Assembly: GCA_964634945.1 (NCBI GenBank)
Contig: CAZWMG010000001.1
Coordinates: forward strand, 116,825 to 180,824
Reading direction: 5' to 3'
From: an uncultured Planctomycetia bacterium
GTDB taxonomy: Bacteria; Omnitrophota; Gorgyraeia; JABMRG01
DNA length: 64,000 nt
Part shown: positions 1 through 64,000 of the stretch, one piece after another
How positions within the stretch are numbered: position 1 is the stretch's first letter
Layout: each line of letters starts with the position of its first letter
Made by a program: the position numbers and the translations under genes
Notes under the pieces: generated by a model
Databases searched by the model: none
Told to the model about the DNA's origin: nothing
Seen by the model: the letters and a program-made list of their open reading frames with translations, nothing else

Positions 1-133
1 CAACATCTGTTACAAGATTTACCCTACCCTTATAGGATATTTTTTCAATCCTTCCTAAATGTTTTTTAAGAAACACACCTGCGTCTTTAGCGAGATTCTC
101 GATAAACTTTTTATATTGCATCTCTTCTTTCAT
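1..133 (-). CDS. inositol monophosphatase family protein (SuhB-like), N-terminal fragment running off the window start
   Basis: Minus-strand ATG at 133-131. Translation MKEEMQYKKFIENLAKDAGVFLKKHLGRIEKISYKGRVNLVTDV... matches the IMPase N-terminus (DLVT..D motif). Not in the ORF track because the ORF is short and truncated. Confidence 0.4.
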   Translation of the reverse strand, partial: MKEEMQYKKFIENLAKDAGVFLKKHLGRIEKISYKGRVNLVTDV

Positions 134-202
134 TACATATATCCATTTTTTATTCTTCTTATCTCTTAAAAGAAAGGTAAGCCGCCGTGCCGACTTACTT
201 TT

Positions 203-1357
203 CTAAAAACTAGGCTCTATGCATAGGGCTCTATATCGTTTTGATTTTTTTAAGCCCCCTGAGATAAAGCTCGCATTCGTCATATATTTCATTTTACACC
301 ATGTGAAAAAATATTTACGGGGCTTCATAAACCAGCACCAGTAGAAAAATTTATACGAGAAATATGCTGCAAGCAAAAAAGACGTACATACAAAAAAAGC
401 TAAGCGCGGGCCTGGAGGATTAAATACTAAGGTTATAAGGCTTATTATGAATGCGAACGCAAAGATATGTAGCAGATGAAAGTTTCCTAAATAGAGAAAC
501 CCTTTAATCGGTGATGGGATCTTTAGCACAGGATTATTAGGATAGCTACCGATAAACTGGAAGACCAATTCAATATGATTAGACGCGTATTTCTTAATCA
601 GTGGGGGGTGCGCAGCGGCATAACTGGCCCAAACCTTCTCAAGCGCTGAAAAGCTCGATCTGTGCATATGATCTACTGTTGCCTCCGGCGCAAAATAGAG
701 TTTCCACCCCTTATCCTCAATCTGTAGGCACATATCCATGTCTTCGCCGGTAGGATGGGCCCAAAATCTCGCGTTTACCTCATCAATGGCTTTTTTTCTG
801 TAAGCCACGTTTGCGGTAATAAAAAAATATGCCCTATGGCCCGCTATCTGCGTTGGGCCCCTGTCAGACAAGGGTGGAAACTCGCCTTCTTCAATAAAAC
901 CATACCGTGGAGAGACCATATTGAACCTAAAATGCTCGCAATAGGCCTCAGTAAGGTTATCTTTATCTACCTTTAGTGTATACACCTCACCTCCAACAGC
1001 GCCTATCTTTGGATCCTTGGCAAATTTGGCAAGCATGATATTGACCCAATCCTTGCACGGAGCACAATCAGCGTCAGTGAAAAAAATATAATCACCCTTT
1101 ACGCTTTCTAGTGCCTTATTTCTTGCAAAAGCAGGTGTCGGGCAGCCAGGCAACTCTAAAAGCCTTATAAAATCATATCTTTTCTGCCATGATTTAATAA
1201 TATCGAGGGTCTTATCCTTTGAGCCTCCATCAACCAGAATAATCTCCCAGTTTTTATGGGGATAATCGATCTGCAAAAGATGCTCAAAGCTCTTATTGAC
1301 CGTTCGCTCAAAATCTCGGATAGGTATTATTATTGAAATAAATGGTTTGTCACTCAT
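203..1357 (-). CDS. family 2 glycosyltransferase with C-terminal transmembrane region
   Basis: N-terminus SIIIPIRDFERTV...ILVDGGSKDKT..FTDADC (GT2 DXD-type fold). Hydrophobic C-terminal tail. Confidence 0.65.
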   Translation of the reverse strand: MSDKPFISIIIPIRDFERTVNKSFEHLLQIDYPHKNWEIILVDGGSKDKTLDIIKSWQKRYDFIRLLELPGCPTPAFARNKALESVKGDYIFFTDADCAPCKDWVNIMLAKFAKDPKIGAVGGEVYTLKVDKDNLTEAYCEHFRFNMVSPRYGFIEEGEFPPLSDRGPTQIAGHRAYFFITANVAYRKKAIDEVNARFWAHPTGEDMDMCLQIEDKGWKLYFAPEATVDHMHRSSFSALEKVWASYAAAHPPLIKKYASNHIELVFQFIGSYPNNPVLKIPSPIKGFLYLGNFHLLHIFAFAFIISLITLVFNPPGPRLAFFVCTSFLLAAYFSYKFFYWCWFMKPRKYFFTWCKMKYMTNASFISGGLKKSKRYRALCIEPSF

Positions 1358-1513
1358 ATAGGCGCCTTGTTAAAAAGTGATTGAATATTTAATATATACC
1401 CAATAATAGTGCGTGTCCACATAAACTTAGCCTGTACGTTACTTTTTTACGCACAGGCTAATCCCATAGGGATCATTTCTTAAAGTGTTATAGTTACGAT
1501 TAGGCTACCCCTG

Positions 1514-2233
1514 TTATTTATCGTCCTCATACGCTATCGCTCTGATATTCTCCAATTTGCCAAAACAGACAAGGGTATCATGAGGCTTTAACCTTGTAGA
1601 AGCGATAGGATTTATTATATTCTCCCGGTCCCTTTCCACAGAAAGCACCAGAATGTCATTAGAGCGCAATTTTGATTCAGAAAGGGTTTTTCCGCTTAGA
1701 GGGTTTTTCTTAGTAAGCTCAATCTGTGAAATTCCATACCCCTTAGCGTTTAAGAGAAGTTCTTCAAATCTGGCACGCTGCAACAGCTTTTTGTCAATCA
1801 TCTGCTCCTGGATCTTACTCATAAGGAGGTTCAAAAACCTGCTCGAATGGAATATTTTATAAATCAAAAAAAGCAGGATAAGCACAATGCTTAAATTGGC
1901 ATACTGCATAGAGGATCTAGGCACGAACCTTTCGAGAACAGGAATAATAGGCGTCACAGGACCACTGGTATTGATTGTTGTAACAAGAGTGGCTATCAAA
2001 GTAACAAACCCCGCATTACCCAGTATCATAAGCACGGAAGCTACTTTACGCCTGTCCTTATGCGCTGTTACCAGCTCAGCTTCTCTTGTTGTAAAACCTG
2101 TTCCTGTAAAAGCTGATACAGACTGAAAGTTTGCCTGATCAGAATTGAGTCCTGTAAGTTCAAAAGCGGCAGCACCGATTTTAATTACGAAATACACTAC
2201 AACAATAATAGCGATGAACACAAATACACTCAT
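1514..2233 (-). CDS. membrane protein with C-terminal TrkA-C (RCK_C)-like domain
   Basis: N-terminal TM helices, a central FTGTGFTT motif, a C-terminal TrkA-C-like segment (GKTLSESKLR..DILVLSVERD..PHDTLVCFG). Confidence 0.45.
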   Translation of the reverse strand: MSVFVFIAIIVVVYFVIKIGAAAFELTGLNSDQANFQSVSAFTGTGFTTREAELVTAHKDRRKVASVLMILGNAGFVTLIATLVTTINTSGPVTPIIPVLERFVPRSSMQYANLSIVLILLFLIYKIFHSSRFLNLLMSKIQEQMIDKKLLQRARFEELLLNAKGYGISQIELTKKNPLSGKTLSESKLRSNDILVLSVERDRENIINPIASTRLKPHDTLVCFGKLENIRAIAYEDDK

Positions 2234-2274
2234 TAAAAGGCCTCTCTCTTTTCTGTTATTGAATTCAAAAATTC

Positions 2275-2817
2275 TTATAGTGCCGCTCTTACGGCATCGG
2301 GCTTTGATCGTTGCCTATCGTCAATATCCTCAGACCATAACCCTCTTTTATTCTCATACGCTTGCTTTTCAGCCTGCAAAAGTTCTTCTCTGTATTTATC
2401 ATTAGGTGGAACTATAAGCACCTTGGCCAAGCCTGACCTTACGATCTCCGCGTTAACAAGCCTTGCATCAGGTGTAAAGACATAGACTAAAAGCCTTCCT
2501 TTAGAATCGCGCTCCATCAGGTCGAACTCCAGTCGAATATCACTGTCAAGAATCAGGTCCTCATTTAACCTTGCTGCAGATTCAGGTATCGCGTTTATGT
2601 CCGGTATATAAATACCTATATATGCGGCTAACTCATTATTTGTAAGCTTAATAACGTTACCTGAGATAACATCATCAACAGTAATCGGCACTATCTTCCC
2701 TACGGGGAACTCTACTACAGCGCCCAGCCCCTGAACCTCGGAAGAATCAATATAAACCCTATTGCCTGCGCATCCGCATAAAAGCGATATAAAAAAACAA
2801 AGTAACAATAATTTCAT
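2275..2817 (-). CDS. SNase-like (thermonuclease family) lipoprotein
   Basis: Lipobox LLCGCAG. Staphylococcal-nuclease-like motifs VIKLTNNELAAYIGIYIPD and LLVYVFTPDARLVNAEIVRSGLAKV. Confidence 0.55.
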   Translation of the reverse strand: MKLLLLCFFISLLCGCAGNRVYIDSSEVQGLGAVVEFPVGKIVPITVDDVISGNVIKLTNNELAAYIGIYIPDINAIPESAARLNEDLILDSDIRLEFDLMERDSKGRLLVYVFTPDARLVNAEIVRSGLAKVLIVPPNDKYREELLQAEKQAYENKRGLWSEDIDDRQRSKPDAVRAAL

Positions 2818-2840
2818 AAGTAAATCGCGTAATTTAACAG

Positions 2841-2874
2841 CTAAAAATAAAAGGGACTGTCCTTGGACAGCCCC
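2841..2874 (-). terminator. rho-independent terminator downstream of the 2913..3305 gene
   Basis: Hairpin gggactgtcc-tt-ggacagcccc (one mismatch). An A-run on the plus strand at 2841-2852 gives a U-tract on the minus strand. Confidence 0.5.
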
Positions 2875-2912
2875 TTTGTGCTGATTAAAGCTAAGTAAAG
2901 AATTTCGTAAAA

Positions 2913-3305
2913 CTATTTTGTCGATGTATCCGGAATAGGTACCATAGAAGGCTTTACAACCTCTTCCTGTCCTGTCTTATGCAGAGTAGCTACATCCGCA
3001 ACGCCTGAGACTGTCCTTGCAAAGGCATTTGCTATACCCTTAAGCAGGCCAACTGTTATGCCAAGAAACGGGTTATCTGAATCCTTCGTTACCGCCGCTA
3101 CAGCCTTTGGTATTTCTGTCCAGCCCAATAGCACGTTACCAGTTGTGTTCTGGAGCTTATCCTGCTCTTTATCCTGCGCTAGGGCTGATAGAGATAATGT
3201 ACTGATCGCGACACAAGCCAATATTGCAACTATTAATGACTTTTTCACTTCATTCACCTCCTCATTTTTTTTATCATAGCATAAATGAAAAACAGGCGCA
3301 AGCAA
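2913..3305 (-). CDS. small secreted/periplasmic hypothetical protein
   Basis: N-terminal signal-like hydrophobic segment (LIVAILACVAISTLSLSALA). No recognisable domain. Confidence 0.35.
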   Translation of the reverse strand: MLAPVFHLCYDKKNEEVNEVKKSLIVAILACVAISTLSLSALAQDKEQDKLQNTTGNVLLGWTEIPKAVAAVTKDSDNPFLGITVGLLKGIANAFARTVSGVADVATLHKTGQEEVVKPSMVPIPDTSTK

Positions 3306-3334
3306 AAAGTATTTTTTATTCGTGTTTTTATTGT

Positions 3335-4432
3335 TTAGCTTTTTATCAGATCTATCCTCTCGGATGCGGGGGGATGATCATAAAAGAAATGCTTAGCGAG
3401 CATTCCAGGAGTTGGATCTGATAGATTTTGCAGAGTGAGCTTTTCTATAAGATCGGAAAATACAAAAGGCTTACCGGTTATAACGATAGCGTCTTTATCA
3501 GCCTGTGTCTCATATTTTCTGGAGATCGAGTTTAATATCGGGAGAGAACATATACTGTATAGAGTGAAGACAATCGCTATTATCGGAAATGCTTCTATGC
3601 TGTATTGCGCAGAAATAAACCTAGCTGATATAGCAAAATCCAAAATAAAATTAATTATTAGGAGATTTAGCAGGATCGATAAAAAATGCAATATATTCAG
3701 CCTCCAAAAATGCATATGCTTGTGATGGGCCAGTTCATGAGCAAGCGTAGCCTCTATCTCATCGGGAGTATAATTTTCAAGCAGTGTATCCGAAAGAAGA
3801 ATTCGCTTGCTCTTTCCAATGCCGCAAACCGCGGCATTGGCCTTGGAAGTTTTCGCGCCAAGGCCTATTGTGTAGACATCAACGATCTCAATGTCCATGC
3901 TATCGGCTAATTTAGTAAGCCTCTCCTTCAATAGCTTGTCAGTGATTATTGTAAGTTTGTAAAAAAGCGGGATAACTATCTGTGGAAATATCTTCGCGAT
4001 TATTACACTCATAAAAAAATACGCGACACCTGAATATAGCCACCAAAAAACCGGTGAGATCCTTAAAAAAAGATAAAGAGATAAGATCATGATCATAGAA
4101 AGCAGTCCGGAAAATAAAACCTTTTTAATGTAATCCATTAACCATGACGATAAAGTCTGCCTTGATAGGCCAAAATCATGCTCCATTCGAAAGGATGCGG
4201 TATAGTCAAGCGGCAAGAGAATGATCTGCAAAAAGCTACCTGCGATAGCTATATATATTGCGGCTACTATGTAAGGGTTCTGCGATACCATAAGCGCAAG
4301 AGAGATCAAGAATTCAGAACCGCCGCTAAAAAATAGACCAGTGAAAAAGAGAATGGTCAGGACCCATTCGGAAACTGCTATTTTACGTTTACCAACTGAA
4401 TATAGCTTTGTTTTATCTTCACGGCTATCCAA
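3335..4432 (-). CDS. M48 family zinc metalloprotease (HtpX/Ste24-like), integral membrane
   Basis: Multiple TM helices. HExxH motif in LAHELAHHKH. C-terminal region typical of M48. Confidence 0.6.
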   Translation of the reverse strand: MDSREDKTKLYSVGKRKIAVSEWVLTILFFTGLFFSGGSEFLISLALMVSQNPYIVAAIYIAIAGSFLQIILLPLDYTASFRMEHDFGLSRQTLSSWLMDYIKKVLFSGLLSMIMILSLYLFLRISPVFWWLYSGVAYFFMSVIIAKIFPQIVIPLFYKLTIITDKLLKERLTKLADSMDIEIVDVYTIGLGAKTSKANAAVCGIGKSKRILLSDTLLENYTPDEIEATLAHELAHHKHMHFWRLNILHFLSILLNLLIINFILDFAISARFISAQYSIEAFPIIAIVFTLYSICSLPILNSISRKYETQADKDAIVITGKPFVFSDLIEKLTLQNLSDPTPGMLAKHFFYDHPPASERIDLIKS

Positions 4433-4453
4433 GTCCTGTCCCCTTATTTTTAC

Positions 4454-5347
4454 TTATTCTATACCAAGCTTTTTTAGAGAGATTTCATTTTTACGCCAGT
4501 TCTTTAAAACCTTTACCCATACTTGCATAAAAATTTTTGCACTAAACCTCTCTTCTAGCTCAACCCTGCTTAAGGTCGCTATCTCCTTGGCCATAGAACC
4601 TTTCTGCCCTACTATAATCGCTTTTTGCGATTCACGCTCAACATAAATTGTAGCGTCAATATCAAGAATTTCTTTTGTTTCGCGCTTTTGAAATCTTTCA
4701 ATAACCACTGCTACGGAGTGAGGAACCTCTTCCCTTGTCAATTGAAGGACTTTCTCTCTTATGATCTCTGCTGATGAAAAGATATCGCTCTTATCCGTAA
4801 CCTGCTCGTCAGGATAATGCTTCTCTCCCATTGGCAAGAGATTAAATATTTTCTCCTTTAGAACCTCGATATTGTCACCTGTTAGCGCGGATATCGGTAT
4901 GAATTCACTAAACGCGTACTCGCTTCTTAGCTCATCAATAACAGGTAGGAGTTTTGACTTTTTGGCAATATCTATCTTATTAAGAACAACGATTACCGGC
5001 TTTTTAGCCTCTTTTATCTTCTCCAGTATGATACGGTCCGCCTCTGAAAGGCCTGAGGTCATCTCAATCAAAAAAATAACGAGGTCTGCGCCAAGAAGTG
5101 AGTTTGAAGCCTTGTTAACCATCAATCTGCCAAGCAGCAGATGCGGCTTATGTATGCCGGGCGTATCGACAAAGATCGCCTGTTCATGCGCAGTTGTAAG
5201 TATGCCAAGGATGTTATCTCTCGTTGTCTCAGGCTTGTTCGAGACTATGGCTAATTTTTGGTTAAGAAAGGCATTCAACAGGGTAGATTTGCCCACATTT
5301 GGTTTTCCTACAATAGTCACAAAACCTGATTTATATCTAGCTGTCAC
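4454..5347 (-). CDS. era: GTPase Era
   Basis: G1 GKPNVGKSTLLN, G3 DTPGIH, NKID, C-terminal KH domain. About 300 aa. Confidence 0.85.
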   Translation of the reverse strand: MTARYKSGFVTIVGKPNVGKSTLLNAFLNQKLAIVSNKPETTRDNILGILTTAHEQAIFVDTPGIHKPHLLLGRLMVNKASNSLLGADLVIFLIEMTSGLSEADRIILEKIKEAKKPVIVVLNKIDIAKKSKLLPVIDELRSEYAFSEFIPISALTGDNIEVLKEKIFNLLPMGEKHYPDEQVTDKSDIFSSAEIIREKVLQLTREEVPHSVAVVIERFQKRETKEILDIDATIYVERESQKAIIVGQKGSMAKEIATLSRVELEERFSAKIFMQVWVKVLKNWRKNEISLKKLGIE

Positions 5348-5397
5348 TGTTTTTATACCTTACAATTTATATGTGTTTGCCAATAAAAAACAACTCG

Positions 5398-5706
5398 TCA
5401 TACCTTATAGACCAAGTCATTACTTCTTACTCTCTTTTTTGCTATAAAACCTACCTCACTGCCTTTTTTTGCTTTTTCTACATCCTTGTTATCTATCTGA
5501 AGAGAACTTAACTTCTGCTTAAAATCTGTGGTGTGGCCTTGAATATGAACTGTATCACCCGCGGATAAAGGTGTTTTAAGTTTTATAACCCCTGCCCTAC
5601 ATCGGCTAAAGTAATGCGTTATGCTTCCTATTGGCTTACCTTCGGGTTTTTTCCTTTGAGCTTTCTTTACTGATTTTTGCTTCTTAAAGAAATTGAATAT
5701 CATCAT
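5398..5706 (-). CDS. small hypothetical protein, lysine-rich N-terminus plus beta-barrel-like domain
   Basis: 102 aa. Resembles standalone EF-Tu-domain-2-like small proteins (GDTVHIQGHTTDF...VGF). Weak. Confidence 0.3.
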   Translation of the reverse strand: MMIFNFFKKQKSVKKAQRKKPEGKPIGSITHYFSRCRAGVIKLKTPLSAGDTVHIQGHTTDFKQKLSSLQIDNKDVEKAKKGSEVGFIAKKRVRSNDLVYKV

Positions 5707-5836
5707 TCACCCCCGATAGTTTAGACATTTAGTCACAGGCTTACGGTTATCGTTTACAATCTTTTAAAAAAAGTAAATAAAAAACTATGCTCATAATCAT
5801 TCTACCATATAAATATTGGCCTACAAGTCAAAGTTG

Positions 5837-8800
5837 TTACTGCCAACATATATTTTTATAATCGCATCTTCCGCATCTTTTTACGCTATCATCATATTCT
5901 TGGAGTCTTGAGAAATCAAGATTCTTGATAGATTTCCAGCAGCCTCTTATCAGGGCCTCAAGCTCGTTAACCTTTTTATCGCTAATAGTAACCCGTTTAT
6001 TGATAAAATCACCTTTTTTTAATCCATATTTTATTACACTCAGTTTTACGGGCTCAATAAAGACAAGCAGCCCTTCAGTGATCACATAACCTCTCGCGGA
6101 ACTATCCCTATCAAATAAGAGCTTATAAGCGACCAGCTGCCTAAAATAGCCTTCACAATCACTGTCTCCGAGTTCCTGTGTTTTGGAAGTCATATTTTTA
6201 ATATGGTCATCCGGTTTTCCTGTTTTATAATCAACTACTCGTACGTATGGGGATCTTTCGTCCACCAATTCAGTCTTATCATATTTACCGGTAAAGATCA
6301 AGTCGTCATCAAGCGTGACAATTAGCTTCTTCTCAAGGCCAATCGGTTTCACGGGTGCTACTGATTCTGCCTTAAACCACCCTCTAAGTGTATCGACCTG
6401 CCTGCGACAGGAGAGTTCAATCGCCTTCTCGACACCCTGATATCTTAGTTCATCTAGGAACGATGCCTTAAAAAATTTAAAATCCGGGAATTTATCTTTG
6501 TCCATGAAGTATCTATATACATCTTCTAATGCCTTGTGAACACAGTTTCCAAAGGTAAGGCCTAGCTTTTTCTGGGAAGGCAATCGCAGTACATCAGTAT
6601 AGAGAAATTTTCTCTTGCAATTTATATAGCTATTCAAGCTTGTAGGATTCAGCGTAAGATTGGATATCATATCACTCAATACAGCCTCTGTGCCGATAAA
6701 AGGATCCTTCTTGTTTGTACAGGCAAGCGCGTCCGCAAGAACAATATCCTCCTTAACTAAAGACTTACTCGCGACACTCTCTAGCCCCACTAAGGAAAGA
6801 TATGAACTGCTTATCGTCCCTGGCTTTGGGCTGGCTGTATATAGCAGGTTTGCTTTCGCGCGGGTTGACGCCACATAAAAGAGTCTTGTTTCGTCATAAA
6901 AATTCATGATCTTGACCTTATTTTTGTCAGGCGCCTTATCTTTTGTCTTGAATATTTCTGGGGGCAATGGTATCAGGTCTGATTTTAAGCGCATAGGCCA
7001 ATTCTTATCCTGCAAACAAAACGGTATAATAACAGAATGGAACTCTAGCCCCTTCGAGCCATGTGCCGTAAAAATCCTTACTCCATCCTGGCTCATCGTA
7101 ACAAGATCTCCCTGAAGAGGTATGCCATGTTCTCTCTTCATATCCAGCTCATCCATAAGATCGGAAAGCGTTAAAGCGGGACTATTGAGATCTGAAACCT
7201 TTATCATATTAATAAATGATGTTAACGCGCGAAGATCCCTTATCTTTAAGATAGCGTCATCCTTGTATGCCTTGAGAATATACTTGTATATCCCCGCGTC
7301 TTCAACATATTGTAAAAGCGCGGCGTGAACAGGACGTGTGCTAATGGACTCCAGTAGCCTCCTTATGGCCCATGCCGCTTTTGCGATTGCGCATGGGTCC
7401 TTAAAGCTTGAGCTTTTACATATAGGTAATAACCTGATATCCTTATTTAATAGCTCCGCTTTCGTATCAAGCGAATCAAAACAACTTAGAAACTCTTGAA
7501 ATAATGTTATCTCATTTGAGCGCTTATCCTCTTTATTGCGCATTCTCTTGCGCTGGAGATGCCTGATAAATTCCAGTACATCTCTCATGGGGATCTGAAA
7601 ATAATCGCTAATGAGCACCCTATACAACAAGGCGTCCTTTTCCGATATCGCGGTAATGTTTCGGGTGTCGGAAAGAGCTAGGACATCAAGCATCTGCCTG
7701 ACCCTTTTTTCTGGCGTTATATCCTCTTTTCCATCGGTTGCATATGGTATACCCGCCTTTAAGAATGTGTCTATAACCTTTAAGATCTCTTTTCTCTTGC
7801 GTACTAGTATCGCTATATTGTTGTAAGGGTGCGCCTTATCATCATCAGAGACCTCGCTTGAGGATACAATGCGGGCCTTAATCTCCTTTACCTTATTCGC
7901 TAAAAAAATAAGCTCCTCCGCCTCTGTCGTAAGCTCGTGGAACTCTATTCTTTTATCACTATAATCTTTCTTAGGCGTAAGCTCTTTTAAAGTCATCCTC
8001 TCCGCGTCAGGAAGGTTGCCTATTATCTTATCGGATATCATTATTATGTTTTTGGTAGATCTATAATTATCTTTTAACGATATTGTCTTCAATTTTGGAA
8101 AACGTGATTCAAGAAGCTTGAAATTTCCTACGGACGCCCCTTGAAAACGATAGATAGACTGGTCATCGTCTCCTACGCAACAAAGATTTGGATCCTTGCT
8201 CCTTGCAAGCTCGAACAATAACTCTAGCTGTGCCCCATTTGTATCCTGAAACTCATCTACCATTATAAATGTGTACTTCTGACACAAGGCATCCCTAATC
8301 CCTTTCTCTTTTCTAATCGCCTCAAGGGCAAAGATTATCATGTCATCAAAATCATATCTTCCGCGATCATCAAAAAGATCCCTATTCTTGCCTGCCTTGT
8401 ACTCCTCATAAAGCTTATAGACAATCGCCAGGGCTTTGATTCTGGGCAGATGTTTTTCTTCGATATAAACCCCATCAGGCTTTATGGAAGTAGCGATTCT
8501 CTCAAATTCTTTTGGCCCTATGCCCTCTTTTTTTAGTTCACTGATCTTACTCTCTATCGCGTTGCGATAAATATATGGCGCCCTGAACGGCCTAATCGGA
8601 TCTATGCCATCTGTATTATCAAGTATATACTCAAATGCCTTGACCCTTTCTATGTCTGTTATCTGTATCTTATCCCGAACATAGTTTGCGGCATCTTCTG
8701 AATCAAGTAATATGGAATTTGAAAAACTATGGAAGGTACCTGTTTCAATATCATACCCATCAGGCCCTAATATCTTTACTAGGCGTTCTTTCATGGCCTT

Positions 8801-9004
8801 TGAAGCGGCGTTTGTATAGGTAAGGATCAAGATATTCTCAGGACTTGCTTCTTTTGAATATATTATATTCGCGGCACGCACAGAGAGCAGCTCTGTCTTA
8901 CCTGTGCCAGGACCAGCTAGCACAAGAAGCGGGCCGCTTAAGGCATCGGCAGCGGCTTTTTGGCTAGAATTTAATTTTTTGTAACACTCCTTAAAGCTAT
9001 CCAT
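5837..9004 (-). CDS. UvrD/PcrA-type helicase fused to a C-terminal PD-(D/E)XK Fe-S nuclease (AddA/AddB-like single chain)
   Basis: Helicase motif I LAGPGTGKTELL and motif II VDEFQDTN. C-terminal VVDYKTGKP (PD-(D/E)XK) and terminal CGRCDYKNIC (C-x2-C-x5-C, Cas4/AddB-type cluster). Confidence 0.65.
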   Translation of the reverse strand: MDSFKECYKKLNSSQKAAADALSGPLLVLAGPGTGKTELLSVRAANIIYSKEASPENILILTYTNAASKAMKERLVKILGPDGYDIETGTFHSFSNSILLDSEDAANYVRDKIQITDIERVKAFEYILDNTDGIDPIRPFRAPYIYRNAIESKISELKKEGIGPKEFERIATSIKPDGVYIEEKHLPRIKALAIVYKLYEEYKAGKNRDLFDDRGRYDFDDMIIFALEAIRKEKGIRDALCQKYTFIMVDEFQDTNGAQLELLFELARSKDPNLCCVGDDDQSIYRFQGASVGNFKLLESRFPKLKTISLKDNYRSTKNIIMISDKIIGNLPDAERMTLKELTPKKDYSDKRIEFHELTTEAEELIFLANKVKEIKARIVSSSEVSDDDKAHPYNNIAILVRKRKEILKVIDTFLKAGIPYATDGKEDITPEKRVRQMLDVLALSDTRNITAISEKDALLYRVLISDYFQIPMRDVLEFIRHLQRKRMRNKEDKRSNEITLFQEFLSCFDSLDTKAELLNKDIRLLPICKSSSFKDPCAIAKAAWAIRRLLESISTRPVHAALLQYVEDAGIYKYILKAYKDDAILKIRDLRALTSFINMIKVSDLNSPALTLSDLMDELDMKREHGIPLQGDLVTMSQDGVRIFTAHGSKGLEFHSVIIPFCLQDKNWPMRLKSDLIPLPPEIFKTKDKAPDKNKVKIMNFYDETRLFYVASTRAKANLLYTASPKPGTISSSYLSLVGLESVASKSLVKEDIVLADALACTNKKDPFIGTEAVLSDMISNLTLNPTSLNSYINCKRKFLYTDVLRLPSQKKLGLTFGNCVHKALEDVYRYFMDKDKFPDFKFFKASFLDELRYQGVEKAIELSCRRQVDTLRGWFKAESVAPVKPIGLEKKLIVTLDDDLIFTGKYDKTELVDERSPYVRVVDYKTGKPDDHIKNMTSKTQELGDSDCEGYFRQLVAYKLLFDRDSSARGYVITEGLLVFIEPVKLSVIKYGLKKGDFINKRVTISDKKVNELEALIRGCWKSIKNLDFSRLQEYDDSVKRCGRCDYKNICWQ

Positions 9005-9005
9005 A

Positions 9006-9425
9006 TTATTTACCTATAAACTGCAAGAGGAGCTTTCGTTTACGCGGGCGGTTATCAAAATCGATAAATATAATCTGCTGCCAAGTGCCTAGAGACATCT
9101 GGTTATCATTGAATGGCACTGTCAAGGATGGGCCAAGCAGAGAAGCCCTTAGATGTGAATGACCATTCGCATCTCCCCATGTAGCATCATGCTCATAGCG
9201 CTCAGAGGATGGGATTATCTTCTCAAAGAATTTCTTTATATCTGACTCCAATGCCGGCTCATATTCTATTGTCGTAACCGCACCTGTTGAACCGATAACA
9301 AATACTGTGACTATACCAGATGAGGCCTTTTTCTTTTTGAGGATATCATTAACCTGCGGCGTTATATCCACAATATCGGTTCTTCCTTTGGTATTAAGCT
9401 CTATATAAGCTGTTGAAACAGTCAT
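9006..9425 (-). CDS. YjbQ/UPF0047 family protein
   Basis: 139 aa. Conserved GIVTVFVIGSTGAVTT...HLRASLLGPSLTVP pattern of the YjbQ family. Confidence 0.65.
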   Translation of the reverse strand: MTVSTAYIELNTKGRTDIVDITPQVNDILKKKKASSGIVTVFVIGSTGAVTTIEYEPALESDIKKFFEKIIPSSERYEHDATWGDANGHSHLRASLLGPSLTVPFNDNQMSLGTWQQIIFIDFDNRPRKRKLLLQFIGK

Positions 9426-10114
9426 CTTGCCCCCTTTTTGTCATTGTGAAAAACACACTTTTCGCAATCCGGACTTATCCTGCATACGCCCTTGGAATGG
9501 GCCACAATTAGAGCGTGGTATTCGTTAAACAGGCTCGTGTCGTGTGGTAGATTTTGCATAAAGAGGGCCTGCAAATCGTCATATTTACTTTTGCCGCGGG
9601 TTAACCCTAAACACTTGGTAATTCTACGCGTATACGCGTCAATGACAAAAATAGGCTTATCTAACGCGTACAATAATATGGAATCCGCTGTCTCGGGGCC
9701 TATGCCATTTACGCTTAAAATTTCTTCTCGCAAGGTTGAAAGCGGGGTGCACTTCATCCTGAATAACTTTCCATTATATTTGAAAAAAAGGAAATCAAGA
9801 AAGTTCTTCAGTCTTTTTGCTTTTATATTATAGTAACCACTTGGGCGTATCAATGCGGCGAGTTTATTTGCGCTAATATTGTGCAGTTTTAATGGGTGTA
9901 AGAGATCTTCTCTCTTAAGGTTGAGAATTGCCTTTTCAACATTGGACCAGTTCGTGTTCTGAGTAAGGATTGCGCCAACTACAACTTCAAAAAAAGAATC
10001 CGCAGGCCACCAATGCTGAGGCCCGTACATCTTATAGAGGATACTAAATACCTCAAGCAGCCTCGATGTTAATTTTTTACCCTGCTTAAGCCTCTTCTCA
10101 GCCATAACCTTCAT
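9422..10114 (-). CDS. nth: endonuclease III-like HhH-GPD DNA glycosylase
   Basis: HhH motif VNGIGPETADSIL. Catalytic D in LYALDKP. C-terminal Cys cluster CRISPDCEKC. Overlaps yjbQ by 4 nt. Confidence 0.65.
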   Translation of the reverse strand: MKVMAEKRLKQGKKLTSRLLEVFSILYKMYGPQHWWPADSFFEVVVGAILTQNTNWSNVEKAILNLKREDLLHPLKLHNISANKLAALIRPSGYYNIKAKRLKNFLDFLFFKYNGKLFRMKCTPLSTLREEILSVNGIGPETADSILLYALDKPIFVIDAYTRRITKCLGLTRGKSKYDDLQALFMQNLPHDTSLFNEYHALIVAHSKGVCRISPDCEKCVFHNDKKGAR

Positions 10115-10120
10115 TAGTTA

Positions 10121-10765
10121 CTACTTATAGAAATTTTTAATGATACGCAAAACATCATCGGGACTGTCTGTGATTTTATAGAGAGCGAGATCTTTTTTAC
10201 TGACAAGGCCATCCTTAAACATGGTATTCTTCATCCAGGATATCAACCCTTTCCAATATTCCTTACCAATTAAAATAACCGGAAACGGCTCTATCCTCTG
10301 CGTCTGAATTAGCGTAATAGACTCAAAGAACTCATCCATAGTGCCGAAGCCACCTGGCAGTACCACAAATGCCGACGCATACTTTACAAACATGACTTTG
10401 CGGCAAAAGAAATATCGAAAATCAATTAAATCTGTCACGTACGAGTTCGGATTCTGCACAACAGGAATATCTATGTTAAGGCCTATTGATTTGCCCCCTG
10501 CTTTTTTTGCGCCCTTGTTTGCCGCCTCCATTATACCCGTACCGGCACCTGTAATAACAGCGTATTTTGCCTTTGCCAGTTTGAATGCTATTGTTTCAGC
10601 CAGTTTGTAGGATCCGTCCTTCGGCTTGGAACGAGCAGAACCGAATATTGTAACTGCCGGACCTATGTCTGAGAGCGACTCAAACCCATCTACAAACTCG
10701 CTCATAATCCTGAAAATGCGCCATGGATCTTCCTGTGTAAAATCAACCGCTTTGAGCTTAGGCAT
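10121..10765 (-). CDS. LOG family protein (TIGR00730; cytokinin riboside 5'-monophosphate phosphoribohydrolase-like)
   Basis: VTIFGSARS...ITGAGTGIMEA...PGGFGTMDE signature motifs. Confidence 0.75.
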   Translation of the reverse strand: MPKLKAVDFTQEDPWRIFRIMSEFVDGFESLSDIGPAVTIFGSARSKPKDGSYKLAETIAFKLAKAKYAVITGAGTGIMEAANKGAKKAGGKSIGLNIDIPVVQNPNSYVTDLIDFRYFFCRKVMFVKYASAFVVLPGGFGTMDEFFESITLIQTQRIEPFPVILIGKEYWKGLISWMKNTMFKDGLVSKKDLALYKITDSPDDVLRIIKNFYK

Positions 10766-10886
10766 TATAACTCCCTTGTTTTTTTATGTATTATAACTCG
10801 TGAGAAAATAATTTACAAGACCAAAATGAAATAGCAGAAGACTACCAGGCTGTATTAAAACATGAAAAATTATAGGTTATAAGGGA

Positions 10887-12029
10887 TCAAGCGGAGTAAC
10901 GCGGCTTTTCTAGTTGGGCCTTAAGTTGTGATGAACCTACAGTGGATTTTTTTGATAAATCATAGATGTGATCTGAGATCTCAGATAGAAGGCTATTAAG
11001 CATGGCAAAGGCGGCGTAATCTGAAGGATTGCTGATCTTGATAGATTGAGTAACAATATTTATCCTCTCTAGCAGGAGATCACGTAAAACATCAATATCT
11101 TTCATATCCTTTATCTGTCTGGCTATAACAGCGGGGTCACTTGAAATATTCAAAAGCACGTATTGTTTAATAAGCAATGCTAAGACAGGTATCTCCTTAT
11201 CAGAAATAATTCCTTCTGCATTCCATCTATTTAGGACCTCATCTATTGCCTTGATTATACCCTTAGTCGATGCCTTTTCTGTCGCCTTAATTTTATTTAG
11301 GGGCTTCTCCTTCTCAAGCAGGTATTTATTATTAAGAAGCTCTAGGACCTCGATTAACAATCTCTTATTGTCGTCTGAGGCTTGAGTGCTTGTGCTATTT
11401 ATCCTGTTTGCCCATAGCATCTCCACTGCCAAAGATATTTGAGATGCTACATCGGCCCAATATAGGGTATCCATCTTTTTATTCTCTTTGATGGTAGCGA
11501 CACCAACTGATAGTTCAAGTTTAGGCTGAAAAGTGCTCTTATTAGAAAAATGCACACCTGCCTCCTTGAAAAAATCATTAGACTGCCTGTGAACCTTTAT
11601 CCTGTCACTGGCTCGTGGGAGATAGTGATCCTTAAGCATGCGAAACGCGACCTCTCGAATAATCAGATCCTTTGTCGGATCCATATGAGCAAATCCAAAT
11701 TCCACTACATTGTATTTTTTTAGAAGTCGTATCATCCTATCGATAGAGACATGACGTGATTTGCCATTTACCAGATCTATAGCCATCTTGTTGTACATGC
11801 GGTCGTTCTTGCGCAATGAAGCACTTCTAATATCTGAATGACCGCCACTCTCAGCAAAAGAGGGCTCGGTACCAGCGATTAGCAGCAGAAACATGATTAT
11901 AATAAATAAAAATATATTAAATATCTTCATAATAGTGCCTTTTTGCCTATTCATCCGAATAGAGTTACTATGTACTTTTATAATACTTATATTATATAAT
12001 AAGTATAGCATATCTTTTTGGATAGTCAA
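10887..12029 (-). CDS. secreted hypothetical protein
   Basis: Internal Met followed by the signal-like stretch IFNIFLFIIIMFLLLIAGTEPSFA. No recognisable domain. The true start is probably the internal ATG. Confidence 0.35.
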   Translation of the reverse strand: MTIQKDMLYLLYNISIIKVHSNSIRMNRQKGTIMKIFNIFLFIIIMFLLLIAGTEPSFAESGGHSDIRSASLRKNDRMYNKMAIDLVNGKSRHVSIDRMIRLLKKYNVVEFGFAHMDPTKDLIIREVAFRMLKDHYLPRASDRIKVHRQSNDFFKEAGVHFSNKSTFQPKLELSVGVATIKENKKMDTLYWADVASQISLAVEMLWANRINSTSTQASDDNKRLLIEVLELLNNKYLLEKEKPLNKIKATEKASTKGIIKAIDEVLNRWNAEGIISDKEIPVLALLIKQYVLLNISSDPAVIARQIKDMKDIDVLRDLLLERINIVTQSIKISNPSDYAAFAMLNSLLSEISDHIYDLSKKSTVGSSQLKAQLEKPRYSA

Positions 12030-12367
12030 GTGATAATTTATCTAACTTAACTTATTCTACTACAATAGGTTATGATAGTAAAACAACGTCAAATCCTTGG
12101 CAAAAACATACTGGCTCCTTTTGCTTTTATCTCTCTTTAGAGGCAAGTAATTGCTCATTGCAGGACATCGCCTCAGTGAGGTTCCTTGCTTTTCCTTATT
12201 GCCACTTTTTTTTGACTTTTTTGTGATAATGTGAAAGAAAACCCCCATTTAGAACGTCTAATATAGTGAGGGCATAAAGTTTTCAATCGATCAATATCCG
12301 TTTTTCTAAAAATATAAATATCAATTCCACATAATAGCTTTTAAACATATGAAAGGGGGTGATTTAA

Positions 12368-12628
12368 ATGAATAGCGGAATCGAAATCAAGGTTGAGCGG
12401 ATACACAAACTTGACACGGATAGCTCATTAAAAGGATTTGCTGACATATCTGTAAGCGGGTGCTTTATTGTCAAGGGCTTACGTATTGTAGCCGGTAAAA
12501 ATGGGCTCTTTGTTGGTATGCCACAACAGCTTGGTAAAGACGGTAAATGGCACAACAGGGTCTCACTTGTTGACGAGGCTGTCAAAGATAAGCTTTCCGG
12601 GCTCATACTCTCTGCTTTTGATAGCTAA
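12368..12628 (+). CDS. spoVG: SpoVG family protein
   Basis: IEIKVERIHKL..LKGFADISVSGCFIVKGLRIVAGKNGLFVGMPQQLGKDGKWHNRVSL aligns well to the SpoVG core (NGLFVAMPS..DG.FRDIAHPI). Confidence 0.8.
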   Translation: MNSGIEIKVERIHKLDTDSSLKGFADISVSGCFIVKGLRIVAGKNGLFVGMPQQLGKDGKWHNRVSLVDEAVKDKLSGLILSAFDS

Positions 12629-12637
12629 TAACGCATG

Positions 12638-12674
12638 GCGGGACAGTAAGCTGGCCTACATCTTACTGTCCCGC
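12638..12674 (+). other. perfect 13-bp stem hairpin between spoVG and yraN
   Basis: gcgggacagtaag N11 cttactgtcccgc. No downstream T-run. Followed by GGAGG and the yraN TTG start. Confidence 0.5.
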
Positions 12675-12687
12675 TGGAGGAAAGGCA

Positions 12688-13041
12688 TTGGACAAAAAAA
12701 GATTGGGCAACAAGGCTGAATCACTTGCTTGTAAACTACTCAAGAATAAGGGCTTTAAAATTATTGATAGAAACTTCAGGTGTAGGTCCGGAGAGATAGA
12801 TATAATAGCTAAAGATAATAACTATATAACTATTATAGAAGTAAGAAGCAGCACTAATTATTCTTTTCATGACCCTCTCTGTTCCTTTACGCCATTAAAA
12901 ATCAGAAGATTAAGGGTATTAGCGCAAATATGGCTTAATTGCCATAATCAAGAGGATGCCTTTGTAAGGCTTGATATCATTACAGTTGTTTTCAATGCAG
13001 GAAACAATACTATAATAAGACATATAAAAGACGCTTTTTAG
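12688..13041 (+). CDS. yraN: YraN/UPF0102 family endonuclease-like protein (TTG start)
   Basis: G..AE..A..LL...GF.I..RNFR...GEIDIIA...N..ITIIEVR pattern. Immediately precedes comM as in many genomes. Confidence 0.65.
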   Translation: MDKKRLGNKAESLACKLLKNKGFKIIDRNFRCRSGEIDIIAKDNNYITIIEVRSSTNYSFHDPLCSFTPLKIRRLRVLAQIWLNCHNQEDAFVRLDIITVVFNAGNNTIIRHIKDAF

Positions 13042-13061
13042 CGAAAAAGGGGTATATTAAT

Positions 13062-14591
13062 ATGCTTGCAAATAGTAAATCAAGGACTATTTTTGGCGTG
13101 GCTTCACGCGAGGTCGACGTGGAGATTGATATCACGTCAGGGGTTAGGTGTTTTATTATAGTTGGGCTCCCGGATACCGCATGCCGTGAGTCTGCCCAAA
13201 GAGTAATAGCGGCGCTTAAAAACTCTGGCTTTAAGCTACCAAGCCTGCGCATTACTGTAAATCTTGCTCCTGCACACCTGCGAAAAGAAGGCGCTATGCA
13301 TGACCTGGCCATAGCTGTGACCATACTTGCCGCCTTGAATATAATTGAAAAAGAACGACTTGGTAATAAAGTATTTTGCGGCGAGCTCTCGCTTGATGGC
13401 ACCTTAAGACCGGTAAAAGGGATTCTATGCGTTGCTGATGACTTAAAAAAGCATAAGAATATAGAGCTAATCATACCCTCACAAAATATATCTGAGGCAA
13501 ATGCTGCCAAAGGCCTGCATTTCGTCGCAGCCTCCTCGCTCTCTGAGGTTGTAGAGTACCTTTCTAGCGGCACAGCCCCAATTCAAAAAACAACTCATAA
13601 AAGTAAGGTGTCCCTATCAAGCATTGATTCCCATGACTATTCAGATATAAAGGGTAATTATAGCGCCAAGCGCGCGATGGAGATAGCTGTCGCTGGTGGG
13701 CACAACATTTTACTAATAGGCTCACCCGGGGCCGGAAAAACCATGTTGGCAAAACGACTACCAACAATAATGGGCAAGCTAAGTACAGAGGAATCCATAG
13801 AAACAAGTAAGATTTACAGCATTTGTGGTCTTTTGTCAGACAAGGAACTGATATCAACGCCCCCTTTTAGAGACTTACACCACTCTGTATCTGATGCCGG
13901 CATGCTTGGTGGGGGCTCACATCATATACGCCCAGGTGAGGTAAGCCTTGCCCATAATGGGGTGCTTTTTCTGGATGAACTACCTGAGTTCAAGCGGAAT
14001 GTGCTGGAGGCGCTACGGCAGCCTATTGAGCAGGGCTTGATAAGGATATCCAGAGCAAATGCCTCCTTGAGCTACCCATGCCGCTTTATGCTAGTAGCAG
14101 CCATGAACCCATGCCCGTGTGGCTTTTTGACGCATCCAAAAAAGGTCTGCTCTTGTTCGCCGGGGCAGGTTCAAAGATATCTGTCGAAAATCTCCGGGCC
14201 TCTATTAGACCGGATAGATATGCATATTGAAATTCAGCCCATTAAATACGAGCAGATGATTGAAAGGACATGCGAAACAACTTCAGCAATAATAAAGACG
14301 CGTGCCAAAAACGCCAGATGCGTGCAAAATGAACGCTACAAAAACCACAGATACAAATGCAATGGAAAGCTACCGCATAGAGACATTGAGAACTATTGTA
14401 AAGTTTCTGATGAGGCATCTGAACTACTAAGAATGGCCATGTCTGAATTATTCATAAGCGCCCGTGCCTATGATAAGATCCTTAGGGTCTCAAGAACAAT
14501 AGCGGATCTTGACAATAAACCAATAATCGGAGCTGAACAGGTCTCAGAGGCCATAAGTTACCGCTGCCTTGATACTAAGGCCTGGCTCTAA
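13062..14591 (+). CDS. comM: YifB/ComM Mg-chelatase-like AAA+ ATPase
   Basis: N-terminal Lon-like S5 domain. Walker A GSPGAGKTMLAKR, Walker B VLFLDELPEF. C-terminal ChlI-like domain. Confidence 0.85.
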   Translation: MLANSKSRTIFGVASREVDVEIDITSGVRCFIIVGLPDTACRESAQRVIAALKNSGFKLPSLRITVNLAPAHLRKEGAMHDLAIAVTILAALNIIEKERLGNKVFCGELSLDGTLRPVKGILCVADDLKKHKNIELIIPSQNISEANAAKGLHFVAASSLSEVVEYLSSGTAPIQKTTHKSKVSLSSIDSHDYSDIKGNYSAKRAMEIAVAGGHNILLIGSPGAGKTMLAKRLPTIMGKLSTEESIETSKIYSICGLLSDKELISTPPFRDLHHSVSDAGMLGGGSHHIRPGEVSLAHNGVLFLDELPEFKRNVLEALRQPIEQGLIRISRANASLSYPCRFMLVAAMNPCPCGFLTHPKKVCSCSPGQVQRYLSKISGPLLDRIDMHIEIQPIKYEQMIERTCETTSAIIKTRAKNARCVQNERYKNHRYKCNGKLPHRDIENYCKVSDEASELLRMAMSELFISARAYDKILRVSRTIADLDNKPIIGAEQVSEAISYRCLDTKAWL

Positions 14592-15398
14592 GGGACACTC
14601 TTCGCAACACATCTATTTGCAATATGTTATACACTAATTAATTTAATAATCGACCTATATTAAAGGATTTACAATGATTCGTATTCCACGCAAAGACCAA
14701 ATTCAAGACACTCTTACCTACCACATATTCAATAGAGGTAATGCCAAGCTGGATGTTTTTCATGATAATAAGGATTGTGATTATTTTATTGGGCTCATAA
14801 AGACCTATGAAGATAGATTTAATTTATATATATACAATTGGGTCTTAATGAAAAATCATTTTCATTTTTTAGCATGCATTAATAATCCAAAATTTTTATC
14901 CAAATGCTTGGGGGGACTGCAGCAAGCATATACACAGTATCATCACAAAAAATGGAATAGCGCAGGTAGGTTATGGCAAGGAAGATTTAAGAGTCAACCG
15001 ATTCAAAATGATAGATATTTCTTTGAGTGCGGAAGATATATAGAAAGGAATCCAATGCGCGCCAAGATAGTTAAGCTTCCATGGGATTATCAATATTCTA
15101 GTTGTAAATTGTACTCATTAGGAATATCGGATTCTATAACAACGACAAACCCTGGTTATAATTCCTTTTCAAACACAATAGCTATAGAATCTCGACAAAG
15201 CGAATATAGGACATGGTTAATGAGTGGGGAGAATCGGAGTTTTGTCAACATGGATAGACCTGTAGGAAATGAAGATTTTATAAAAGGCTTATTGAAAATT
15301 AATGGTCGTCTAGTTGCAAAAAAGGCAAGACGTTCATTCAAAAATTAGTAGATTACTTAGTTCATAACTATCTATGAAATAAGCAGTTAAAAAGAGTG
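14588..15398 (+). mobile_element. REPtron-like unit: RAYT/IS200-family Y1 transposase gene bracketed by 13-bp inverted repeats
   Basis: AAGGGACACTCTT at 14588-14600 and its perfect reverse complement AAGAGTGTCCCTT at 15386-15398 flank the CDS at 14674..15348. Confidence 0.55.
14674..15348 (+). CDS. REP-associated tyrosine transposase (RAYT) / IS200-like Y1 HUH transposase
   Basis: YHIFNRGN...F, HUH motif MKNHFHFL, GRLWQGRFKS, RYIERNP, catalytic-region Y in DYQYSS. Characteristic of PF01797 RAYT proteins. Confidence 0.75.
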   Translation: MIRIPRKDQIQDTLTYHIFNRGNAKLDVFHDNKDCDYFIGLIKTYEDRFNLYIYNWVLMKNHFHFLACINNPKFLSKCLGGLQQAYTQYHHKKWNSAGRLWQGRFKSQPIQNDRYFFECGRYIERNPMRAKIVKLPWDYQYSSCKLYSLGISDSITTTNPGYNSFSNTIAIESRQSEYRTWLMSGENRSFVNMDRPVGNEDFIKGLLKINGRLVAKKARRSFKN

Positions 15399-15403
15399 TC
15401 CCT

Positions 15404-16429
15404 TTATTTTGTTGCTTCAATTAGGACGCTTCTTGGCCGGAATAATATTCGGTGTGGAATAAGTAGAAACGAAAATAACTTATCAATAAGAGGGGCCCTT
15501 ATAATAGCTTTCGCTAATGTTAACTTAAAGCCCGATTTAAGGCCTCTCGATTCTTTGCGCGCTACATAATCCTTTAAAAAAGATAAATAAGTAACCTTTA
15601 TTTTGTCAAAACCGCTATTTTTAATAGCCCTTTGCCACTGCCATACCGGATAGTAGTGGTCGTTATAACCAAAATCATCAGGATGCTGTTGAGGCTTCTC
15701 AAAAACACCTACAAAGCACTCGTTCATTAAGATTGCCCTGCCACCTTTCTTAAGGACGCGGTTAAGTTCTTTAAAAGTCCTATTCAAATCTGAACTATGA
15801 TGAATAGTAGCAGCGGCAAAAATTATATCAAAAGAACCGCTTTCAAATGGGAGCCTATCCATGTCCGCATAAATTCTCTCGAAATAGAGGCCATCCCTTA
15901 AGTAAAGGTCCGCTACCTTTAAGTAGTCTGTAATATCGACAGCTACAACATCACAACCCTTTTTAGCGAATTCACGTGACGCCCAGCAAAAAGCAGCGCC
16001 TAATTCTAAGACCTTCATCTCTGGTTCAATGGACCAATTATCGATTAAGTCAAAAAAACGATGTGAGCCCTCAGCAAAATTCTGAAATGAGCCTCCCTTT
16101 TTAAAGAAATAACTCCCATCTCCCTTGGGCAATGACATAAAAAGACTGCTGAATTTCTCTATCGACTCAGGATTTACAAAAAACTCATCACCTTTCTCTG
16201 TCCTAATACGAGGCTCGTCAGAACTAGCTTTTTGCTCTTTTACTATTTCAGGTGACGGCTCAGCTAGAAAATCAGTTACCCCTTGGTCAAGTGGAAAAGA
16301 ATACTTGCATGTACTACAAAGAATGGCGCCGTCTCTATACTCATCGTATAGCCCTGTTACTGAATCTATTTTAAAGGGCCTGCCTCCACAGATCGGACAT
16401 TTCAATATCTTGATAATATCAGCTTTCAT
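15404..16429 (-). CDS. SAM-dependent methyltransferase with N-terminal Trm112-like zinc ribbon
   Basis: N-terminal CPICGG...CSTC. Class I MTase motif I VLELGAAFCW and post-I D in VVAVD. FDIIFAAATIHH. Confidence 0.55.
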   Translation of the reverse strand: MKADIIKILKCPICGGRPFKIDSVTGLYDEYRDGAILCSTCKYSFPLDQGVTDFLAEPSPEIVKEQKASSDEPRIRTEKGDEFFVNPESIEKFSSLFMSLPKGDGSYFFKKGGSFQNFAEGSHRFFDLIDNWSIEPEMKVLELGAAFCWASREFAKKGCDVVAVDITDYLKVADLYLRDGLYFERIYADMDRLPFESGSFDIIFAAATIHHSSDLNRTFKELNRVLKKGGRAILMNECFVGVFEKPQQHPDDFGYNDHYYPVWQWQRAIKNSGFDKIKVTYLSFLKDYVARKESRGLKSGFKLTLAKAIIRAPLIDKLFSFLLIPHRILFRPRSVLIEATK

Positions 16430-16431
16430 CG

Positions 16432-16980
16432 TTACATACGCCTCTTTTTAATAACATCGTGATCATCAACATCACCTTCTGATTCTCTATTTTGTTTCCA
16501 AGTTTCATATATCATGATAAGTGCTTTCGTGCTGCCGGTATCCATTATCCATTTCACCCCAAAAATCAATGCCGCCGCTAAAAATTGTATAAAATATAAT
16601 TTAAATGTGAAGGATAATAAAAAAAACCCACCCGCTACAAAAAGGTATTTATTGCGCTTAATATAACCGTCCTTAGGACGCGTTCTGGGATATTTTTTAG
16701 GCATCGATAGCACCTCTTTTAGATTTCGGTCATTTAGGTCTCTCTCAATGTTCTTATCTGGTGCGGACAAAGCAGAAAAACAGGACGCTACCTTTTTAAA
16801 ACATTTATCACACTTCGCGATGTGAGTAGCGATAACCTCTTTCTCGCATCCAGCAGAAATCGCCCCACTTACATAATCCGCTAATCTACTATCCAATGGG
16901 CATGTATCAAACAGGGCTTGGTTAGACTTTTTATATCGCAATGCGGCTCTTAATGAAACATCGAGTCCGGATTCAGGCAT
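16432..16980 (-). CDS. putative zinc-finger anti-sigma factor, membrane-anchored
   Basis: HIAKCDKCFKK (H-x3-C-x2-C) N-terminal motif and C-terminal TM helix. Overlaps the ECF sigma gene by 8 nt. Confidence 0.4.
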   Translation of the reverse strand: MPESGLDVSLRAALRYKKSNQALFDTCPLDSRLADYVSGAISAGCEKEVIATHIAKCDKCFKKVASCFSALSAPDKNIERDLNDRNLKEVLSMPKKYPRTRPKDGYIKRNKYLFVAGGFFLLSFTFKLYFIQFLAAALIFGVKWIMDTGSTKALIMIYETWKQNRESEGDVDDHDVIKKRRM

Positions 16981-17566
16981 TATACCCTCTTTCCTTTAAT
17001 TTCTCTCTAAGTAACTTCTTAACGCGAAAAATAACAGTAGAGACAGAATTTATCGACATGTCCATTATCTGCGCTATTTCACGATGCTTCAAATCATACA
17101 ATAGATCAAGTGTTATAATGCGCTCTTCCTTTAATGTAAAATTTTTAACGAGTTCGCTGATCACATTATTGAGTTGTCTGCTGTCTATTTCTGAGCGCGA
17201 TCTATCTGTCTGCATGCTCTCACAATGGTGATCTCTATAAGGACTGCCTAAACGATTAAGCCTCTTCTTATTCCTAAGAAAATCGGAAGCGACATTCTGT
17301 GCCACAATCGTAAGATAAGCTGATATCGAGCGGGGGTTTGTTATCTTGCTAAGAACATTATTGCACCATATATGCGCAAATGTTTGCTGGAATATTTCAT
17401 CAAGGTCATTTTGGCTTACATGTGAAAAGAGCTTTATGACCTTATATCTTATTGCCCTGCGCACCAAGCATGAGAACTTTTTGACAAGAGATATCCAAGC
17501 CTCTTCATCGCCAAGGATGCAAAGCCTAAGAAGCTCCCGGTCGCAGTTGTTACCTTTATCACTCAT
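16973..17566 (-). CDS. ECF-type RNA polymerase sigma factor
   Basis: Region 2 (FQQTFAHIW) and region 4 HTH (REIAQIMDMSINSVSTVIFRVKKLLRE). About 197 aa. Confidence 0.65.
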   Translation of the reverse strand: MSDKGNNCDRELLRLCILGDEEAWISLVKKFSCLVRRAIRYKVIKLFSHVSQNDLDEIFQQTFAHIWCNNVLSKITNPRSISAYLTIVAQNVASDFLRNKKRLNRLGSPYRDHHCESMQTDRSRSEIDSRQLNNVISELVKNFTLKEERIITLDLLYDLKHREIAQIMDMSINSVSTVIFRVKKLLREKLKERGYNA

Positions 17567-17588
17567 TAAATAAAACTATTTCCGCATT

Positions 17589-17837
17589 TTACTCAGGTAA
17601 AAGATTATTCTTTTTCAGAGTATTTTCAAGTTCTAATACAGCTTTTTTGAACTGCGGGAATAATTCAACGTTAAGTGAAAGTCCCTTAGCCGTAGGAACC
17701 TTGCTTCCCGCCTCTTTTGAATCAACCCATACCCTAAGATCAATTAGATCGAACCCTTTGTACTCTTTTACGCCGATCCTAATCTCCTCGAACTTGTTCT
17801 TGTTAAAGGTTGCGACAGTCTCATTCATCCTCAACAC
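17589..17837 (-). CDS. PC4/YdbC-like ssDNA-binding protein
   Basis: 82 aa. Pattern FEEIRIGVKEYKGFDLIDLRVWVDSKEAG..PTAKGLSLNVELFPQFKKAV matches the bacterial PC4-like fold. Confidence 0.45.
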   Translation of the reverse strand: MLRMNETVATFNKNKFEEIRIGVKEYKGFDLIDLRVWVDSKEAGSKVPTAKGLSLNVELFPQFKKAVLELENTLKKNNLLPE

Positions 17838-17852
17838 CTCCTTCTTTTTATT

Positions 17853-18335
17853 CTAAGCACTCTCTTGGTCAATCTGACTGATGAATCTGTTTAATAAATC
17901 CTTATCTCTCGTGTCTATCTTTAGAAATTTTACGCCTATCTTAAAGATTCTTTCTGAACTTGTGGAATCTCGCTCCACTTCATTGACCCAAGCGACTTCT
18001 CCTTTAACCACTATAGGCCTCATATCCGGTATTTTAATGTTCAACAGAACATGGCTTTTGTCAGGCATTATCTCCGGCACTTTTAAACATATGCCCTCAC
18101 CGGAAATATTTTGGCTAAAAGCATGATAAACATCATCCGCCTTTCCGGGTATACTACATTCTACATCAATCTGCTTTTCAAAACGAGCGGTCTTGCGTCT
18201 CTCTTTTAGCGTATCCCAATAGCTATCAAGTCTCGCGGAAACATGCGCCAAACTTCTTGTCCTGTGTCTCCAAAGCATAAATGCTACACAAGATAAGATA
18301 ACTATAGCGATAACGAATGACAATATACTGTGCAT
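17853..18335 (-). CDS. PilZ domain protein with N-terminal TM anchor
   Basis: RKTAR (RxxxR) and NISGEG (NxSxxG) c-di-GMP-binding motifs. Confidence 0.55.
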   Translation of the reverse strand: MHSILSFVIAIVILSCVAFMLWRHRTRSLAHVSARLDSYWDTLKERRKTARFEKQIDVECSIPGKADDVYHAFSQNISGEGICLKVPEIMPDKSHVLLNIKIPDMRPIVVKGEVAWVNEVERDSTSSERIFKIGVKFLKIDTRDKDLLNRFISQIDQESA

Positions 18336-18360
18336 ATTCGTATCCTTGTTGTAAAGCTAC

Positions 18361-18690
18361 CTACTTCTTTGGCTTATAGCCTGTAAGCGCATTACCTGTA
18401 AAGATAAGACTCTCACTCTTTGTAAGTATCTTTGACTCTATCTCTAGTACAGGATATGTGCCATCATATATCCATTCTTCCTGCACGAGCCCAACATCAT
18501 CAACCCCTATCTGTACTATCCGATCAGGCTCCCCCCACTTATCGAGCACGAAATCTTTGCTATCGCCAAGATGAAGAGGTGACGCGCCATTCCACGGTGG
18601 TATCAGCCGCTCTGGGGATGGTGCCTCAATTCCAGCACAACCTGCTCCAAGCATACTGATTACAATGCATAGGATCATTACATATCTCAT
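18361..18690 (-). CDS. small lipoprotein, hypothetical
   Basis: Signal peptide with lipobox LGAGCAG. Confidence 0.4.
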   Translation of the reverse strand: MRYVMILCIVISMLGAGCAGIEAPSPERLIPPWNGASPLHLGDSKDFVLDKWGEPDRIVQIGVDDVGLVQEEWIYDGTYPVLEIESKILTKSESLIFTGNALTGYKPKK

Positions 18691-18750
18691 GTGAAACGCT
18701 CCTTTTTTATAAAACTTATTATAATACTATATATATATAATGTCAATTGC

Positions 18751-18790
18751 AAAAAGAAAGCCCCCGAAAAAATCGGAGGCTTTCTTTTTG
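18751..18790 (-). terminator. bidirectional rho-independent terminator downstream of the porin-like gene
   Basis: aaaaa-gaaagcccccg-aaaaaat-cggaggctttc-ttttt. Confidence 0.55.
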
Positions 18791-18811
18791 TACAACCTAT
18801 CTTCTGATAAA

Positions 18812-20176
18812 TTAGAAGTCGATTGTTGTAGCTGCTACTATCTGCGCTGCTGTCTTATCCTGTGAATTATCACCCTTTGAGTAGAAATCACCTGGCCAGA
18901 ATACTCCACCACACACTGTGAATGCTACATCTTCAGTATAGTCATATGCTAACTTAGCATCAAGTTCCATACCGATTGCATCGTCACCACCTGCAACAGG
19001 TGTTTCATCAAACCAGAAATAAGTATATCTTAGATTAACGTTTATATCAGTCATAGGATCTGCTGATACAAAACCAGCTAATGAGCTCTGGTTAGTTAAG
19101 CCATTATTATTTCCATTGGCGTTTGTACCATTTGCTATATCATAAGCGGTAACCTTTGATATGTTCCTAAAATCGCCTAGGTAATTATCAAACTTGCCGC
19201 GATATATAGGGTCCCATGCTTCCCACTTACCGTCACCTGTTGCATCTGCGTTGTTACCGGAAAGATAGAGAAACTCTCCACCAAGTACTGGTGTCCACTT
19301 AACATCAGCGAATGTATAATCACCACCAATGTTTAATGCATATGCTTCACGATCTTTACCTGCTGCAGGCTCGTTTCTGTAGTCACCAAACTGAACAGCG
19401 CCTTCAGCAAATAGGTTCATGGACTCAAAAGGAACTAAGCTTCCTCTTAAACCAATAGTGTGAACCTCATCAACAGATTTTGGACCTGTTCCTGCTGCAG
19501 TAGCAACTCTATCATGCTTAAAGATATAGTAAGCTTCTGCTTCAGCATCATACTTTGTGAAATCATAACCAACATTTGCTACATATAGATCTGTATCATC
19601 ATTGTTGTTAGTAGCATTAGCATTATTATCAGAATCTATCTTTGAATAGATCAAATCGATGGTCCATGGATCATAATCAAGAGTAGCTCTGATAGCATCA
19701 AATGCTGTCATGTCACTCATTTCTCTTACTGTCACTGGTAGACCGCCTTCATCCCATATTCTGATACCGGCATTACCAATAACCAAACCCTTACCAAGCC
19801 ACATGTTCTGGCGACCGATTTGCAGTGTTAAAGGAGCATATAACATCTCCTTCAATGTTACATAAGCCTCATCAAGCTTGATATCAAACTGGGCGCTTGC
19901 ACCACCATTACTATTTTCAGCATTCCAATCTCTCTCATTGATAAGACGGATGTATGTTGATACGTTGTCTGTTAGATCTGCTTCTACGTTCAAACCAACC
20001 TGATTGATAAAGAAATTCTGGTTATCGCTATCACTGTTTTCATAATCTATATCATTTTGATATATATATGCAACTTTGATATCACCAGAAACCTTTATGT
20101 TCTGTGTTTCAGCGAAGGCTGGAACTGCAAAAGCAACTAACAGCGCTGCTACGCATATTCCTGTTAAAAATCTCAT
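18812..20176 (-). CDS. outer-membrane beta-barrel (porin-like) protein
   Basis: Signal peptide (AFAVPAFAETQ), alternating amphipathic beta pattern, rich in Y/G/N/D, C-terminal ...TTIDF ending in Phe (OMP sorting signal). Confidence 0.5.
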   Translation of the reverse strand: MRFLTGICVAALLVAFAVPAFAETQNIKVSGDIKVAYIYQNDIDYENSDSDNQNFFINQVGLNVEADLTDNVSTYIRLINERDWNAENSNGGASAQFDIKLDEAYVTLKEMLYAPLTLQIGRQNMWLGKGLVIGNAGIRIWDEGGLPVTVREMSDMTAFDAIRATLDYDPWTIDLIYSKIDSDNNANATNNNDDTDLYVANVGYDFTKYDAEAEAYYIFKHDRVATAAGTGPKSVDEVHTIGLRGSLVPFESMNLFAEGAVQFGDYRNEPAAGKDREAYALNIGGDYTFADVKWTPVLGGEFLYLSGNNADATGDGKWEAWDPIYRGKFDNYLGDFRNISKVTAYDIANGTNANGNNNGLTNQSSLAGFVSADPMTDINVNLRYTYFWFDETPVAGGDDAIGMELDAKLAYDYTEDVAFTVCGGVFWPGDFYSKGDNSQDKTAAQIVAATTIDF

Positions 20177-20411
20177 TATTTATTCTCCTTTTAATACGTT
20201 TAATCTAATTTAATAGTGATGTGCACTCTCACACAACACCTCTTGCTTTCTATGTTACTCACCATATCTTGATAATTCGTGGCTCTATTTTTTTCACCTC
20301 CTAGCTTTGCCTTATTTGAATCATCTATGGTGTTTAAATACATATTATATGGTTAAATAATATCAAATTAACAGTGCCGTGTCAATCAAAATGTAGAAAA
20401 ATCGACTTTTT

Positions 20412-20921
20412 TTAATCTTCTTTCTGTATTGACTTATAAGTTGTTGCCCTGCCTGACTTTGGGGCAACAGTTATTGTCACGAAAGTGCTCATCCCTTGGG
20501 GTTCAATCACTATAATACAATTCTGGTCTTCTCTTTCAAAATTTAATATCCTTCTGCCATATTCTAGCATATTTGTAAAGCGCCAATTATATAACGGCAT
20601 CTGGTTCTTGAAAAAGTTGACAACCTGATCTCCGCTTGACCTTCCTTTGTATTTTAATATGCCTACACGCAAAACATCATTTTCAAATGTAAATGACTGC
20701 GCTGTGATCATCTTAAATCCTGATGGCACCGGTACGTCAACGAATTTTAACGCTGTTGAAACATCCAATGCTTTTTGAGTCTTAATATCATCATCTGTAA
20801 CAGTGCCGGATGTCGCACAACCAGCTAATAATAATGAACTAATTAATATAGTAAACAATTTTCTAAAAAACATATTTACCTCCTTTTTATATATAATAGT
20901 AAAGAACAGCACAGACGTCAA
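20412..20921 (-). CDS. lipoprotein, hypothetical
   Basis: Lipobox LLAGCATSG. Confidence 0.4.
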   Translation of the reverse strand: MTSVLFFTIIYKKEVNMFFRKLFTILISSLLLAGCATSGTVTDDDIKTQKALDVSTALKFVDVPVPSGFKMITAQSFTFENDVLRVGILKYKGRSSGDQVVNFFKNQMPLYNWRFTNMLEYGRRILNFEREDQNCIIVIEPQGMSTFVTITVAPKSGRATTYKSIQKED

Positions 20922-20935
20922 GATAATACCGCAGC

Positions 20936-21604
20936 TTAACGCACTTTTTGAATAAGTGCTTTTGAGTTTCTATATGCCTGAGCTACGTCAGCACTGGAAA
21001 GGCCTGCTGATACAGCTACCTTTCTAAATATCTCATCCGATGGGATATTTTCCGGTGAATGCGAATCAGAATCTATTGTGATCATCGCTGAATATTCTTT
21101 TGCCATATTAGCAACGTGCGCGTTTGTTGTTGAATGACCCTTTCGCGTTGTAATCTCAATACAGATATTATTTTTTACCGCCAGAAGAACATCATCTTTT
21201 GTAATCGTTCCGGGATGCGCTAAGATGTCAACGCCTGCTTGTATCGCGGCTCTATTTGTGCCTTCTATGACCGGCTCTACAGGTGACTCACCATGAGCCA
21301 CTATAATCCCGGCGCCTTTTTTACGCGCATGCTTTACGAGAGGTGAAAACTGTTGTAGCGGAATATGTGTAAGCTCGACACCCGGAATAGTTTTAATCTT
21401 CCAGTATTTGTTGAGCTCTTTGGAAACCTTAATCAGAGATTCTATAATAAAATCGATATTAGATGAATCCGCATGATCAGTTATCGCGACCGCATCAAAA
21501 CCGGCAACCTCGTATCTTCTGACAAGCTCACTTGGTAAAAGGCATCCGTCACTTAACAAGCTGTGTGTGTGCAGGTCTATTAGCGGATTATCTGTTTTCA
21601 TCAT
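20936..21604 (-). CDS. PHP domain phosphoesterase
   Basis: IDLHTHSLLSDG...AITDHAD...H-rich PHP motifs. Confidence 0.6.
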   Translation of the reverse strand: MMKTDNPLIDLHTHSLLSDGCLLPSELVRRYEVAGFDAVAITDHADSSNIDFIIESLIKVSKELNKYWKIKTIPGVELTHIPLQQFSPLVKHARKKGAGIIVAHGESPVEPVIEGTNRAAIQAGVDILAHPGTITKDDVLLAVKNNICIEITTRKGHSTTNAHVANMAKEYSAMITIDSDSHSPENIPSDEIFRKVAVSAGLSSADVAQAYRNSKALIQKVR

Positions 21605-22364
21605 CTTTCCGATCTTTTAGCTCAACGAGTTTAGCATATGATAGTATCTGGTAGAATCCGCCTAAGCCTGCCATCATAAAACCTAAGAAACCGTCACGGA
21701 AGCCCTGTTTCAATATAAAAGCCTTCAGGAACCTATCTATAGTTTTTCTTATGGCGCGAGAGAGAGACATCTTTCTATTATCGCGAAGCCATTTTCGAGA
21801 TTCAAAATTCGTCTGGTGGTTCACCTTGCTGACCATATCCGCTAAATCCTTATAAGCAAGGTGGATTATTTCCGCACTTAATGTTATCCGGTCTCCCTCC
21901 ATTATCGCGGGAGGGTGATACTCCTCTTCCGCGTATCTAAACTCGCTCTTCTTAAAAAGTTTAAGCTTAGCATTAGGGTACCATCCGCCATGCTGAATCC
22001 AACGTGTACCGATATAATTTCGATGAGGGATGTTGTACCCATTGTGCGTAAAGCCGTTTTTAACTAGCGCTATGATCTCATCCCTTAATTCCGGGGTGAC
22101 TCTTTCATCGCTATCTAAACTTAATATATATTCATTCTTCGCTTTTGAATACGCAAAATTTCGCTGGATCCCCTCATTCTCCCATTTTCGCTGATGGATA
22201 TTACCAGTGTAACCACGCACAACTTCTAGAGTGTTATCTTTGCTGAAATCATCTACTATAACGATATCATCACACCACTTAACGCTCTCTAGGCAATCTA
22301 TGATCTTATCAGCTGAGTTTTTTGTCATCGTAACAACTGATAAAGGGTATCTTTTTTCTTCCAT
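21588..22364 (-). CDS. family 2 glycosyltransferase
   Basis: LSVVTMTKN..DDIVIVDDFSKDNT..SLDSDE. Overlaps the PHP gene by 17 nt. Confidence 0.6.
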   Translation of the reverse strand: MEEKRYPLSVVTMTKNSADKIIDCLESVKWCDDIVIVDDFSKDNTLEVVRGYTGNIHQRKWENEGIQRNFAYSKAKNEYILSLDSDERVTPELRDEIIALVKNGFTHNGYNIPHRNYIGTRWIQHGGWYPNAKLKLFKKSEFRYAEEEYHPPAIMEGDRITLSAEIIHLAYKDLADMVSKVNHQTNFESRKWLRDNRKMSLSRAIRKTIDRFLKAFILKQGFRDGFLGFMMAGLGGFYQILSYAKLVELKDRKDDENR

Positions 22365-22421
22365 ATTATTTTAATAGTCCTTATTTTTTCTATTAACTCC
22401 CATGTACCCATGAGTGGTACA

Positions 22422-22497
22422 TGGTGCCCCTACCGCGACTCGAACACGGCCACATGGTTTAGGAAACCACTGCTCTATCCATCTGAGCTATAGGGGC
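22422..22497 (-). tRNA. tRNA-Arg (anticodon CCU)
   Basis: Manual fold: acceptor GCCCCUA/UAGGGGC, D-stem GCUC/GAGC, anticodon stem GUGGU/ACCAU with loop UUCCUAA, T-arm CCGUG-UUCGAGU-CGCGG, discriminator A, encoded CCA. Confidence 0.85.
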
Positions 22498-22663
22498 ACA
22501 CGATTTTAATAGGCAACTAATCCATAAAGCAAAATTATATTATAAAGAGCCTGAAGTCAGAAGGTTTCATCTAACAGTTGGAAGAATGATAAAAAAACAG
22601 AACGGAGAACTCTTATCTTAAGAATTCCTAAACATCCCTGCACAATTGATGTGAAACCTTATA

Positions 22664-23182
22664 TCAATATACAACTTGTGAAAATATCTTATAACCTTTT
22701 AACTTATCGCGGCCATTTAAAAACGCTAATTCTATCATCAGGGCAATTTCAATTATCTTACCCTTCTGCTGTTTAACCAGTTCACACATAGCCTCTGCGG
22801 TACCACCAGTCGCTAACAGGTCATCTACAATTAGGATTGACTCATTTTCGCGTATAGCATCTTCGTGCATATAAAGAGTGTCGCTTCCGTACTCTAACTC
22901 ATATGAAGCCTCTATAGTTTTGTATGGAAGTTTGCCCTTTTTTCTGACAGGGACAAACCCAGCGCCAAGCTTATAAGCAAGTACGCTACCAAGAATAAAA
23001 CCGCGCGCATCAGCCGCTACCACCTTATCTATCGGCATATTTTTATACCTGTCTACAAAGATATCAATAACCTTTTGAAATGCTTGCTTGTCACCTAATA
23101 GGGTAGTAATATCTTTAAAGACAATACCCTTTTTCGGAAAATCCTGAACATCCCTTATGTGATCTTTTAAATTTATACTCAT
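22664..23182 (-). CDS. apt: adenine phosphoribosyltransferase
   Basis: PRPP-binding motif ILIVDDLLATGGTA. 172 aa. Typical APRT N-terminal region. Confidence 0.85.
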   Translation of the reverse strand: MSINLKDHIRDVQDFPKKGIVFKDITTLLGDKQAFQKVIDIFVDRYKNMPIDKVVAADARGFILGSVLAYKLGAGFVPVRKKGKLPYKTIEASYELEYGSDTLYMHEDAIRENESILIVDDLLATGGTAEAMCELVKQQKGKIIEIALMIELAFLNGRDKLKGYKIFSQVVY

Positions 23183-24027
23183 AATATATCTCCTGCTTTT
23201 ATGCCTTCTTTTATGGACTGATCAACCACAAGCTTTTTTAGCTTATCTATGGCTCTTTTTTCTATCTGCCTAACGCGCTCCTTTGTTATTTTGAGCTTCT
23301 TTGCGATCTCCTGGAGAGTAAGGATTTTCTTCTTATCCAGCCCAAATCGGAACATAAGCACCTTCTTGTCTCTTGGATCCAGCTCATCCAATAGCTTCCT
23401 GATGCTCTCGTCTCTAAGAGCATCCGACATCCTCTCGTCAGGTAATTGCGCGGATTCGTCCTCGATCAATTCAAGAAATTTACCTCCCTGCTCCTCACCA
23501 ATAGGCGTCTCCATAGATGTTGGTTGCGACTGTGCCGCCTGCGCTATCTGACCAATCTTCCTTGCGGAAAGTTTCATCCTCTTGGCAATTTCACTGGTAG
23601 CGGGGTCTCTTTTATATTTATGCTTTAGCTCCTCAATAACCTTCTTATACCTAATAATCGTTTCTACCATGTATACAGGCACCCTGATAGTCTTTCCCTG
23701 ATTAGCGATAGCTCGCATAATATATTGACGTATCCACCATGCCGCATAGGTTGAAAATCTGTAGCCTCTATCGGGGTCATATTTTTTAACGGCTTTCATA
23801 AGGCCGATATTTCCCTCTTCGATTATATCAAGCATAGGAAGGCCGGTATAAGCATACCTCTTGGCTATGTTGACTACCAACCTAAGATTTGATTGGACCA
23901 TAATCTTGGACGCACGCGAGTCCTTCCTCTTTATCCGTCCAGCCAGTCTTATCTCTTCCTCATGGCTTAAAAGCGGAAAGGCCTCTATGTCCTTAAAATA
24001 GAGCATCAGAACATTCTTATTAAACAT
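23179..24027 (-). CDS. RNA polymerase sigma-70 family factor (RpoD/RpoS-like group, compact, no region 1.1)
   Basis: Region 2.x FSTYAAWWIRQYIMRAI. Region 3. Region 4.2 LQEIAKKLKITKERVRQIEKRAIDKLK. Confidence 0.8.
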   Translation of the reverse strand: MFNKNVLMLYFKDIEAFPLLSHEEEIRLAGRIKRKDSRASKIMVQSNLRLVVNIAKRYAYTGLPMLDIIEEGNIGLMKAVKKYDPDRGYRFSTYAAWWIRQYIMRAIANQGKTIRVPVYMVETIIRYKKVIEELKHKYKRDPATSEIAKRMKLSARKIGQIAQAAQSQPTSMETPIGEEQGGKFLELIEDESAQLPDERMSDALRDESIRKLLDELDPRDKKVLMFRFGLDKKKILTLQEIAKKLKITKERVRQIEKRAIDKLKKLVVDQSIKEGIKAGDIL

Positions 24028-24055
24028 AGCTACTGTCTACTCCTTTTTGTCTAAA

Positions 24056-24190
24056 GGGGACGGTCCTAAAGGGAGCGCCCCTGAAAATTATAAAAAAACA
24101 AAATTTATAAATTCCTGAAAGACATTTTATGAAAACACTAAAAATTAGGATAACTATGTACTCAGGGGTGCCCCCTTTAGGACCGTCCCC
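24056..24190. repeat. 29-bp GC-rich inverted repeat pair separated by a 77-nt AT-rich spacer
   Basis: Left arm 24056-24084 GGGGACGGTCCTAAAGGGAGCGCCCCTGA. The reverse complement of the right arm 24162-24190 is GGGGACGGTCCTAAAGGGGGCACCCCTGA (27/29 identical). Confidence 0.8.
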
Positions 24191-24199
24191 GTAATTATT

Positions 24200-26875
24200 T
24201 TATTTTTTAATTGACGCATGTGCTGCCGCGAGCCTAGCTATAGGGACCCTGAAGGGCGAACAACTTACATAATCAAGCCCTACCCTATGACAGAACTTTA
24301 CACTCTCAGGATCACCACCATGTTCTCCACATATACCTATCTTCAAATCAGGCTTTACGCTTCGCCCCTTTTCAACGCCCATCTTAATCAACTGGCCTAT
24401 GCCATCCTGATCAATAGTAGCAAACGGGTCATTCTCAAGAATGCCATCCTCTATATATGAAGGCAGAAATTTGCCTATGTCATCTCTCGAGAATCCAAAT
24501 CCAAGTTGCGTAAGATCGTTGGTGCCAAAACTAAAGAACTCCGCCTCTGAAGCTATCTTGTCTGCTGTAAGCGCGGCACGTGGAATCTCGATCATAGTGC
24601 CGATAAGATACTTCATGCGCACCTTGTATTTCTTAAGAACCTCTTCACAGACCTCAACAGCATGATTTTTAGTAAAGACAAGCTCATTTATATGGCCCAC
24701 TAAAGGTATCATTATCTCTGGTATTATCTTTTGACCTTTTTTGGCAAGTTCACAAGCCGCACTCATAATCGCTTTCACCTGCATCCTGTATATCTCAGGA
24801 TACGTAATGCCAAGCCTGCAGCCGCGATGTCCTAGCATGGGGTTTAATTCATGCAGATTTTGACAAAGGTCTGAAATCTTCTTTCTATCAACCTTCATCA
24901 TCTTTGCCATCTCCTGCTTTTCTTTATCGGTATGAGGTAAGAACTCATGTAAGGGCGGGTCAAGCAGCCTTATCGTGACCGGCTTACCTTTCATAACCTT
25001 AAATATGCCCTTGAAATCCTTCTTCTGGAGAGGAAGTAATTTAGCAAGTGCCTTTTCACGTGCAGCGGTGTTCTCGGCAAGTATCATTGTTCTTACAAGG
25101 GGTAAACGGTCTTTACCGAAAAACATATGCTCTGTTCGGCATAAACCTATACCCTCCGCGCCAAAGCCTATTGCCACATTCGCGTCATGAGGAGTATCAG
25201 CATTCGTTCTAACCTTAAGTTTTCTTACCTTATCAGCCCAACTCATCAAGGTTCTAAAGCTTCCTGTTACTTCAGGTTTAATAAGATCAACTTCTCCGAG
25301 GATTACTTCTCCGGTATTTCCATTTAAGGTAATAACATCACCTTCCTTTATCTTCTTGCCCTTGACAACGAAGTTTTTATCATTCGCGTTTACAGTTATT
25401 TCACTGCAGCCAACAACGCAACATTTTCCCATTCCACGTCCGACCACAGCTGCATGGGAAGTCATGCCACCAAATGCTGTTAGGATACCCTGAGCAGCTG
25501 CCATACCGCCAATATCCTCCGGCGATGTCTCCAGCCTTACGAGGATAACCTTCTCGCCCTTTGTAGCCATAACCTCAGCCTTATCCGCGGTAAAGACTAC
25601 TTTTCCTACGGCCGCGCCTGGTGAGGCAGGTAACCCTTTAGCAACTACAGATAACTTTGCTTTTGTATTTATCATAGGGTGTAGCAATTGATCGAGCTGA
25701 TGCGGCTCAACCCTTAAGATCGCTTCTTCTGCAGTAATAAGACCTTCGCCTGCCATATCTACCGCAATCTTAATAGCAGCATGCGCAGTACGTTTTCCTG
25801 TCCTGGTCTGAAGAAGGTAGAGTTTCTTATCCTGTATAGTAAACTCAAGATCCTGCATATCCCTGTAATGCTTCTCAAGTCTCTTATATATTGATACAAG
25901 TTCAAGGTATACTCTCGGCATATTATCTTTAAGATCACTGATAGGTAAAGGCGTCCTTATGCCCGCGACAACATCTTCACCCTGCGCGTTCATAAGGTAC
26001 TCACCATAAAATTTCTTTTCACCTGTACCTGGGTCTCTGGTAAAAGCAACTCCGGTTCCTGACTCTTCACCTAGATTGCCAAATACCATGGCTTGAATAT
26101 TCACAGCCGTACCCCAATCATGCGGGATGGAATTTAAGTTCCTATACTTTCTCGCACGCTCGTTATTCCATGAACTGAATACCGCGTCGATCGCCATCTT
26201 AAGCTGCTTCATGGGATCCTGAGGAAAAGAAAAGCCCTTCTTCTTCTTTATCAGCTTTTTATATTCTTCTACAATTGCTTTCAGGTCTTCCGCATCCAAT
26301 TCGGTATCAAGCTTTATCTTTTTTTTCTGTTTTTTCTGATTAAGTATGTGCTCAAAATCGGCATGCTCAACACCTAATACTACATCACCGAACATCTGGC
26401 AAAATCTGCGATACGCATCATAAGCAAAACGTTCATTGCCTGATTTTTCAGCGAGCCCCTTTACCGATACATCGTTTAGACCGAGGTTAAGCACTGTGTC
26501 CATCATGCCCGGCATAGAAACCCTTGCGCCGGAGCGAACAGAAACTAGCAGAGGATCCAAATTATCGCCCAGCTTCTTACCCATTACATCCTCAAGCTTC
26601 TTAAGATTGTTCTCGATCTGCTCCATCATGAACTGAGGGTACTTTTTTTTATTCTCATAAAACTTGATGCAGGCCTCTGTTGTTATAGTAAACCCGGCAG
26701 GTACAGGTATGCCTAGCTTTGCCATCTCCGCAAGATTAGAACCCTTTCCACCAAGAAGATTTTTCATTTTTGTATTTCCTTCGCTCTTACCACCTCCGAA
26801 GAAATATACATATTTAAATTTATTTTTTTTAACTGTTTTACCCTTTGACTTCTTCTTCGCCGCTGCTGCTACCAT
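24200..26875 (-). CDS. ppdK: pyruvate, phosphate dikinase
   Basis: 891 aa. PEP-utilising motif GGMTSHAAVVGRGMGKCCVVGC. N-terminal ATP-grasp and C-terminal PEP/pyruvate TIM domain. Confidence 0.9.
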   Translation of the reverse strand: MVAAAAKKKSKGKTVKKNKFKYVYFFGGGKSEGNTKMKNLLGGKGSNLAEMAKLGIPVPAGFTITTEACIKFYENKKKYPQFMMEQIENNLKKLEDVMGKKLGDNLDPLLVSVRSGARVSMPGMMDTVLNLGLNDVSVKGLAEKSGNERFAYDAYRRFCQMFGDVVLGVEHADFEHILNQKKQKKKIKLDTELDAEDLKAIVEEYKKLIKKKKGFSFPQDPMKQLKMAIDAVFSSWNNERARKYRNLNSIPHDWGTAVNIQAMVFGNLGEESGTGVAFTRDPGTGEKKFYGEYLMNAQGEDVVAGIRTPLPISDLKDNMPRVYLELVSIYKRLEKHYRDMQDLEFTIQDKKLYLLQTRTGKRTAHAAIKIAVDMAGEGLITAEEAILRVEPHQLDQLLHPMINTKAKLSVVAKGLPASPGAAVGKVVFTADKAEVMATKGEKVILVRLETSPEDIGGMAAAQGILTAFGGMTSHAAVVGRGMGKCCVVGCSEITVNANDKNFVVKGKKIKEGDVITLNGNTGEVILGEVDLIKPEVTGSFRTLMSWADKVRKLKVRTNADTPHDANVAIGFGAEGIGLCRTEHMFFGKDRLPLVRTMILAENTAAREKALAKLLPLQKKDFKGIFKVMKGKPVTIRLLDPPLHEFLPHTDKEKQEMAKMMKVDRKKISDLCQNLHELNPMLGHRGCRLGITYPEIYRMQVKAIMSAACELAKKGQKIIPEIMIPLVGHINELVFTKNHAVEVCEEVLKKYKVRMKYLIGTMIEIPRAALTADKIASEAEFFSFGTNDLTQLGFGFSRDDIGKFLPSYIEDGILENDPFATIDQDGIGQLIKMGVEKGRSVKPDLKIGICGEHGGDPESVKFCHRVGLDYVSCSPFRVPIARLAAAHASIKK

Positions 26876-26892
26876 ATTGCTACTCCTCCTTT

Positions 26893-28968
26893 TTAAGTTT
26901 TGCCCTTGAATACAATTTTTGATAAATCTGCTATATTATCTATATAAAGCCTGTTTATACATGAAAGCAGGCCTAAGCGATTAATCCTCAAATCCTTCTT
27001 ATCAACATTAACCATCACCTTATCAAAGAAATCATGCAACACTTCTGAAAGCGATTCACTAAAAAGTTTAGTCGCCTCAATATATTTCTTGTCCGCACAA
27101 AACTGTTTAAAAACCGGCTCCATCTCTTTAAGCGCCTTGTAGAGCGCTTTTTCTTCCGGCTCCTGTAGTAATACCGGCTCAAGAGTGTAGCTATTATCCT
27201 TCGACGCTTTTACTATATTATATGTTCTTTCAACTATAGAGCAAGACTGTTCAAAATTACATTCATCAATTATACTATTTAATGCCTCCAATTTCAAGAA
27301 CGAATTGCAGATATCATCAACACTCAAATCGGTCACGGCCTCTATGATATCATGGCGATAACCAAACCGTATCTTGCAAAAATATACAAATCTATCTTTA
27401 AAGAAATCAAGAAAGATATCTTTAAGCTTATTGCCATCAAAATCACCTGGGCAGATTGGGTAAGCATAATCAAATAGATCCGATAGCGATACCTTGAGTT
27501 TTTTATTCTGTAGTATTGATATGACCGCGATAGCCTGACGCCTGAGCGCGTATACATCACGCCCACCCTTTGGGAATTTACCTATTTTGAAATAACATAT
27601 GATATTATCTATCTTATCAGCTAATGATGTCAGAACTCCGATGCTGGTAACCGGCAGTACATCATCCGCAAATCTTGGGAGATAGTGCTCACCAATGGCA
27701 TCCGCTACTTGCGTAGGTTCCTTGGAGTCAAGCGCGTAATATCGACCTATAACGCCCTGCAAACTTGGAAACTCGCCTACCATTTGCGTTAAAAGATCCG
27801 CCTTACAGAGAGATATTACGCGCAAGAGATCTCTCTTGTCGCAATCGTCAAACCTGCTTGCTTTTAACAAAAACTGCGCTATTTTCTTCAGACGATCAAC
27901 TTTTTCAGCTACAGTACCCAGCTTCTTGTGAAAGACTAAGCCATCTAAACCTTCGGCCCAAAGTTGCAACGGCTTTTTTGTATCTGCTTTATAAAAGAAA
28001 AGTGCGTCTTTAAGCCGCGCGTCGAGTACATTTTCGAAATTTTTTATAATCTGTCTTCGATTTCCATAATTTCCGTTTATCACACCAACGAATCTATTTG
28101 TAAGGCCTTTTGACTTATCCTCCAGGCAAAATACCCTTTGATGCTTAGACATGCTTGCCAAAAGAACTTCGCTTGGTATCGTCAGATACTCCTCCTTAAA
28201 AACGCCCTCTATAAAAACCGGGAACTCTACAAGGTTATTTACCTCGTTTAAAAGATACTTGTTCTCGCGCCATCTCCTCTTCTCAAGGTATGACAATATC
28301 TTTACCTTGCGAGCTTCATTATTCCATGCCACGTAATTCTTATCGAGTAATTTAAAATAATTTTCAGGGCTTTTAACCTTAATTTTTTTATACCCTAAAA
28401 ATCTATGCCCGTATGTAATGGGCGATGATCGCAAACCAGCAAATTCAAAATCCACAACCTTTTCGCCAAAGATAGCCATAATCCACCTTATTGGACGAGC
28501 GAATACAAAACCAGACTCATCCCAACGCATAGTCTTTGGAAAATCTATTATACTGATAACCTCCGGCAATACCTTAGATAATATCTCAACGTTTGACACA
28601 TCCTTCTTGTGCAGCATGACCCTTGCTTCCTGCCCGCTTTCATCAACAGAGATGTCCTTTGCTGTCGCTTTATTCTTATTTAAAAAAGCTGAGAGCGCCT
28701 TAGTCGGTCTCTTGTCACCATCATATGCTATTCTTGAAGGTGGCCCCAATATAGAAACATCCTGAGTAACAGGTATGTCTTTAATGTGAAGTATGAGCCT
28801 GCGTGGAGTGCTATAGGAGAAGACTTGATGCAGGCCTATGTTTTGGGCTTCAAACAAGCCCCGTATGGCTCCCTTGTCTCTACAGGATAGAAGCTCCAGT
28901 ACATGGCTAAAATAGCCTGAGGGTATCTCCTCAGTGCCAATTTCCATCAACAAGTCTTGTGTACTCAT
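26893..28968 (-). CDS. glyS: glycine--tRNA ligase beta subunit
   Basis: N-terminus LLMEIGTEEIPSGYF characteristic of GlyS. About 690 aa. Directly downstream of glyQ. Confidence 0.85.
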   Translation of the reverse strand: MSTQDLLMEIGTEEIPSGYFSHVLELLSCRDKGAIRGLFEAQNIGLHQVFSYSTPRRLILHIKDIPVTQDVSILGPPSRIAYDGDKRPTKALSAFLNKNKATAKDISVDESGQEARVMLHKKDVSNVEILSKVLPEVISIIDFPKTMRWDESGFVFARPIRWIMAIFGEKVVDFEFAGLRSSPITYGHRFLGYKKIKVKSPENYFKLLDKNYVAWNNEARKVKILSYLEKRRWRENKYLLNEVNNLVEFPVFIEGVFKEEYLTIPSEVLLASMSKHQRVFCLEDKSKGLTNRFVGVINGNYGNRRQIIKNFENVLDARLKDALFFYKADTKKPLQLWAEGLDGLVFHKKLGTVAEKVDRLKKIAQFLLKASRFDDCDKRDLLRVISLCKADLLTQMVGEFPSLQGVIGRYYALDSKEPTQVADAIGEHYLPRFADDVLPVTSIGVLTSLADKIDNIICYFKIGKFPKGGRDVYALRRQAIAVISILQNKKLKVSLSDLFDYAYPICPGDFDGNKLKDIFLDFFKDRFVYFCKIRFGYRHDIIEAVTDLSVDDICNSFLKLEALNSIIDECNFEQSCSIVERTYNIVKASKDNSYTLEPVLLQEPEEKALYKALKEMEPVFKQFCADKKYIEATKLFSESLSEVLHDFFDKVMVNVDKKDLRINRLGLLSCINRLYIDNIADLSKIVFKGKT

Positions 28969-29029
28969 ATTTTCGGTTCTCGGTTATATATTATAAACGC
29001 TAGCTTTTTTAATCTTTAAATACTTAACA

Positions 29030-29887
29030 TTACTCATTAAGCAGGCCTTGCCTCTTCATGTAAGCCTTTGCGCATGCCTTTGCGATATCTCTCACCCTGC
29101 CGATATAAGCAGCTCGCTCTGTAACACTTATCACTCCTCGCGCATCCAGCATGTTAAAGACATGGGATAATTTTAGCATATATTCATACGCCGGTAAAAT
29201 AAGTTCATCTTTAATTAAGCGCTGTGACTCTCTTTCATACATATCAAAAAGGGATGTCGCCATTTTCGGATCAAGTGCCTCAAAGTTATACTCTGAAGAT
29301 TCCTTTTCTCCCTCCGTATGAAGCTGTCCGTAAGTTGTATCTTTATTCCATTGGAGATCAAACGCGTTATCCTTATCCTGTAAAAACATGGCTATTCGCT
29401 CCAAACCATAGGTTATTTCACATGGAATAACCTTAAGCTCAAACCCTCCTACCTGTTGAAAGTATGTAAATTGCGTAATCTCAAGACTGTCAAGCCACAC
29501 CTCCCAACCTAGCCCACTCGCACCAAGCGTAGGAGATTCCCAATCGTCCTCTACAAAACGTATATCATGCGCTTTTGGGTTTATTCCTATTGCCTTGAGA
29601 CTTCTAATGTAGAGATCCTGAACATCCTTTGGCGCGGGCTTAACAATAACCTGGTACTGATAATATCGTTGCATCCTAAGCGGGTTATCAGCATATCTGC
29701 CATCCGCTGGCCTACGCGAAGGCTGAACATACCCAACCTTCCATGGCTTATTATCGAGGCACTTAAAAAAAGTTAGGGGATGAAACGTGCCTGCGCCGAC
29801 TTCAACATCATAGCCTGACGCTATGACAGCGCCTTCAGCGTTCCAAAATTTATTCAGCCTCTCTATTATGTCCTGAAAATATATCAT
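29030..29887 (-). CDS. glyQ: glycine--tRNA ligase alpha subunit
   Basis: [37 protein letters not shown], highly conserved GlyQ N-terminus. Confidence 0.9.
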
Positions 29888-30633
29888 AGTGTAATCTGCC
29901 TCATAAAATCAGTTGTTTTTAAATGCTCGCCAAGGTGATAAGCAATAAGCTTCTCGAGCAACCTGTTGAGTTCCATAGAAATAGAATTTGCTATCATCAG
30001 ACTGCGCAATTTCTCTCTTCTTTGCCGTATAATCATATTTACCGAAGAGATTGCCCCTCTTGATATAGGACTTGCCTGCATATCAGCGTCACGGCAGCCA
30101 GCGCACAAGAGCCCGGAAAGCCTAAAGCTAAAACATGCGTCCTTAACAATCCTGCCGGAACAATTAACGCAAGTCTCAAAGTGCGGCAAAAAACCCGCAT
30201 TATCAAGCAATTTCAATTGAAATATTATAATGGCCCTATCAATAAACCTCTCATTCGAAAAAAAATCTAATATCCATTCGAGTAACTGGTATAACGCAAT
30301 GGATTTATCCGCAAGAGGCGTGAATTTATCTACCAGCTCGACTACGTAAAAAGCTTTGACTCTTTTATCTAGATCCTCTGCGATCGTTAAATAAGGATCT
30401 ATTAGATCACACTGGGTTATCATAAAAACATCTGACTTACGCTTATCATAGAATACTATATCATATTTAGCGAATTCATGTAAGTATGACCCCATTATAG
30501 CCTGCGGTCCACGTATACCTTTTATGACTCCTTTTATCTTGCCGAAATCCTTTGCGTAAAACTGCACCATAGAGCTTGTTTCTCTCAGCTCTCTCTTTGA
30601 AAGTAATATCGCTTCGGATTTCTGTATCGCCAC
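29884..30633 (-). CDS. recO: DNA repair protein RecO
   Basis: OB-fold N-terminus and zinc motif CVNCSG...CAGC. Conserved recO-glyQ-glyS synteny. Confidence 0.65.
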
Positions 30634-31292
30634 TACCGAATACTCTCTTTTGTTTCTGAATTTGACGGCGGAGTAATAGAGCCTGCTGATATTACCACTT
30701 TAAACGCCTCTTCCACGCTTAATGATAAAGGCTTTACCTCATTTTTATTCAAGAGCACAAATAATCCGCTAGTAGGATTAGGCGTTGTCGGTATATATAC
30801 ACTTATCAGATCCTGGTCTCCCGCGGAATCCTGTAAGCCACCTTTTGCCTCAGATGTAATAAAACCTATCGTGTAGATACCTTTGCTCGGATACTCTGCC
30901 AGTATAACCTTTTTAAAGCTTGACTTTCTTTTGGAAAAAAGTGCGTTGCTTATCTCTTTTAAGGCGCCGTATACTTTATTGACCATAGGGAGCTTATATA
31001 AAAAACTCTCAAAAAACGAAAATGTTCTCCTTACAATGATAACTCTGGTCATGAGGCCTATCAATATAATAATTATCATAGCTGCCGCAAAGACAACTAC
31101 CTTGGCGAGAAACAGTCTTTGCTGTTCCTGCAATAAATATGGTTTTAAACGTATCGCCAAAGGGTTAAGCATTATGCTGTTTAAGCTTACGACTAAGAAA
31201 CGGATTATAAATGCTGTAATAGTTATCGGCAATATAACCACTATACCCGCTAAAAAGTTATCTCTTAAGAACTTCGCTATCTTTTTAATCAT
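30633..31292 (-). CDS. DUF502 family membrane protein
   Basis: N-terminal double TM with GIVVILPITITAFI pattern typical of DUF502. Confidence 0.45.
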   Translation of the reverse strand: MIKKIAKFLRDNFLAGIVVILPITITAFIIRFLVVSLNSIMLNPLAIRLKPYLLQEQQRLFLAKVVVFAAAMIIIILIGLMTRVIIVRRTFSFFESFLYKLPMVNKVYGALKEISNALFSKRKSSFKKVILAEYPSKGIYTIGFITSEAKGGLQDSAGDQDLISVYIPTTPNPTSGLFVLLNKNEVKPLSLSVEEAFKVVISAGSITPPSNSETKESIR

Positions 31293-31342
31293 CTTCTTCC
31301 TGCCTTTTTTAAATATTAGTTTTGCTAATTATTCATTCTAAA

Positions 31343-32059
31343 CTAACCCACGATTAAGCGATATATAACCAAAGTCATAAAACAGCCAAGAACAGAACCG
31401 GCGATTACTTCCCATACCGTATGATAATTACGGCTTATCCTACTCTGCGCTATCATAAAAGCTAAAACAAAGACCGCGCATATAACAAGTAAATTATGCG
31501 TAAGTAAGGATATCAGCATCCAGACAGAAAAAGCAACAGCGGAATGCCCGCTCGGCATACCGCCTCTTAAAGGCTTGCCCCTATGAAATAACGCCTTAGA
31601 CATTATAACAACACCAAGAAGAACAATTAAAATAAGAAACGATATATGCCAATCCGATTGGCTTAACTTAAAAAACTCACGCTTGAATACAACGGAAAAA
31701 ATGTTATCCCTAAAAAAAAGAAAGTAACCTACAATAACAGCATTTATAGACGCTACAAGTACGGCACCTGCGGTAACATCTTTTACCACTTTGACCCAGC
31801 TCGAATGTGAGATCTCAACATAATCCATAACAATCTCTATGGACGTATTTATCATCTCTATGATAAGCACACTGCTGCAGGTCAGCAGAAGCATGATTAG
31901 CTCTGTCCTAGTAAAATCAAGATATATACCAAAGATCAAAACAAGTAACGCAAGCAAAAAATGTATGCGCATATTACGCTGTGTCTTTATGACAAAGAGA
32001 AAACCTTCTATCGCAGCATTAAAGCTGTCTACCAGATTATGCTTATTCTTTACCCGCAT
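31343..32059 (-). CDS. dgkA: fused diacylglycerol kinase (DgkA) / PAP2 phosphatase
   Basis: N-terminal DgkA motifs (NAAIEGF, EMINTSIE). C-terminal PAP2 motifs KALFHRGKP, PSGH, SRISRNYH. Confidence 0.6.
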   Translation of the reverse strand: MRVKNKHNLVDSFNAAIEGFLFVIKTQRNMRIHFLLALLVLIFGIYLDFTRTELIMLLLTCSSVLIIEMINTSIEIVMDYVEISHSSWVKVVKDVTAGAVLVASINAVIVGYFLFFRDNIFSVVFKREFFKLSQSDWHISFLILIVLLGVVIMSKALFHRGKPLRGGMPSGHSAVAFSVWMLISLLTHNLLVICAVFVLAFMIAQSRISRNYHTVWEVIAGSVLGCFMTLVIYRLIVG

Positions 32060-32487
32060 ATCCTTTTTAATATCTCCTGCTCCTTTTTTCGCATCTTAAG
32101 CGCAGACCTAGAAGACGTATCATCATAGCCCAATAGATGCAATATGCCATGTATAATATAAAGTGACAATTCAATAAAAAAAGTATTTCCGTAACGTCTG
32201 GCATTCTCAAATGCTTCAGAGGGGCAAATTAAGATGTCGCCTAGATAGCCCTTGTGTATATCGCTGGTCATGGAATCATCATAGCCTAAGGCTATAACAT
32301 CCGTTACGCGATCCTTACAAAAATACCTGCTGTTTGCTTTTTTAATTCTGTATCTTGTAACAAAACTTAAAGCTACCTGTGTCTCTTCGGGCTGCCCAAG
32401 AGCTTGAAGCGCCTTAAAAGAGATAAGCTCGATCTTTTTTTTATTAAGCTTAATCTTTTTTTGAGCGTCTGTTATTATTATTCTCAT
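32050..32487 (-). CDS. ybeY: endoribonuclease YbeY
   Basis: HGILHLLGYDD (H-x3-H-x5-H zinc motif). Confidence 0.8.
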   Translation of the reverse strand: MRIIITDAQKKIKLNKKKIELISFKALQALGQPEETQVALSFVTRYRIKKANSRYFCKDRVTDVIALGYDDSMTSDIHKGYLGDILICPSEAFENARRYGNTFFIELSLYIIHGILHLLGYDDTSSRSALKMRKKEQEILKRICG

Positions 32488-34732
32488 ATTTTTTAAGCTT
32501 ACTATCAGGATACTCTATGCGTGAATGATAGGTAGCCGTAAGAACCCTTACAAAACTTTCGGCGATTTTATCAATATCTCTAAGCGTAAGATTGCATTCA
32601 TCAAGCTGACGATCGATAAATTTATTATTAACAATTTTCCGCACTAACTCCTTGAAATGTTGTGGTGTTGGATTCTGTAAAACACGCGAAGCGGCCTCCG
32701 CGGAATCCGCCAACATGACTATTGCCGATTCTTTCGTCTGCGGTTTGGGGCCGGCATATCTAAATGCCTCCTTACTGATAGATTCATCCTGACGCCTCTT
32801 TTCGAGCGCCTGATGATAAAAATACGTTACAACGCTGGCGCCATGGTGTTGTTGTATTATATCTTTTATGGAATTGCCTAGTTTATATTTCTCCGCAAGC
32901 TCAACACCATCTTTGACATGGTTAGTTATGACAAGCGAACTCATTGACGGAGAAAGTCCTTTATGCATATCCTTAAGTTCCTTCTTATTCTCAGCAAAAT
33001 ATTCTCCTTTTTCAATCTTACCGATATCATGGTAGTATGAGCTTATGCGGCAAAGGAGTGAGTTCGCGCCAATAGCATTTGCGGCGGTTTCAGCAAGGTT
33101 TCCAACAATTATACTATGGTGGTATGTGCCAGGAGCCTTGGTTACCATATCCCTTAATAAGGGGTGATTCAAATCAGCGAGTTCAAGCAATTTTATATCC
33201 GTAGTAAGCTTAAATAGATACTCCAACACAGGAAGAAATATCATTACAATCGCCGCTGAGACAATACCATTGGCGATACCCCACAGGCCTTGCTTTAGGA
33301 ATATATTAGGTTCAAAATTGGATATTATTCCTATGGCTGAGATAGCTATAAAATTAATTACCCCAACATAGAGCCCTGATCTTATAATATGGCTGCGTGA
33401 CCTCGCGTTAAAAATAGTACAGATTGCGAAGATGCCTCCAATCATGGAGACAAAGAATATGCTGAATTTTATACCAGCTATCAAGGTTACTATTACAGCG
33501 GCAACAACAACCACAATCGCCGCTACCCTACCATTTACAAGCAGCGTAATAAGCATAGAGACTACAGCAACAGGTATAAAATAACTAGGCAGTGGGGAAG
33601 AGACTATGAGACGCGCGGATAAGGCTACAAAGACTATCAACAAGCTCATCAATAACAAAAGCTTATCTTGTGAAAATATGCAACGCTCAAATTTTTTCAG
33701 ATAAATATATAGTATAAATATCAATAAACACATAAGAGTAACCATGCCCCAAAATTGGGAGAAGTTATCACTTGCGGCAGCCATAGTACTGACTACATCA
33801 ATCTGGGCAATGTGCTCTTTAGCGATCCTCTGTCCTCTTCTCACAACTATCTCGCCCTTCGACCTAGATTCTGTAATATAGATAGGCGTAACCGCGGAAA
33901 TGGCATCGCGTTTCGCGGAATTTGTCTCATCCTGGTTAAGCGCAAGGTTAGGTTTTACCCAATTCGAAATAAGCTTGTACAGGACATTTACCTGCTTTTT
34001 CCCTTGCATGCCATCGCTTAAGAGCAAAGGCTCTATCTTATCAAGTATGGACCCATCGGTACTTATGCTAGCTACCTTCTCATCACTCTTTTTTCTAGTA
34101 AGCCTATTGTATATTATAATATGTTCGCTTCCCTCTACGCGTAGAGCCTTTTTCATCTCTTGCGAAATAATAGGGTACGAATATATTGTCTGCAATGTCT
34201 CTAAGGCATATGACTGAAGTTTAGGCGTCTTACCTGACCCTAATAATATATCTGTCTCGTCCTTGTCAAGGTTTTCCTTAATCTTATTAAGCAACTGCTC
34301 CAGTTCGGCTGTATCATGTTCTTCTTCCGTAACAGATACCAGTTTTCTATAAGAGTCTAGGAGTATAAAAAATTCCTTTGCCTCTGACTCAGCGGATTTA
34401 AGCACCTTGTCATCAATGCTATATACAGGAATTATCTTAGCTTCAGCCGCGTCCTGATATGCCTTTGTCTTCTCTTCATCGACTCCTGATTGGTACTGAA
34501 AATCAAACGGGGCATATATATCCGCTACCGCGATATCGCCCTCATTAAGAGCTCTCCTGATAGGAAGTTTTGCGGAATACATAATACATATAATGATAAA
34601 GACGATAAAAACAGCGATCAGGACTCTTTTTATGGCCTTTGAAACCATCTGCTGTTTTTGCTGTTGTCCTGTATTTAATGAATTACCTAAATTTCTGATC
34701 CTAAATAATGCTTTTTTTATAAGTGGGGTCAT
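32450..34732 (-). CDS. pgpH: 7TM-HD (HDIG) membrane phosphohydrolase, PgpH/YqfF-like
   Basis: N-terminal extracellular region, 7 TM helices, C-terminal HD domain (HHSIIVGN...YHDIGK). Conserved pgpH-ybeY-dgkA order. Confidence 0.75.
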   Translation of the reverse strand: MTPLIKKALFRIRNLGNSLNTGQQQKQQMVSKAIKRVLIAVFIVFIIICIMYSAKLPIRRALNEGDIAVADIYAPFDFQYQSGVDEEKTKAYQDAAEAKIIPVYSIDDKVLKSAESEAKEFFILLDSYRKLVSVTEEEHDTAELEQLLNKIKENLDKDETDILLGSGKTPKLQSYALETLQTIYSYPIISQEMKKALRVEGSEHIIIYNRLTRKKSDEKVASISTDGSILDKIEPLLLSDGMQGKKQVNVLYKLISNWVKPNLALNQDETNSAKRDAISAVTPIYITESRSKGEIVVRRGQRIAKEHIAQIDVVSTMAAASDNFSQFWGMVTLMCLLIFILYIYLKKFERCIFSQDKLLLLMSLLIVFVALSARLIVSSPLPSYFIPVAVVSMLITLLVNGRVAAIVVVVAAVIVTLIAGIKFSIFFVSMIGGIFAICTIFNARSRSHIIRSGLYVGVINFIAISAIGIISNFEPNIFLKQGLWGIANGIVSAAIVMIFLPVLEYLFKLTTDIKLLELADLNHPLLRDMVTKAPGTYHHSIIVGNLAETAANAIGANSLLCRISSYYHDIGKIEKGEYFAENKKELKDMHKGLSPSMSSLVITNHVKDGVELAEKYKLGNSIKDIIQQHHGASVVTYFYHQALEKRRQDESISKEAFRYAGPKPQTKESAIVMLADSAEAASRVLQNPTPQHFKELVRKIVNNKFIDRQLDECNLTLRDIDKIAESFVRVLTATYHSRIEYPDSKLKKYENNNNRRSKKD

Positions 34733-34819
34733 CTTTTACGCCTAACTCCTTGTATGCTTTTTAAATAACATAGTCCCTATACCATTTCGAAAAAAGTGAG
34801 AAATCTTAGCCAACAAAAT

Positions 34820-35030
34820 TAGATCCTTCGTCGCGCCACTTTCAGTGGCGGAACTCAGGGTAAATTCGCTTATGTCATTCTGGTCACGTAATGCCGCCTG
34901 CCCGCCTACGGCGGGAAGAATCTAAGTCTGAATCCTTCGGATACTTTGTATCCTCAGGATAAATTCGCACTTATAAGTTACGTCGCTAAAGCTCCCTGCC
35001 TCGCCGGCAGGCGGGCGTAACTTATGTGCT
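34820..35030. repeat. tandem degenerate ~105-bp duplication containing GC-rich hairpins in an AT-rich intergenic region
   Basis: Unit 1 34820-34924 and unit 2 34925-35030 share ATCCTTCG, CAGG(G/A)TAAATTCGC(TT/AC)TAT and GCCTGCC...GGCGGG blocks. Hairpins cgcgccact-ttc-agtggcg and gcccgcc-tac-ggcggg. Confidence 0.6.
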
Positions 35031-35033
35031 CAT

Positions 35034-35699
35034 TTATTTGATATATTTTGATTCCGCTTCCTCAAGATCCGGTATAATTAGAACCGTTCCGGGCAATACA
35101 GTGCTGGGGTCTTTAAGTTTATCAGCGTTTGCCTCATATATAACTGTCCATTTGGATGCCTTATCATAAAAAGCTTTGGCAATATGTGAAAGCGTATCAC
35201 CTCTCTTAACCGTATACTCCTTGTATGCAGGGCGAATGGCCTCTTCTTCATATAATACTACTTCATCATCGCTGACAACCTCTGCCTCGACCTCTTCATA
35301 CTCATAGGCCATCACCGCATCGGTTGTTATATTGTCATATACAGGCAGGTCTTGCTCATTAACATTACTGGTGCTGGTCAGATAGCCCTGATTTCCTGTC
35401 ATATCAGTGTCGCTTGTAATTCTTTTGCGGGCTGGCGGCTTTGGCTTACTATCCTCTTTCGCAGGCTTGGCATGGATCTCTTCCCATGTAGGTAATTCAA
35501 TTTTTATATCAATATATTCTCTGTCAGCAGGCCTTGGCTCTTGAGCAGTATCGCCACTATTGCCTGTCAGATAACCCTGGTTGCCGGATACATTCTGGTC
35601 AACCCTCTCTCTGACAACCTTCTTTACGGTAACGCAACCTGTGAGCGATATTGAAGCTACCGCTACCAACAATACGATAATGTTTCTTTTCATCTGCAA
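35034..35699 (-). CDS. LysM domain lipoprotein
   Basis: Lipobox SLTGCVT. Internal duplicated GNQGYLT motif. C-terminal LysM (YTVKRGDTLSHIAKAFY...LPGTVLIIP). Confidence 0.6.
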   Translation of the reverse strand: MQMKRNIIVLLVAVASISLTGCVTVKKVVRERVDQNVSGNQGYLTGNSGDTAQEPRPADREYIDIKIELPTWEEIHAKPAKEDSKPKPPARKRITSDTDMTGNQGYLTSTSNVNEQDLPVYDNITTDAVMAYEYEEVEAEVVSDDEVVLYEEEAIRPAYKEYTVKRGDTLSHIAKAFYDKASKWTVIYEANADKLKDPSTVLPGTVLIIPDLEEAESKYIK

Positions 35700-35718
35700 C
35701 CTCCTGTTTCTATTGTTC

Positions 35719-37476
35719 TCATTCTTTTATTTTCAGCCCTAATTCATTCAGCTGCCTCTCTGAGATAAGAGACGGCGCCTGGGTCAAAGGGGATATCGCT
35801 CTTTGTGTCTTAGGAAAAGCTATTACCTCTCTGATAGAACCACACCCACACAATATTGCCACAAGCCTATCCAGGCCAGCAGCAAAGCCACCATGTGGTG
35901 GCGCACCATAGCTGAGCGCCTTTGTTAAAAAACCAAACCTCTCCTGGGCCTCCTTATTATCAATGCCGATCGTGTCAAATATTTTCGCCTGTATATCCTT
36001 GCTGTGTATTCTGATGCTTCCGCTTCCAAGCTCAACACCATTTAGCACAAGGTCATAAGAACGCGATCTTATCTTACCCGGGTCTGTTGAGAAATATTGC
36101 ATATCTTCATCGCACGGAGCTGTAAAAGGATGGTGCTCAGAGTCCCATCTCTTCTCTTCCTGGTTATACTTAAACAACGGGAAATCATTTACCCACAGAA
36201 AGTCCAATTTTGTATCATCTATTAAACCTTCATCTTGAGCGAGTTTAGTACGCAATTTAGACAGGGCGTCATTGCATAATAGCTTATCTGATGCTGCAAA
36301 AAAGATATAGTCACCCTCTGCCGCGTTAGCTTTCTTTACGATAATCGCCTGCTCTTGGGCTGAAAAAAACTTTGCTACAGGCCCTTCCGGGCCTTTTGCG
36401 CCCATCTTGATATAAGCAAGACCCTTAAGTCCTGTGGATTTCGCGAATTCAGTCAGGGCATCTATTCTACTTCGTGGCATATCCTTAGGTTTCTTTAGAT
36501 TAATAGCCTTGACTATACCATCGTTAGCGATTACATCGCTAAAGACCTTAAATCCGCATTCCTTTAATTCATCTGTAAAATCTATAAGCTCCAATGCATA
36601 TCTTCTATCGGGCTTATCACAGCCAAACCTTGCCATAGCGTCATGGTGGCTCAAAACATCAAAAGGCATCTTCATATCGATCTTAAGAGTCTCTTTAAGT
36701 ATCCTCTGCATTACCTCTTCTATCAATGAAAATATATCTTTTTCATCTACAAATGATAGCTCGATATCCAATTGCGTGAATTCTGGCTGTCGGTCCGCGC
36801 GCAAGTCTTCATCCCTAAAGCACTTTGCTATCTGAAAATACTTATCAATGCCACTAATCATCAGTATCTGCTTAAAAAGCTGCGGGGATTGTGGAAGAGC
36901 AAAGAATTTACCGATATTTACGCGGCTTGGCACGAGATAGTCGCGCGCGCCCTCAGGCGTTGACTTTGTAAGAATAGGGGTCTCGACCTCGATAAATCCT
37001 TTTTCATCAAAATAATCTCTCATGACCTTGCATACCCTGTGACGCAATAAAAGGTTCTTCTGCATCTTGGGCCGCCTCAAGTCAAGATAGCGATAAGCAT
37101 AGCGAACATCCTCTGAGATATCAGCGTCATCCGCGATCTCAAAAACAGGGGGTTGGGAAGTATTCAAAATGACAAGCTCTGAAACGACAACCTCAATCTC
37201 ACCGGTTGGTATTTTCTTATTCATTGTGCCTTCAGGCCGCATCCGCACCTTACCTTTCACCTGAACAACATATTCATCTCTTAATGCCTCTGCCTCTTTA
37301 TGCAAGGCATTGTCAATCTCAGGATTGAATACAACCTGAGTTATGCCTTCTCTGTCTCTTAGATCGATAAAGATAAGATTTCCATGGTCTCTGCGCGTTG
37401 CTACCCAGCCAGCCAATACTATATCGTTATCGAGATCCTTACTACTAAGTTCACCGCATGTATGTGTTCTTAACAT
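35719..37476 (-). CDS. aspS: aspartate--tRNA ligase
   Basis: 585 aa. N-terminal OB anticodon-binding domain, class II motifs (FRDEDLRADRQPEFTQLD, GGFAAGLDRL). Confidence 0.9.
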   Translation of the reverse strand: MLRTHTCGELSSKDLDNDIVLAGWVATRRDHGNLIFIDLRDREGITQVVFNPEIDNALHKEAEALRDEYVVQVKGKVRMRPEGTMNKKIPTGEIEVVVSELVILNTSQPPVFEIADDADISEDVRYAYRYLDLRRPKMQKNLLLRHRVCKVMRDYFDEKGFIEVETPILTKSTPEGARDYLVPSRVNIGKFFALPQSPQLFKQILMISGIDKYFQIAKCFRDEDLRADRQPEFTQLDIELSFVDEKDIFSLIEEVMQRILKETLKIDMKMPFDVLSHHDAMARFGCDKPDRRYALELIDFTDELKECGFKVFSDVIANDGIVKAINLKKPKDMPRSRIDALTEFAKSTGLKGLAYIKMGAKGPEGPVAKFFSAQEQAIIVKKANAAEGDYIFFAASDKLLCNDALSKLRTKLAQDEGLIDDTKLDFLWVNDFPLFKYNQEEKRWDSEHHPFTAPCDEDMQYFSTDPGKIRSRSYDLVLNGVELGSGSIRIHSKDIQAKIFDTIGIDNKEAQERFGFLTKALSYGAPPHGGFAAGLDRLVAILCGCGSIREVIAFPKTQRAISPLTQAPSLISERQLNELGLKIKE

Positions 37477-37574
37477 TATTTATCCTTTATCCCTAGTTTA
37501 TAAATATTAAAGCATTAAGTAGTAAGTTGTAAGTTATAAGAATTGAGTTCTACTTAAATTATACTACGTAATCC

Positions 37575-38843
37575 TTAATTCTTAATACTTAATTCTTTTT
37601 CAACTTCTTCAACAATATTATCCAACCTGACTTCTGCCTGCGACCCATCACTCATATTCTTCAAGCTCGCCTTACCTTGCTTAAGTTCATCCTCACCTAT
37701 TATGAGCACATATTCTGCTTTTACCCTATCGGCATATCGCATCTGAGCTTTCAAGGATTTATTCTGATAATCAATATCTGATGAGATATCCGCGCGCCTA
37801 AGCTTGTATAAGATATCGAAACCGACTCCATATGCCTGCTCACCTATAGTAATAACAAAAACCGACACCCCTTTATTAAGCGCGCTAGGGGGCTTTACCT
37901 CCGATAATAACCGTATGATCCTTTCCAGCCCTATCGCAAAACCTATAGCGCCCTGTTTTGGGCCGCCCAGATCTGAAACAAGGTTATCATATCGTCCACC
38001 AGCCGCAATTGCGTCTTGAGCGCCAAGTGAACTTGCTGAGACCTCAAAGACTAAACCGGTATAATAGTCTAACCCCCTAACCAATGTGTCCATTACCCTA
38101 AATTCTACACCATTGGACTCAAGTATCTCCTGTAGAGATGAAAAGTCTTTCTCGCAGTCTTGACACAATATACCTTTGATCGAAATAGCCTTAACCACTT
38201 TTTTACAACCATCACATTTACAATCAAGTACGCGCAATATATTAGTATCGTATCGCGTCTTACAATCATCGCAGAGTTCAGATATCCTATTTTTTAATTC
38301 TTTTTTTAATATATTGGTTATGTTGGATTTATCTTTTTCGCAACCTAATGAGTTTATATAAAAACTATATTTGGCTAATCCCAACTTTCTTAGGAGGTTA
38401 TCAAGTAATATTATGGTCTCAGCGTCAAGATAGGTTGAGCATGAGCCTATCGCCTCAACCCCAATCTGGTTAAACTGCCTGAATCTACCGGCCTGAGGCC
38501 TCTCGCTTCGAAACATCGGACCCATATAGTAAAGCTTTACAAAACCCTCTGTATTATCAAGCCTATTTTCAATATAAGCCCTTACTACAGAAGCTGTCTC
38601 CTCAGGACGGAGAGATATATCGCGATTGCCCTGATCCAGAAATGAATACATCTGTTTCTTTACAATATCTGTCTCTTGTCCTACGCTACGCGTAAAAAGG
38701 CGCGTCTCTTCTATGATCGGTGTACGTATCTCCTTATAGCCATACGAAGAAAAGACCTGGCGTGATATTCGCTCCACTGACTGCCACAAGCCAGATTCTG
38801 TCGGCAGGATATCCTGTGTCCCTTTTAATCTCTTAATATTCAT
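37575..38843 (-). CDS. hisS: histidine--tRNA ligase (with Cys-rich insertion)
   Basis: Class II HisRS motifs (RYADRVKAEYVLIIGEDE in the C-terminal anticodon-binding domain, GGRYD). The insertion carries CDDC...CKCDGC...CQDC. Confidence 0.85.
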   Translation of the reverse strand: MNIKRLKGTQDILPTESGLWQSVERISRQVFSSYGYKEIRTPIIEETRLFTRSVGQETDIVKKQMYSFLDQGNRDISLRPEETASVVRAYIENRLDNTEGFVKLYYMGPMFRSERPQAGRFRQFNQIGVEAIGSCSTYLDAETIILLDNLLRKLGLAKYSFYINSLGCEKDKSNITNILKKELKNRISELCDDCKTRYDTNILRVLDCKCDGCKKVVKAISIKGILCQDCEKDFSSLQEILESNGVEFRVMDTLVRGLDYYTGLVFEVSASSLGAQDAIAAGGRYDNLVSDLGGPKQGAIGFAIGLERIIRLLSEVKPPSALNKGVSVFVITIGEQAYGVGFDILYKLRRADISSDIDYQNKSLKAQMRYADRVKAEYVLIIGEDELKQGKASLKNMSDGSQAEVRLDNIVEEVEKELSIKN

Positions 38844-38981
38844 AATTTAGTCATACCTTACCGTTGTAACATAATTTATAGCATTGTTCTGTTACTCATC
38901 ATGCATATTGGGTATTGCAATAAGAATTAAACGCAATACGCGCTACGCACAACACAATACGAAATTCATTGCATAAAGCGT

Positions 38982-39254
38982 CTATCGCACGCTCTGTTTC
39001 ATTACAAGACCCGGCTTAAACGTAACAACTTTCTTAGGTGGCACTGAAACAGTCTCGCCCGTTCTAGGGTTTCTACCAGTACGCGCCTTGCGCTCTTTTA
39101 CCTTAAAAACACCGAAATTTCTAAGCTCAAGGGTCTCACCCTTTGCCAGCGATTCTATCATCGCGTCAATAGTTTTCTGGACGACCTCTTTTACTACGAT
39201 CTGTTTAATACCTGTCTCATCTGCGATTTTTATTGCTATCTCTTTTTTTGTCAT
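38982..39254 (-). CDS. hup: HU/IHF family DNA-binding protein
   Basis: 90 aa. Arm motif RNPRTGE...V..P..K. Confidence 0.8.
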   Translation of the reverse strand: MTKKEIAIKIADETGIKQIVVKEVVQKTIDAMIESLAKGETLELRNFGVFKVKERKARTGRNPRTGETVSVPPKKVVTFKPGLVMKQSVR

Positions 39255-39334
39255 ATATATTCTCCTATCTCTTAACTGTTTTAATATTGAAATTTTGTGG
39301 TGGTTTCTAGGCGCGGAGTATTCTTTTTATACAT

Positions 39335-39823
39335 CTATTGTAATATGCCTAATATGCGGGCAAGAAAGAATATGGCTAAAGCAAACACAATTATAATAAC
39401 AAAATAGGCCGCGAACCTGCCTTTCGAGGCAGGGCCTTCTTTCATGGCTGTGGGTCCATGTTGCAGATCAGAATCATTTTGCGCTTCAAGATGCCCAAGG
39501 AGCCTGTTAAGAGATATGTATGTCTGATGCCAATCATTATTTATCTTTCGCAGGGCCTCTTCTGAAAGCATAGCTATAGATTTTAGTGATATGATCTTAT
39601 TAATTATATCAAATGCGCGATCTACTGTTGTCCTTTCAACAGGTAAAGAATCTACCAGTATCTGAAGTTTTCGGGCAACAATAGACTTTGTATCTAAAAA
39701 AAGGTCTTCCTCTGCTTCAGTAATAGAGGTTTTCTTCATCGCATCCTTACATATATGGTCAAACTTTTTCCAGAGCTCTAAAAAATCTTTTGTCTTTGCG
39801 ATAGATTCTTTTCTATTCTCCAC
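39335..39823 (-). CDS. hypothetical tail-anchored membrane protein
   Basis: Soluble helical N-terminal domain and a single C-terminal TM (AAYFVIIIVFALAIFFLARILGIL). Confidence 0.3.
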   Translation of the reverse strand: MENRKESIAKTKDFLELWKKFDHICKDAMKKTSITEAEEDLFLDTKSIVARKLQILVDSLPVERTTVDRAFDIINKIISLKSIAMLSEEALRKINNDWHQTYISLNRLLGHLEAQNDSDLQHGPTAMKEGPASKGRFAAYFVIIIVFALAIFFLARILGILQ

Positions 39824-39955
39824 GCTTTTTTCCTCGCATATTATACATAGTAATATTATTATTACTACGTGAAAGTAAAATACGTTCTCTGCGGTATTTT
39901 TTACATAACTTGTTTTTATACTTTAACATATAAGAATTTTCATGTCAATATATAT

Positions 39956-42900
39956 CTATACCGTAACGCTTACTACCCCTTCACCGATAAGGGTTTCTAT
40001 CTCCGATATTAACTCGTCTGTCGGGACTACGGAGAGCCTTTTTCCGGCTGCCATCTGTACTTTCTTTTTTTCGGGGGTCATAAAATTAATATATACGGGC
40101 GTGCTACCCTTATGCTTCATAAGTATCTCGCTCAACTTTGCCAGTATATCCTTCTCTAGGCCCGTTGTAATGAGCTCTACGGAAAGCGCTTGTGTGTATT
40201 TGTTACGCGCGTCTTCAAGAGGCAGGATCTCTTCGGCGATTATCTTTGGGGTATCTTCGCGAAGATTTACCCTGCCCTTAACGAAGACCATGGCATCTTC
40301 GGCTATATTTTTCTCAGCGGTCTTAAAGCTTCTTGGAAAAACTAGCACATCGATAGTGCCCTTTAAGTCCTCTAATCTTAAAATAGCCATCTTCTCACCT
40401 GTCTTTTTTGTAAATGTATATCTCGCCTTTGTAATAATACCGCCCATTGAAACCTCGTTTCCATCATGAACCTGATTTAGTGTCTTTGTTGTAGATGTCG
40501 TATAAAGTTTTAGTGATTTCTCATATCTAGCAAGTGGGTGAGATGATATATAAAAACCTAGGAGCTCTTTCTCAAATGCCAAAAGTTGCGGCTCAGGCCA
40601 CTCTTTTATATCAGGAACTTTCTGAAAATGCGACTTAAACTTATTGTCCGCTTTAAAATCATCAAATAGGGAATATTGGCCGCTTAATCTGTCCTTCTGC
40701 AAAACACTTGCTACGTCCAAGGCATGATCCAACATGGTCATCATCTGTGAGCGCCTGAGCTTGAAGCTATCCATAGCGCCGCATTTTATAAGACTCTCTA
40801 CTACCTTTCTATTGACTAACCTTAAGTCAACATGTTCTGTAAAATCATAAATGCTGTTAAAATTGCCATGTTCTTTTCTCGCCATAACAATGGAATCGAT
40901 AGCTCCAGCGCCTATATTTTTTACCGCTGCCAAGCCAAAACGGATAGAGTTTTTAACTACTGTAAAATTAGCGAAACTTTCATTAGTATCCGGCGGCAAG
41001 ATATCTATGCCCATGCGGCGGCTCTCTTCTATATATTGGGCGACCTTGTCTGTATTGTCGCGCTCACTGGTAAGAAGCGCTGCCATAAATTCGACGGGAA
41101 AGTGCGCCTTAAGATATGCCGTACGGAAAGATATGAGCGCGTATGCCGCTGAATGGCTTTTGTTAAAACCATAATTTGAAAAGTATTCAATGAGGCTAAA
41201 CACCTTATCTGATACGCTTCTATCTATATCGTTCTTTTGACATCCTTCGACAAAGTGCTGGCGTTGTTGCTGAATTACCTCCGGATTCTTTTTGCTTATC
41301 GCGCGCCGTAAGAGATCCGCTTGGCTCAATGTAAAACCAGCCAGTGTGTTGACTATCTGCATTACCTGCTCCTGGTACAATATAATGCCATGAGTATCTT
41401 TAAGTATAGCCTCAAGTAGCGGGTGGTCGTATTTTACTCTCATGCGGCCATGCTTTCTGCTTATGAAGTCATCCACCATGCCACTTCCGATAGGGCCCGG
41501 TCTATATAGGGCAAGCAACGCTATTAAGTCCTCAAAGGCAGTGGGCTTTAACTTCCGCAAAAGGTCTCTCATGCCATGGCTTTCTACCTGGAAGACGCCT
41601 AATGACTCCGCTTTCTGAAGTAACTCATAAGTCTTCTTATCATCTAAAGGCAGAGATCCTATATCGATCTCTTTGGCTTGTGTGCGCTTTATTATCTTGA
41701 CTGCCTCATCGATAACTGTAAGGGTCTTTAGGCCTAAAAAATCCATCTTTAAAAGGCCTATCTTCTCCAGAGAAGACATGGGGTATCCGGTAGAAATCTG
41801 GTTATCACTTGATTTAAATAATGGGATATAATTTGAAAGGCCTTTTTCGCTTATAACAACACCTGCGGCATGGGTTGAAGCATGTCGTGTTACACCCTCT
41901 AAGACCGCGGCTGTATCCATAAGCTGCGTAACCCGCTTATCATTTTTGTAAAGCTGCATAAGCTCAGGCTCCTGCTCGATAGCCTTTGCGAGTGTTATAT
42001 TAAGATCATTCGGCACAAGCTTAGCTATCTTATCGGCATCCTGATACGGAAAGCCCATAACCCTGGCAACATCCCTTATAACGCCTTTGGCCAACATAGT
42101 GCCAAATGTTATGATCTGCGCGACATTTTCAATACCATATTTTTGCCTTACATAATTAATAACTTCGTCTCTTCTCTCATAACAAAAATCTATGTCAATA
42201 TCAGGCAAGCTTATTCTATCCGGATTTAAGAATCTCTCAAATAGTAGGCCATAGCGCAATGGATCGAGATCCGTTATCCCTAAGCAGTAGCTTATTACAC
42301 TACCAGCGGCAGAACCTCTACCAGGACCAACGGGTATATTATTATCCTTAGCGTATCTTATAAAATCCCACACTATTAGGAAGTAGCTCAAAAAACCGCT
42401 CTCCTGAATTACCTTAAGTTCTTTTTCGATCCTCGATTTTACGGATTCATCGATCTGGGCATACCTACTCTCGGCCCCTTCGTCAATAAGCTCCTTAAAA
42501 AAAACTTCTCGAGTCTTTCCTTTTGGCGGGGTAAAATGCGGCAGATGCGTACTTTTTAAATCAAGCTCTAGATTGCATTTCTCAGCAATAGCTACGGTGT
42601 TCTTAAGAGCCTCGGGAACATCTTTGAATACACTTAACATCTCATCATGGGTCTTAAAATAAAATTCATCAGTCTGCATGCGCATGCGATTGGGGGCATC
42701 GAGAGTTGTCTGTGTCTGAATACAAAGCAGGGCCTCCTGTGCCTTGGCATGGGGTTGCTGAAGATAATGGCAATCATTAGTCGCGACCAAACCGATATCA
42801 AGGTCTTTTCCCATCTTTACAAGAGCGTTGTTTACCTGTTTCTGTTCAGGTATACCATGGTCCATCATCTCAAGATAGAAATTTTTCTTGCCAAATAGCT

Positions 42901-43399
42901 CAGCAAACTCTCCCGCGCTGCGGTAAGCCTGGTCAAGACGATCTGACATTATAAGATGGGCTATCTCGCCTTTTAGACACGCGCTAGAACATATAAGGCC
43001 TTGAGAATGAGCGCTTAGGACCTCTTTATCAATACGCGGCTTGTAATAAAACCCTTCGGTATAACCTATACTTACAAGCTTCATAAGATTATGATAACCC
43101 TGCTGATCCTTTGCTAACAGGATCAGGTGGTATGTTGCCTCCTGAATTCCATGGCTCGATTTGTCAAATCTGCTCTCCGGCGCAATATAGACCTCACAAC
43201 CTATGATAGGTTTTATGCCTATTTTCTTACAGAGCATATAAAATTCTATAGCGCCAAACATATTTCCGTGATCAGTAATCGCAACGGAAGGCATATTATA
43301 TACATGCGCAAGATTAACAAGCTCCGCAAGCAGGCTAGCCCCATCAAGCAGGCTATATTGAGTATGGTTATGAAGGTGTACAAAATTGGAATGTTTCAT
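39956..43399 (-). CDS. dnaE: DNA polymerase III alpha subunit
   Basis: PHP N-terminus FVHLHNHTQYSLLDGA. 1147 aa. Pol III alpha core and OB domain. Confidence 0.9.
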   Translation of the reverse strand: MKHSNFVHLHNHTQYSLLDGASLLAELVNLAHVYNMPSVAITDHGNMFGAIEFYMLCKKIGIKPIIGCEVYIAPESRFDKSSHGIQEATYHLILLAKDQQGYHNLMKLVSIGYTEGFYYKPRIDKEVLSAHSQGLICSSACLKGEIAHLIMSDRLDQAYRSAGEFAELFGKKNFYLEMMDHGIPEQKQVNNALVKMGKDLDIGLVATNDCHYLQQPHAKAQEALLCIQTQTTLDAPNRMRMQTDEFYFKTHDEMLSVFKDVPEALKNTVAIAEKCNLELDLKSTHLPHFTPPKGKTREVFFKELIDEGAESRYAQIDESVKSRIEKELKVIQESGFLSYFLIVWDFIRYAKDNNIPVGPGRGSAAGSVISYCLGITDLDPLRYGLLFERFLNPDRISLPDIDIDFCYERRDEVINYVRQKYGIENVAQIITFGTMLAKGVIRDVARVMGFPYQDADKIAKLVPNDLNITLAKAIEQEPELMQLYKNDKRVTQLMDTAAVLEGVTRHASTHAAGVVISEKGLSNYIPLFKSSDNQISTGYPMSSLEKIGLLKMDFLGLKTLTVIDEAVKIIKRTQAKEIDIGSLPLDDKKTYELLQKAESLGVFQVESHGMRDLLRKLKPTAFEDLIALLALYRPGPIGSGMVDDFISRKHGRMRVKYDHPLLEAILKDTHGIILYQEQVMQIVNTLAGFTLSQADLLRRAISKKNPEVIQQQRQHFVEGCQKNDIDRSVSDKVFSLIEYFSNYGFNKSHSAAYALISFRTAYLKAHFPVEFMAALLTSERDNTDKVAQYIEESRRMGIDILPPDTNESFANFTVVKNSIRFGLAAVKNIGAGAIDSIVMARKEHGNFNSIYDFTEHVDLRLVNRKVVESLIKCGAMDSFKLRRSQMMTMLDHALDVASVLQKDRLSGQYSLFDDFKADNKFKSHFQKVPDIKEWPEPQLLAFEKELLGFYISSHPLARYEKSLKLYTTSTTKTLNQVHDGNEVSMGGIITKARYTFTKKTGEKMAILRLEDLKGTIDVLVFPRSFKTAEKNIAEDAMVFVKGRVNLREDTPKIIAEEILPLEDARNKYTQALSVELITTGLEKDILAKLSEILMKHKGSTPVYINFMTPEKKKVQMAAGKRLSVVPTDELISEIETLIGEGVVSVTV

Positions 43400-43461
43400 A
43401 GGATACTAAATATTATACTAAGGTAGGATTTTTGTCAAGGAAAAGAAACCGCTTAATCTGT

Positions 43462-43809
43462 TTATGCTGAACTATCTATTGCTTTCTGCATACCGGCAAT
43501 CGTATGAAGCTTGAGCGTCACTTTGGCAGGGGGCTCTAGCTGGATACTGAACCTCTGGTAATCAATTAGATTAAAATCAGTAATTATCTCATTATTTAAG
43601 GGCCACAAGGTCTCCGGCCCAGAAAAACCTGATAGGATTAAGCCCTGTTGCGCGTTTGAGATACCTAAAAAAGATACGAATATTAGGATCAGTAATGATA
43701 AAATCTTTACCCAGCGCATGATATTCCTTTCCAATAACAGCCTACTACTACAAAACTGGGTTGTCAATAAAAAATAATGGGCGGGCCTATTTTTATTAGG
43801 CGCGCTCAT
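43462..43809 (-). CDS. small secreted hypothetical protein
   Basis: Signal-like LSLLILIFVSFLGISNAQQ. Confidence 0.3.
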   Translation of the reverse strand: MSAPNKNRPAHYFLLTTQFCSSRLLLERNIMRWVKILSLLILIFVSFLGISNAQQGLILSGFSGPETLWPLNNEIITDFNLIDYQRFSIQLEPPAKVTLKLHTIAGMQKAIDSSA

Positions 43810-43839
43810 TCATACATATCAATATAAACTATACTACGC

Positions 43840-45000
43840 TTATTTTCCCATGCCTATACCTTGGGCCTGTTGAAATACCTTGCCTTCAGTCTGTATAGAT
43901 GGCGCGATAATAATCTCTACCAGATTCATCTCTTTTATATCCTTTGCTCCAAGACTGCCCATAGATGTTGTTAAGGCGCCCATGAGATTCTGTGAACCAT
44001 CATCCAGTTTCGCCGGGCCATAGAGAATCTCTTTAAGTGTACCTGTTGTTCCTACATGTATCCTGGTCCCGCGCGGAAGATTCGCGTGTGGTGTCGCCAT
44101 GCCCCAATGATAGCCTCTGCCCGGGGCCTCTTTCGCGCGCGCGAAGGCGGAACCTACCATTACAGCGTCCGCTCCTGACGCGAATGCCTTGCATATCTCG
44201 CCACCACGCGACATTCCACCATCTGTTACAATAGATACATAGCGTCCCTTCCTCTTAAAATAAAAATCTCTCGCCGCGGCACAATCCGCTGTTGCTGTCA
44301 CCTGCGGAACGCCTATGCCAAGAACGCCTCGCGTTGTGCAAGCGGCACCGGGGCCTATGCCTACTAATAGGCCTTCTATACCTGTGTCCATTAACTCAAG
44401 GGCGGTCTTGTAACTGCACGTGTTACCTACCATTACAGGTATACGCATCTTCTTGCAAAACTTTTTAAAATCAAGCACTTTATACTCTTTTGTCATGTGC
44501 TTAACAGTAGTAACCGTAGACTGAACAATAAAGATATCCGCTCCGGCCTTTTGCGCGATCTCACCGAAGCGTGTAGCCCTTTGCGGTATAGCACTTACAA
44601 CAGCGGGCACGTTTGCTTTCTTTATCTCTTTTATTCTTTTCTCGATAAGCTCTTCTTTTATCGGTGTTGTATATAAAGATTGTACAAGTTCTGTAGCCTT
44701 CTGGGGTGTTGCCTTGGCTATCTTATCAAGAACCTGATTAGGATTAGCGTATCTAGTCTGCACGCCCTCTAAATTTAATACCGCAAATCCACCGAGTTTA
44801 CCAAATTCTATAGCAAACTTCACATCAACTACGCCATCCATGGCCGCGGCTATTATCGGTACCTTGAATTTAATATTTCCTAACTGCCAGGTCGTATCAA
44901 CCTCATTAGGATTTACAGTAACATCGCCAGGTACAAGCGCTATCTCATCAAACCCATAACATCGCCTTGCTTTTCTATCTTTTCCAATCCACTCGCCCAT
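43840..45000 (-). CDS. IMP dehydrogenase/GMP reductase family protein lacking the CBS subdomain
   Basis: TIM-barrel IMPDH motifs [20 protein letters not shown] (catalytic Cys loop). 386 aa, too short to carry the Bateman insert. Confidence 0.7.
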
Positions 45001-45234
45001 TATTATCTCCTTAATGAATAGGTACAGGTAAAGGTAGAGGCAAAGATTTTAGACTTTCTAAAAATTTTACCTTCACCGATACATTTACCCTTTTTAAATT
45101 GACCTACATTGCACCATATATTAACCAATGAGATGTAAATTGTCAAGACAGTTTTTAACGGCTGGTTTTTCAAAACCTTTTTTCAAGACCGGTTCTCAAG
45201 CACGGGTACTTGTGCTTGAGAACCGGTCTTGAAT

Positions 45235-46644
45235 CTATTTCAGTGCGCCGCCTAAGTAACTATTGAAATCCTTATCTATCCTGTTAATATTCCTGTGATA
45301 GACCTCTTTCAACGCCTCCTGCCAGGCGCTGCCTTCTTCAAGCTCCTTTAATAGTCTCTTTATTTTATATTTTGTATAGCTTTCCATCAGATAGGTAAAG
45401 AATAATCGTGCCTGTATATATGCCGCCCTGCTATCGTCCTGGTTGGTCTTATTATCAAACATAACACTAAGTGCTTCTATTGAAAATTGCCCGTTTCTTT
45501 CAATGTATGCTGACAGGAACTTTATATCCGCGGGACTAATGTTCGGACCCGGTTCATTATATTGCGCAAAACCCTCGTGTAACCAAATAGGGATATTATT
45601 ACCGTAATTAATAAATATAATCGCGTGCGCGTATTCATGAAAAAGAATCCTTCTTAATGTCTCATCCCCTCGAGATATATCCTGGCTTTTAACACGGATC
45701 TTTCCATCGTATAGCCCTTGAGTCCAATGCGGCTGCTCTGTCGCCACTTCAAATTGATCATCAGCATAGACCACAACGGGCACAACCTCATCCAGATACA
45801 GATTAAACTCCCTTCTTAAGCTGGCGCGCGCGTCTTCCAGCATATCTGAGATCAGTGCTACATAATCTGAATCGAGCTCCTTGTCAAAGCGTATCCTAAA
45901 GCGACTCTTTCTTTTTGTTCCAAAGCCGTTCTCTATGCTACTTTCTCTTTTTAGTTTTTCTATACGTTCTTTTAGATTATCATTCTCCGGATCACGCTCT
46001 AGCGCCATGAACCAATATTCCAAGGCATCGTAAAAATTATCCTGATTGTAATAGATATTACCTGTGAAGACATAGGCTGATGGCATCTCGGGAAAAAGCT
46101 CAATAGCGTCTTTTGATAGGCGCAGTGCCTTACGATAATTTTTCTTCTTTTGCAAAGAGTCCGCGCATTGAAGCATCACGTTGTAAAGATTTTTATTTAA
46201 AGGTCTTGAATGAGGCGAATAATCCAAAGCATACTCAAGATTGTCTATAGCGGAATTATATTCATTTGAAGAGGCGTATCGCAATCCATAATTATTGTAA
46301 AATGTGGCAAGCTGCTCTCTAAATATTTCATTTTCAGGATCATATCTTAATGCCTGCTTCTCACTGTGAATAGCATTGGATAATTCATTCTTCAATGAAT
46401 AAGATGCCGCCATATTATGATAAGAGACACTCAGGTTTTTCTTAATAACCATGTTCTCCGGATCGTTCTTATGTGCGGATTCAAAGTAGATTATCGCCTC
46501 CCGGTAATTCTTCTCTCGCATCTTTTCTATGCCTTTTCGGTTAAAATCATCGGCTATAGAAGAAAAAGCAGGTAAAGGCGTAAAAGCGATAACGCTAAGA
46601 ACTAACGTAAAAAGCAAAATGGGGCACAATGCTCTGTGCCCCAT
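45235..46644 (-). CDS. secreted TPR-repeat protein with C-terminal HExxH metallopeptidase-like (peptidase MA-like) domain
   Basis: TPR repeats through the N-terminal half. HEYAHAIIF...LHEGFAQY. Probable true start is ATG at 46644 (signal peptide MGHRALCPILLFTLVLSVIAF). The track starts it at GTG 46683, overlapping the groEL stop. Confidence 0.5.
   Translation of the reverse strand: MGHRALCPILLFTLVLSVIAFTPLPAFSSIADDFNRKGIEKMREKNYREAIIYFESAHKNDPENMVIKKNLSVSYHNMAASYSLKNELSNAIHSEKQALRYDPENEIFREQLATFYNNYGLRYASSNEYNSAIDNLEYALDYSPHSRPLNKNLYNVMLQCADSLQKKKNYRKALRLSKDAIELFPEMPSAYVFTGNIYYNQDNFYDALEYWFMALERDPENDNLKERIEKLKRESSIENGFGTKRKSRFRIRFDKELDSDYVALISDMLEDARASLRREFNLYLDEVVPVVVYADDQFEVATEQPHWTQGLYDGKIRVKSQDISRGDETLRRILFHEYAHAIIFINYGNNIPIWLHEGFAQYNEPGPNISPADIKFLSAYIERNGQFSIEALSVMFDNKTNQDDSRAAYIQARLFFTYLMESYTKYKIKRLLKELEEGSAWQEALKEVYHRNINRIDKDFNSYLGGALK
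46608..46642 (-). terminator. rho-independent terminator after groEL, overlapping the first codons of the downstream TPR gene
   Basis: Hairpin ggggcaca-atgctc-tgtgcccc at 46621-46642. Minus-strand U-tract from plus-strand aaaaagcaaaat at 46608-46620. Confidence 0.5.
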
Positions 46645-46682
46645 TTTGGATGTTCTTTGTTTTTTAAGAACGTAAGATGACA

Positions 46683-48347
<1,665 letters not shown>

Positions 48348-48382
48348 TTATCGCATAAATACGATATGTTAGCATTTCAACC

Positions 48383-48673
48383 TTATTTCTTAAGTACTGC
48401 CAGTATATCCTCTTCCTTAACTATAAGCATATCTTCGCCTTCTACCCTGATTTCAGTCCCGGAATACTTGCCATATAGAACTTTATCGCCAACCTTTACT
48501 TCCATTGCTACTGTCTTGCCATTCTCTACCTTACCTTTGCCAACTGCCACTATCTTGCCTTCCTGTGGCTTTTCTTTTGCGCTGTCCGGTACAATGATGC
48601 CACCCGCTGTCTTCTCTTCAGCTTCTAACGGCTGTAAGAGCACTCTGTCCCCTAATGGTTGTACTTTAGCCAT
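48383..48673 (-). CDS. groS: co-chaperonin GroES
   Basis: 96 aa. [10 protein letters not shown]...IIVPD...GKV mobile-loop and roof motifs. Confidence 0.9.
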
Positions 48674-48697
48674 GCCTACACCTCCTTATGTATTTTT

Positions 48698-48724
48698 AGG
48701 CTTTTGTTAGCACTCTTATCTAAT
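48698..48724. promoter_or_regulatory. CIRCE operator (HrcA binding site) in the groES leader
   Basis: Perfect consensus TTAGCACTC-N9-GAGTGCTAA. About 25 nt upstream of the groES start codon. Confidence 0.9.
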
Positions 48725-48788
48725 GAGTGCTAATTAGTTTTTGCTATCATTTCCCTTTGAAAAATGGGATTTTGTTTGAAGAAAGTGT

Positions 48789-48816
48789 ATATTACCAGAT
48801 TTTCTGAACTTGTCAA
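48789..48816 (-). promoter_or_regulatory. sigma-70-type promoter for groESL
   Basis: Minus-strand TTGACA (plus coordinates 48811-48816), 16-17 nt spacer, TAATAT (48789-48794). CIRCE lies just downstream in the leader. Confidence 0.5.
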
Positions 48817-48950
48817 GTATTATTTTTGCATAATTTACGCGAAAGGAATGAGAGTAAATTATATGCAAAAATTATATCCTGAGGATGCAAAGCATCCGAA
48901 GGATCTCAAGCTTGCATAATTTACGCGAATGAGATAAGAGAAAATTATAT

Positions 48951-49850
48951 TTATTGGGAAGGGGCCTGTTTTGTTATAACACCTTGGTGGCGTGAAATTG
49001 ACGGCGTAAAACCTGTCACCTTTATAGAGGTAAGTATTCCAAGAGCAATAAATGATATCCAGAAGAGTGAAGATAACAAGTAAAATAACGTGCTTTGTAA
49101 AATAGGCTTTTTGTCTTTCATGCCTTTAAGTGAATTGAATAGGCCTATTAACGCTAGAGCAAAAATAAATAGCATAACAATATTTGAAAGCTTTATTACA
49201 CCGAAAACCGAAAAGCTATCAGCTCTTAAAAATTCATTGAAGAATCGCATAAAAGAGTACAATGCTATCACACAGAAAAAAGTAGCGCCTTTGTACTGCC
49301 TTAACTTCTTGTATTGGATAAACATTGTAATAAAAATAGCAAGCGCGGCGATCGCCGCGTAAACTTGCGTAGGATGTCTGAATCCCGGCCTTGAATAAAC
49401 ATTAACTGCCCATGGCAGATTACATCGAAGCCCGAAACAACACCCATTTAATAGGCATCCGATACGTCCTATTCCACGACTGAGCATGAGAAAAGGCGCT
49501 ATGTAATCCGCGTTCTTTAAAAAAGATGTCATTGTTATAGCTGAAAAGATCCATAGGCTTATGAATCCTAATAATGGTACTCCTAAATACGCCATACCAG
49601 ACCTACTTATAATGGTATCTAGGGGGGCTGTGGGATAGTTTATATAGTTTACCAATACGCCAAATGCCCTTGCTCCAAAAACACCAAATATCGCAAACAA
49701 CGCTCCGACAATAAATAGCTGCAAGCGCGAGAGAGCAAAATCTTTAGGCCTAAAATAGACAGCGCATAATATAGATATTATATAACTAAGATTCAAACAG
49801 AGCGTCCACGCGTGTATATTAGAACTGCCTATAACAATATATGGATACAT
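48951..49850 (-). CDS. lgt: prolipoprotein diacylglyceryl transferase
   Basis: Lgt signature HPTQVYAAI and GRIGCLLNGCCFG. Polytopic membrane protein. Confidence 0.8.
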   Translation of the reverse strand: MYPYIVIGSSNIHAWTLCLNLSYIISILCAVYFRPKDFALSRLQLFIVGALFAIFGVFGARAFGVLVNYINYPTAPLDTIISRSGMAYLGVPLLGFISLWIFSAITMTSFLKNADYIAPFLMLSRGIGRIGCLLNGCCFGLRCNLPWAVNVYSRPGFRHPTQVYAAIAALAIFITMFIQYKKLRQYKGATFFCVIALYSFMRFFNEFLRADSFSVFGVIKLSNIVMLFIFALALIGLFNSLKGMKDKKPILQSTLFYLLSSLFWISFIALGILTSIKVTGFTPSISRHQGVITKQAPSQ

Positions 49851-49855
49851 ATTTC

Positions 49856-50434
49856 CTATTTACCCGCTTCATCAGACAAAGCACGGGCAGATAGAAACTG
49901 CTTTTTTACTCTCACCCGTGTAAAGAAAAATATTACCAGTAAAAGATAAAGTAAAGAGCTTATTCTTACAATTAGAGCTGTCTGATACAACTTCTTATAT
50001 ACTAATGCGGCATACTCTTCTTCTGTAAGATCATTATCCAGCCTCAACTGTTCAGGAATAGCTGTATAGCCGGCCCATATCCTCTCTTGTGAATCAGGTG
50101 CTGTCCTCATATATTCTATAGATTTATTACTTAACGGTATAGAGATTAGAGCCATATAGAGCAATTGTATAACTGTAAGGAGCAAGACCAGTCTTCTTGC
50201 CCAATCTCTTAGCCTGAACATGTTTACCGAACCTATTATAAATGAAATATTGCTAATTATTGAATAGACTATAATAAGAATAAGGGCCGCTCGCGGCAAG
50301 ATCTGAGAAAAACCAGCCTGTATGCTACCTGTTCCTAAAAGCCTAAATATACTTATGATTAGTATGGATAACGCAAAAAATACAACGCCTGCGGACCTTC
50401 CTTTGCGTCTAATCTTTAATTCTTCGTTATTCAT
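49856..50434 (-). CDS. hypothetical 4-TM membrane protein
   Basis: Four hydrophobic helices and no known motifs. 6 nt upstream of lgt. Confidence 0.35.
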   Translation of the reverse strand: MNNEELKIRRKGRSAGVVFFALSILIISIFRLLGTGSIQAGFSQILPRAALILIIVYSIISNISFIIGSVNMFRLRDWARRLVLLLTVIQLLYMALISIPLSNKSIEYMRTAPDSQERIWAGYTAIPEQLRLDNDLTEEEYAALVYKKLYQTALIVRISSLLYLLLVIFFFTRVRVKKQFLSARALSDEAGK

Positions 50435-50558
50435 ATATCCCCCATTTATTGGCGTTTCTATAATAAGTAATTAATTATAAATATACAGTATAATATAGAT
50501 TATATCAAGCGGTATTTCTATTGATATAAGAAAAAATAAGCCGCAGACAAAAGAACAA

Positions 50559-50948
50559 TTAATAGGCCTTATCCGCTATCTTATCGATAAGATCCCTGTC
50601 TCTTTTTTTTATCTTTTCGAACTGCGTTGCTATAAAACATATCTTCGGATAGGAATCTTTTTGTGGTTTCTTATTGCGGATTACCCTGCCGATACATCTT
50701 ATCGTATGCGCGGAAAAAGGAAATATAATTTTAAAATTAACCCGCATACCTGTTGTTAAATCATCATCGTAAGTAAATAACATGCCGCCGGCGCTGAGGT
50801 TACGCACTGTTACTATATCCCACTTACTAAAACATCTCCTGATGAAAACAAAGCTTACAGTCCTAAACCATGACATAAAACTTCTCTCTATCCTCCTATG
50901 TTTTCTCTTCTCCTCCATGACATACCCCCCCTTCGGTTGAATATCCAT
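50559..50948 (-). CDS. PilZ domain c-di-GMP receptor
   Basis: RRIER (RxxxR) and NLSAGG (NxSxxG). 129 aa. Start codon 21 nt downstream of the giant-gene stop. Confidence 0.6.
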   Translation of the reverse strand: MDIQPKGGYVMEEKRKHRRIERSFMSWFRTVSFVFIRRCFSKWDIVTVRNLSAGGMLFTYDDDLTTGMRVNFKIIFPFSAHTIRCIGRVIRNKKPQKDSYPKICFIATQFEKIKKRDRDLIDKIADKAY

Positions 50949-50968
50949 AGCAATACTTCGTCATAGTA

Positions 50969-53900
50969 TTACGCGTTCTGTGCAACGAGATCATTTATTC
51001 TCTTAATCTCATCATTGTCTATAGGCTTAATCCTTATTGTCCCTGAGCCTGAATTCCCAAACATTGATTCCCAGTTTTCATTCGATATACCAATTTCAAT
51101 ACCTCTCTCGTTCATAAACGCGGCAAGTTGTTTAAATGGCACGCGGAATATTGCCAATACTACCTGTGATGCTGTCACTATATTATTTGCCGTACCAGCA
51201 GATTGTTCAACCTGTACGAATCTTGTCTGATCAGCGGTAATGGATGCAGGCTTATTGTAACGATAGACAATAGTAGCAGTACTTGCTTTCTTGAGGCCGG
51301 TTGTTACTGTTATGCCGTGCTCCTTAAGTTTACTTACTGCCTGGGCACTATTATCGCCATATACTGATATAGATACAGTCTCCTTTACATTATTAGGCAT
51401 CTTATTTATTATAACACCTAATGTCTCAGCAAGCATATCTGTAACTGTATCTGATTCCAGTACAAGAGCCTGTCCTGCTGTTATAGGCAGCTTGTAACCT
51501 TGTGTAGTAACTGTGTTAACAATATTTACCGCTGTTTGCGCTGTATCAAGGCCAAATTCCGAAACGTCAATAATGATGCCGGCAGACGCGCTCTTTGAAT
51601 CCGACACAGGCTCTGAACCGGTCTGTGTATATGATAGGCCCTTTTCAATGAGGCCTGAAGAAGACTGTTTCAATATATCTGGCGATGGCTTCTCTTCCGG
51701 ACTAATCTTAGGAGCATCGGTCGTTGTTGTTTGAGATACCGGTTCCTTACTACCTGATGTAGCCGCTGGCTGCTGTGCGTCTTCTCCCTGCTCTTTGCCT
51801 GCAGCAACATCTAATGCCTCGATATATGCCTGCATTATGAAATTATTCATATTAATTAGCTGAACGGATAAAGGCACATCTCTAACAAACTGCTTTTGTT
51901 TTAGCACCCCTTCTTTTTTGAGCCTTAATACCTCTCTCTGCGCTACAGGCTCAGCTTTTGCTCTTGCCGCTGCCTGCTGTGTTGATTGCGCCTTAGCATC
52001 CTCTAATCCATCTTCTACTGGTAAATCCTTTAATGCTGCTTCATAAGCCTTGCTAACCTTTTCTGCGGCTTTTGATAACTTAATGAACCTATTGAAAGCC
52101 CCATCAACTGCTTTTGGATTACCTTGGCTTGTTTTGTCTAATAATCCTGCGGCTACAAGCTGTGGCACAATAGCCTGTCTTGCTTTAATAGATGCCTTAT
52201 GCTCTTTCATATCGTAGCTTGGTTTTATGTTAAGAATATCTGAGAGCAGAGATGTAATCGCTGTTCTCATTTGCTCAGGACTATACTTATACTCACCTTT
52301 TACATCTTTTATACCATTTGCGATCTTCTCCTGACTATTTTTAAGGGTCTCTACAGCTTCCTTATATTCATCAGAAGCATTACCTGAGACTGCCTGATCT
52401 TCAAACTGCTCTATGGACTGCTCAACAACCTCCTCAATTATCTCATCAAAGGTCTTTCTGGTTCTAATGCCTTCTTCATTCACGTTAGTAAATGTATTTA
52501 ATCTGTATGCGTAATGGCCTTTGGCACCGCCCATCGAGTTAACGGTCTTTTCTCTTAAATAATCTACAGTCTCAAGGAACTCAGGGCTATCGTATAATAT
52601 CTTTGACATAAGCCCATCTACAATTATCTTATTCTTTATTTCATCCGCTAAATCTTTAGACAGAGAAGTAGTGAGCCATGATATCTCATCATTAAAATGT
52701 GAAAGTTCATGCAGCATCTGCTCCAGTATTAGCCAGCCGGATGCAATCTTACCGCTGGTTGCATCATGGTCTATCGCTGCTTTTGCGAATTTTATAAAGT
52801 CTCTTGATAGAGCTATTGTTGGCCGCGCTACTATGTTGCCTTCTTCGCTAAATATTACTACGCGCTCTGCCTGAGCCTTTTCAGCTACTGAACCGCCTGC
52901 TGTCTTCTTAACCATTCTAACCACAACACCATCCGGAGAGCCATTCTTAGCTGCATCCATTAGCACATCAAATAACTGTGTAAGCTCTTCACCGTTGCCT
53001 TTTTTTGATAAGTAATCTTTTATACTATCCATAGAACTGAAGGCAACATTTAATGCGTTAATAAGCTCCTTTATATCTCTTCTTGCTGAATTAGAAGATA
53101 TTGTCAGCTTATCACCTGCCCACTTTACTAGCACAGAATCAGTTGCTGTCTGCGCAAAGTCCCTGTAGACCTTTTGGACCTCTTCATAAAATCCTGATTT
53201 CATATCCAGGTTAGCGAGATGTTTTTTCATAAACTCATCTATATAAGCATCCTGGTTGTTAACCTTGTCCAATTTTATATCATGATACAACTCTGTTAGA
53301 TTAGCCTCAATATCCGCTTCATTAGCGCTTGAACTTCTTGCCTTTAAGAAACTTGTAATCCTAGCGTTTATATCTTTAACATTCAGATTGTGTATACTAA
53401 TATATGCTTTAGCATAAGAGGTTGCCGCTTCATTAAGTTCCTGATTCTTCTTCAGTAGGGGTTCCACAATCAATTCTAGTTGTTTATTGAGCTTTAATAT
53501 TTTAGCCTTTATTACCATGGATCTCTTCTTATCAACATCATCATCTAAATCAAGGGCCTGCAACTCTTCTTCTAGTGACTTCTTCTCTCTCTTAATGCGG
53601 TATATCTTTGACGCAAACAACAAGCGCTCTCTTTTTTTCTCAAGTTTTGTCTTTGCTCTTGCGTACTTAAGCGTTGCATTTGCCATGTCAAATAATTGGT
53701 CATTATCCGCGAAGGCATAGCTATCTTCTGTAAGCATCCTTGTATTATCAATATCCTGGGCAAATTCAATAGATATCGCTGCCTTTATCGCCAGATGAGT
53801 CATAACATCATCTCCCGCTATATCGCTTACCATTATGTCTATCTTCTCATCGGAGGGCTTTGCGACCTTAAACATTATTTGTTTAGCTCTAAATCTGTTC

Positions 53901-56900
53901 TTGAGCATACGTAGAGTCTTTTTAAGCTCCTTCTTCTTAGACTCTTTCTTCTGCTCCGCTATCCTATACTGCGTGATTGCTATGCGTTCCTCTAAATCAT
54001 CTATAGCGACCTTTCTTCTTAAATATTTAAGGAACTTTTCATTGCTCTTTATATCGCCTTTGTTATACGCAATTACCAATGCCTTTGCGAATTCTCGCCT
54101 TGCTGCTAAAGGTTCTTCTGTATTTAACAATGCCTTCTTAAGGTTTGTTTGAGTAAATTCTAAGCCCGGGAACTTTTTCTTCAAAGCATTATACTCTTTA
54201 GCAATCTCATATAAGCCATTAGCGTCAAAATCTTTTAAGGAGTTGCTTGTTCCTATTAGGCCTATTACGGATACTGCAATAGAGGCCTCAGAATCATCCT
54301 TTATGCTGCGGTCGTTATCCTTAAGCATCTTAACTATCTGCTGAAACTCTTCCGGCGGAAGCGCCATCTTAAGAGATATAATTTTTATAGCTACCTCAAG
54401 CACCATCATGCCTCTTACTGTAAGATTGTTATCATTATCCACCATATCGTTATCTCTCATAAATCTTACTAATTGCCCAACTGCAGCATTAGCATCTACG
54501 CTAGCATTAACAGTCCCTTCACCTTTCGCGCTCTCTATATCATCCTGAGCATCTTTTATAGCTGTTTTAAGAGCGATCTCAACCTCATCTACTGTAAGTG
54601 TTCTTTCCTCAACATCTTCATCCTGTGCTTCCAGAGTTCTTGCTGTACGTGCCTGGGCAGCTGTCAGGGTCTGCCTAAACGCTCCGGCAACATCGCCTGA
54701 GAACGATGGCAGTACATAAGGGATAAATCTTCTTGCGGCATTATAAAGCTCTGAATACGTTTCAGCATCCTTAAATGTACTCTCATATGCCTGCCCGGAC
54801 GACTTTCTCAGTATCACACCCTCGTATTCCGATAACAATGGCTTTAGTTCTCTTTCGACAATCCTTATTGATTCTGCTGTCTTAACAGATTCCATATCCT
54901 CCATAAGAGACTTTATAAATTCGACCCCAATGCTTGCGTTAGTATTGAATATCTCAGTTATCAGGGCCTCTGCATCCATAGGCTTATCCAATAGGTCGAG
55001 TGCCGCACTGCGCTGATCAGACTGCTTATCAAGTAGCTTAAGCAGATGCTTCTCAAGGACCTTTCCTTCTGATGTTTGCGCAGTCTCCGGGTTTTCGCTT
55101 CCGTATTTTCTAAGTAGATTTTTAGCTGCCTCAACAAGATAACCTTGGGCAACATCTGTTATAATGTAGGCATTTGATTTTGACATTTGTATAGCGCCTA
55201 CAACCTTAAGCATAAGCTGGGTAGCGGACTGAAAATCATTCTCAATAAACCCATCTATATCATCCTTAGAAGACGCGAACTTATCCAGAAGAGTCTTTGT
55301 ATTCTTAAATTCATCATTCTGCCTGTACTGTTCCGGTGATATCATATTGCTTAACTGAGTAAGGTTGCCCCTTAAGTACTCAAGGCGCTTTTTAAGAGAT
55401 TCTTTATTTACATAGATTACTCTTGTCGCTATATCTGATTCTGAACGTTGCACACGATAGAGCCCCTGTAGTAACAGATCTTCCGCAAGCTCATCAGCAA
55501 CTATATGTATATCAACATCACCGTTATAGTTTAATCCTATCAGGCCACCTTCATTTATGAATACAGCGTGTCCTCTTTGAGCCTGTTTTGCTATCTCATT
55601 TACATCGCCATCCTCATTAGATGCTACTATGTTATTCTCATCTTTCACAATGTATTTAACAATATCTTTATCCAGCCTATTCTGATCAGCGCCTAGGGCT
55701 TCTATCAGATCTTTTATGTTCTCTTCCTTTCGTTTCATGTTTGGATCATTCTTATCAAGTTTTTCTATCACAGAATTCTGCTCATCTATAATGCGTTGCA
55801 GCTTTTTATATATAGCATCTCTTAATCTCTTTCTTAATATGTCATCCCCCTTAATACGTCTTTCAAGCTCTTCCTGAGTACGCTTTCTCATATCTTCGTT
55901 AGCTGTATATATCGCGACACCACCTTGAGTGCGAAGCGACTCTATAGCACCGCTTACAATCTGGGCAATCAATACTTTTTCATCAGCATATTTACAAAGC
56001 ATATGGCTAGGATGTATCCTACCAAAAGTCTTATTATCTATCTCTAACTCTCTATATTCGCTCATTTTTTCATTTGCACTAGCTATCGCGCCTGGAAGCG
56101 CGGAATCATCAACACCGACAAGGTCAATCATCTTATAAACTATATCATTTCCATCACTATCTTTCGTAAATACCGGTATCTCAGAGCGCTCGAAATCAAT
56201 CTCAATTCCTGTTACCGCAGGAAGCATAGCAATTACCTCAAAGAACGTTCCTGAGCCGCCGGCAACATGCGCTCTTGAATTCATACCAAATATCTCGCGC
56301 AAAGTTGACTGCATGTTTGTCGCGTTGTAGGTAAGGCCTGTTACTAAGATCTCTTCATTATCTGTTATCTGCCTGTGTAGTTCTGCTATAGCACTATCGT
56401 CATCTGTATCATTTATGTATTTATTATGCTGTAATGCTATTGCTATAACATAACCCATATCCTGAAACATAGATGAATACTTTGCCCTGCCTTGCCCAAC
56501 AGGTACAATCTTCTTATCAGCTGTTACAAGGTAATCCTGCCCAATACGATGGTTGAGAGCCCTTAACACGCTCTCAACCTCAGACAGTTTAATGCCTTCC
56601 TTGGTAAGCTCGTTCTGAAGTTCTCTTGACGCATAAACAGCATCAAACTCTCTGTCATAGCATACCGCCATACCTGTATTCCTGTAGTTGCTTTTAAATA
56701 ACTCGACATCTCCTTTTAAATCTCTTATATTTAACTTCTTACCTTTCTTTGTCTCTAACACGCCTCCTTTAAATATCTTAAATATTTTCTCGATAGCCTC
56801 TAATTTCTCAGCTGTAACCTCTTTTTCAGCAAGACCACCTTCAATAAATGTATCTCGAACTTTCAGCACGCTATCAAATTCATCAATCCTTAAGATGTTT

Positions 56901-59900
56901 GTCTTAGCAACAGCGTTAAACAACTCATCATTTTCCGCATGCGCTATAGTATTCTGTAAATGGCCTCTTGCTTCACGGCTTATTATCACTACCTGATTAG
57001 GATCATTAAACGCCTCTGTTACCTTCTTATACGCGGCCCTCTTTCCTGCTTTTCCTTCTGCGGATGCATTTTTGAAATCATCTATCAGCTTGTCGCCGCT
57101 TACCATCTTAAGGCCAAAACCATGCAACAAGGTATATTGTGAATGCTCTAAGCCTTTATTTCCATCATCCTTATCAGATAGTGGATTTAAATACTTATCA
57201 ACTGCCTGCGGGCTTTCTAATATCACCATGCCAGCGAGATCGTTGCCTTTTATCAGACTCTCTATACACATCTCTGCTGCAAAAGCATATGTTTTACCGC
57301 CTGCCATTGATAAAGCACCGAATTTTCCTTCAAATAGACTCTTGATAAACTTCTGTTGCTTTGCACGTAATCCGATCTCCTTGTTGCTTAACGCTGACTC
57401 TCTGGCAGCAAGTAAATTAGCGATAGCAAGTCCAAATGCCAGCGCCTGAACATCATCAGTCGCGTGTTCTGTTTCATCTAGTTCAAGACAAGCTTCTTCA
57501 ACCTCATTTCTATTGCCTTTTATATCTGTCTTTGTTATTGTCACGCTTAGGCCTGTTGCGATATCTTTTACGCGATCAACAAAAGCCTTATACGCATCTC
57601 CTGAGCCCTCTGTAAGATTTTCGTATTCAACCTGTTTTTCATTCAGCTCAGACCTTCTCTCATTGATCTGATTCTGCAAAGTTGCAGCTTCTTTCTCTTT
57701 CGCCTTTTGCAGTGTCTTATTGCCATCGTTCCTTGCGCTTATTATCTCTTTTTGCAATTCATCAAAACTGGCAGTTAATTCGCTTATACCCTTTGCCATG
57801 TCTGCCATCTGATCTTTGAACAATACTATCTTCACTCTTGACTCACTATGTTTGCTGTCTGCTACATCAAGCAATTCCATTGCGCCGGAGGCTTCTTTCT
57901 GCACTGCATTCACAATAGCCTCTCCTGCTTTTTCCACAAAATCGTTCTGCTCCGGTGTTAAGGTTCTTGTTAGCTCAAGTTTTCTCAGCATCTGTTTTAT
58001 GAACTTGTTGTTAAATTGCTGATAGAATCTTCTCTTTTCAATTATCGTTTTCTGCTCATCTTCATTATTGGTTAGGCCTGCTACTATATAATCAAAGTCA
58101 TCCTGTCCGGATTCTGTATGTATCATTGCCTCGTAAAGGGCCTGACGTAGTATGTTCTTAACATAGGTATCTAATCTGGCAAAATCGAGGAATGAATCGA
58201 GCGCTGAATTTATATTAATATCATTTGCAGGCGAGGCTGCCTGAACAGCTGCTGCATTATCTATTATAGACTTCAGTATGGCTGATGTAGCTCTTGGATT
58301 ATTTTTGATAACCTGCACATATTCTTCAAATGACTCAAGCTCTAGCTCCTTCTTGGTTTCGCCATTAGCTTTAAAGCTATCTACCAATAGCCTGCTAGCT
58401 CTAGCAACGATCTCTTGTGTCTCTTCTTCAATTTGCGTAACTGTTTCCAGAGCCTGTTTTGAAGCTATCTCTGAGTCAACGTCTTTTAATGTACCGCTTA
58501 ATAACGCTTGCTCCAACATGTCTATACGATCAAGCGCATCAGAATCAACAAGCGATTTAAGATCTTTCTTATTCAATACGATCTCTTCAGTGAGCTGTTT
58601 TAACTCAACCAGAGACGCTAACCCGCCAAATTCAATCTCTGCTGTGTCTAAATTGATCTTTGATATCTTTTCTACCGCAATATCCGCAGCTTGCACTATA
58701 TTTTTGACAGATTCAGCTAAAGATGCCCTGGCTGCGTTATGCTTAATATCTTTTGCTGCCTTTGCTACGTTACCTATGACACCGGCTGCTGAAGTCGCGA
58801 AACGCGCATTGTACTGTGGAGATAGCTCAACATCTTGGCCGCTATCCTCTACAGAGGTAGTCATGTTTAAAGTGGTATTCGCGAATATGCTTCTTAAGCC
58901 TGTGCGCGTATTATCGATATCTACTTTTAGTGTCTTTATGTCTGATGCTGATGCATCGAGCTTCTGCTTCATTTGAGGCAAGGCCTGCTCTAATGTTGAT
59001 AATGCTAGCTCCATCTTTGCAGCAGCGTCAACCAGTTCTATTTGCTGCGCCTTAGTTGCTGTCTGTGAGTCTATAGCTTTTGCCTGAGCCGCAACCTGTT
59101 TAACAGCAACCTTTACCATGCCCACTGTTCTTGCCTGCGTAAGCTCGCCTGCAAAGGTCTCCTGAGCAGCATAATCCTCATATACACCTGCTATGCTTTT
59201 CTTTGATGCCTTATTAATAGATTCACACAGCTTTGTAATATTATTAGCCACCCTGGTAGCGCTATCTGTAAACTGCTTAACTGAAACACCAACTGATTTA
59301 CCATCAAGCACATCTGAAATCTCAACTACAAACTCCTGCAAACCTTCAGGCATCCAACTTAAAAACAATCTTGCCAGTATGACCTCTTTTATTGCCTCTT
59401 CATATATGCCGCCTACTATTCTACTTGAAAAGCCTCCCAATTTTCCCAACATAGTTGCTTCTGGTGCCTCAGCCAAATAAGCAAGCTTACCCTGTATAAA
59501 GCTTGATACAGCGCTAAATGATTTCGCGATAATCCTGCCTATGGTCTGAGGTAACCTAACTAGTGTTAGAAAAGTAATGGCATTAAGCGCGCCGTTAAGA
59601 AAGCTTCCGCCACTTATCGCACTTTTAAGAGTGGAATCTGCTGTGATACTAAACTTCATTGCCCAAGATGAACTTGTCCTTGCTGCAACATCCTTAAATG
59701 GGCCTGATACTCTATTTGATGTAAAGTTCGCTATCCTATGACCCAGTGCAACTAGGGCAGGGGAAAGAGCAGTAAATACCGCTGTAAAGAGTATTCTTTG
59801 CGGATTCAGGTTTTCAGCTAAGGCGTTAAGCACCGAACCTTTACCCATCTGTCGCATCGTTCCATAGATGGTTTTTAAGGCACCTGGCCTCATATTGGCT

Positions 59901-62900
59901 ACAAAATCATCTGTTATGCCAAACGTGTTAAGCCCAGCGCTTGCCATTGAACCTGCTAAATGTAATGATATGCTCATGCCATATGTCAGGTTCCAGACAG
60001 TAGCTATACCATGTTTGTACATATGTTTTGCCCATTTAGTTGAAAGGCTTGCGACTACTTTTGATGCCGCAATCAGCCTCTGAGAGGCTGCAGCCATTAT
60101 GCCTTCACCGGCAGCTGCCTTTGTTACTGCAGAAGCTACCTTTGTTGATGCTGTAGTTATCTTTGAGCCAACATAGGTAAGTGGTTTTGCCGCTATATTG
60201 AGGATTTTTGCAACAGCCTCAATAGACTTAATGCTACCAATTGTACGAGCTATAGAGGTAGTAGCTTTTAGCGCTATGTTTAAAACAGATTTAATGCCTC
60301 TTAATATGATCCCTCCCGCAGCAAGAAGCGCTATATCAATTAACATCTCTGCTCCTGCCAATGTATACTTGTAAGTGCTATCATTTTGTATCTTATACAT
60401 ATCATCTATGCTCGTTACAGTAAAATCTACATCAAAACTTTCTCCGTTAAGCAACGAAGCAACTGAGGCAGCAACATAGCCAATAGCAGAACCAAGATGA
60501 TATACTGCCCAGGAAACAGCAGCGCCCATCCTATATGCGAATAAGGCGCCTTCGCTAGCTGAATCCAATACGGATTGCTGGCCTGTACTAATATCGATAG
60601 ATGTCATCTGATATATAGTTTCGTTATTACCTGTAATATGCTGATACCAGTACTTTGTCTCTATGCTTAGACGTAATATGGATGTATCGGCATCATAACT
60701 GATATTGGCATTATCCTGGCCACTTGTAATAATAAAGCTATCATCAGATGTTCTTGTTGCTGTAACAAGCTCCTGATTGCCCTGCATATCAGTTAAAGTC
60801 TGCGAAGCTGTTATAAGCACGCCATCTCTTATATATGTGTAGCTCTTTAGCATTCCTGACGAGGTTATAACGCCGGTTGACGATGAAACAGAATTTACAG
60901 TTACGTTAATAATATCATTAGGTATAGCAATATCTGCCTGCATAGCAACGTCACCGGTTGTTTCGCCTGATGATGAATATGTTGTAACCGCAATATTCTC
61001 ATCTATGTACATACCAAGAACATCTGCTTGTTCCAGTAACTGCAACGCATTCATACCACTTAATAGTTCTGTGCTGACCTTATCTATTTGATCCTGTCTA
61101 TCTTGTCCTGTTAGCATGCAATCATAAGTAGCATCAACATATACTTCCGCAATTGTCCTTTGAAGAGCAGGGACTATTGTAGCGCTATCTTTCTCGTTGA
61201 GCTCTCCTATTGTCAAACCTAGCGCACTTAAAGTCACGTTAGGTGTGCTTAGATTTATTGATAGTCTATACTCTTTGCCAGTATATGTAAAATCTGTTAT
61301 CTTAATTGTGTGCCCACCACTAAGAACTGATAGTGCCATTAGGCTATCAGGGCTATCTGATATGAAGTTTATAGTTACGCTCAAACCATCCTTATCAGAG
61401 ACAATACCCGCACCTTTTTCTCTTGCTGTCTGGAATTGAATATTATATGATACTTCTGAGTTCTGTATATTATTCAGATACTTGCCAAAACCATCTTGCA
61501 TATTTTGCTTCTTTGCATCGATGCGTGCCTTACAATCCGCTATCTGATCTTTATCATAAAAGTCGCTATCTATCAGGGTCACCATCTGCAATAAGCCTTT
61601 GATCTCATCTGTTAAGGCATCGACTTCCGCTTCTAAATTCTCTAAAAATATTTGATTCATACATGCGGCGATTTTATAGGCTGACCAGAGACCTTTATCC
61701 TCCGCATTAACTTTATTATTAGCTAATGATTCGCTTACAAATTCATAAGGATTGTCAGGATCATCCGTAAACCAGCTACCGATTCCTTTTTGAGATTCAT
61801 ACTCTTCAAAAAGTTTTGTAGAAGCATTAACCAGGCTCTGCATATAAACGCTAAGCTTTGCAAGCTGGGCCGGATTCATATCAGCCAAACCTTGGCCATT
61901 TTCAATATCAATAAGCCCCTGTTCTGTAAGCGTATTAAGAAAAGCGTTTATGTCGCTTTCATCAAGCTTGCCCTGCGCAATACCACCTGCAAGAAGAGCG
62001 AATAAAGCGCCTATTGTTCCTGATATCTTCTGATCTGCGGGATTGCAAAGTATAGGCATCACAACAAAGCTCTGCTCATATTTCTCTGAATCCTTGTCTG
62101 TGGTATTTTTATATTTATCTATAGTCGCTAAAATCTCCACCTTTTCTTGTGCATAAGCGGCTCTCTGGGCATCTGATAGCTCATCTGAATCTGCTCCCAT
62201 AAGCCAGTCCTCCTTAACCATTAAATCAACTTCTATCTGCGAGAGCCTATCCTCAAGTTTTTCTATTAGCACACTATATGGTATGATTTTAGAAGAATCC
62301 ACTGCCTGAACAGCTATCAGATCGTTATCGCCATCTTTACCATACATGATAGTCGTTGAAAGCTCGATAAGCATCGTTATCAGCTTCTTAGCAGATGCTG
62401 ATATATTGATGTCATTGAGATACTCTTGAAGCTTCTGTTTTGACACAAACGTAATGATAGTTTTTGTAGCTTTATTGTAGCCGAGAACAAAATCTGATAG
62501 TGACATGCTTTCATTATGCCACTGCTGTAATGTTATTTTAGCCCCTTGATAAGATATTTCAGAGGTAACATCCAGGTTATCTTTTACAATAAATATCTTA
62601 TTTGTATTTTCATTATATCCGGTGCCTAATCCTATTGAGATATCTCCATCTTTCATCTCTATCTGCGTAACACCCGCTGATAATACGTAACCACCTGATT
62701 TCAAATCTTCGGCAAGTACAAATCTTCCTTGCTTATTAAGCTCTATTGTGAGGCTAGATAAATTATCTGCAAAATTAACCTCTTTTCCGTCAAATATAAC
62801 CTTAAGATTGTCTTTTGAATTCTTATCAAGCTTCGTCGTAAACAATATTCTCTTGCCTGTTGTTAGTGTTACATTAAATTCTCTGCCTGCAATCTTTGCG

Positions 62901-64000
62901 GTAAAGTTCATATTTTCTGCTATATTCAGCTTCTCTAATGGTGTAAAGTTTCCGTTATTATCCAGCACGCCTCGTTCAATATGTTTTTCGCTGTCAGGGC
63001 CGTTTATCTTTGACCTGACTACCAAGCTGTCACCACCCTCTAGTGTTGACTTGACATTAATCATCTCAAGGAATACATGCATTTTTGAATCATCACTAGT
63101 AATAATATTAATCGCTCCATCAATATCCGCGTCCCAGGATACATGTTGCACCATGCCTGAGTCATTCTTAAAAGTAAGTGAGCCAGACCTAAACTCTACG
63201 CCGCCTGCTATGCTCATCTTCATGCCCTGCCCGAATAAGCTAATCTGGCCAGTTGAAATATCTAGCTTAAACTTAAGTATTGTTGCCTCGCCTGACTCCT
63301 TATCTATATACGCACCGATACGCAGGCTTCCATCAGATAGCTTATTTATAACATGGAATTGTGAGTTTATATCTTTTGCGTTAAGATCCTTACTGCCACC
63401 TTCTACCTTGGGAACATATGTAAACTCCGCTTCTTTACCAAACTGGGCGTATATACCGGTATCATCTATTACAAATTTACCTTCTACGCCATTCAATTTT
63501 AGAGTACACTCGGCTATCTTTAAAATATCCGCTTGGTCTATTGTCTGGAACGTACCATTTTCAGTTATTGTTATATGAACTGTTATATCCTGTCCGTTCA
63601 CATCTAATTCTAATGAGTCATCAGAACCAAGGAATTGTGAAATTATCTTCTGGCTTGTAAGTTTTGTATCGTAGCTAATCTGGCCAAGTCCGGTAGGCTT
63701 GAAGCCGTCCTTTGTCCAGCTTACACTTGTGGTTTTAGTGGATTTTGAATTGTCAAAGGTGTATTTATCATATGTTACAACACAGCCTGCGGCGATACTC
63801 ATGTTCATGCCCTGGCCAAACAGAGTTATTACTCCACCGGATAATATATCAAGCTTGAACTTTAACGTTCCGCTAGCTGAGGCGCCTATTAGGGTTACAC
63901 CGTCTTTTGTGCTTGATATTGCCTTGAATTCAGAGCTTATAACTTTCGCATTATCCGGAGTGCCGCCTTTTGTCTCTTTATACCATAGCTTCGCTTCCGG
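50969..64000 (-). CDS. giant multidomain protein, >4,343 aa, N-terminus beyond window. N-terminal beta-rich repeats, hydrophobic Ala/Ser-rich segment, coiled coils, embedded SecA-like DEAD motor, distinct C-terminal domain
   Basis: Track ORF 50969..63808 (4279 aa). I extended the frame by hand to position 64000 without a stop (64 further codons, PEAKLWYKETKGG...), so the 5' end is off-window. Internal motifs are described in findings. Confidence 0.8.
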   Translation of the reverse strand, partial: PEAKLWYKETKGGTPDNAKVISSEFKAISSTKDGVTLIGASASGTLKFKLDILSGGVITLFGQGMNMSIAAGCVVTYDKYTFDNSKSTKTTSVSWTKDGFKPTGLGQISYDTKLTSQKIISQFLGSDDSLELDVNGQDITVHITITENGTFQTIDQADILKIAECTLKLNGVEGKFVIDDTGIYAQFGKEAEFTYVPKVEGGSKDLNAKDINSQFHVINKLSDGSLRIGAYIDKESGEATILKFKLDISTGQISLFGQGMKMSIAGGVEFRSGSLTFKNDSGMVQHVSWDADIDGAINIITSDDSKMHVFLEMINVKSTLEGGDSLVVRSKINGPDSEKHIERGVLDNNGNFTPLEKLNIAENMNFTAKIAGREFNVTLTTGKRILFTTKLDKNSKDNLKVIFDGKEVNFADNLSSLTIELNKQGRFVLAEDLKSGGYVLSAGVTQIEMKDGDISIGLGTGYNENTNKIFIVKDNLDVTSEISYQGAKITLQQWHNESMSLSDFVLGYNKATKTIITFVSKQKLQEYLNDINISASAKKLITMLIELSTTIMYGKDGDNDLIAVQAVDSSKIIPYSVLIEKLEDRLSQIEVDLMVKEDWLMGADSDELSDAQRAAYAQEKVEILATIDKYKNTTDKDSEKYEQSFVVMPILCNPADQKISGTIGALFALLAGGIAQGKLDESDINAFLNTLTEQGLIDIENGQGLADMNPAQLAKLSVYMQSLVNASTKLFEEYESQKGIGSWFTDDPDNPYEFVSESLANNKVNAEDKGLWSAYKIAACMNQIFLENLEAEVDALTDEIKGLLQMVTLIDSDFYDKDQIADCKARIDAKKQNMQDGFGKYLNNIQNSEVSYNIQFQTAREKGAGIVSDKDGLSVTINFISDSPDSLMALSVLSGGHTIKITDFTYTGKEYRLSINLSTPNVTLSALGLTIGELNEKDSATIVPALQRTIAEVYVDATYDCMLTGQDRQDQIDKVSTELLSGMNALQLLEQADVLGMYIDENIAVTTYSSSGETTGDVAMQADIAIPNDIINVTVNSVSSSTGVITSSGMLKSYTYIRDGVLITASQTLTDMQGNQELVTATRTSDDSFIITSGQDNANISYDADTSILRLSIETKYWYQHITGNNETIYQMTSIDISTGQQSVLDSASEGALFAYRMGAAVSWAVYHLGSAIGYVAASVASLLNGESFDVDFTVTSIDDMYKIQNDSTYKYTLAGAEMLIDIALLAAGGIILRGIKSVLNIALKATTSIARTIGSIKSIEAVAKILNIAAKPLTYVGSKITTASTKVASAVTKAAAGEGIMAAASQRLIAASKVVASLSTKWAKHMYKHGIATVWNLTYGMSISLHLAGSMASAGLNTFGITDDFVANMRPGALKTIYGTMRQMGKGSVLNALAENLNPQRILFTAVFTALSPALVALGHRIANFTSNRVSGPFKDVAARTSSSWAMKFSITADSTLKSAISGGSFLNGALNAITFLTLVRLPQTIGRIIAKSFSAVSSFIQGKLAYLAEAPEATMLGKLGGFSSRIVGGIYEEAIKEVILARLFLSWMPEGLQEFVVEISDVLDGKSVGVSVKQFTDSATRVANNITKLCESINKASKKSIAGVYEDYAAQETFAGELTQARTVGMVKVAVKQVAAQAKAIDSQTATKAQQIELVDAAAKMELALSTLEQALPQMKQKLDASASDIKTLKVDIDNTRTGLRSIFANTTLNMTTSVEDSGQDVELSPQYNARFATSAAGVIGNVAKAAKDIKHNAARASLAESVKNIVQAADIAVEKISKINLDTAEIEFGGLASLVELKQLTEEIVLNKKDLKSLVDSDALDRIDMLEQALLSGTLKDVDSEIASKQALETVTQIEEETQEIVARASRLLVDSFKANGETKKELELESFEEYVQVIKNNPRATSAILKSIIDNAAAVQAASPANDININSALDSFLDFARLDTYVKNILRQALYEAMIHTESGQDDFDYIVAGLTNNEDEQKTIIEKRRFYQQFNNKFIKQMLRKLELTRTLTPEQNDFVEKAGEAIVNAVQKEASGAMELLDVADSKHSESRVKIVLFKDQMADMAKGISELTASFDELQKEIISARNDGNKTLQKAKEKEAATLQNQINERRSELNEKQVEYENLTEGSGDAYKAFVDRVKDIATGLSVTITKTDIKGNRNEVEEACLELDETEHATDDVQALAFGLAIANLLAARESALSNKEIGLRAKQQKFIKSLFEGKFGALSMAGGKTYAFAAEMCIESLIKGNDLAGMVILESPQAVDKYLNPLSDKDDGNKGLEHSQYTLLHGFGLKMVSGDKLIDDFKNASAEGKAGKRAAYKKVTEAFNDPNQVVIISREARGHLQNTIAHAENDELFNAVAKTNILRIDEFDSVLKVRDTFIEGGLAEKEVTAEKLEAIEKIFKIFKGGVLETKKGKKLNIRDLKGDVELFKSNYRNTGMAVCYDREFDAVYASRELQNELTKEGIKLSEVESVLRALNHRIGQDYLVTADKKIVPVGQGRAKYSSMFQDMGYVIAIALQHNKYINDTDDDSAIAELHRQITDNEEILVTGLTYNATNMQSTLREIFGMNSRAHVAGGSGTFFEVIAMLPAVTGIEIDFERSEIPVFTKDSDGNDIVYKMIDLVGVDDSALPGAIASANEKMSEYRELEIDNKTFGRIHPSHMLCKYADEKVLIAQIVSGAIESLRTQGGVAIYTANEDMRKRTQEELERRIKGDDILRKRLRDAIYKKLQRIIDEQNSVIEKLDKNDPNMKRKEENIKDLIEALGADQNRLDKDIVKYIVKDENNIVASNEDGDVNEIAKQAQRGHAVFINEGGLIGLNYNGDVDIHIVADELAEDLLLQGLYRVQRSESDIATRVIYVNKESLKKRLEYLRGNLTQLSNMISPEQYRQNDEFKNTKTLLDKFASSKDDIDGFIENDFQSATQLMLKVVGAIQMSKSNAYIITDVAQGYLVEAAKNLLRKYGSENPETAQTSEGKVLEKHLLKLLDKQSDQRSAALDLLDKPMDAEALITEIFNTNASIGVEFIKSLMEDMESVKTAESIRIVERELKPLLSEYEGVILRKSSGQAYESTFKDAETYSELYNAARRFIPYVLPSFSGDVAGAFRQTLTAAQARTARTLEAQDEDVEERTLTVDEVEIALKTAIKDAQDDIESAKGEGTVNASVDANAAVGQLVRFMRDNDMVDNDNNLTVRGMMVLEVAIKIISLKMALPPEEFQQIVKMLKDNDRSIKDDSEASIAVSVIGLIGTSNSLKDFDANGLYEIAKEYNALKKKFPGLEFTQTNLKKALLNTEEPLAARREFAKALVIAYNKGDIKSNEKFLKYLRRKVAIDDLEERIAITQYRIAEQKKESKKKELKKTLRMLKNRFRAKQIMFKVAKPSDEKIDIMVSDIAGDDVMTHLAIKAAISIEFAQDIDNTRMLTEDSYAFADNDQLFDMANATLKYARAKTKLEKKRERLLFASKIYRIKREKKSLEEELQALDLDDDVDKKRSMVIKAKILKLNKQLELIVEPLLKKNQELNEAATSYAKAYISIHNLNVKDINARITSFLKARSSSANEADIEANLTELYHDIKLDKVNNQDAYIDEFMKKHLANLDMKSGFYEEVQKVYRDFAQTATDSVLVKWAGDKLTISSNSARRDIKELINALNVAFSSMDSIKDYLSKKGNGEELTQLFDVLMDAAKNGSPDGVVVRMVKKTAGGSVAEKAQAERVVIFSEEGNIVARPTIALSRDFIKFAKAAIDHDATSGKIASGWLILEQMLHELSHFNDEISWLTTSLSKDLADEIKNKIIVDGLMSKILYDSPEFLETVDYLREKTVNSMGGAKGHYAYRLNTFTNVNEEGIRTRKTFDEIIEEVVEQSIEQFEDQAVSGNASDEYKEAVETLKNSQEKIANGIKDVKGEYKYSPEQMRTAITSLLSDILNIKPSYDMKEHKASIKARQAIVPQLVAAGLLDKTSQGNPKAVDGAFNRFIKLSKAAEKVSKAYEAALKDLPVEDGLEDAKAQSTQQAAARAKAEPVAQREVLRLKKEGVLKQKQFVRDVPLSVQLINMNNFIMQAYIEALDVAAGKEQGEDAQQPAATSGSKEPVSQTTTTDAPKISPEEKPSPDILKQSSSGLIEKGLSYTQTGSEPVSDSKSASAGIIIDVSEFGLDTAQTAVNIVNTVTTQGYKLPITAGQALVLESDTVTDMLAETLGVIINKMPNNVKETVSISVYGDNSAQAVSKLKEHGITVTTGLKKASTATIVYRYNKPASITADQTRFVQVEQSAGTANNIVTASQVVLAIFRVPFKQLAAFMNERGIEIGISNENWESMFGNSGSGTIRIKPIDNDEIKRINDLVAQNA

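Follow-up and report, generated by a model that had tools for sequence, protein, structure and literature searches.

In the HUH/Y1 family, folded single-stranded DNA is the established substrate of IS200/IS605 and TnpA-REP. In Escherichia coli, a REP is an imperfect palindrome of some 35 nt that carries a conserved 5' GTAG used by the enzyme, and REP/BIMEs affect mRNA stability and termination in this species. The Correia elements (CREE/NEMIS) of Neisseria are intergenic sequences of about 100–160 bp, with inverted ends of about 26–30 bp, that give rise to long RNA stems in co-transcripts. These stems are substrates of RNase III and can carry promoter elements. The insertion of Correia elements duplicates a TA target, and no Y1 transposase is associated with them. 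REPIN-RAYT systems combine REP doublets that form hairpins with REP-associated tyrosine transposases (Bertels & Rainey 2011, PMC3116915; Bertels et al. 2017, PMC5581495). The GI REPIN of Pseudomonas fluorescens has 71 bp between its 16-mers (PMC3116915), a spacing similar to that of the Omnitrophota family described below. We found no report in the literature linking Omnitrophota with REP, REPIN or RAYT.

Here, we describe an inverted repeat located between ppdK and a sigma factor gene, in a 64-kb stretch of DNA that was analysed in its entirety and is hereafter referred to as the window. Among known systems, the REPIN-RAYT pair of Pseudomonas and Enterobacteria is the most similar, and most of its defining features were found in our analysis. 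We consider it likely, with a probability of roughly 0.8, that positions 24056–24190 of the window are a single copy of a REPIN-type mobile element, dispersed and non-autonomous, that is mobilised by a RAYT in Omnitrophota.

Structure and surroundings of the inverted repeat

The initial annotation reported two inverted arms in an AT-rich genome, between ppdK and a sigma-70 gene. The repeat is real: the arms at 24056–24084 and 24162–24190 have a length of 29 nt each, are complementary at 27 of 29 positions (93%) and lie 77 nt apart, and the domains of the two neighbouring gene products agree with the names given to them. The features of the locus are as follows:

24056–24190, no strand assigned: whole element, 135 nt, consisting of two inverted conserved ends and an AT-rich spacer
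24056–24084, plus strand: left arm, A-type, GGGGACGGTCCTAAAGGGAGCGCCCCTGA, adjoining the RBS of the sigma gene
24085–24161, no strand assigned: spacer, 77 nt, AT-rich, holding a minus-strand TATAAT at 24087–24092
24162–24190, minus strand: right arm, B-type, plus-strand letters TCAGGGGTGCCCCCTTTAGGACCGTCCCC, adjoining the ppdK stop codon
23179–24027, minus strand: primary sigma factor RpoD/SigA, 282 aa, with sigma-70 regions 1.2, 2, 3 and 4; the downstream gene
24200–26875, minus strand: ppdK, with PPDK_N, PEP-utilizers and PEP-utilizers_C domains; the gene lying upstream in the direction of transcription

The arms are close to both genes, as had been noted, but the distances had to be corrected: the gap between the right arm and the ppdK stop codon (24200–24202) is 9 nt, and that between the left arm and the sigma ATG (24025–24027) is 28 nt. 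The RBS block of the sigma gene, AAAAAGGAGTAGACAGTAGCT, lies directly outside the element. The G+C content of the window is about 40%, so the description of the genome as AT-rich holds only in a moderate sense.

Pairing of the left arm with the right arm involves one A-C mismatch and one G-U (or, in DNA, G-T) wobble. The left arm has three mismatches to the 26-nt consensus of the family, GGGGACGGTCCTAAAGGGGACACCCC, and the right arm has one. Read on the minus strand, the right arm is GGGGACGGTCCTAAAGGGGGCACCCCTGA, followed by GTAC, and it was assigned to the B type by our own comparison with the family alignment, in which its TGAGTAC resembles the TGAGCAC extension of the family. This resemblance was given precedence over the MAFFT alignment, in which the A/B orientation of the window element was reversed, and the orientation is uncertain.

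The 24056/24190 pair is the longest inverted repeat of the window, and no match to the 29-mer with up to three mismatches was obtained in any of 100 dinucleotide-preserving shuffles of the window, in agreement with the earlier opinion that a chance palindrome is unlikely. Searches of the window with the 29-mer, a 17-mer and the inner 22-mer, allowing up to three mismatches, revealed no second copy. On the transcribed strand, the RNA of the region was predicted to fold into one long stem (−64.7 kcal/mol, z −6.3), and the 29-bp stem previously envisaged for a read-through transcript is correct as a prediction; single-stranded DNA of the same region also folded into one long stem (−33.3 kcal/mol, z −8.1). 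No Rfam 15 model matched the element at its gathering score, and a permissive threshold yielded generic long-hairpin (miRNA-precursor) models alone, far under their cutoffs.

The ppdK-sigma junction in related lineages

The window sigma protein is 98% identical to that of Ca. Orphnella occulta, a taxon described in PMC8542988, and on this basis the organism is placed near that taxon within Omnitrophota. Gene order from glyQ, glyS, ppdK and the sigma gene onward is unchanged in relatives whose sigma proteins are 84–89% identical. The spacer between ppdK and the sigma gene is nevertheless variable among the lineages compared:

L042: 2 nt, no hairpin
L064: 21 nt, no hairpin
L063: 28 nt, no hairpin
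L062: 33 nt, no hairpin
L044: 56 nt, no hairpin
L038 (98% sigma identity): 96 nt, perfect 21-bp stem ATCGAAGCTGCTTCTTAAATA, of unrelated sequence
L065: 160 nt, long palindrome of about 22–47 nt, a third unrelated sequence
Window: 172 nt, the REPIN-like element

An element of the window type was absent from the orthologous spacer in all seven related lineages, and it is therefore considered to be a lineage-specific insertion. The comparison with relatives that the initial annotation had advised thus supports the mobile-element option among those that it listed. With some substitutions, the RBS block (AAAGGAGTAGACAGTAGCT-ATG) can be recognised in every one of the eight lineages except L064. Since the spacer is only 2–56 nt long in five relatives, the sigma gene probably either shares a transcript with ppdK or depends on a promoter located further upstream. 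Contigs from the same population as the window carry an identical element, within or next to which two of the contigs terminate. Such breaks are expected of a repeat that disrupts assembly, and they suggest that the element is multi-copy in the source community.

The one curious point at this locus is the occurrence of three unrelated hairpins at a single junction, which could reflect either a preferred target or selection for a stem. The 19-mer of the L038 hairpin was found at the L038 junction alone, among all loci fetched.

It is conceivable, albeit unlikely, that a strong stem-loop is required or advantageous at the ppdK-sigma junction, and that the REPIN copy has been domesticated and is functional there, as a stabiliser of the ppdK mRNA, an attenuator, or an RNase III site uncoupling the sigma gene from an enzyme gene expressed at a high level, with different lineages having recruited whichever palindromic element was to hand. 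Such selection would be consistent with the presence of long hairpins at the exact junction in three of the eight lineages (the window, L038 and L065), with the rarity of long hairpins elsewhere in the syntenic stretches of the relatives (0–2 per 15–20 kb), and with the B-to-A direction of the window element, which is that of transcription if the uncertain orientation has been called correctly. However, five of the eight lineages have spacers of 2–56 nt and no hairpin, indicating that a hairpin is not required, and recurrent insertion fits equally well with a permissive or preferred target just after a stop codon. We therefore regard as doubtful the proposal that the junction in Orphnella-like Omnitrophota is a recurrent hairpin slot, filled independently in three of the eight lineages, at which the host uses selfish hairpins as interchangeable RNA insulators or processing sites setting the ppdK:sigma ratio, and insertion of a RAYT-mobilised element of the REPIN type remains our preferred explanation for the window copy.

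A dispersed family of inverted doublets

The search for other copies that had been recommended showed the arm, single in the window, to be dispersed in Omnitrophota genomes. The 18-mer GGGGACGGTCCTAAAGGG was scanned across one genome per species, yielding 34 loci, 27 of which, with the exact 18-mer, belong to three Omnitrophota-type assemblies: a MAG labelled as Planctomycetia (CAZBMI01), the Omnitrophota single-cell genome (SAG) AM-311-C11 (JBHPDT01) and an Omnitrophota MAG (JBDRAM01). The sampled loci contain at least 27 arms in one MAG, 13 in the SAG and 5 in the third assembly, a MAG. In these 27 loci, similarity continues beyond the 18-mer over a consensus of about 33 nt, GGGGACGGTCCTAAAGGGGACACCCCTGAGCAC. 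The other seven matches to the 18-mer are singletons in unrelated high-GC taxa; in six of them the match stops at the 18-mer, and these are probably chance matches, and in the remaining one (L033) it extends to 24 nt. Further copies of the 18-mer were found in metagenome contigs by a metagenome scan.

The family comprises singlets and inverted doublets; the latter measure 95–221 nt and have conserved ends on either side of a variable AT-rich spacer. The window element could be aligned over its full length with 11 other doublets, its layout of two inverted ends is also seen in 15 other doublets, and its spacer is weakly similar, near the arms, to the spacers of other family members. For some of the seeming singlets of the SAG, a partner arm is present but has a variant outer half, GGGGACGTGCACAAAGGGGAC. 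The interior of the arm contains tandem GGGGAC...GGGGAC half-sites. A single arm is not a convincing palindrome by itself, since only mini-hairpins of 3–5 bp (GGAC-G-GTCC; AGGGG-ACA-CCCCT) are formed, and comparison with shuffled sequences gave z values of −0.6 for the consensus, −4.4 for the left arm of the window element and −0.5 to −1.8 for the other arms. The variants of the two arms are matched within each element (CCCC/GGGG, CCCT/AGGG, GGTC/GACC, GGCC/GGCC). In an analysis of arm covariation, 89.8% of cells were paired and seven pairs were altered on both sides, with a score reached by none of 500 shuffles, although this result must be read with the caveat that both arms of a doublet are inherited together.

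None of 54 arms was located deep in an ORF, even though ORFs of at least 120 aa cover 91% of the bases in those loci. Thirteen of the 54 arms overlap an ORF, always at its extremities (up to 70 nt from the start of the maximal ORF or up to 19 nt from the stop). No flanking direct repeats corresponding to a target-site duplication were found at 16 doublets, and the flanks of these doublets (n = 16) are AT-rich, with a weak A...T extension. A CRISPR or tandem array was ruled out, as the copies are dispersed and occur inverted, either singly or in pairs.

A RAYT-like transposase flanked by the arms

At one locus (L024), facing arms are 774 nt apart and enclose a 208-aa Y1_Tnp (IS200-like) protein, which scored 50.8 bits with PF01797 (cutoff 23). 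Inverted arms around a Y1/HUH transposase were identified at five loci, in different genomes or metagenome contigs: L024, L019 (the SAG), L058 (an Antarctic-lake-type metagenome contig), L066 (the third assembly, a MAG) and L067. The five arm-flanked transposases are 55–84% identical to one another, and databases name the corresponding genes as "transposase" alone. The N-H-x-H (HUH) motif and the Y-I-E-x-N motif, with the catalytic Tyr, are invariant in nine sequences.

The best and sole significant NCBIfam match was to NF047646 (REP_Tyr_transpos, "REP-associated tyrosine transposase"). The long forms, including the L024 protein and a protein encoded by the window itself, scored 62–63 bits, under the curated cutoff of 80, and 160-aa syntenic forms from relatives scored 83–86 bits. 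A profile built from the nine proteins matched E. coli TnpA-REP (4ER8), the closest solved homologue, with a value of 6e-7, indicating a remote similarity, and ISDra2 TnpA with a value of 7e-3; the profile was needed, since the L024 RAYT on its own had no match in the PDB. These sequence results lean towards RAYTs over IS200/IS605 TnpA, and the arm-flanked transposases are described here as RAYT-like. In L024, L058 and L067, the transposase gene occupies a shared slot between a GH94 gene and a gene encoding a 1074-aa protein (flank products 71–89% identical), and the 160-aa form occupies a common ComM|methyltransferase slot in five relatives. RAYTs have been described as keeping a fixed position in the genome (PMC5581495). 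Immediately inward of the arms, the short doublets and the RAYT cassettes have similar sequences, and the doublets therefore look like internally deleted RAYT cassettes.

The initial annotation had suggested a MITE-like relic among other possibilities, and this option is supported insofar as the element belongs to a dispersed repeat, which is most likely REPIN-like and RAYT-associated rather than a classical MITE. A classical MITE, i.e., an internally deleted insertion sequence of the DDE-transposase type with the arms as its terminal inverted repeats, is highly improbable despite the conserved inverted ends of about 30 nt, the AT-rich interior, the total length of 95–221 nt and the absence of clear self-palindromes in single arms, because the 16 doublets have no target-site duplication and the long elements bounded by arms code solely for a Y1/HUH transposase, at five loci. 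The only DDE-like or DEDD gene found between arms, an IS110-family gene in L006, is an insertion into a doublet spacer and has its own ends.

A locus-specific palindrome that evolved in place, as operator half-sites around a TATAAT promoter or as a ppdK terminator, is scarcely credible, regardless of its location between two genes, the TATAAT in its spacer and its very stable stem, given that the same arms lie beside many unrelated genes in other genomes, that the element is missing from the orthologous spacer of relatives, that the TATAAT is not preserved elsewhere in the family, and that, within 23900–24350, no sigma-70-type promoter passes a consensus scan and no intrinsic terminator was detected on either strand, the stem being followed by TTTAGAC and no T-run. 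The minus-strand TATAAT noted in the initial annotation does exist, but its interpretation as the native promoter of the sigma gene is not supported for a motif that lies inside an inserted element next to a gene with such short spacers in relatives, and the paired operator half-sites and the simple intrinsic terminator also lack support on the grounds given above. The REPIN-type element is a fairly ordinary piece of selfish or junk bacterial DNA, and no locus-specific regulator.

The RAYT-like gene of the window

The window contains its own RAYT-like gene, about which the following features were recorded:

14674–15348, plus strand: RAYT-like Y1/HUH transposase, 224 aa, a Y1_Tnp relative (NF047646, 63 bits; cutoff 80)
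14590–14602, plus strand: AAGGGACACTCTT, 13-nt inverted repeat at the left border of the RAYT cassette
15392–15404, minus strand: 13-nt inverted repeat at the right border of the RAYT cassette, with minus-strand letters AAGGGACACTCTT

The encoded protein is 39–42% identical to the REP-flanked RAYTs of L024, L019 and L058, with a C-terminal extension common to both, and it retains the HUH motif and the catalytic Tyr. The 13-nt repeats form a perfect inverted pair, and no full arms were found around the gene. The repeat AAGGGACACTCTT resembles the inner half of the REP arm (TAAAGGGGACAC[C/T]C[C/T]T) and is closest to the L067 variant, GGGGACACTCTT. The gene at 14674–15348 is a candidate for the trans-acting partner of the 24056 element, or for a relative of its cognate enzyme, which may be encoded elsewhere in the genome or may have been lost. 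The GH94 and 1074-aa genes, which define the expected slot of the cognate RAYT, had no match in the 64-kb window (tblastn).

Comparison with known systems and proposed mechanism

Like the REPINs (PMC3116915), the Omnitrophota elements have conserved inverted ends, a less conserved spacer and a long predicted hairpin with compensatory changes; they are extragenic and over-represented in the sampled Omnitrophota genomes, occur also as singlets and lack a target-site duplication. As in REPIN-RAYT systems, the same sequence is found inverted around a Y1/HUH gene, which lies in one syntenic slot in L024, L058 and L067. They differ from these systems in their host phylum (Omnitrophota/PVC, as opposed to Proteobacteria), in their longer arms (29–33 nt), with tandem GGGGAC half-sites in place of a clear self-palindromic REP, and in the long form of the transposase (192–224 aa), which scores under the NCBIfam equivalog cutoff. 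No GTAG or equivalent cleavage motif was identified in the Omnitrophota arms. The inverted pairing of REPs in extragenic space is also a feature of the BIMEs of E. coli. The Correia elements are similar in size, inverted ends and predicted co-transcript stem; however, the Omnitrophota family has no duplication and is tied to a RAYT. IS200/IS605 and its miniature derivatives (PATEs) share with the Omnitrophota family the transposase superfamily (PF01797), the absence of target duplication and, by analogy, a putative single-strand hairpin substrate. However, the ends of IS200/IS605 are different subterminal hairpins, whereas those of the Omnitrophota elements are long terminal inverted repeats, and IS200/IS605 transposases are multi-copy and horizontally mobile, whereas the Omnitrophota gene lies in a conserved slot. 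We propose that the REPIN-RAYT pair in Omnitrophota may consist of a vertically inherited, single IS200-like Y1/HUH RAYT and its doublets.

Our analysis established directly the existence of a dispersed, extragenic family of hairpin-forming doublets, the presence of its ends on both sides of a RAYT-like gene, and the insertion of the window copy without target duplication. By analogy with the chemistry of RAYTs and IS200/IS605, the doublet would fold, as single-stranded DNA, into a long hairpin that the RAYT would recognise and cut, and then move or copy to a new extragenic site with no target-site duplication. One such copy would have landed between the ppdK stop codon and the RBS of the sigma gene in the window lineage, and the ppdK-sigma read-through RNA would now bear a 29-bp stem with one mismatch and one wobble. 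In the co-transcript, this stem might block 3'-exonucleases, serve as a target for a double-strand RNase or constitute a partial barrier to transcription, by analogy with REP/BIME and Correia elements, and it could also impede translation coupling into the sigma gene; a role as a purpose-built operator or promoter is not expected. We infer this local RNA effect at the ppdK-sigma junction purely from such parallels. The B-to-A direction, which corresponds to the direction of RAYT transcription in full cassettes, was judged to point at the sigma gene, subject to the uncertain orientation of the element, and there may therefore be a residual outward promoter in the element.

Implications

For annotation purposes, the palindrome should be described as a repeat or mobile element instead of a site that regulates the sigma gene, and the arm-flanked "transposase" genes of Omnitrophota MAGs as RAYT-like. 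The very well conserved 18-mer is a possible marker for the family, which is likely to cause contig breaks in MAG assembly. REPIN-RAYT-type systems, which have been studied almost entirely in Proteobacteria, would be extended by these findings to an uncultivated, small-genome phylum of the PVC group. If the hairpin modulates the co-expression of ppdK and the sigma gene, this would be a case of a selfish element rewiring the expression of a housekeeping sigma factor. If the junction were indeed a selected site for hairpins, the REPIN-RAYT of Omnitrophota would be an active, co-evolving system in a phylum for which no such case has been described.

RAYT genes and family arms

The arms of the REPIN-like family flank RAYT (REP-associated tyrosine transposase) genes in several of the fetched loci and, in three of them, the 3' end of the RAYT gene meets an arm at the following positions:

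L024, 3343-3372, RAYT 3' end and arm
L058, 2707-2745, RAYT 3' end and arm
L019, 4103-4135, RAYT 3' end and arm

The reading frames extend into the arm, and their final codons (…SPLGPSP) correspond to the translated reverse complement of the arm; in L019, a stop codon precedes the arm-derived codons. The end of the element therefore supplies or abuts the 3' end of the gene.

Variant copies and sequences adjoining singlet arms

The family doublet of L006 (2960-4608) was found to be interrupted by a 1.5-kb insertion coding for an IS110-family (DEDD) transposase, with GCTGTCCAAATT/GCTGTCCAATTT present at both junctions. In other bacteria, REP sequences serve as targets of IS110-family elements. 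L008 (949-988) contains a minimal member of the family, GGGGACGGTCCTAAAGGG-TGTC-CCCTTTAGGACCGTCCCC, which lacks a spacer: a 4-nt loop connects the outermost 18 nt of the arm with their reverse complement. In L029 (~7620-7680, minus strand), a further palindrome, GGGGACGGTTCTGGTTTTT...AAAAACCAGAACCGTCCCC, lies directly downstream of a singlet arm and begins with GGGGACGG, as the arm does; this palindrome is possibly a related variant of the REP. The match in L033 (1979-1996), from a Geminicoccaceae MAG with 56% GC, was counted as a 'chance' match, and it covers 24 nt of the arm (GGGGACGGTCCTAAAGGGGACACT), more than the 18-mer used as the query. This match may correspond to a mis-binned contig or to a genuine stray copy.

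Some singlet arms (L003, ~5771-5900; L007; L005) lie 45-90 nt ahead of the start of a gene or, in L003, of a tRNA gene, and are followed by a recurring motif, AAATTT...TTTTTT.AAATAG. The family element may carry promoter-like sequence on its RAYT-proximal side. Additional short palindromic repeats, GTCATTCTGAG...GAAGAATCT and GTCATTCCCGCGAAAGCGGGAATCC, adjoin singlet arms (L011, ~3500-3620; L034, ~6120-6200; L003, ~5990), suggesting that there are more dispersed hairpin families in these genomes.

Other palindromes in the window and its relatives

The ppdK-sigma junctions of two relatives (L038 and L065) contain long hairpins of unrelated sequence, each seen only at this junction among the fetched loci:

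L038 (also L039-L041), 9915-9975, 19-nt loop closed by a perfect stem of 21 bp, ATCGAAGCTGCTTCTTAAATA
L065, 9864-9957, palindrome with a core of ~22 bp, CGTGATGTGTATTGCGTGATAT

The second most striking palindrome of the window (45182-45233) is a perfect 22-bp inverted repeat, TTCAAGACCGGTTCTCAAGCAC / GTGCTTGAGAACCGGTCTTGAA, with an 8-nt loop. Two short GC-cored hairpins, each with a 5-nt loop, were also present:

Window, 18750-18790, CAAAAAGAAAGCCCCCGA/TCGGAGGCTTTCTTTTTG
Window, 12638-12674, GCGGGACAGTAAGCTG/CATCTTACTGTCCCGC

The first of these adjoins an alginate-export-like gene and looks like a bidirectional intrinsic terminator. Another hairpin, GTTTCGACCCTGTTTCC...GGAAACAGGGTCAAGAC, is kept in two relatives (L044, 2837-2919; L063, 2901-2947), in the spacer between a DAGK/PAP2 gene and a DUF502 gene.

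RAYT cassettes in the ComM-methyltransferase slot

The RAYT cassette of the window lies exactly between the stops of a ComM-like Mg-chelatase gene and a methyltransferase gene. Five relatives (L042, L044, L062, L063 and L065), with sigma proteins 84-89% identical, have a different RAYT, of 160 aa, in the same slot:

Window, 14590-15404, cassette with a 224-aa RAYT gene, its ends a perfect 13-nt inverted repeat AAGGGACACTCTT
L042, 18680-19290, cassette with the 160-aa RAYT

The RAYT of these relatives is ~40% identical to that of the window, and its flanking inverted repeats, with the hairpin GGGGACAGTGTCCC within them, are longer than those of the window cassette. It thus looks as if one RAYT cassette has been replaced by another, in place, in the slot between the ComM and methyltransferase genes.

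Follow-up and report, generated by a model that had tools for sequence, protein, structure and literature searches.

We read the feature upstream of pgpH, with moderate confidence, as a small mosaic in which an intact copy of an interspersed double-hairpin repeat, REP- or MITE-like in kind and typical of Omnitrophota, stands beside a half-decayed one. This repeat was previously uncatalogued and has no counterpart in Rfam. Such a reading and a selected role of the repeat as an intercistronic RNA are mutually compatible.

The repeat units of the LysM-pgpH gap

The window (the whole stretch of 64,000 nucleotides that was analysed) holds the feature in a gap of 301 nt between a LysM lipoprotein gene (35034-35699) and pgpH (32450-34732, start codon at 34730-34732). 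The genes of this region all lie on the minus strand, in the order hisS, aspS, LysM lipoprotein gene, gap, pgpH, ybeY and a dgkA-PAP2 fusion, and therefore one should preferably read the unit in reverse complement to the letters given in the original prediction, which had described two tandem units of about 105 bp carrying GC-rich hairpins. The repeated blocks are all present: CTCAGGGTAAATTCGC at 34854-34869 recurs as CTCAGGATAAATTCGC at 34953-34968 (16 nt, 94%, spacing 99), a second block of 14 nt recurs at 79% with a spacing of 98, and ATCCTTCG is found twice with a spacing of 109. So are the named hairpins (pairs I3, I8, I10 and I14), including the perfect 10-nt ATAAGTTACG/CGTAACTTAT. Tandem Repeats Finder reported no array in the gap region, because the duplication is degenerate and short blocks alone are common to both units. 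On the minus strand, a stretch of 226 nt folds at -84.5 kcal/mol, compared to -60.6 +/- 4.2 for shuffled sequences (z = -5.7, 0 of 200 shuffles); the plus strand of the gap region gives z = -4.5 against shuffles.

Of the two tandem units, the first is a full copy while the second matches the family model in its 3' half only. Unit 1, the intact copy, occupies 35036-34933 on the minus strand (model alignment 34927-35036) and scores 78-82 bits with the models R1 and R2 (81.7 bits, E 1e-16). Its first helix, P1 (34960..35036, minus strand, drawn from the model alignment, covariation and the fold), reads UAAAU-GA-GCAC-AUAAGUUACG ... CGUAACUUAU-AA-GUGC-GA-AUUUA, so that from the base upwards there are five A/U pairs, the tandem G.A, four more base pairs, a bulge of 2 nt on the 3' side and a stem of 10 bp. 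The variable tip of P1 is a nested GC-rich mini-hairpin, GCCUGCC-GGCGA-GGCAGG (34983..35015, minus strand, pairs I7 and I13), in place of which the homologous copy of the relative L188 has a short GAGCAAAGCUC tip. The second helix, P2 (34933..34959, minus strand; pair I8, fold and model), comes directly after P1 with no linker and reads UCCU-GA-GGAUAC-AAA-GUAUCC-GA-AGGA. The TAA stop codon of the LysM gene (35034..35036, minus strand) is nt 1-3 of the element and forms the first pairs of the P1 base helix, as given by the ORF, the sequence and the start of the model alignment at 35036.

Unit 2, the decayed copy (34818..34925, minus strand; model match 34818-34908), reaches 20-21 bits (20.2 and 21.4, E about 0.01). 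What is left intact is the core GCGAAUUUACCCUGAG at 34869-34854 and a P2' helix, UUCCGCCACU-GAAA-GUGGCGCGA, then CGAAGGAUCU, down to 34821. In place of the P1 region there is a CCCGCC-GUA-GGCGGG mini-hairpin (34915-34901) along with unpaired sequence, and the unit closes with an inverted copy of the 3' end, UAGAUUCUUC. A decayed unit homologous to unit 2 is carried by the relative L120. Small CCCGCC-NNN-GGCGGG and GCCTGCC...GGCAGGC hairpins are found inside P1 tips or alongside the element, and L122 has the block GCCTGCCCGCCTACGGCGGGAAG in the opposite orientation to that of the window. Between unit 2 and pgpH, a spacer of 85 nt lies outside the element (34733..34817, minus strand), with the ribosome-binding site AGGAG at 34750-34746, then the pgpH ATG.

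With the models R1 and R2, three copies are found within the 64-kb window. The third lies near groES on the plus strand (48818..48909, 55-64 bits, E 1e-10 to 8e-12 with R1/R2), with the end of lgt on one side and the CIRCE operator and promoter of groES on the other, and is antisense to both lgt and groES. Its P2 is canonical, UCCUGAG-GAUGC-AAA-GCAUC-CGAAGGAUCU, and the base of its P1 has Watson-Crick pairs in place of the tandem G.A. After it comes an incomplete additional P1 arm in which GCAUAAUUUACGCGAA is repeated (48910..48950, plus strand; direct repeat 48828-48843 / 48912-48927), abutting the lgt stop codon; here, for the second time, part of the element is duplicated in tandem. The CIRCE operator upstream of groES-groEL is canonical, TTAGCACTC-N9-GAGTGCTAA, and the groES promoter, which directly abuts the third copy, is strong and sigma-70-like, TTGACA-16-TAATAT with a TG extension; operator and promoter occupy 48708-48734 and 48789-48816 on the minus strand.

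A family of double-hairpin elements

The family was searched for in the following way. The 16-mer GCGAATTTAYCCTGAG, a block common to both units, was compared with one genome per species. This gave 119 matches, of which about 25 had the whole architecture of 80-120 nt on the same strand while the rest were mostly chance matches in coding sequence. All 25 full copies begin with TAAATGAGC and carry the 5' UAAAUGAGC, both of which lie outside the query. The eight matches in viral contigs were all chance coding matches as well, and a phage origin was rejected. A scan of metagenomes with a 25-base pattern gave 54 loci, and the covariance model R1 gave 90 matches, 81 of them distinct by sequence and flanks (82 distinct alignment rows). 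According to the record names, the hosts are almost all Candidatus Omnitrophota, a few being labelled uncultured Planctomycetia or Verrucomicrobiota. Copies are many, with several to a contig, and occur in both orientations; their density is three per 64 kb here and up to three per locus of 6-13 kb elsewhere, two or three copies being found within a few kb in L065, L126, L137, L152, L154, L168, L170, L171 and L176.

The consensus of the 82 distinct sequences is 90-120 nt long and bears the tag UAAAUGAGC. Read in the sense of the genes, P1 opens with UAAAU-GA-GCNC and closes with GNGC-GA-AUUUA, and between the two lies a long variable hairpin whose 3' strand has a bulge of 2 nt; P2 abuts P1 with UCCU-GA-G, a variable hairpin, C-GA-AGGA, and then a UCU tail. 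The 3' end is GGAUCU, with variable bases after it. A tandem G.A is conserved in both helices, with regular pairs on either side, and together with the single-stranded letters UAAAUGAGC, GCGAAUUUAUCCUGAG and CGAAGGAUCU it is nearly invariant, even between hosts of very different G+C content.

The covariation check that the original prediction had proposed was run on these homologues, and compensatory base changes were found in the family. In the covariation set, 95% of the cells are paired and 24 of the 26 pairs have changes on both sides; the covariation score is 0.36, while shuffles give 0.10 and slid registers 0.03-0.05. Since the alignment had been fitted to the model, these counts are biased in its favour, and the search patterns had fixed the core letters of the copies. 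No such selection applied to the 5' nonamer and the CUUA/UAAG pairs, which are nevertheless conserved at 87-98%. Compensatory changes in palindromes can also arise from template switching, without any selection on the RNA.

We ran the Rfam scan which had been put forward as a first check, and nothing in it matches the element. With Rfam 15 at gathering scores, the sole match in the whole window is a tRNA, tRNA-Arg(CCT) at 22422-22497 on the minus strand, which is also the sole ARAGORN match; at E<=10, nothing relevant was found in 34650-35120. Nor does any Rfam family overlap the element in 8 Omnitrophota loci and 8 loci from other phyla, in gathering or permissive modes, and literature searches with its letters and on repeats in Omnitrophota brought up no account of it. 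The lack of an Rfam match does not refute the original prediction, because conservation is strong despite it: a real, structured and conserved element stands, while the pgpH leader, the terminator array and the duplicated small RNA which had been offered as its identity do not. The covariance model can be used for an abundant structured element, absent from Rfam, of a poorly studied uncultured phylum. When repeats of this kind go unannotated, they break assemblies, lead to small ORFs that are not real and look like regulatory RNAs when genomes are scanned.

Orphan P1 and P2 modules were found in other phyla, where P2 modules also occur as inverted pairs, sometimes forming long palindromes. P2-like modules without P1, (T)TATCCTGAG-hairpin-CGAAGGATC and also GTCATCCTGAG..., are present in G+C-rich genomes of other phyla (L132, L029, L167, L131, L001, L023 and L106), L132 holding, within 4.4 kb, four P2-like copies and a pattern match. 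Hairpin repeats with G.A may accordingly form a wider superfamily. Directly 3' of the element one often finds another recurrent module, (A)GATTGCTTCG-hairpin-CTCGCAA(T/A)GAC (L087, L116, L145, L156, L157, L170, L174, L176 and L188). In an Omnitrophota contig with the element (L101, 2051-2170, plus strand), we also noticed that Rfam gives PrrB/RsmZ below its threshold (35 bits against a gathering score of 44, E 1.5e-4).

Genomic context and possible roles of the RNA

We took the neighbourhoods of PgpH homologues as the corresponding loci of relatives, the identities below being those of PgpH to the protein of the window. At 93% (L120/L121), the TAA of LysM is followed by a homologous P1 with compensatory changes, decayed units, phoH and pgpH. 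At 84% (L122), there is only the 5' arm of P1, and phoH is missing. At 77% (L123/L124), the element is absent and one finds a 44-nt spacer and a split phoH; at 76% (L187), TAA-A-ATG joins LysM to phoH and the element is again absent. At 75% (L188), one clean copy lies right after the TAA, its P1 stems identical to those of the window; at the base of its P2, UCCU/AGGA has become UUGC/GCAA and the G.A pairs remain. At 64% (L189), the element is absent. In a tree of PgpH, L187 is the sister of L188, and L123 falls outside the group formed by the window, L120 and L122. To explain the filled, partial and empty states on this tree, one therefore has to assume that the element was inserted twice at one nucleotide or was lost precisely. 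Compared to the empty sites of L123 and L187, AAATG(A) is found at both flanks in L120 and L188, which is suggestive at these two loci only; no such flank duplication was seen at other copies.

The gene phoH lies between LysM and pgpH in relatives, is in two fragments in L123/L124 and is missing in L122 and in the window; hence it is being lost in this clade. In L120 and L188 the element precedes phoH, not pgpH, and it adjoins pgpH here because phoH was deleted in the lineage of the window. The 85-nt spacer before pgpH is the site of phoH in relatives, and tblastn found no remnant of phoH in it. We also observed that the aspS-LysM spacer of L188 (1655-1745) is filled by a perfect hairpin of 78 nt whose arms have 35 nt each (TGACCCTGTTTCCGTTCCAATCGGGACAGTGGG...); L187, L120 and L123 lack this hairpin, which belongs to a different family of hairpin insertions in the same genomes.

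These loci bear directly on the proposal of a tandem riboswitch-like or attenuator leader of the pgpH-ybeY-dgkA operon. The gap is strongly structured and lies upstream of pgpH, as such a leader should be, but the element is not specific to this gene: its 81 copies lie beside unrelated genes, it stands before phoH in L120 and L188, and it is lacking in L123, L187 and L189. Moreover, its hairpins are variable and have no conserved core resembling a ligand pocket, there is neither a terminator nor an Rfam match, and the AGGAG lies 70 nt beyond the element and is not paired with it in the fold. We consider this leader extremely improbable, and a false lead, that of a tandem riboswitch before a c-di-AMP phosphodiesterase gene, is thereby removed.

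For the 81 distinct copies, we recorded the nearest ORFs, the upstream ORF being of at least 150 aa. The upstream ORF has the same direction and its stop at nt 1-3 of the element (TAA) in 22 copies, its stop at nt 5-7 (TGA) in 4 copies and its stop further away in 6; it is divergent in 14 copies, 11 of them with the gene start at 20 nt or less. This means that the stop codon is shared with the upstream gene in 26 of the 32 sense-oriented copies. Of the copies flanked on both sides by ORFs of 150 aa or more, 19 have the orientation of both neighbours and 3 are antisense to them. The majority of copies are placed between genes of one direction, and for 17 of the 36 sense-oriented downstream genes the start or the ribosome-binding site is within about 35 nt (median gap 45 nt). 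Read from their flanks, copies sit inside rpsJ-rplC, rpsN-rpsH, rplL-rpoB and gyrB-gyrA and, twice, after groEL. The rpsJ-rplC copy is present in at least two lineages, with the C-terminus of S10, ...VEIK, in the TAA register versus the TGA register. The ORF opened by the AUG at nt 4-6 ranges between 1 and 250 codons, 32 of the 81 copies having 3 codons, and this variable length rules out a conserved small ORF of the MIRU type.

Since rpsJ-rplC, rpsN-rpsH and gyrB-gyrA must be co-transcribed, the element has to be read through there, which agrees with the absence of a U-tract after the hairpins on the gene strand of the LysM-pgpH gap. An array of terminators for the LysM gene would account for GC-rich hairpins standing directly after a stop codon. 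However, the only terminator-like site of the gap is on the opposite strand, no promoter for pgpH is predicted after the hairpins or elsewhere in the gap, and the same element is found inside ribosomal-protein and gyrBA operons. Such an array thus seems very unlikely. The lack of a promoter and of a terminator weighs equally on the idea of two tandem genes for an independently transcribed small RNA: the element is structured, conserved and multi-copy as one would wish, but it starts on the upstream stop codon and therefore leaves no room for a promoter, and it lies in both orientations directly against coding sequences. We can hardly credit a duplicated small RNA any more.

A different role for the RNA is possible, if rather doubtful: the element would be selected by the host as an intercistronic RNA, a punctuation of operons in the polycistronic mRNA, its repeat-like spread being secondary. 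It might possibly act as a processing site, as a stabiliser or as an uncoupler of the translation of neighbouring cistrons. As P1 includes the stop codon, the terminating ribosome would melt the A/U base of P1. In a processing role, the upstream mRNA would possibly end in P1 and the downstream mRNA start with P2; the exposed GA/AUUUAU resembles what we take to be the consensus of an RNase E-type site. This reading is favoured by the sense orientation in 19 of the 22 clean operon-internal cases, by the stop codon shared in 26 of 32, by a downstream ribosome-binding site which often comes directly after the element, by the presence of copies in essential, highly expressed operons, by the absence of a terminator and by the invariance of the unpaired letters and of the tandem G.A despite the differing G+C of the hosts. 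The sense strand also folds better than the antisense strand in 75 of the 81 copies. On the other hand, intact high-scoring copies are antisense to both neighbours in L135, L107, L161 and L178, G.U pairs are rare and symmetric between strands, the close relatives L123, L187 and L189 do without the element at the LysM-pgpH locus, and copies decay, part-duplicate and shuffle their modules.

Possible DNA-level maintenance and mobility, and known repeats

The pairing itself looks as if it were maintained at the level of DNA, as G.U makes up only 2.7% of the pairs and is equally frequent on the two strands of the whole folds (69 vs 71). A strand asymmetry of G.U, which would be a sign of selection on RNA, is weak among the modelled pairs (29 vs 18, p = 0.14) and absent over the whole folds. 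Copies within one lineage have stem sequences in common but exchange their tips, and one often meets partial or tandem duplications as well as inverted modules. Together with the antisense copies and the inverted pairs of P2-like modules in other phyla, this points to DNA-level maintenance and mobility. The tandem G.A, kept and not corrected, the better sense fold and the bias towards sense orientation point to a structure selected on one strand. The CUGA...GAA letters had suggested the core of a hammerhead or another ribozyme, which we rejected: the G.A lie inside regular helices and the core letters are missing. A kink-turn, which has a bulge of 3 nt just 5' of its tandem G.A, was also rejected, both G.A being flanked by regular pairs and the sole bulge lying 4 bp away on the other strand.

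We compared the repeat with known systems. REP sequences are imperfect palindromes of 20-40 nt tagged with GTAG or CGTC at one end, and their termini have been described as supplying stop codons to flanking ORFs (PMC3733652). Like REP and BIME, our element is short, extragenic, hairpin-forming and multi-copy, with compensatory stems and a conserved short end, and is co-transcribed and found in mosaics; like REP, it provides the upstream stop codon (in 26 of 32 sense-oriented copies) and its genome has a RAYT-like gene. Unlike REP, it consists of two different adjacent hairpins over 90-120 nt, has UAAAUGAGC as its tag instead of GTAG or CGTC and conserves a tandem G.A in both helices. Its copies are usually single and in one orientation, not inverted pairs as in BIME, and the RAYT-like genes that we examined are not flanked by it. 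MIRUs insert in operons, where they are tolerated because their ends fit the register of the neighbouring stop or start codons (PMC12548453). The element resembles them in its intercistronic position, in the codon register of its ends and in its tandem copies, but MIRUs carry a small ORF coupling translation, whereas the element conserves no coding, and they are not defined by hairpins.

With MITEs such as Correia/NEMIS of Neisseria, ERIC and RUP, the element has in common that it is non-coding, about 100 nt long, present or absent between strains (as seen between related genomes at the LysM-pgpH locus), co-transcribed and folded as RNA. It differs from them in that its ends, TAAATGAGC... and ...CGAAGGATCT, are not complementary and hence form no terminal inverted repeats, in that no target-site duplication can be demonstrated and in its conservation across a phylum instead of a genus. 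The miniatures derived from IS200/IS605 (PATEs) also lack inverted ends and have an imperfect hairpin near each end, strand specificity and, at the left boundary, a short sequence that is conserved; if the element can be excised precisely, as PATEs can, this would explain the empty sites. In the element, unlike in PATEs, P1 starts at the first nucleotide and is not subterminal, the two hairpins are dissimilar, and no parent IS with these ends was found in 1.38 Mb of loci. Integron attC sites, which are single hairpins in cassette arrays next to intI, were rejected: the core sites RYYYAAC / GTTRRRY are absent from the consensus and the neighbours are housekeeping genes. The double-hairpin elements or GC clusters of fungal mitochondrial genomes are likewise made of two adjacent small hairpins with conserved letters and are mobile in intergenic spacers. 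They are organellar, much shorter and unrelated in sequence to the Omnitrophota element. The term "double-hairpin elements" appears in PMC7218506.

The reading as a mobile repeat meets several difficulties. No enzyme is linked to the element, terminal inverted repeats are absent and there is no clear target-site duplication. The near-identical letters across a range of G+C, the 19:3 bias towards sense and the exact register of the stop codon fit a function of the RNA equally well or better, and a conserved, strand-specific G.A is not explained by simple maintenance of palindromes. In addition, the covariation comes partly from an alignment fitted to the model, with core letters fixed by the search.

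The obvious candidate for an enzyme would be a Y1/HUH transposase of the REP-associated type, one of which (224 aa, PF01797 40.5 bits) is encoded in the window at 14674-15348 on the plus strand, within a surrounding feature at 14592-15402. Its best NCBIfam match, NF047646 (REP-associated tyrosine transposase), is at 63 bits, below the cut-off of 80. A tblastn search of 1.38 Mb of loci with RAYT and IS200 TnpA query sequences gave this gene as the sole match. Its homologues are numerous, and every one whose source is named comes from Omnitrophota. The gene is bracketed by an inverted repeat of its own, GGGACACTCYTCRCAAC, of 17 bp (GGGACACTCTTCGCAAC / GTTAAAAAGAGTGTCCC), and the same 17-bp inverted repeats are found with the homologues of L190-L192. 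The double-hairpin element flanks neither the gene of the window nor its homologues, none being found within 2.5 kb of them in 7 loci (L190-L196), and neither an autonomous parent nor a split of the type P1...gene...P2 was found in the 1.38 Mb of loci. The gene sits between a comM-like gene and a methyltransferase gene, and its homologues are often on very short contigs.

As a mobile repeat, the element would spread or be excised as DNA, one strand probably being handled as a hairpin by a trans-acting enzyme which would read the G.A-containing helices. It may prefer, or survive at, stop-start junctions of the TAA / TAAATG(A) type, and we propose that it does so because it supplies a stop codon in two of three frames and brings no terminator. 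It would then be carried passively in the polycistronic mRNA as a structured spacer uncoupling two cistrons. More far-reaching versions seem unlikely to us: that it is a phylum-wide signal of operon punctuation, anchored on the stop codon and acting through the tandem G.A in processing or uncoupling, including in operons for ribosomal proteins, or a new single-strand mobile element targeting stop-start junctions (TAA/ATG, ATGA) between coupled genes. The register of the stop codon, the tandem G.A and the sites in essential operons make the element a tractable case for two questions, that of the harmless invasion of compact genomes by small repeats and that of the reuse of repeats by the host in mRNA processing.

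Elsewhere in the window, an ORF of 4279 aa (50969-63808, minus strand) has no Pfam match at E<=0.001, and it is followed by a PilZ-domain gene at 50559-50948.

Follow-up and report, generated by a model that had tools for sequence, protein, structure and literature searches.

Omnitrophota carry giant genes with a presumed role in attaching to other cells or attacking them, and to our knowledge their control has not been described. Most of them are followed immediately by small pilZ homologues, and their products carry transmembrane regions together with divergent SecA_DEAD domains (West-Roberts et al. 2023 preprint, 10.1101/2023.11.21.568195). The locus described here lies in a 64,000-nt stretch of DNA (the window) from an Omnitrophota bacterium close to Candidatus Orphnella, an assignment based on the names of membrane-protein homologues and a taxonomy lookup. 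It resembles the published giant genes (10.1101/2023.11.21.568195) in its phylum, in a very long ORF that encodes helices followed by a SecA-like ATPase, in a small pilZ immediately downstream, and in the very fast divergence of the giant protein. It differs from them in three respects: SecA_DEAD was not detected by Pfam in the window protein, the similarity being at the level of the fold only; the 4,343 amino acids in the window yielded no domain of the dockerin, glycosyl hydrolase, C39 peptidase, or GGDEF type; and the genes downstream are a membrane-protein gene, lgt, and groESL, rather than genes for solute-binding proteins, transporters, and glycosyl hydrolases. As the pairing of giant gene and pilZ has already been reported for the phylum, and the link to lgt that would have been the new element fails, the locus mostly confirms and refines a published observation.

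All four ORFs of the locus, namely the giant ORF, pilZ, the membrane-protein gene, and lgt, were found in the ORF list on the minus strand, where the first-pass annotation had placed them. The 3' part of the giant gene occupies 50969..64000 (minus strand; stop codon at 50969-50971), and both the ORF list and the translation run without an in-frame stop up to the window edge at 64000, so that at least 4,343 codons lie within the window and the N-terminus is missing. On identical public contigs the product was called at 4,246 aa, truncated. Among orthologous giant ORFs are some with minimum lengths of 6,171 and 7,268 aa. The 4,343 aa in the window gave no match in Pfam, NCBIfam, or a PDB sequence search. 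Pfam applied to 700-aa pieces of the protein and of two full-length relatives returned noise only, and a search with the last 1,200 aa found no homologue at an E value of ≤1e-3 in a database that may largely miss truncated giant products. Visual inspection of relative P0018 suggested YD/RHS-type repeats at its N-terminus, but these were set aside, as they scored below the Pfam cutoff (E = 0.006).

With amino acids numbered from window position 64000, Kyte-Doolittle segments at residues 1166-1184, 1214-1232, and 1403-1421 marked a hydrophobic, predicted transmembrane region (59738..60505, minus strand) upstream of the SecA-like core. The region containing this core (56120..57460, minus strand) was the sole part of the giant protein kept in distant relatives, with 16 clusters recovered from 1.84 billion representatives in an exhaustive search. 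A locus scan with a 6-sequence alignment of the region led to four Omnitrophota loci, one of which reached the 3' end of the gene. The motifs present are a GGKT Walker A, a DEFD Walker B, and TxMQSxLREIF...AGGSGT, and they follow the order of Walker A GKT, the DE(F/I/V)D box, and TxxQxxxRxxF...AGxSGT in NBD1 of SecA. A profile of the region gave weak matches to DEAD-box proteins in the PDB (E = 0.003). The AlphaFold model of the core reached a pLDDT of 73.8, and when it was compared with the PDB using Foldseek, SecA or SecA2 structures took all 11 top ranks (E = 3e-6 to 9e-4), the predicted fold aligning over 435 to 470 columns. Unlike SecA and SecA2, however, the domain is one part of a protein exceeding 4,300 aa, and its identity with them is only about 11 to 16%, at TM-scores of just 0.32 to 0.37. 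The protein has no Pfam SecA match, and no counterpart of SecA's scaffold, wing, or C-terminal domain was detected. On these predictions, the giant protein is membrane embedded and has a diverged SecA-like ATPase.

Two further segments toward the C-terminus are constant between relatives. The first (52391..52963, minus strand, with HELSH at 52697..52711) carries an HExxH...E...D arrangement in which both histidines, the glutamate between them, a second glutamate 19 residues on, and the aspartate do not vary among 11 lineages whose identity is otherwise 22 to 60%. It had no match in Pfam or in a PDB sequence search, and a PDB profile search returned nothing meaningful; from the motif, it is possibly a zincin-like protease module. 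The second is the C-terminal domain, comprising the last 170 to 200 aa and ending in ...LVAQNA (50972..51571, minus strand), which was 35 to 54% identical to relatives and was the one piece that BLAST aligned in 10 of the 10 relatives compared. An HMM of this domain was used to recognize the giant gene in related loci. The body of the giant protein is hypervariable even between the closest relatives, the C-terminal modules and pilZ being constant.

The gene following the giant ORF encodes a stand-alone PilZ (Pfam PF07238, 36.9 bits against a cutoff of 22.5; E = 4.7e-9), with the match covering residues 14 to 122 of a 129-aa form. The two ligand motifs that had been described as intact, RRIER (RxxxR) and NLSAGG ([D/N]xSxxG), were both found. 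They are kept in the orthologs at loci L009, L015, L017, L018, L044, and L045, at overall identities of 42 to 73%, and L023 is the sole ortholog with an altered motif (DLGAGG). The 129-aa form corresponds to the ORF at 50559..50948, which the first-pass annotation had taken as the gene, starting 21 nt after the giant stop codon. That start is not conserved: the ATG at 50948 is absent from the orthologous locus L013, and on identical public contigs, as in all orthologs, the gene was called from MEEKRK, corresponding to 50918, with a GGGGGGG ribosome-binding site. The true start is thus probably at 50918, giving a protein of 119 aa (50559..50918, minus strand) and a gap of 50 nt rather than 21 nt after the giant stop codon. 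The protein is like other stand-alone PilZ receptors in having a single domain, about 110 aa long, in which RxxxR and [D/N]xSxxG are spaced as usual; it differs from them in belonging to a lineage-specific subfamily encountered only behind giant genes, and no solved relative was detectable by sequence when a PilZ alignment profile was compared with the PDB.

A check of synteny in relatives, as proposed in the first-pass annotation, upheld the association of the giant gene with pilZ, the two being adjacent in every relative recovered. The adjacency was found without exception in at least nine diverged lineages, with gaps of 29 to 290 nt, and all PilZ orthologs of at least 42% identity for which upstream sequence was available lie directly 3' of a giant ORF with the same C-terminal domain. 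PilZ relatives at 34 to 37% identity were not beside giant genes. Independent metagenome contigs, from this organism and from related ones, show the arrangement again, and it is not due to chance. As GroEL is 91 to 97% identical among the relatives compared, these are close, and plain adjacency therefore carries little weight. Retention of pilZ beside the giant gene in all lineages recovered, with a giant body that differs greatly, strengthens the case for control of these proteins by cyclic di-GMP (c-di-GMP). These observations support a fixed association of pilZ with the giant gene, and the constant C-terminal part of the giant protein is the place to look for a contact with PilZ.

The giant gene and its dedicated stand-alone pilZ, which has a strong ribosome-binding site of its own, would form one unit. 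The 50-nt gap leaves no room for a terminator and a promoter, and the two genes are presumably cotranscribed. The 119-aa PilZ would bind c-di-GMP by way of RxxxR and NxSxxG, both intact, and in the bound state could serve as an adaptor, like other PilZ adaptors, which dock on motors and ATPases. As such it could switch the giant protein's deployment, export, or ATPase activity, or alternatively that of the secretion machinery serving it. In a rival reading, pilZ is coexpressed with the giant gene, but its target is the type II or type IV-pilus-like secretion ATPase usually preceding giant genes of Omnitrophota, rather than the giant protein itself. Pilus ATPases are known to have partners of the PilZ type, as in the PilZ-FimX-PilB complex of Xanthomonas, which counts in favor of such a target. 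So does the conservation of a GspD/E/F-like secretion locus upstream of giant genes across the phylum (10.1101/2023.11.21.568195). However, pilZ is linked to no secretion gene but to the giant gene's 3' end, beside the invariant C-terminal domain, and we regard the secretion ATPase as an unlikely target.

It could also be argued that the protein has a degenerate or purely structural PilZ fold that does not sense c-di-GMP and has been kept to assist the giant protein as a chaperone or in its assembly. The DLGAGG that replaces D-x-S-x-x-G in L023, the modest Pfam score, and the lack of a solved relative by sequence are in keeping with such a role, as is the result of a scan for GGDEF and EAL, which found none in the window part of the giant protein or in the subset of window ORFs scanned. 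Both motifs are nevertheless intact in the window protein and in all orthologs but that of L023, at identities low enough (42 to 73%) that we think a nonsensing PilZ has little chance of being correct, and a c-di-GMP-binding adaptor is retained as the preferred reading.

Downstream of pilZ is an AT-rich spacer of 124 nt (50435..50558), followed by a gene for a four-helix membrane protein of 192 aa (49856..50434, minus strand) and by lgt, encoding prolipoprotein diacylglyceryl transferase (48951..49850, minus strand). The length of the spacer and the four helices agree with what had been noted before, but the distance from the stop of the membrane-protein gene to lgt is 5 nt, not 6. From the tight spacing, the first-pass annotation had proposed that the giant gene, pilZ, the membrane-protein gene, and lgt form a probable operon, which would link the giant protein to c-di-GMP signaling and possibly to lipoprotein processing. 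On such a proposal, the membrane protein and Lgt would have the giant protein or its partners as targets, lipid anchoring being one example, under the control of c-di-GMP. The shared strand, the short gaps, and the result of a terminator scan and folding, in which no convincing terminator was found in the 124-nt spacer, speak for it. The four genes are moreover adjacent, or parted only by inserts, in the window and in L009, L013, L017, L018, L034 (whose contig stops within the membrane-protein gene), L044, and L045. In L044 alone the block is intact despite a different 3' flank (EF-G and ruvCAB in place of groESL), as a functional block would be, and the membrane protein, which is confined to this clade, is encoded directly upstream of lgt wherever the contig extends far enough.

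Several observations stand against a single operon. A strong terminator or promoter between the genes had been named by the first-pass annotation itself as evidence that would count against it, and while no convincing terminator lies in the window spacer, a sigma-70-type promoter-like element does (50480..50508, minus strand), weakening the single-operon reading. The best site in the promoter scan of the spacer was TTGATA-17-TATATT, with TG directly before the -10 hexamer (score, 10 of 12). CTTGAyA-N15-TG-TATATT also occurs in L017, L018, L044, and L045, so that with the window the element is kept in five diverged lineages, and TTGAAx-17-TATAAT is found at the same spacer in L034 and L009. The spacers are otherwise unalignable around it. 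Each occurrence has a chance of less than about 1% in shuffled sequences, the pattern being a post hoc one derived from the sequences counted. Terminator-like hairpins, read by eye from the sequence, lie directly after pilZ in L044; in the window genome, the lack of a convincing terminator makes read-through from pilZ into the membrane-protein gene and lgt possible.

The four-gene block is also less stable than its parts. In some relatives, one to three genes are inserted exactly at the spacer between pilZ and the membrane-protein gene, the inserts there or after lgt being DUF6036 nucleotidyltransferase, HATPase/DUF4325, or AbiE genes (toxin-antitoxin/defense). In L035 and L036, which are equally distant lineages, the giant gene and pilZ are followed by other genes and then groESL, without the membrane-protein gene or lgt. 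In L046 and L047, which represent one lineage, lgt lies beside a methyltransferase gene, and no membrane-protein gene or pilZ was called there. Synteny thus bore out the earlier proposal for the pair of giant gene and pilZ and the pair of membrane-protein gene and lgt, but not for the block, which is split or partly missing in some lineages. With GroEL at least 91% identical among the lineages, synteny would be expected without selection, and conservation of the four-gene arrangement beyond shared ancestry was not found. The N-termini of the Met-starting homologues, inspected by eye, showed no canonical lipobox. Taken with the features of Lgt given below, these results make a single four-gene operon improbable, and the locus is best read as two neighboring transcription units. 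We hold it to be probable, short of secure, that these are two adjacent units on the same strand, one comprising the giant gene and pilZ with a c-di-GMP adaptor and the other the membrane-protein gene and lgt under a promoter of their own.

The membrane-protein gene and lgt were 5 to 6 nt apart in every locus checked that had both. The membrane protein has four hydrophobic segments and no Pfam or NCBIfam match. Its homologues, obtained with a chimeric query of PilZ and the membrane protein that returned no PilZ homologues, fell into only 17 clusters, all at least 51% identical and some named Ca. Orphnella occulta; the protein is restricted to this clade. Its AlphaFold model (pLDDT of 57) was too uncertain for a fold search. 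Two homologues from one MAG were considered as paralogs, but both lie in a groESL-IMPDH-dnaE context, and with an identical context they are more likely to be cobinned strain variants.

The lgt product matched Pfam LGT over its full length (PF01790, 126.4 bits against a cutoff of 24.9; E = 1.5e-36), and, like E. coli Lgt (5AZB), it is a multihelix membrane protein with an RHPxQxY motif. It scored below the cutoffs of TIGR00544 (78.2 against 118.9 bits) and NF000778 (87 against 334). Its active-site loop is the Cys variant GRIGCLLNGCCFG. Among the residues that are catalytic or essential in E. coli Lgt, equivalents of R143, G154, Y235, R239, and E243 are present in the alignment to 5AZB, whereas those of H103, N146, and E151 are L, C, and C, respectively. 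These three replacements raised the idea of a pseudoenzyme, which was dropped because 117 of the 120 best homologues carry the G-R-x-G-C-x3-G-C-C-x-G loop, among them several from other phyla with an ordinary Lgt annotation. The window protein is thus a common variant with nothing to mark it as specialized, which counts further against a single operon. The lgt gene is a universal housekeeping gene, and it and the membrane-protein gene are best read as a separate housekeeping unit with its own promoter. This unit would be transcribed from the conserved sigma-70-type promoter and supply general lipoprotein lipidation, and its position beside the giant gene and pilZ would reflect recent common ancestry and not function. 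The proposed connection of the giant protein to lipoprotein processing accordingly found no support, given the promoter in the spacer, the insertions, and the lineages without the membrane-protein gene and lgt.

A bolder scheme draws on the constant C-terminal modules. In it, the HExxH...E module, the 170- to 200-aa C-terminal domain, and PilZ would make up a c-di-GMP-gated cassette on an exchangeable giant body, and docking of PilZ there would switch self-processing or SecA-like self-export of the variable prey- or surface-directed body, with the membrane protein and Lgt providing colocalized lipidation of the released product. We consider this scheme a long shot.

The reading as two units places groESL next, as a unit that would have its own promoter and CIRCE operator. 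The spacer between lgt and groES (48707..48950, minus strand) is structured (fold z-score, -4.9) and contains a 17-nt direct repeat at 48826 and 48912. The promoter scan located a groES promoter at 48789..48816 (TTGACA-16-TAATAT with TG), and a CIRCE operator at 48707..48733 is an exact match, with none expected by chance. This spacer is the beginning of the next, independent unit, comprising groES (48383..48673) and groEL (46683..48332; together 46683..48673, minus strand), which were identified as ORFs and from Cpn10 and Cpn60 Pfam labels on their orthologs. The order of genes downstream of pilZ is thus the membrane-protein gene, lgt, groES, groEL, a gene for a TPR/peptidase_MA protein, a gene for an IMPDH-family protein, and dnaE. 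In an Rfam search, nothing near the locus matched a riboswitch or any other RNA element; the window has a single match, a tRNA at 22425..22497.

The second PilZ protein, a membrane-anchored one that had been reported in the window, was also recovered. It has 160 aa (17853..18335, minus strand), a Pfam PilZ match (E = 6e-15), and one N-terminal hydrophobic helix. It is 26% identical to the PilZ linked to the giant gene, its neighbors are an Alginate_exp porin and a sigma-70 region-4 protein, and it is unrelated to the giant-gene locus.

The giant open reading frame ends with its stop at 50969 and spans at least 4,343 codons in the window; as no in-frame stop occurs up to position 64000, it runs past the window edge. 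It is followed by a pilZ gene (50559..50948 in its longer form; Pfam PilZ, 36.9 bits against a cutoff of 22.5), an AT-rich spacer of 124 nt (50435..50558), a gene for a 192-aa membrane protein with four hydrophobic helices (49856..50434) and, 5 nt further on, lgt (48951..49850; Pfam LGT, 126 bits), with every gene on the minus strand. This is the order given in the first-pass annotation, and the PilZ protein carries both the RRIER and the NLSAGG motifs that had been ascribed to it. Its start, previously placed 21 nt after the giant-gene stop, had to be revised, as the gene calls of identical public contigs begin at MEEKRK (50918), a start common to all PilZ orthologs and preceded by a GGGGGGG ribosome-binding site. 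The upstream ATG (50948) is absent from the orthologous locus in the related contig L013. With the start at 50918, PilZ is 119 aa long and the gap to the giant-gene stop is 50 nt. The association of giant genes with pilZ is already in the literature, as West-Roberts et al. (10.1101/2023.11.21.568195) report one or more small pilZ homologs immediately 3' of most giant genes; lgt is unmentioned there.

Related loci were collected from exact look-ups of membrane-protein homologs, a genome scan using the SecA-like domain of the giant protein as a query, a metagenome scan with the PilZ alignment, and look-ups of Lgt homologs. All related lineages are close to that of the window (91 to 97% identity in GroEL and 94 to 98% in an IMPDH-family protein), so conserved adjacency alone says little, and the informative synteny events are rearrangements. 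The giant gene and pilZ adjoin in every lineage recovered, with gaps of 29 to 290 nt, including L035 and L036, where PilZ is only 45 to 47% identical. PilZ relatives at 34 to 37% identity do not adjoin giant genes; thus, the giant-linked PilZ proteins form a subfamily of their own. The membrane gene and lgt lie 5 to 6 nt apart in every checked locus with both. The four-gene block is split by insertions or lacks members in some relatives, and the junction between the pairs is plastic. A DUF6036 nucleotidyltransferase gene and a 52-aa gene are inserted there in L009, L013, and L025, some of which also have an HATPase/DUF4325 gene. The giant-pilZ pair is followed in L035 by an HTH-cupin regulator, an unknown gene, acetate kinase and then groESL, and in L036 by AbiEi/AbiEii and DUF6036 genes and then groESL; neither has the membrane gene or lgt at this position. 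In L046 and L047, lgt lies directly behind a methyltransferase gene, and neither the membrane gene nor pilZ was called in its neighborhood. In relatives, the pilZ-groES stretch (48951..50558 in the window; equivalents in L009, L012, L013, L025, L035, and L036) is a hot spot for insertions, and the genes inserted also include an IS110 transposase.

A single operon of all four genes had been proposed. L044 retains the giant C terminus, pilZ, the membrane gene, and lgt with EF-G and ruvCAB, not groESL, as the 3' flank, which counts in favor of a functional block. Against a single operon stand the rearrangements in relatives and a conserved promoter-like element within the spacer. The top promoter-like site of the region, TTGATA-17-TATATT (50508..50480), falls in this spacer; CTTGAyA-N15-TG-TATATT is also present in the corresponding spacer of L017, L018, L044, and L045, and TTGAAx-17-TATAAT in those of L034 and L009, while the remainder of these spacers does not align between lineages. 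From shuffles, the chance of each occurrence is below about 1%, for a pattern defined post hoc in related sequences. Of the signals that might divide the genes, only the promoter-like element was found in the window, as scanning and folding of the 124-nt spacer gave no convincing terminator. In L044, hairpins and then a T-run were seen by eye just 3' of the pilZ stop. The genes are most economically read as three units, one of the giant gene and pilZ, one of the membrane gene and lgt, and one of groESL, with read-through from the first into the second possible.

The membrane protein has no family match in Pfam or NCBIfam, and its homologs form only 17 clusters among 5.8 billion, all at least 51% identical. 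Several of these bear the name Candidatus Orphnella occulta, phylum Omnitrophota, of a genus described from Ace Lake, Antarctica (PMC8542988). Compared with Escherichia coli Lgt (5AZB), the window Lgt keeps the equivalents of R143, G154, Y235, R239, and E243 but carries L, C, and C where the E. coli enzyme has H103, N146, and E151, and it scores below the TIGR00544 cutoff. Its loop, G-R-x-G-C-x3-G-C-C-x-G, occurs in 117 of the 120 best Lgt homologs, including annotated Lgt of Omnitrophica, Planctomycetes relatives, and Chthonomonas; judged by this distribution the loop is a widespread natural form, with no sign that the enzyme is specialized. No canonical lipobox was seen by eye at the N termini of Met-starting homologs of the giant protein, whose own N terminus lies beyond the window. 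With a common Lgt variant and a plastic junction to pilZ, the suggested link between the giant protein and lipoprotein processing is not supported, and it is very unlikely that the four genes form a true operon linked to lipidation.

We lean towards a reading in which the giant gene and pilZ would be transcribed together, PilZ would bind c-di-GMP and act as an adaptor for either the giant protein or a secretion system serving it, and the membrane gene and lgt would be an independent housekeeping unit. Of the operon interpretation, the pilZ link to the giant gene is retained and the four-gene operon and lgt link are not. That the PilZ fold has lost ligand binding seems highly improbable with both motifs in place; that PilZ targets an upstream pilus or secretion ATPase, despite its adjacency to giant genes, is doubtful.

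The giant protein gave no match to Pfam, NCBIfam, or PDB sequences, and when its central 1,200 aa were searched exhaustively against 1.84 billion representatives, only 16 clusters were recovered. These are mostly proteins of 3,700 to 7,300 aa, and their common part corresponds to aa ~2185 to 2616 of the window protein (counted from position 64000), with the motifs GGKT, DEFD, and TxMQSxLREIF...AGGSGT. Only weak DEAD-box matches were obtained in a profile search with this core, but the 11 best PDB fold matches of its AlphaFold model (pLDDT 73.8) are SecA or SecA2 (E values of 3e-6 to 9e-4; 435 to 470 aligned columns). Hydrophobic helices lie upstream, at aa 1166 to 1421, and the architecture is that reported for giant Omnitrophota proteins (West-Roberts et al., 10.1101/2023.11.21.568195). 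The same SecA-like core was observed in three further contigs from GTDB Omnitrophota genomes (L021, L022, and L024), in reading frames open across the whole fetched stretch (6,529, 5,010, and 7,135 stop-free codons, respectively), so the family includes genes much longer than the part in the window.

Over about 3,000 aa, the window giant protein is collinear with that of L045 (39% identity). L025 and L026 have the closest PilZ relatives (80 to 81% identical), yet only the last 250 to 280 aa and one ~180-aa piece of their giant proteins align with that of the window. The giant bodies of L017, L025, and L026 are mutually similar (47 to 53%), and no SecA-like domain was found within the last ~3,100 aa of these three or of L018. 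Across the window and L009, L013, L017, L018, L025, L026, L035, L036, L044, and L045, the giant gene is mosaic, with a body that departs from the phylogeny of its neighbors; its alleles are related to one another in a different pattern than the genes on either side, which points to a body that was replaced or recombined. The constant pieces are the C-terminal 170 to 200 aa and a segment at 52391..52963 (minus strand; HELSH at 52697..52711) in which HExxH, an E 19 residues on, and a D are invariant in 11 lineages that are otherwise 22 to 60% identical. This segment, without a match in Pfam or PDB sequence searches, may be a zincin-like metalloprotease module. Residues 1 to 1045 of P0018, the closest long relative of the giant protein (7,016 aa), consist of ~33-aa repeats (xYDxxDRVxxQTI...) reminiscent of YD/RHS repeats, for which Pfam RHS_repeat gave only an E value of 0.006; another repeat (...LFGQGM(N/K)MSIA(A/G)G...) was seen twice by eye in 63400..64000 of the window.

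The region 3' of lgt is strongly structured and repetitive (fold z = -4.9). In this lgt-groES spacer (48707..48950), the structured part has a 17-nt direct repeat (48826 and 48912) and is followed by a near-consensus promoter and, ahead of groES, a perfect CIRCE operator, TTAGCACTC-N9-GAGTGCTAA. All short-read public contigs of the window organism break within the spacer, ~94 nt after lgt.

The second membrane-anchored PilZ protein noted earlier is real (17853..18335, minus strand; one N-terminal membrane helix). It is flanked by genes for an outer-membrane porin of the Alginate_exp type (18812..20176) and a sigma-70 region 4 protein (16973..17566), both on the minus strand, and the stretch 16973..20176 may form a polysaccharide-export context of its own under c-di-GMP control. 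A membrane signaling phosphohydrolase of 760 aa, a 7TM receptor with an intracellular HD hydrolase domain (32450..34732, minus strand; 7TMR-HDED, 7TM-7TMR_HD, and HD), lies amid genes that are otherwise of the housekeeping kind, among them those for tRNA synthetases, PPDK, and a helicase-nuclease resembling AddA.

Follow-up and report, generated by a model that had tools for sequence, protein, structure and literature searches.

The DNA analysed here, a stretch of 64,000 nucleotides referred to as the window, ends inside a giant gene (Table 1). As the earlier note had claimed, a single minus-strand frame extends without interruption from position 50969 to the edge of the window; its 4,343 sense codons lead without an internal stop to a single stop at the end, and the frame is still open at base 64000. 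The chance of a stop-free run of 4,343 codons is about 1e-139, given the base composition of the strand and a stop frequency of 0.071 per codon. The first ATG in the ORF listing, at 63808, would give a protein of 4,279 aa, and the 64 open codons upstream of it, also noted earlier, are indeed there and form part of the first copy of a repeat. The visible 4,343 codons set a lower bound on the length, the close orthologs likewise being cut at the N-terminus by contig ends, and the complete protein probably has at least about 7,000 aa. The N-terminal 400 aa of the ORF had no match in genome and metagenome contig collections, and the upstream sequence was not recovered. ORFs antisense to the giant gene gave no match to Pfam.

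Table 1. Features of the giant gene and its downstream neighbour, in window coordinates; aa numbers count from the first visible codon.
Feature	Position	Strand	Remarks
3' part of giant gene	50969..64000	-	4,343 codons; stop codon 50969-50971; 5' end beyond the window; colinear ortholog P0002
Beta-rich repeat copy 1 (aa 12-173)	63482..63967	-	Copy 2 is 37% identical (E = 1e-17)
Beta-rich repeat copy 2 (aa 201-374)	62879..63400	-	Similarity to copy 1; one homologous copy in P0002
Hydrophobic Ala/Ser/Gly/Thr-rich block, putative membrane anchor (aa 1161-1492)	59525..60520	-	Kyte-Doolittle; homologous blocks in P0003 and P0004
Linker, anchor to motor (aa 1500-2180)	57461..59503	-	Poorly conserved; K/E-rich in parts
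Divergent SecA-like SF2 (DEAD-type) ATPase motor, predicted (aa 2181-2960)	55121..57460	-	Highest conservation within the protein
Motif I / Walker A, MAGGKTYAF (aa 2232-2240)	57281..57307	-	G-K-T invariant in 15 sequences
Motif II / Walker B, RIDEFDSV (aa 2371-2378), then LKVRDTFIEGG	56867..56890	-	Paired by hhalign with SecA IDEVDSVLVDEARTPLIISG
K/E-rich long helical hairpin (aa 2702-2784), inserted in second RecA-like domain	55649..55897	-	AF2 model
Conserved region after motor (aa 2961-3589)	53234..55120	-	No recognisable family
Conserved module with invariant HExxH…E (aa 3590-3960)	52121..53233	-	Motif at 52631-52711
S/T/P-rich linker (aa 4081-4108)	51677..51760	-	Composition
Conserved C-terminal domain (aa 4140-4343), end …IRIKPIDNDEIKRINDLVAQNA	50972..51583	-	Common to P0001, P0002 and P0003
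pilZ	50559..50948	-	Immediately 3' of giant gene; likely true start ATG 50921 behind AAGGGGGGG ribosome-binding site

Read from its N-terminal side, the visible protein has beta-rich repeats, then a hydrophobic block and a linker; an SF2 ATPase with two RecA-like domains comes next, after it a conserved region and an HExxH…E module, and at the end a C-terminal domain preceded by an S/T/P linker. The beta-rich repeats of about 180 aa that had been proposed for its N-terminal end are borne out by the alignment of the two copies across 177 columns. The hydrophobic block is present as described, and the several transmembrane-like helices assigned to it are plausible, with two strong and three weaker candidates: Kyte-Doolittle values of at least 1.6 occur in only two segments (1214-1232 and 1403-1421), while three further segments reach 1.2-1.4. 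In the homologous block of P0001, more than 10 segments are strongly hydrophobic on the same scale, and most relatives carry a hydrophobic block ahead of the motor. Stretches rich in K and E were also correctly recognised, with K+E amounting to 20-26% in about eleven 100-aa windows of the giant protein. The residues of the HExxH…E motif are H3764, E3765, H3768, E3787 and N3790, and the two histidines and two glutamates among them are invariant in four orthologs. The S/T/P linker and the distinct C-terminal domain that the note had pointed out both exist; the latter is conserved in relatives and has no match in Pfam.

An exhaustive HMMER search of 1.84 billion representatives retrieved 18 relatives, all of them huge proteins or fragments. 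Where a source is named, it is mostly Omnitrophota, P0004 and P0018 being annotated as Candidatus Omnitrophica/Omnitrophota, and identity in the motor (HMMER) is 61% for P0001, 58% for P0002 and 43% for P0003. Judged by its GroEL, whose best matches lie in Candidatus Omnitrophota genomes (79-75% identity), the host of the gene is itself an Omnitrophota bacterium, and the guess of an Omnitrophota giant-gene lineage was right, the top match at 79% being to an Omnitrophota chromosome. The ortholog P0002 (>6,757 aa) is colinear with aa 125-4343, and its contig repeats the gene order of the window: giant gene, PilZ, unknown gene, Lgt, GroES, GroEL, TPR-peptidase, IMPDH and DnaE. This extends through DnaE the synteny around pilZ and lgt that had been singled out for checking. 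Between the two organisms GroEL is 91% identical, whereas identity of the giant protein to its orthologs is 60-72% in the motor, 50-65% in the HExxH module and 13-40% in the N-terminal part. Since a search of 80 other genomes, about 10 Omnitrophota among them, found no homolog of the giant gene at a distance of up to 10 kb from groEL, the synteny appears confined to a close sister lineage.

Giant ORFs are classic sites of misassembly, the source is of metagenome type and an assembler might in principle be misled by the single internal repeat, so that a fusion of genes by chimeric joining, or a collapsed repeat, had to be weighed as the origin of the frame. We consider such an artefact exceedingly improbable. 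Colinear stop-free ORFs of >6,757, >7,016 and >5,858 aa are found in independent assemblies from other samples (JGI 3300009941, JGI 3300077567 and ENA ERZ24794666, respectively), one of them with identical flanking genes; the repeat copies are only 37% identical as protein, and the giant gene holds no sizeable nucleotide tandem repeat; and the GC content is uniform (0.403 in the gene versus 0.404 in the remaining window). The colinearity of P0002 together with the same gene order excludes a chimera or frameshift artefact, and assembly chimerism is rejected. On the strength of the sister-organism ortholog, colinear over 4,200 residues and set in the same gene order, the frame is taken to be a single gene under selection. 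It also looks native to its host, as the note had held, its GC being equal to that of the neighbours and the gene order being kept in the sister organism. Directly downstream, the PilZ protein is recognised by PF07238 (E = 4.7e-9), and its gene lies 20-47 nt past the giant-gene stop; pilZ is probably co-transcribed with the giant gene. At loci L085 and L086, too, pilZ lies directly 3' of the giant gene. Exact look-up of two PilZ start variants found neither on record, and a look-up of GroEL returned only Logan contigs of 2-4 kb, an identical GroEL being present in SRA runs SRR31802795, SRR31802796, SRR31802791 and SRR24302418.

The motor passes almost unseen through searches by family and sequence. 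Pfam and NCBIfam returned nothing significant for the whole protein or for ten overlapping 600-aa tiles, and phmmer against PDB sequences returned nothing up to E = 10 for the whole protein and the motor. The Pfam family SecA_DEAD (PF07517) had no match up to E 10 in the whole protein or the tiles and is absent among the families matched at E up to 0.1 by 15 motor sequences (window plus 14 relatives), 5 of which match the generic DEAD family PF00270 weakly; SecA_PP_bind and SecA_SW gave no match in the giant protein. A word-index protein search with the motor or the 15-sequence alignment found no match, though members of the alignment are in that collection, and the index thus seems blind here. 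Alignment and an AF2 model (pLDDT 76, pTM 0.66; pLDDT only 39 from the single motor sequence) nevertheless reveal a pair of RecA-like domains that carry the ATPase motifs I, II, III, V and VI, GKT and DE being invariant and motifs III, V and VI conserved across the 15 sequences. The helices of the hairpin in the second domain comprise model residues 522-566 and 575-604 (pLDDT about 85-93). In a Foldseek search of the PDB with the motor model, the top 20 entries were all SecA or SecA2 (E = 1e-10 to 9e-6; about 10-14% sequence identity), followed by DinG (E = 1.4e-5). Alignment with real SecA by hhalign paired Walker A, Walker B and the DEvDSvL…IisG signature at E = 8.5e-5, with a probability of only 60%; later segments of the motor follow in the same order as in SecA, with E values that are non-significant alone (0.31 for the preprotein-binding part, 0.02-0.03 for the second RecA domain). 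Resemblance of the motor to SecA, claimed in the note, is thus confirmed at the level of the predicted fold, with Pfam, NCBIfam and PDB sequence searches blank. The ATPase retains the catalytic motifs, and its nearest solved structures are those of SecA.

A motor of the SF2 kind could also belong to a nucleic-acid helicase or translocase; the cytoplasmic tail would then have DNA or RNA as its target, comparable to the polyvalent giant proteins found in mobile elements. We regard this as unlikely. Besides holding the top 20 Foldseek ranks, SecA aligns to the motor over ~760-900 columns. Behind motif II comes the DExDSxL…I-x-G signature specific to SecA, and about 200 residues separate motifs II and III, colinear in hhalign, at the weak E value given above, with the SecA preprotein-binding insertion (the region having …VVEDNRVMIVDENTGR…); in DEAD-box proteins about 30 residues lie between these motifs. 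No nucleic-acid-binding domain was found in Pfam/NCBIfam-type searches of the whole protein and its tiles. A mobile-element polyvalent protein is rejected, the motor having no match in phage or plasmid collections and the gene being chromosomal, syntenic and of the same GC as its neighbours.

A different reading would make the protein a Rhs/YD polymorphic toxin or an RTX/MARTX adhesin-toxin, of which the HExxH module and C-terminal domain would be the delivered toxin. It draws on the invariant HExxH…E motif and on the far N-termini of the orthologs, which by eye are YD-repeat-like, P0001 carrying the JGI name 'YD repeat-containing protein'. We judge it very unlikely, however. Pfam found no match to RHS (the YD repeats of PF05593 included), RTX or any other family in the window protein or in 6,700 residues from the N-terminal parts of the orthologs; with seven distant relatives included, a single weak DEAD match came up. 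The DPxGL Rhs core motif, GGxGxD nonapeptides and LPXTG are all missing from the protein, and the check for RTX, MARTX or adhesin character that had been called for turned up none of these features. The C-terminal domain is conserved in orthologs, whereas the tips of polymorphic toxins vary. The HExxH module, moreover, is positioned about 2,300 residues past the membrane block, behind an ATP-requiring motor, and on the inferred topology would therefore be cytoplasmic and not encapsulated by YD repeats. RTX/MARTX and canonical Rhs toxins are accordingly rejected, on absent Pfam matches and absent signature motifs.

Omnitrophota with giant membrane-protein genes are tiny, predatory or episymbiotic bacteria. 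Their giant genes are described as encoding numerous transmembrane regions; most have divergent SecA DEAD and preprotein-binding domains without the scaffold/wing domain, and most have pilZ directly next downstream (West-Roberts 2023, bioRxiv 10.1101/2023.11.21.568195). The same text names Archaeovorin and Dockerin-type classes and places a type II/IV secretion-like locus upstream, a region that here, like the N-terminus and any signal peptide, lies outside the window and beyond the contig ends of all close orthologs. Because of its TM-like block, its diverged SecA-like motor and pilZ downstream, the present locus fits that class, and what the window shows is likely to be the last 4,343 residues encoded by a giant gene that is native to an Omnitrophota genome and of the kind reported in 2023. 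The note's statement that no described family combines such size with an embedded translocase-like motor is not supported, these being features of the published class. On present sequence evidence, the giant gene is a Pfam-dark addition to a kind already described.

From the arrangement of modules a mechanism of export and adhesion can be proposed tentatively, to which, taken as a whole, we would give slightly less than an even chance. The part upstream of the hydrophobic block, consisting of the repeats and, in the orthologs, of YD/Rhs-like repeats, would be displayed outside the cell and touch surfaces of prey or host. The block would serve as inner-membrane anchor, and the roughly 2,800 residues after it, being ATP-requiring, would reside in the cytoplasm. 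There, the SecA-derived motor would be tethered by the giant protein's own anchor in place of the scaffold/wing domain of SecA, and would drive polypeptide through the membrane at the expense of ATP. Its substrate would be the extracellular part of the giant protein itself; as the motor is translated last, it would probably act post-translationally or on further copies. Processing of this substrate may fall to the HExxH module, and a link to c-di-GMP may be provided by the PilZ protein. A stronger version, which we think rather unlikely, would see the conserved cytoplasmic tail as an autonomous machine for exporting and processing the cargo to which it is fused, made up of the tethered SecA-derived motor, the HExxH…E module, the C-terminal domain and the co-transcribed PilZ. 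The translocase motor would then belong to the substrate, free SecA and perhaps SecYEG would be dispensed with, and the whole would be switched by c-di-GMP. If true, this would be a mode of secretion undescribed for any characterised system.

To our knowledge, the giant genes of Omnitrophota are among the longest known, and nobody has shown their export route or the role of their SecA-like domains. With this locus they gain a small subfamily that is dark at the sequence level, comprising four colinear members of which two lie in a conserved chromosomal context. Constraint is strongest on the motor and HExxH module, both cytoplasmic in the proposed topology, and far weaker on the part presumed to lie at the surface. 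A construct of the ~780-residue motor, with its catalytic motifs intact, would be suited to a biochemical test of self-export. Since the motor escapes PF07517 and came to light only through exhaustive HMMER and structure prediction, Pfam-based surveys undercount SecA-like motors in these giant proteins.

The HExxH module may resemble zincin (gluzincin) metallopeptidases, which have an HExxH and a downstream Glu ligand within a recognisable peptidase fold; profile searches with the module against PDB and Pfam gave no match. The YD-like far N-termini of orthologs recall Rhs/YD toxins and ABC toxin complexes; the window, unlike Rhs/YD toxins, has no YD repeats, no Rhs core motif and no variable C-terminal toxin tip. 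SecA and SecA2 (PDB 3jv2, 1tf5, 3bxz, 2fsf and 4uaq) are the best structural match to the motor, which has in common with them the paired RecA-like domains and their five motifs, the signature after Walker B and the insertion at the site of the preprotein-binding domain. It differs in the extra helical hairpin of ~80 residues and, whereas SecA is free, soluble and about 900 aa long, in being located ~2200 or more residues into a protein predicted to be membrane-anchored. Set against the published Omnitrophota giant proteins, whose SecA domains are detected by PF07517, the SecA-like domain here is too diverged for that family. The class-defining enzyme, dockerin, TSP3 and C39 domains are not seen in the visible 4.3 kaa, and the sections consulted in West-Roberts 2023 and Nielsen & Lui 2026 contain no mention of an HExxH…E module or of this C-terminal domain. 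The lack of Pfam content is itself a likeness, 137 of 916 (15%) long Omnitrophota proteins being Pfam-dark in a survey that set its length threshold at 10 kaa or more (Nielsen & Lui 2026, bioRxiv 10.64898/2026.06.07.730766); for comparison, the visible 4.3 kaa fall short of that threshold and the orthologs here have at least 5.9-7 kaa. Further correspondence lies in the phylum, in a very long ORF amid housekeeping genes and evolving fast relative to them, in the succession of TM-like block, diverged SecA-like DEAD motor and pilZ, and in the Rhs-like repeats of relatives' N-terminal parts, the published giant proteins being described as forming Rhs-like beta-helical tubes.

Translation of the minus strand from 50969 to 64000 yields 4,343 sense codons and then a single stop, with the frame still open at the window's last base, and a stop-free run of this length is expected by chance with a probability of ~1e-139 (0.071 stops per codon, given that strand's base composition). 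The ORF has a GC content of 0.403 compared to 0.404 for the remaining window; its DNA contains a single, trivial tandem repeat, and antisense ORFs within it gave no family match. The giant gene is genuine, native and intact. The earlier note had read it as a long uninterrupted frame reaching the window edge and native in appearance, and GC content and a gene order kept on a sister contig agree.

Neither the whole giant protein (residues numbered for its visible part) nor ten overlapping tiles of it matched Pfam or NCBIfam, and PDB sequences gave no match. A word-indexed protein search returned no relative, but it was also blind to 60%-identical representatives in its own collection, and its negatives for giant proteins are not to be trusted. 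Exhaustive HMMER search of 1.84 billion representatives with the SecA-like motor region found 18 proteins, nearly all singletons (see table). Relatives bearing a source name are hypothetical proteins of Candidatus Omnitrophica/Omnitrophota, with one labelled Chlamydiota; P0001 is named YD repeat-containing protein. Searches of phage and plasmid collections with the motor gave no match.

Features of the locus and relatives of the giant protein
Feature	Location	Strand	Size	Identity	Basis
S/T/P linker	aa 4081				translation, composition
192-aa ORF between pilZ and lgt	window 49856-50434	-	192 aa		
7TM-HD (PgpH-type) receptor	window 32450-34732	-			
tRNA Arg-CCT, sole tRNA in window	window 22422-22497	-			
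Alginate-export-family outer-membrane protein	window 18812-20176	-			
AddA/UvrD-type helicase-nuclease	window 5837-9004	-			
P0001			7,016 aa	61%	HMMER search with aa 2181-2960
P0002			6,691 aa	58%	HMMER search with aa 2181-2960
P0003			5,328 aa	43%	HMMER search with aa 2181-2960
Remaining relatives			388-7,348 aa	24-31% (BLAST); 28-44% (HMMER)	
P0012	L088, 34077-42047				
P0008	L089, 20298-27283				
P0020	L090, 17245-23747				

P0002 is colinear with aa 125-4343 at 36% identity; alignments to P0001 and P0003 start at aa 1512 and aa 1043, respectively, and both run to the final residue. The P0002 contig (JGI 3300009941) has the window's order of giant gene, PilZ, a 183-aa unknown gene, Lgt, GroES, GroEL, TPR-peptidase, IMPDH and DnaE, so the synteny with PilZ and lgt that the earlier note proposed to check extends through DnaE; PilZ directly follows P0001 as well. 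Identity between the two contigs is 91% for GroEL and IMPDH, 80% for DnaE, 46% for PilZ and 36% for the giant protein, which is the product of one gene, a fast-evolving ortholog of the P0002 gene. The N-terminus is missing from all three close orthologs: P0002 has an ORF open as far as contig base 1, with YD-like repeats continuing there, P0001 begins at contig base 2, and the P0003 frame (ENA ERZ24794666) stays open across an N-gap up to the end of its contig, where it is open from base 2. The P0003 call starts after the N run (~1490-1590), and the deposited protein is therefore artificially shortened. Judged by the colinear P0002, the visible protein lacks about 2,400-2,500 or more residues N-terminal to the window. 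Among the more distant relatives, P0012 and P0020 each adjoin another very long ORF (at least 3,475 aa and at least 7,622 aa, respectively), and P0008 adjoins one of at least 2,533 aa from which a Y1 transposase separates it; giant genes are clustered in these three genomes.

The motor (aa 2181-2960) is SecA-like at the level of the predicted fold, outside Pfam SecA_DEAD. In an alignment of 15 motors, motif I (G-K-T) and motif II (D-E) are invariant, and motifs III ([GA]S[GA]T), V (NExG..G..Y) and VI (Q..GR..R) are conserved, the pattern of an active SF2 ATPase. Pfam recognised generic DEAD (PF00270) only, weakly and in a third of the set (5/15), and SecA_DEAD in none of the 15; the alignment profile had DDX18 Q-motif/Walker A as its sole PDB match (E = 4e-4). 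The AF2 model built with the alignment reached pLDDT 76 and pTM 0.66 (single-sequence run, pLDDT 39), and Foldseek against PDB placed SecA/SecA2 at all of ranks 1-20 (E = 1.4e-10 to 8.9e-6, ~760-900 aligned columns), followed by DinG (1.4e-5) and then further SecA, RapA, XPD and other helicases. In hhalign against a genuine SecA (locus L070), Walker A and Walker B were aligned (probability 60%, E = 8.5e-5) and SecA IDEVDSVLVDEARTPLIISG was paired with RIDEFDSVLKVRDTFIEGG of the motor; colinear sub-alignments covering SecA's preprotein-binding core with motif III (E = 0.31), and motifs V-VI with the beginning of the scaffold helix (E = 0.02-0.03), fall short of significance when taken singly but keep the expected order. 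Between motifs II and III, ~200 residues occupy the place of the SecA preprotein-binding domain, and the second RecA domain is modelled with a confident ~80-residue helical hairpin inserted at aa 2702-2784. The motor suggested in the earlier note is thus borne out by fold comparison.

The remaining anatomy proposed there also stands: repeats, hydrophobic block, linker and C-terminal domain are all present. The two N-terminal repeat copies, at aa 12-173 and aa 201-374, share 37% identity (E = 1e-17). The Ala/Ser/Gly/Thr-rich block at aa ~1160-1500 comprises five hydrophobic 19-mers, two of them strong and three weaker, and has homologous counterparts in P0003 and P0004; a hydrophobic block lies N-terminal to the motor in most relatives. 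K/E-rich windows are dispersed across aa 1800-4000. Within aa 3590-3960, H3764, E3765, H3768, E3787 and N3790 are invariant across four orthologs, with a gluzincin-like HExxH-(18)-E spacing; the module is unrecognised by Pfam and by profile search of PDB. The C-terminal ~200 residues, conserved up to the last (…KP[IV][DN]…QNA/QAA), have no Pfam family match. A scan of the visible protein for Rhs core, RTX and LPXTG motifs found none; together with the lack of a Pfam match, this sets aside the RTX/MARTX membership that the earlier note had weighed. Identity to orthologs is 60-72% in the motor, 52-66% at aa 2800-3100, 50-65% in the HExxH region and 13-43% in the N-terminal 1,100 residues and hydrophobic block, placing the strongest constraint on motor and HExxH module. 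By eye, P0003 has an extra GNAT acetyltransferase-like motif (~aa 4890-4960, …VAVDPAYQRKSGMGRLLMLEAL…) between HExxH module and C-terminal domain; the window protein misses this stretch, and the cytoplasmic tail would therefore vary in modules.

Downstream on the same strand follow pilZ (spacing 20-47 nt), the 192-aa unknown gene, lgt, groES, groEL, a TPR-peptidase MA gene, an IMPDH-family gene, dnaE, hisS, aspS and further housekeeping genes. A strong ribosome-binding site, AAGGGGGGG, precedes ATG 50921 (window 50900-50975, minus strand), probably the pilZ start rather than the first ATG of the ORF list, 50948; the contig collection searched has no entry for the product at either length, 129 aa or 120 aa. 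The 192-aa ORF, without Pfam match, shares 47% identity with the 183-aa gene in the equivalent place on the sister contig, hence a conserved unknown gene travelling with giant gene and pilZ. GroEL is closest to Candidatus Omnitrophota (79% to chromosome CP070655.1, 75-77% to several others), which identifies the host as an Omnitrophota bacterium, as had been guessed; it is without close representative among 185,579 species genomes searched. Identical GroEL sequences on short contigs of four Logan runs (SRR31802795, SRR31802796, SRR31802791, SRR24302418) indicate that this organism or a closely related strain occurs there.

Module order, intact ATPase motifs, SecA-like fold and conserved pilZ neighbour are established for the locus. 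The hydrophobic block would serve as membrane anchor, with the repeats and everything N-terminal of them extracytoplasmic and the last ~2,800 residues presumably cytoplasmic, given the motor's need for ATP. The tethered motor would translocate polypeptide, which the HExxH module may process, and PilZ may tie the system to c-di-GMP. Encoded after the presumed exported part, the motor cannot assist the chain it belongs to while that chain is being translated, and would need to act post-translationally or on other copies.

Omnitrophota giant genes, of which Nielsen & Lui 2026 (bioRxiv 10.64898/2026.06.07.730766) report 916 proteins, are described by West-Roberts et al. 2023 (bioRxiv 10.1101/2023.11.21.568195) as encoding, when full-length, numerous transmembrane regions in all cases, with Rhs-like beta-helices formed by N-terminal regions, and TM anchors close to the C-terminus, after which come SecA-related domains. 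By that account, most have divergent SecA DEAD and preprotein-binding domains without scaffold/wing domain, forming a long-branched clade apart from the hosts' own SecA, and most are directly followed by pilZ homologs; export by the protein's own SecA-like domains and a role in prey adhesion and cell-wall attack are proposed there. Phylum, anchor-then-motor order, extreme divergence, downstream pilZ and fast evolution are shared by the window locus, which argues for a further Omnitrophota giant gene. The earlier note matched the protein to no described family; the gene quite probably belongs to this class already described, as part of a small subfamily that is Pfam-dark and has a motor diverged beyond the reach of PF07517.
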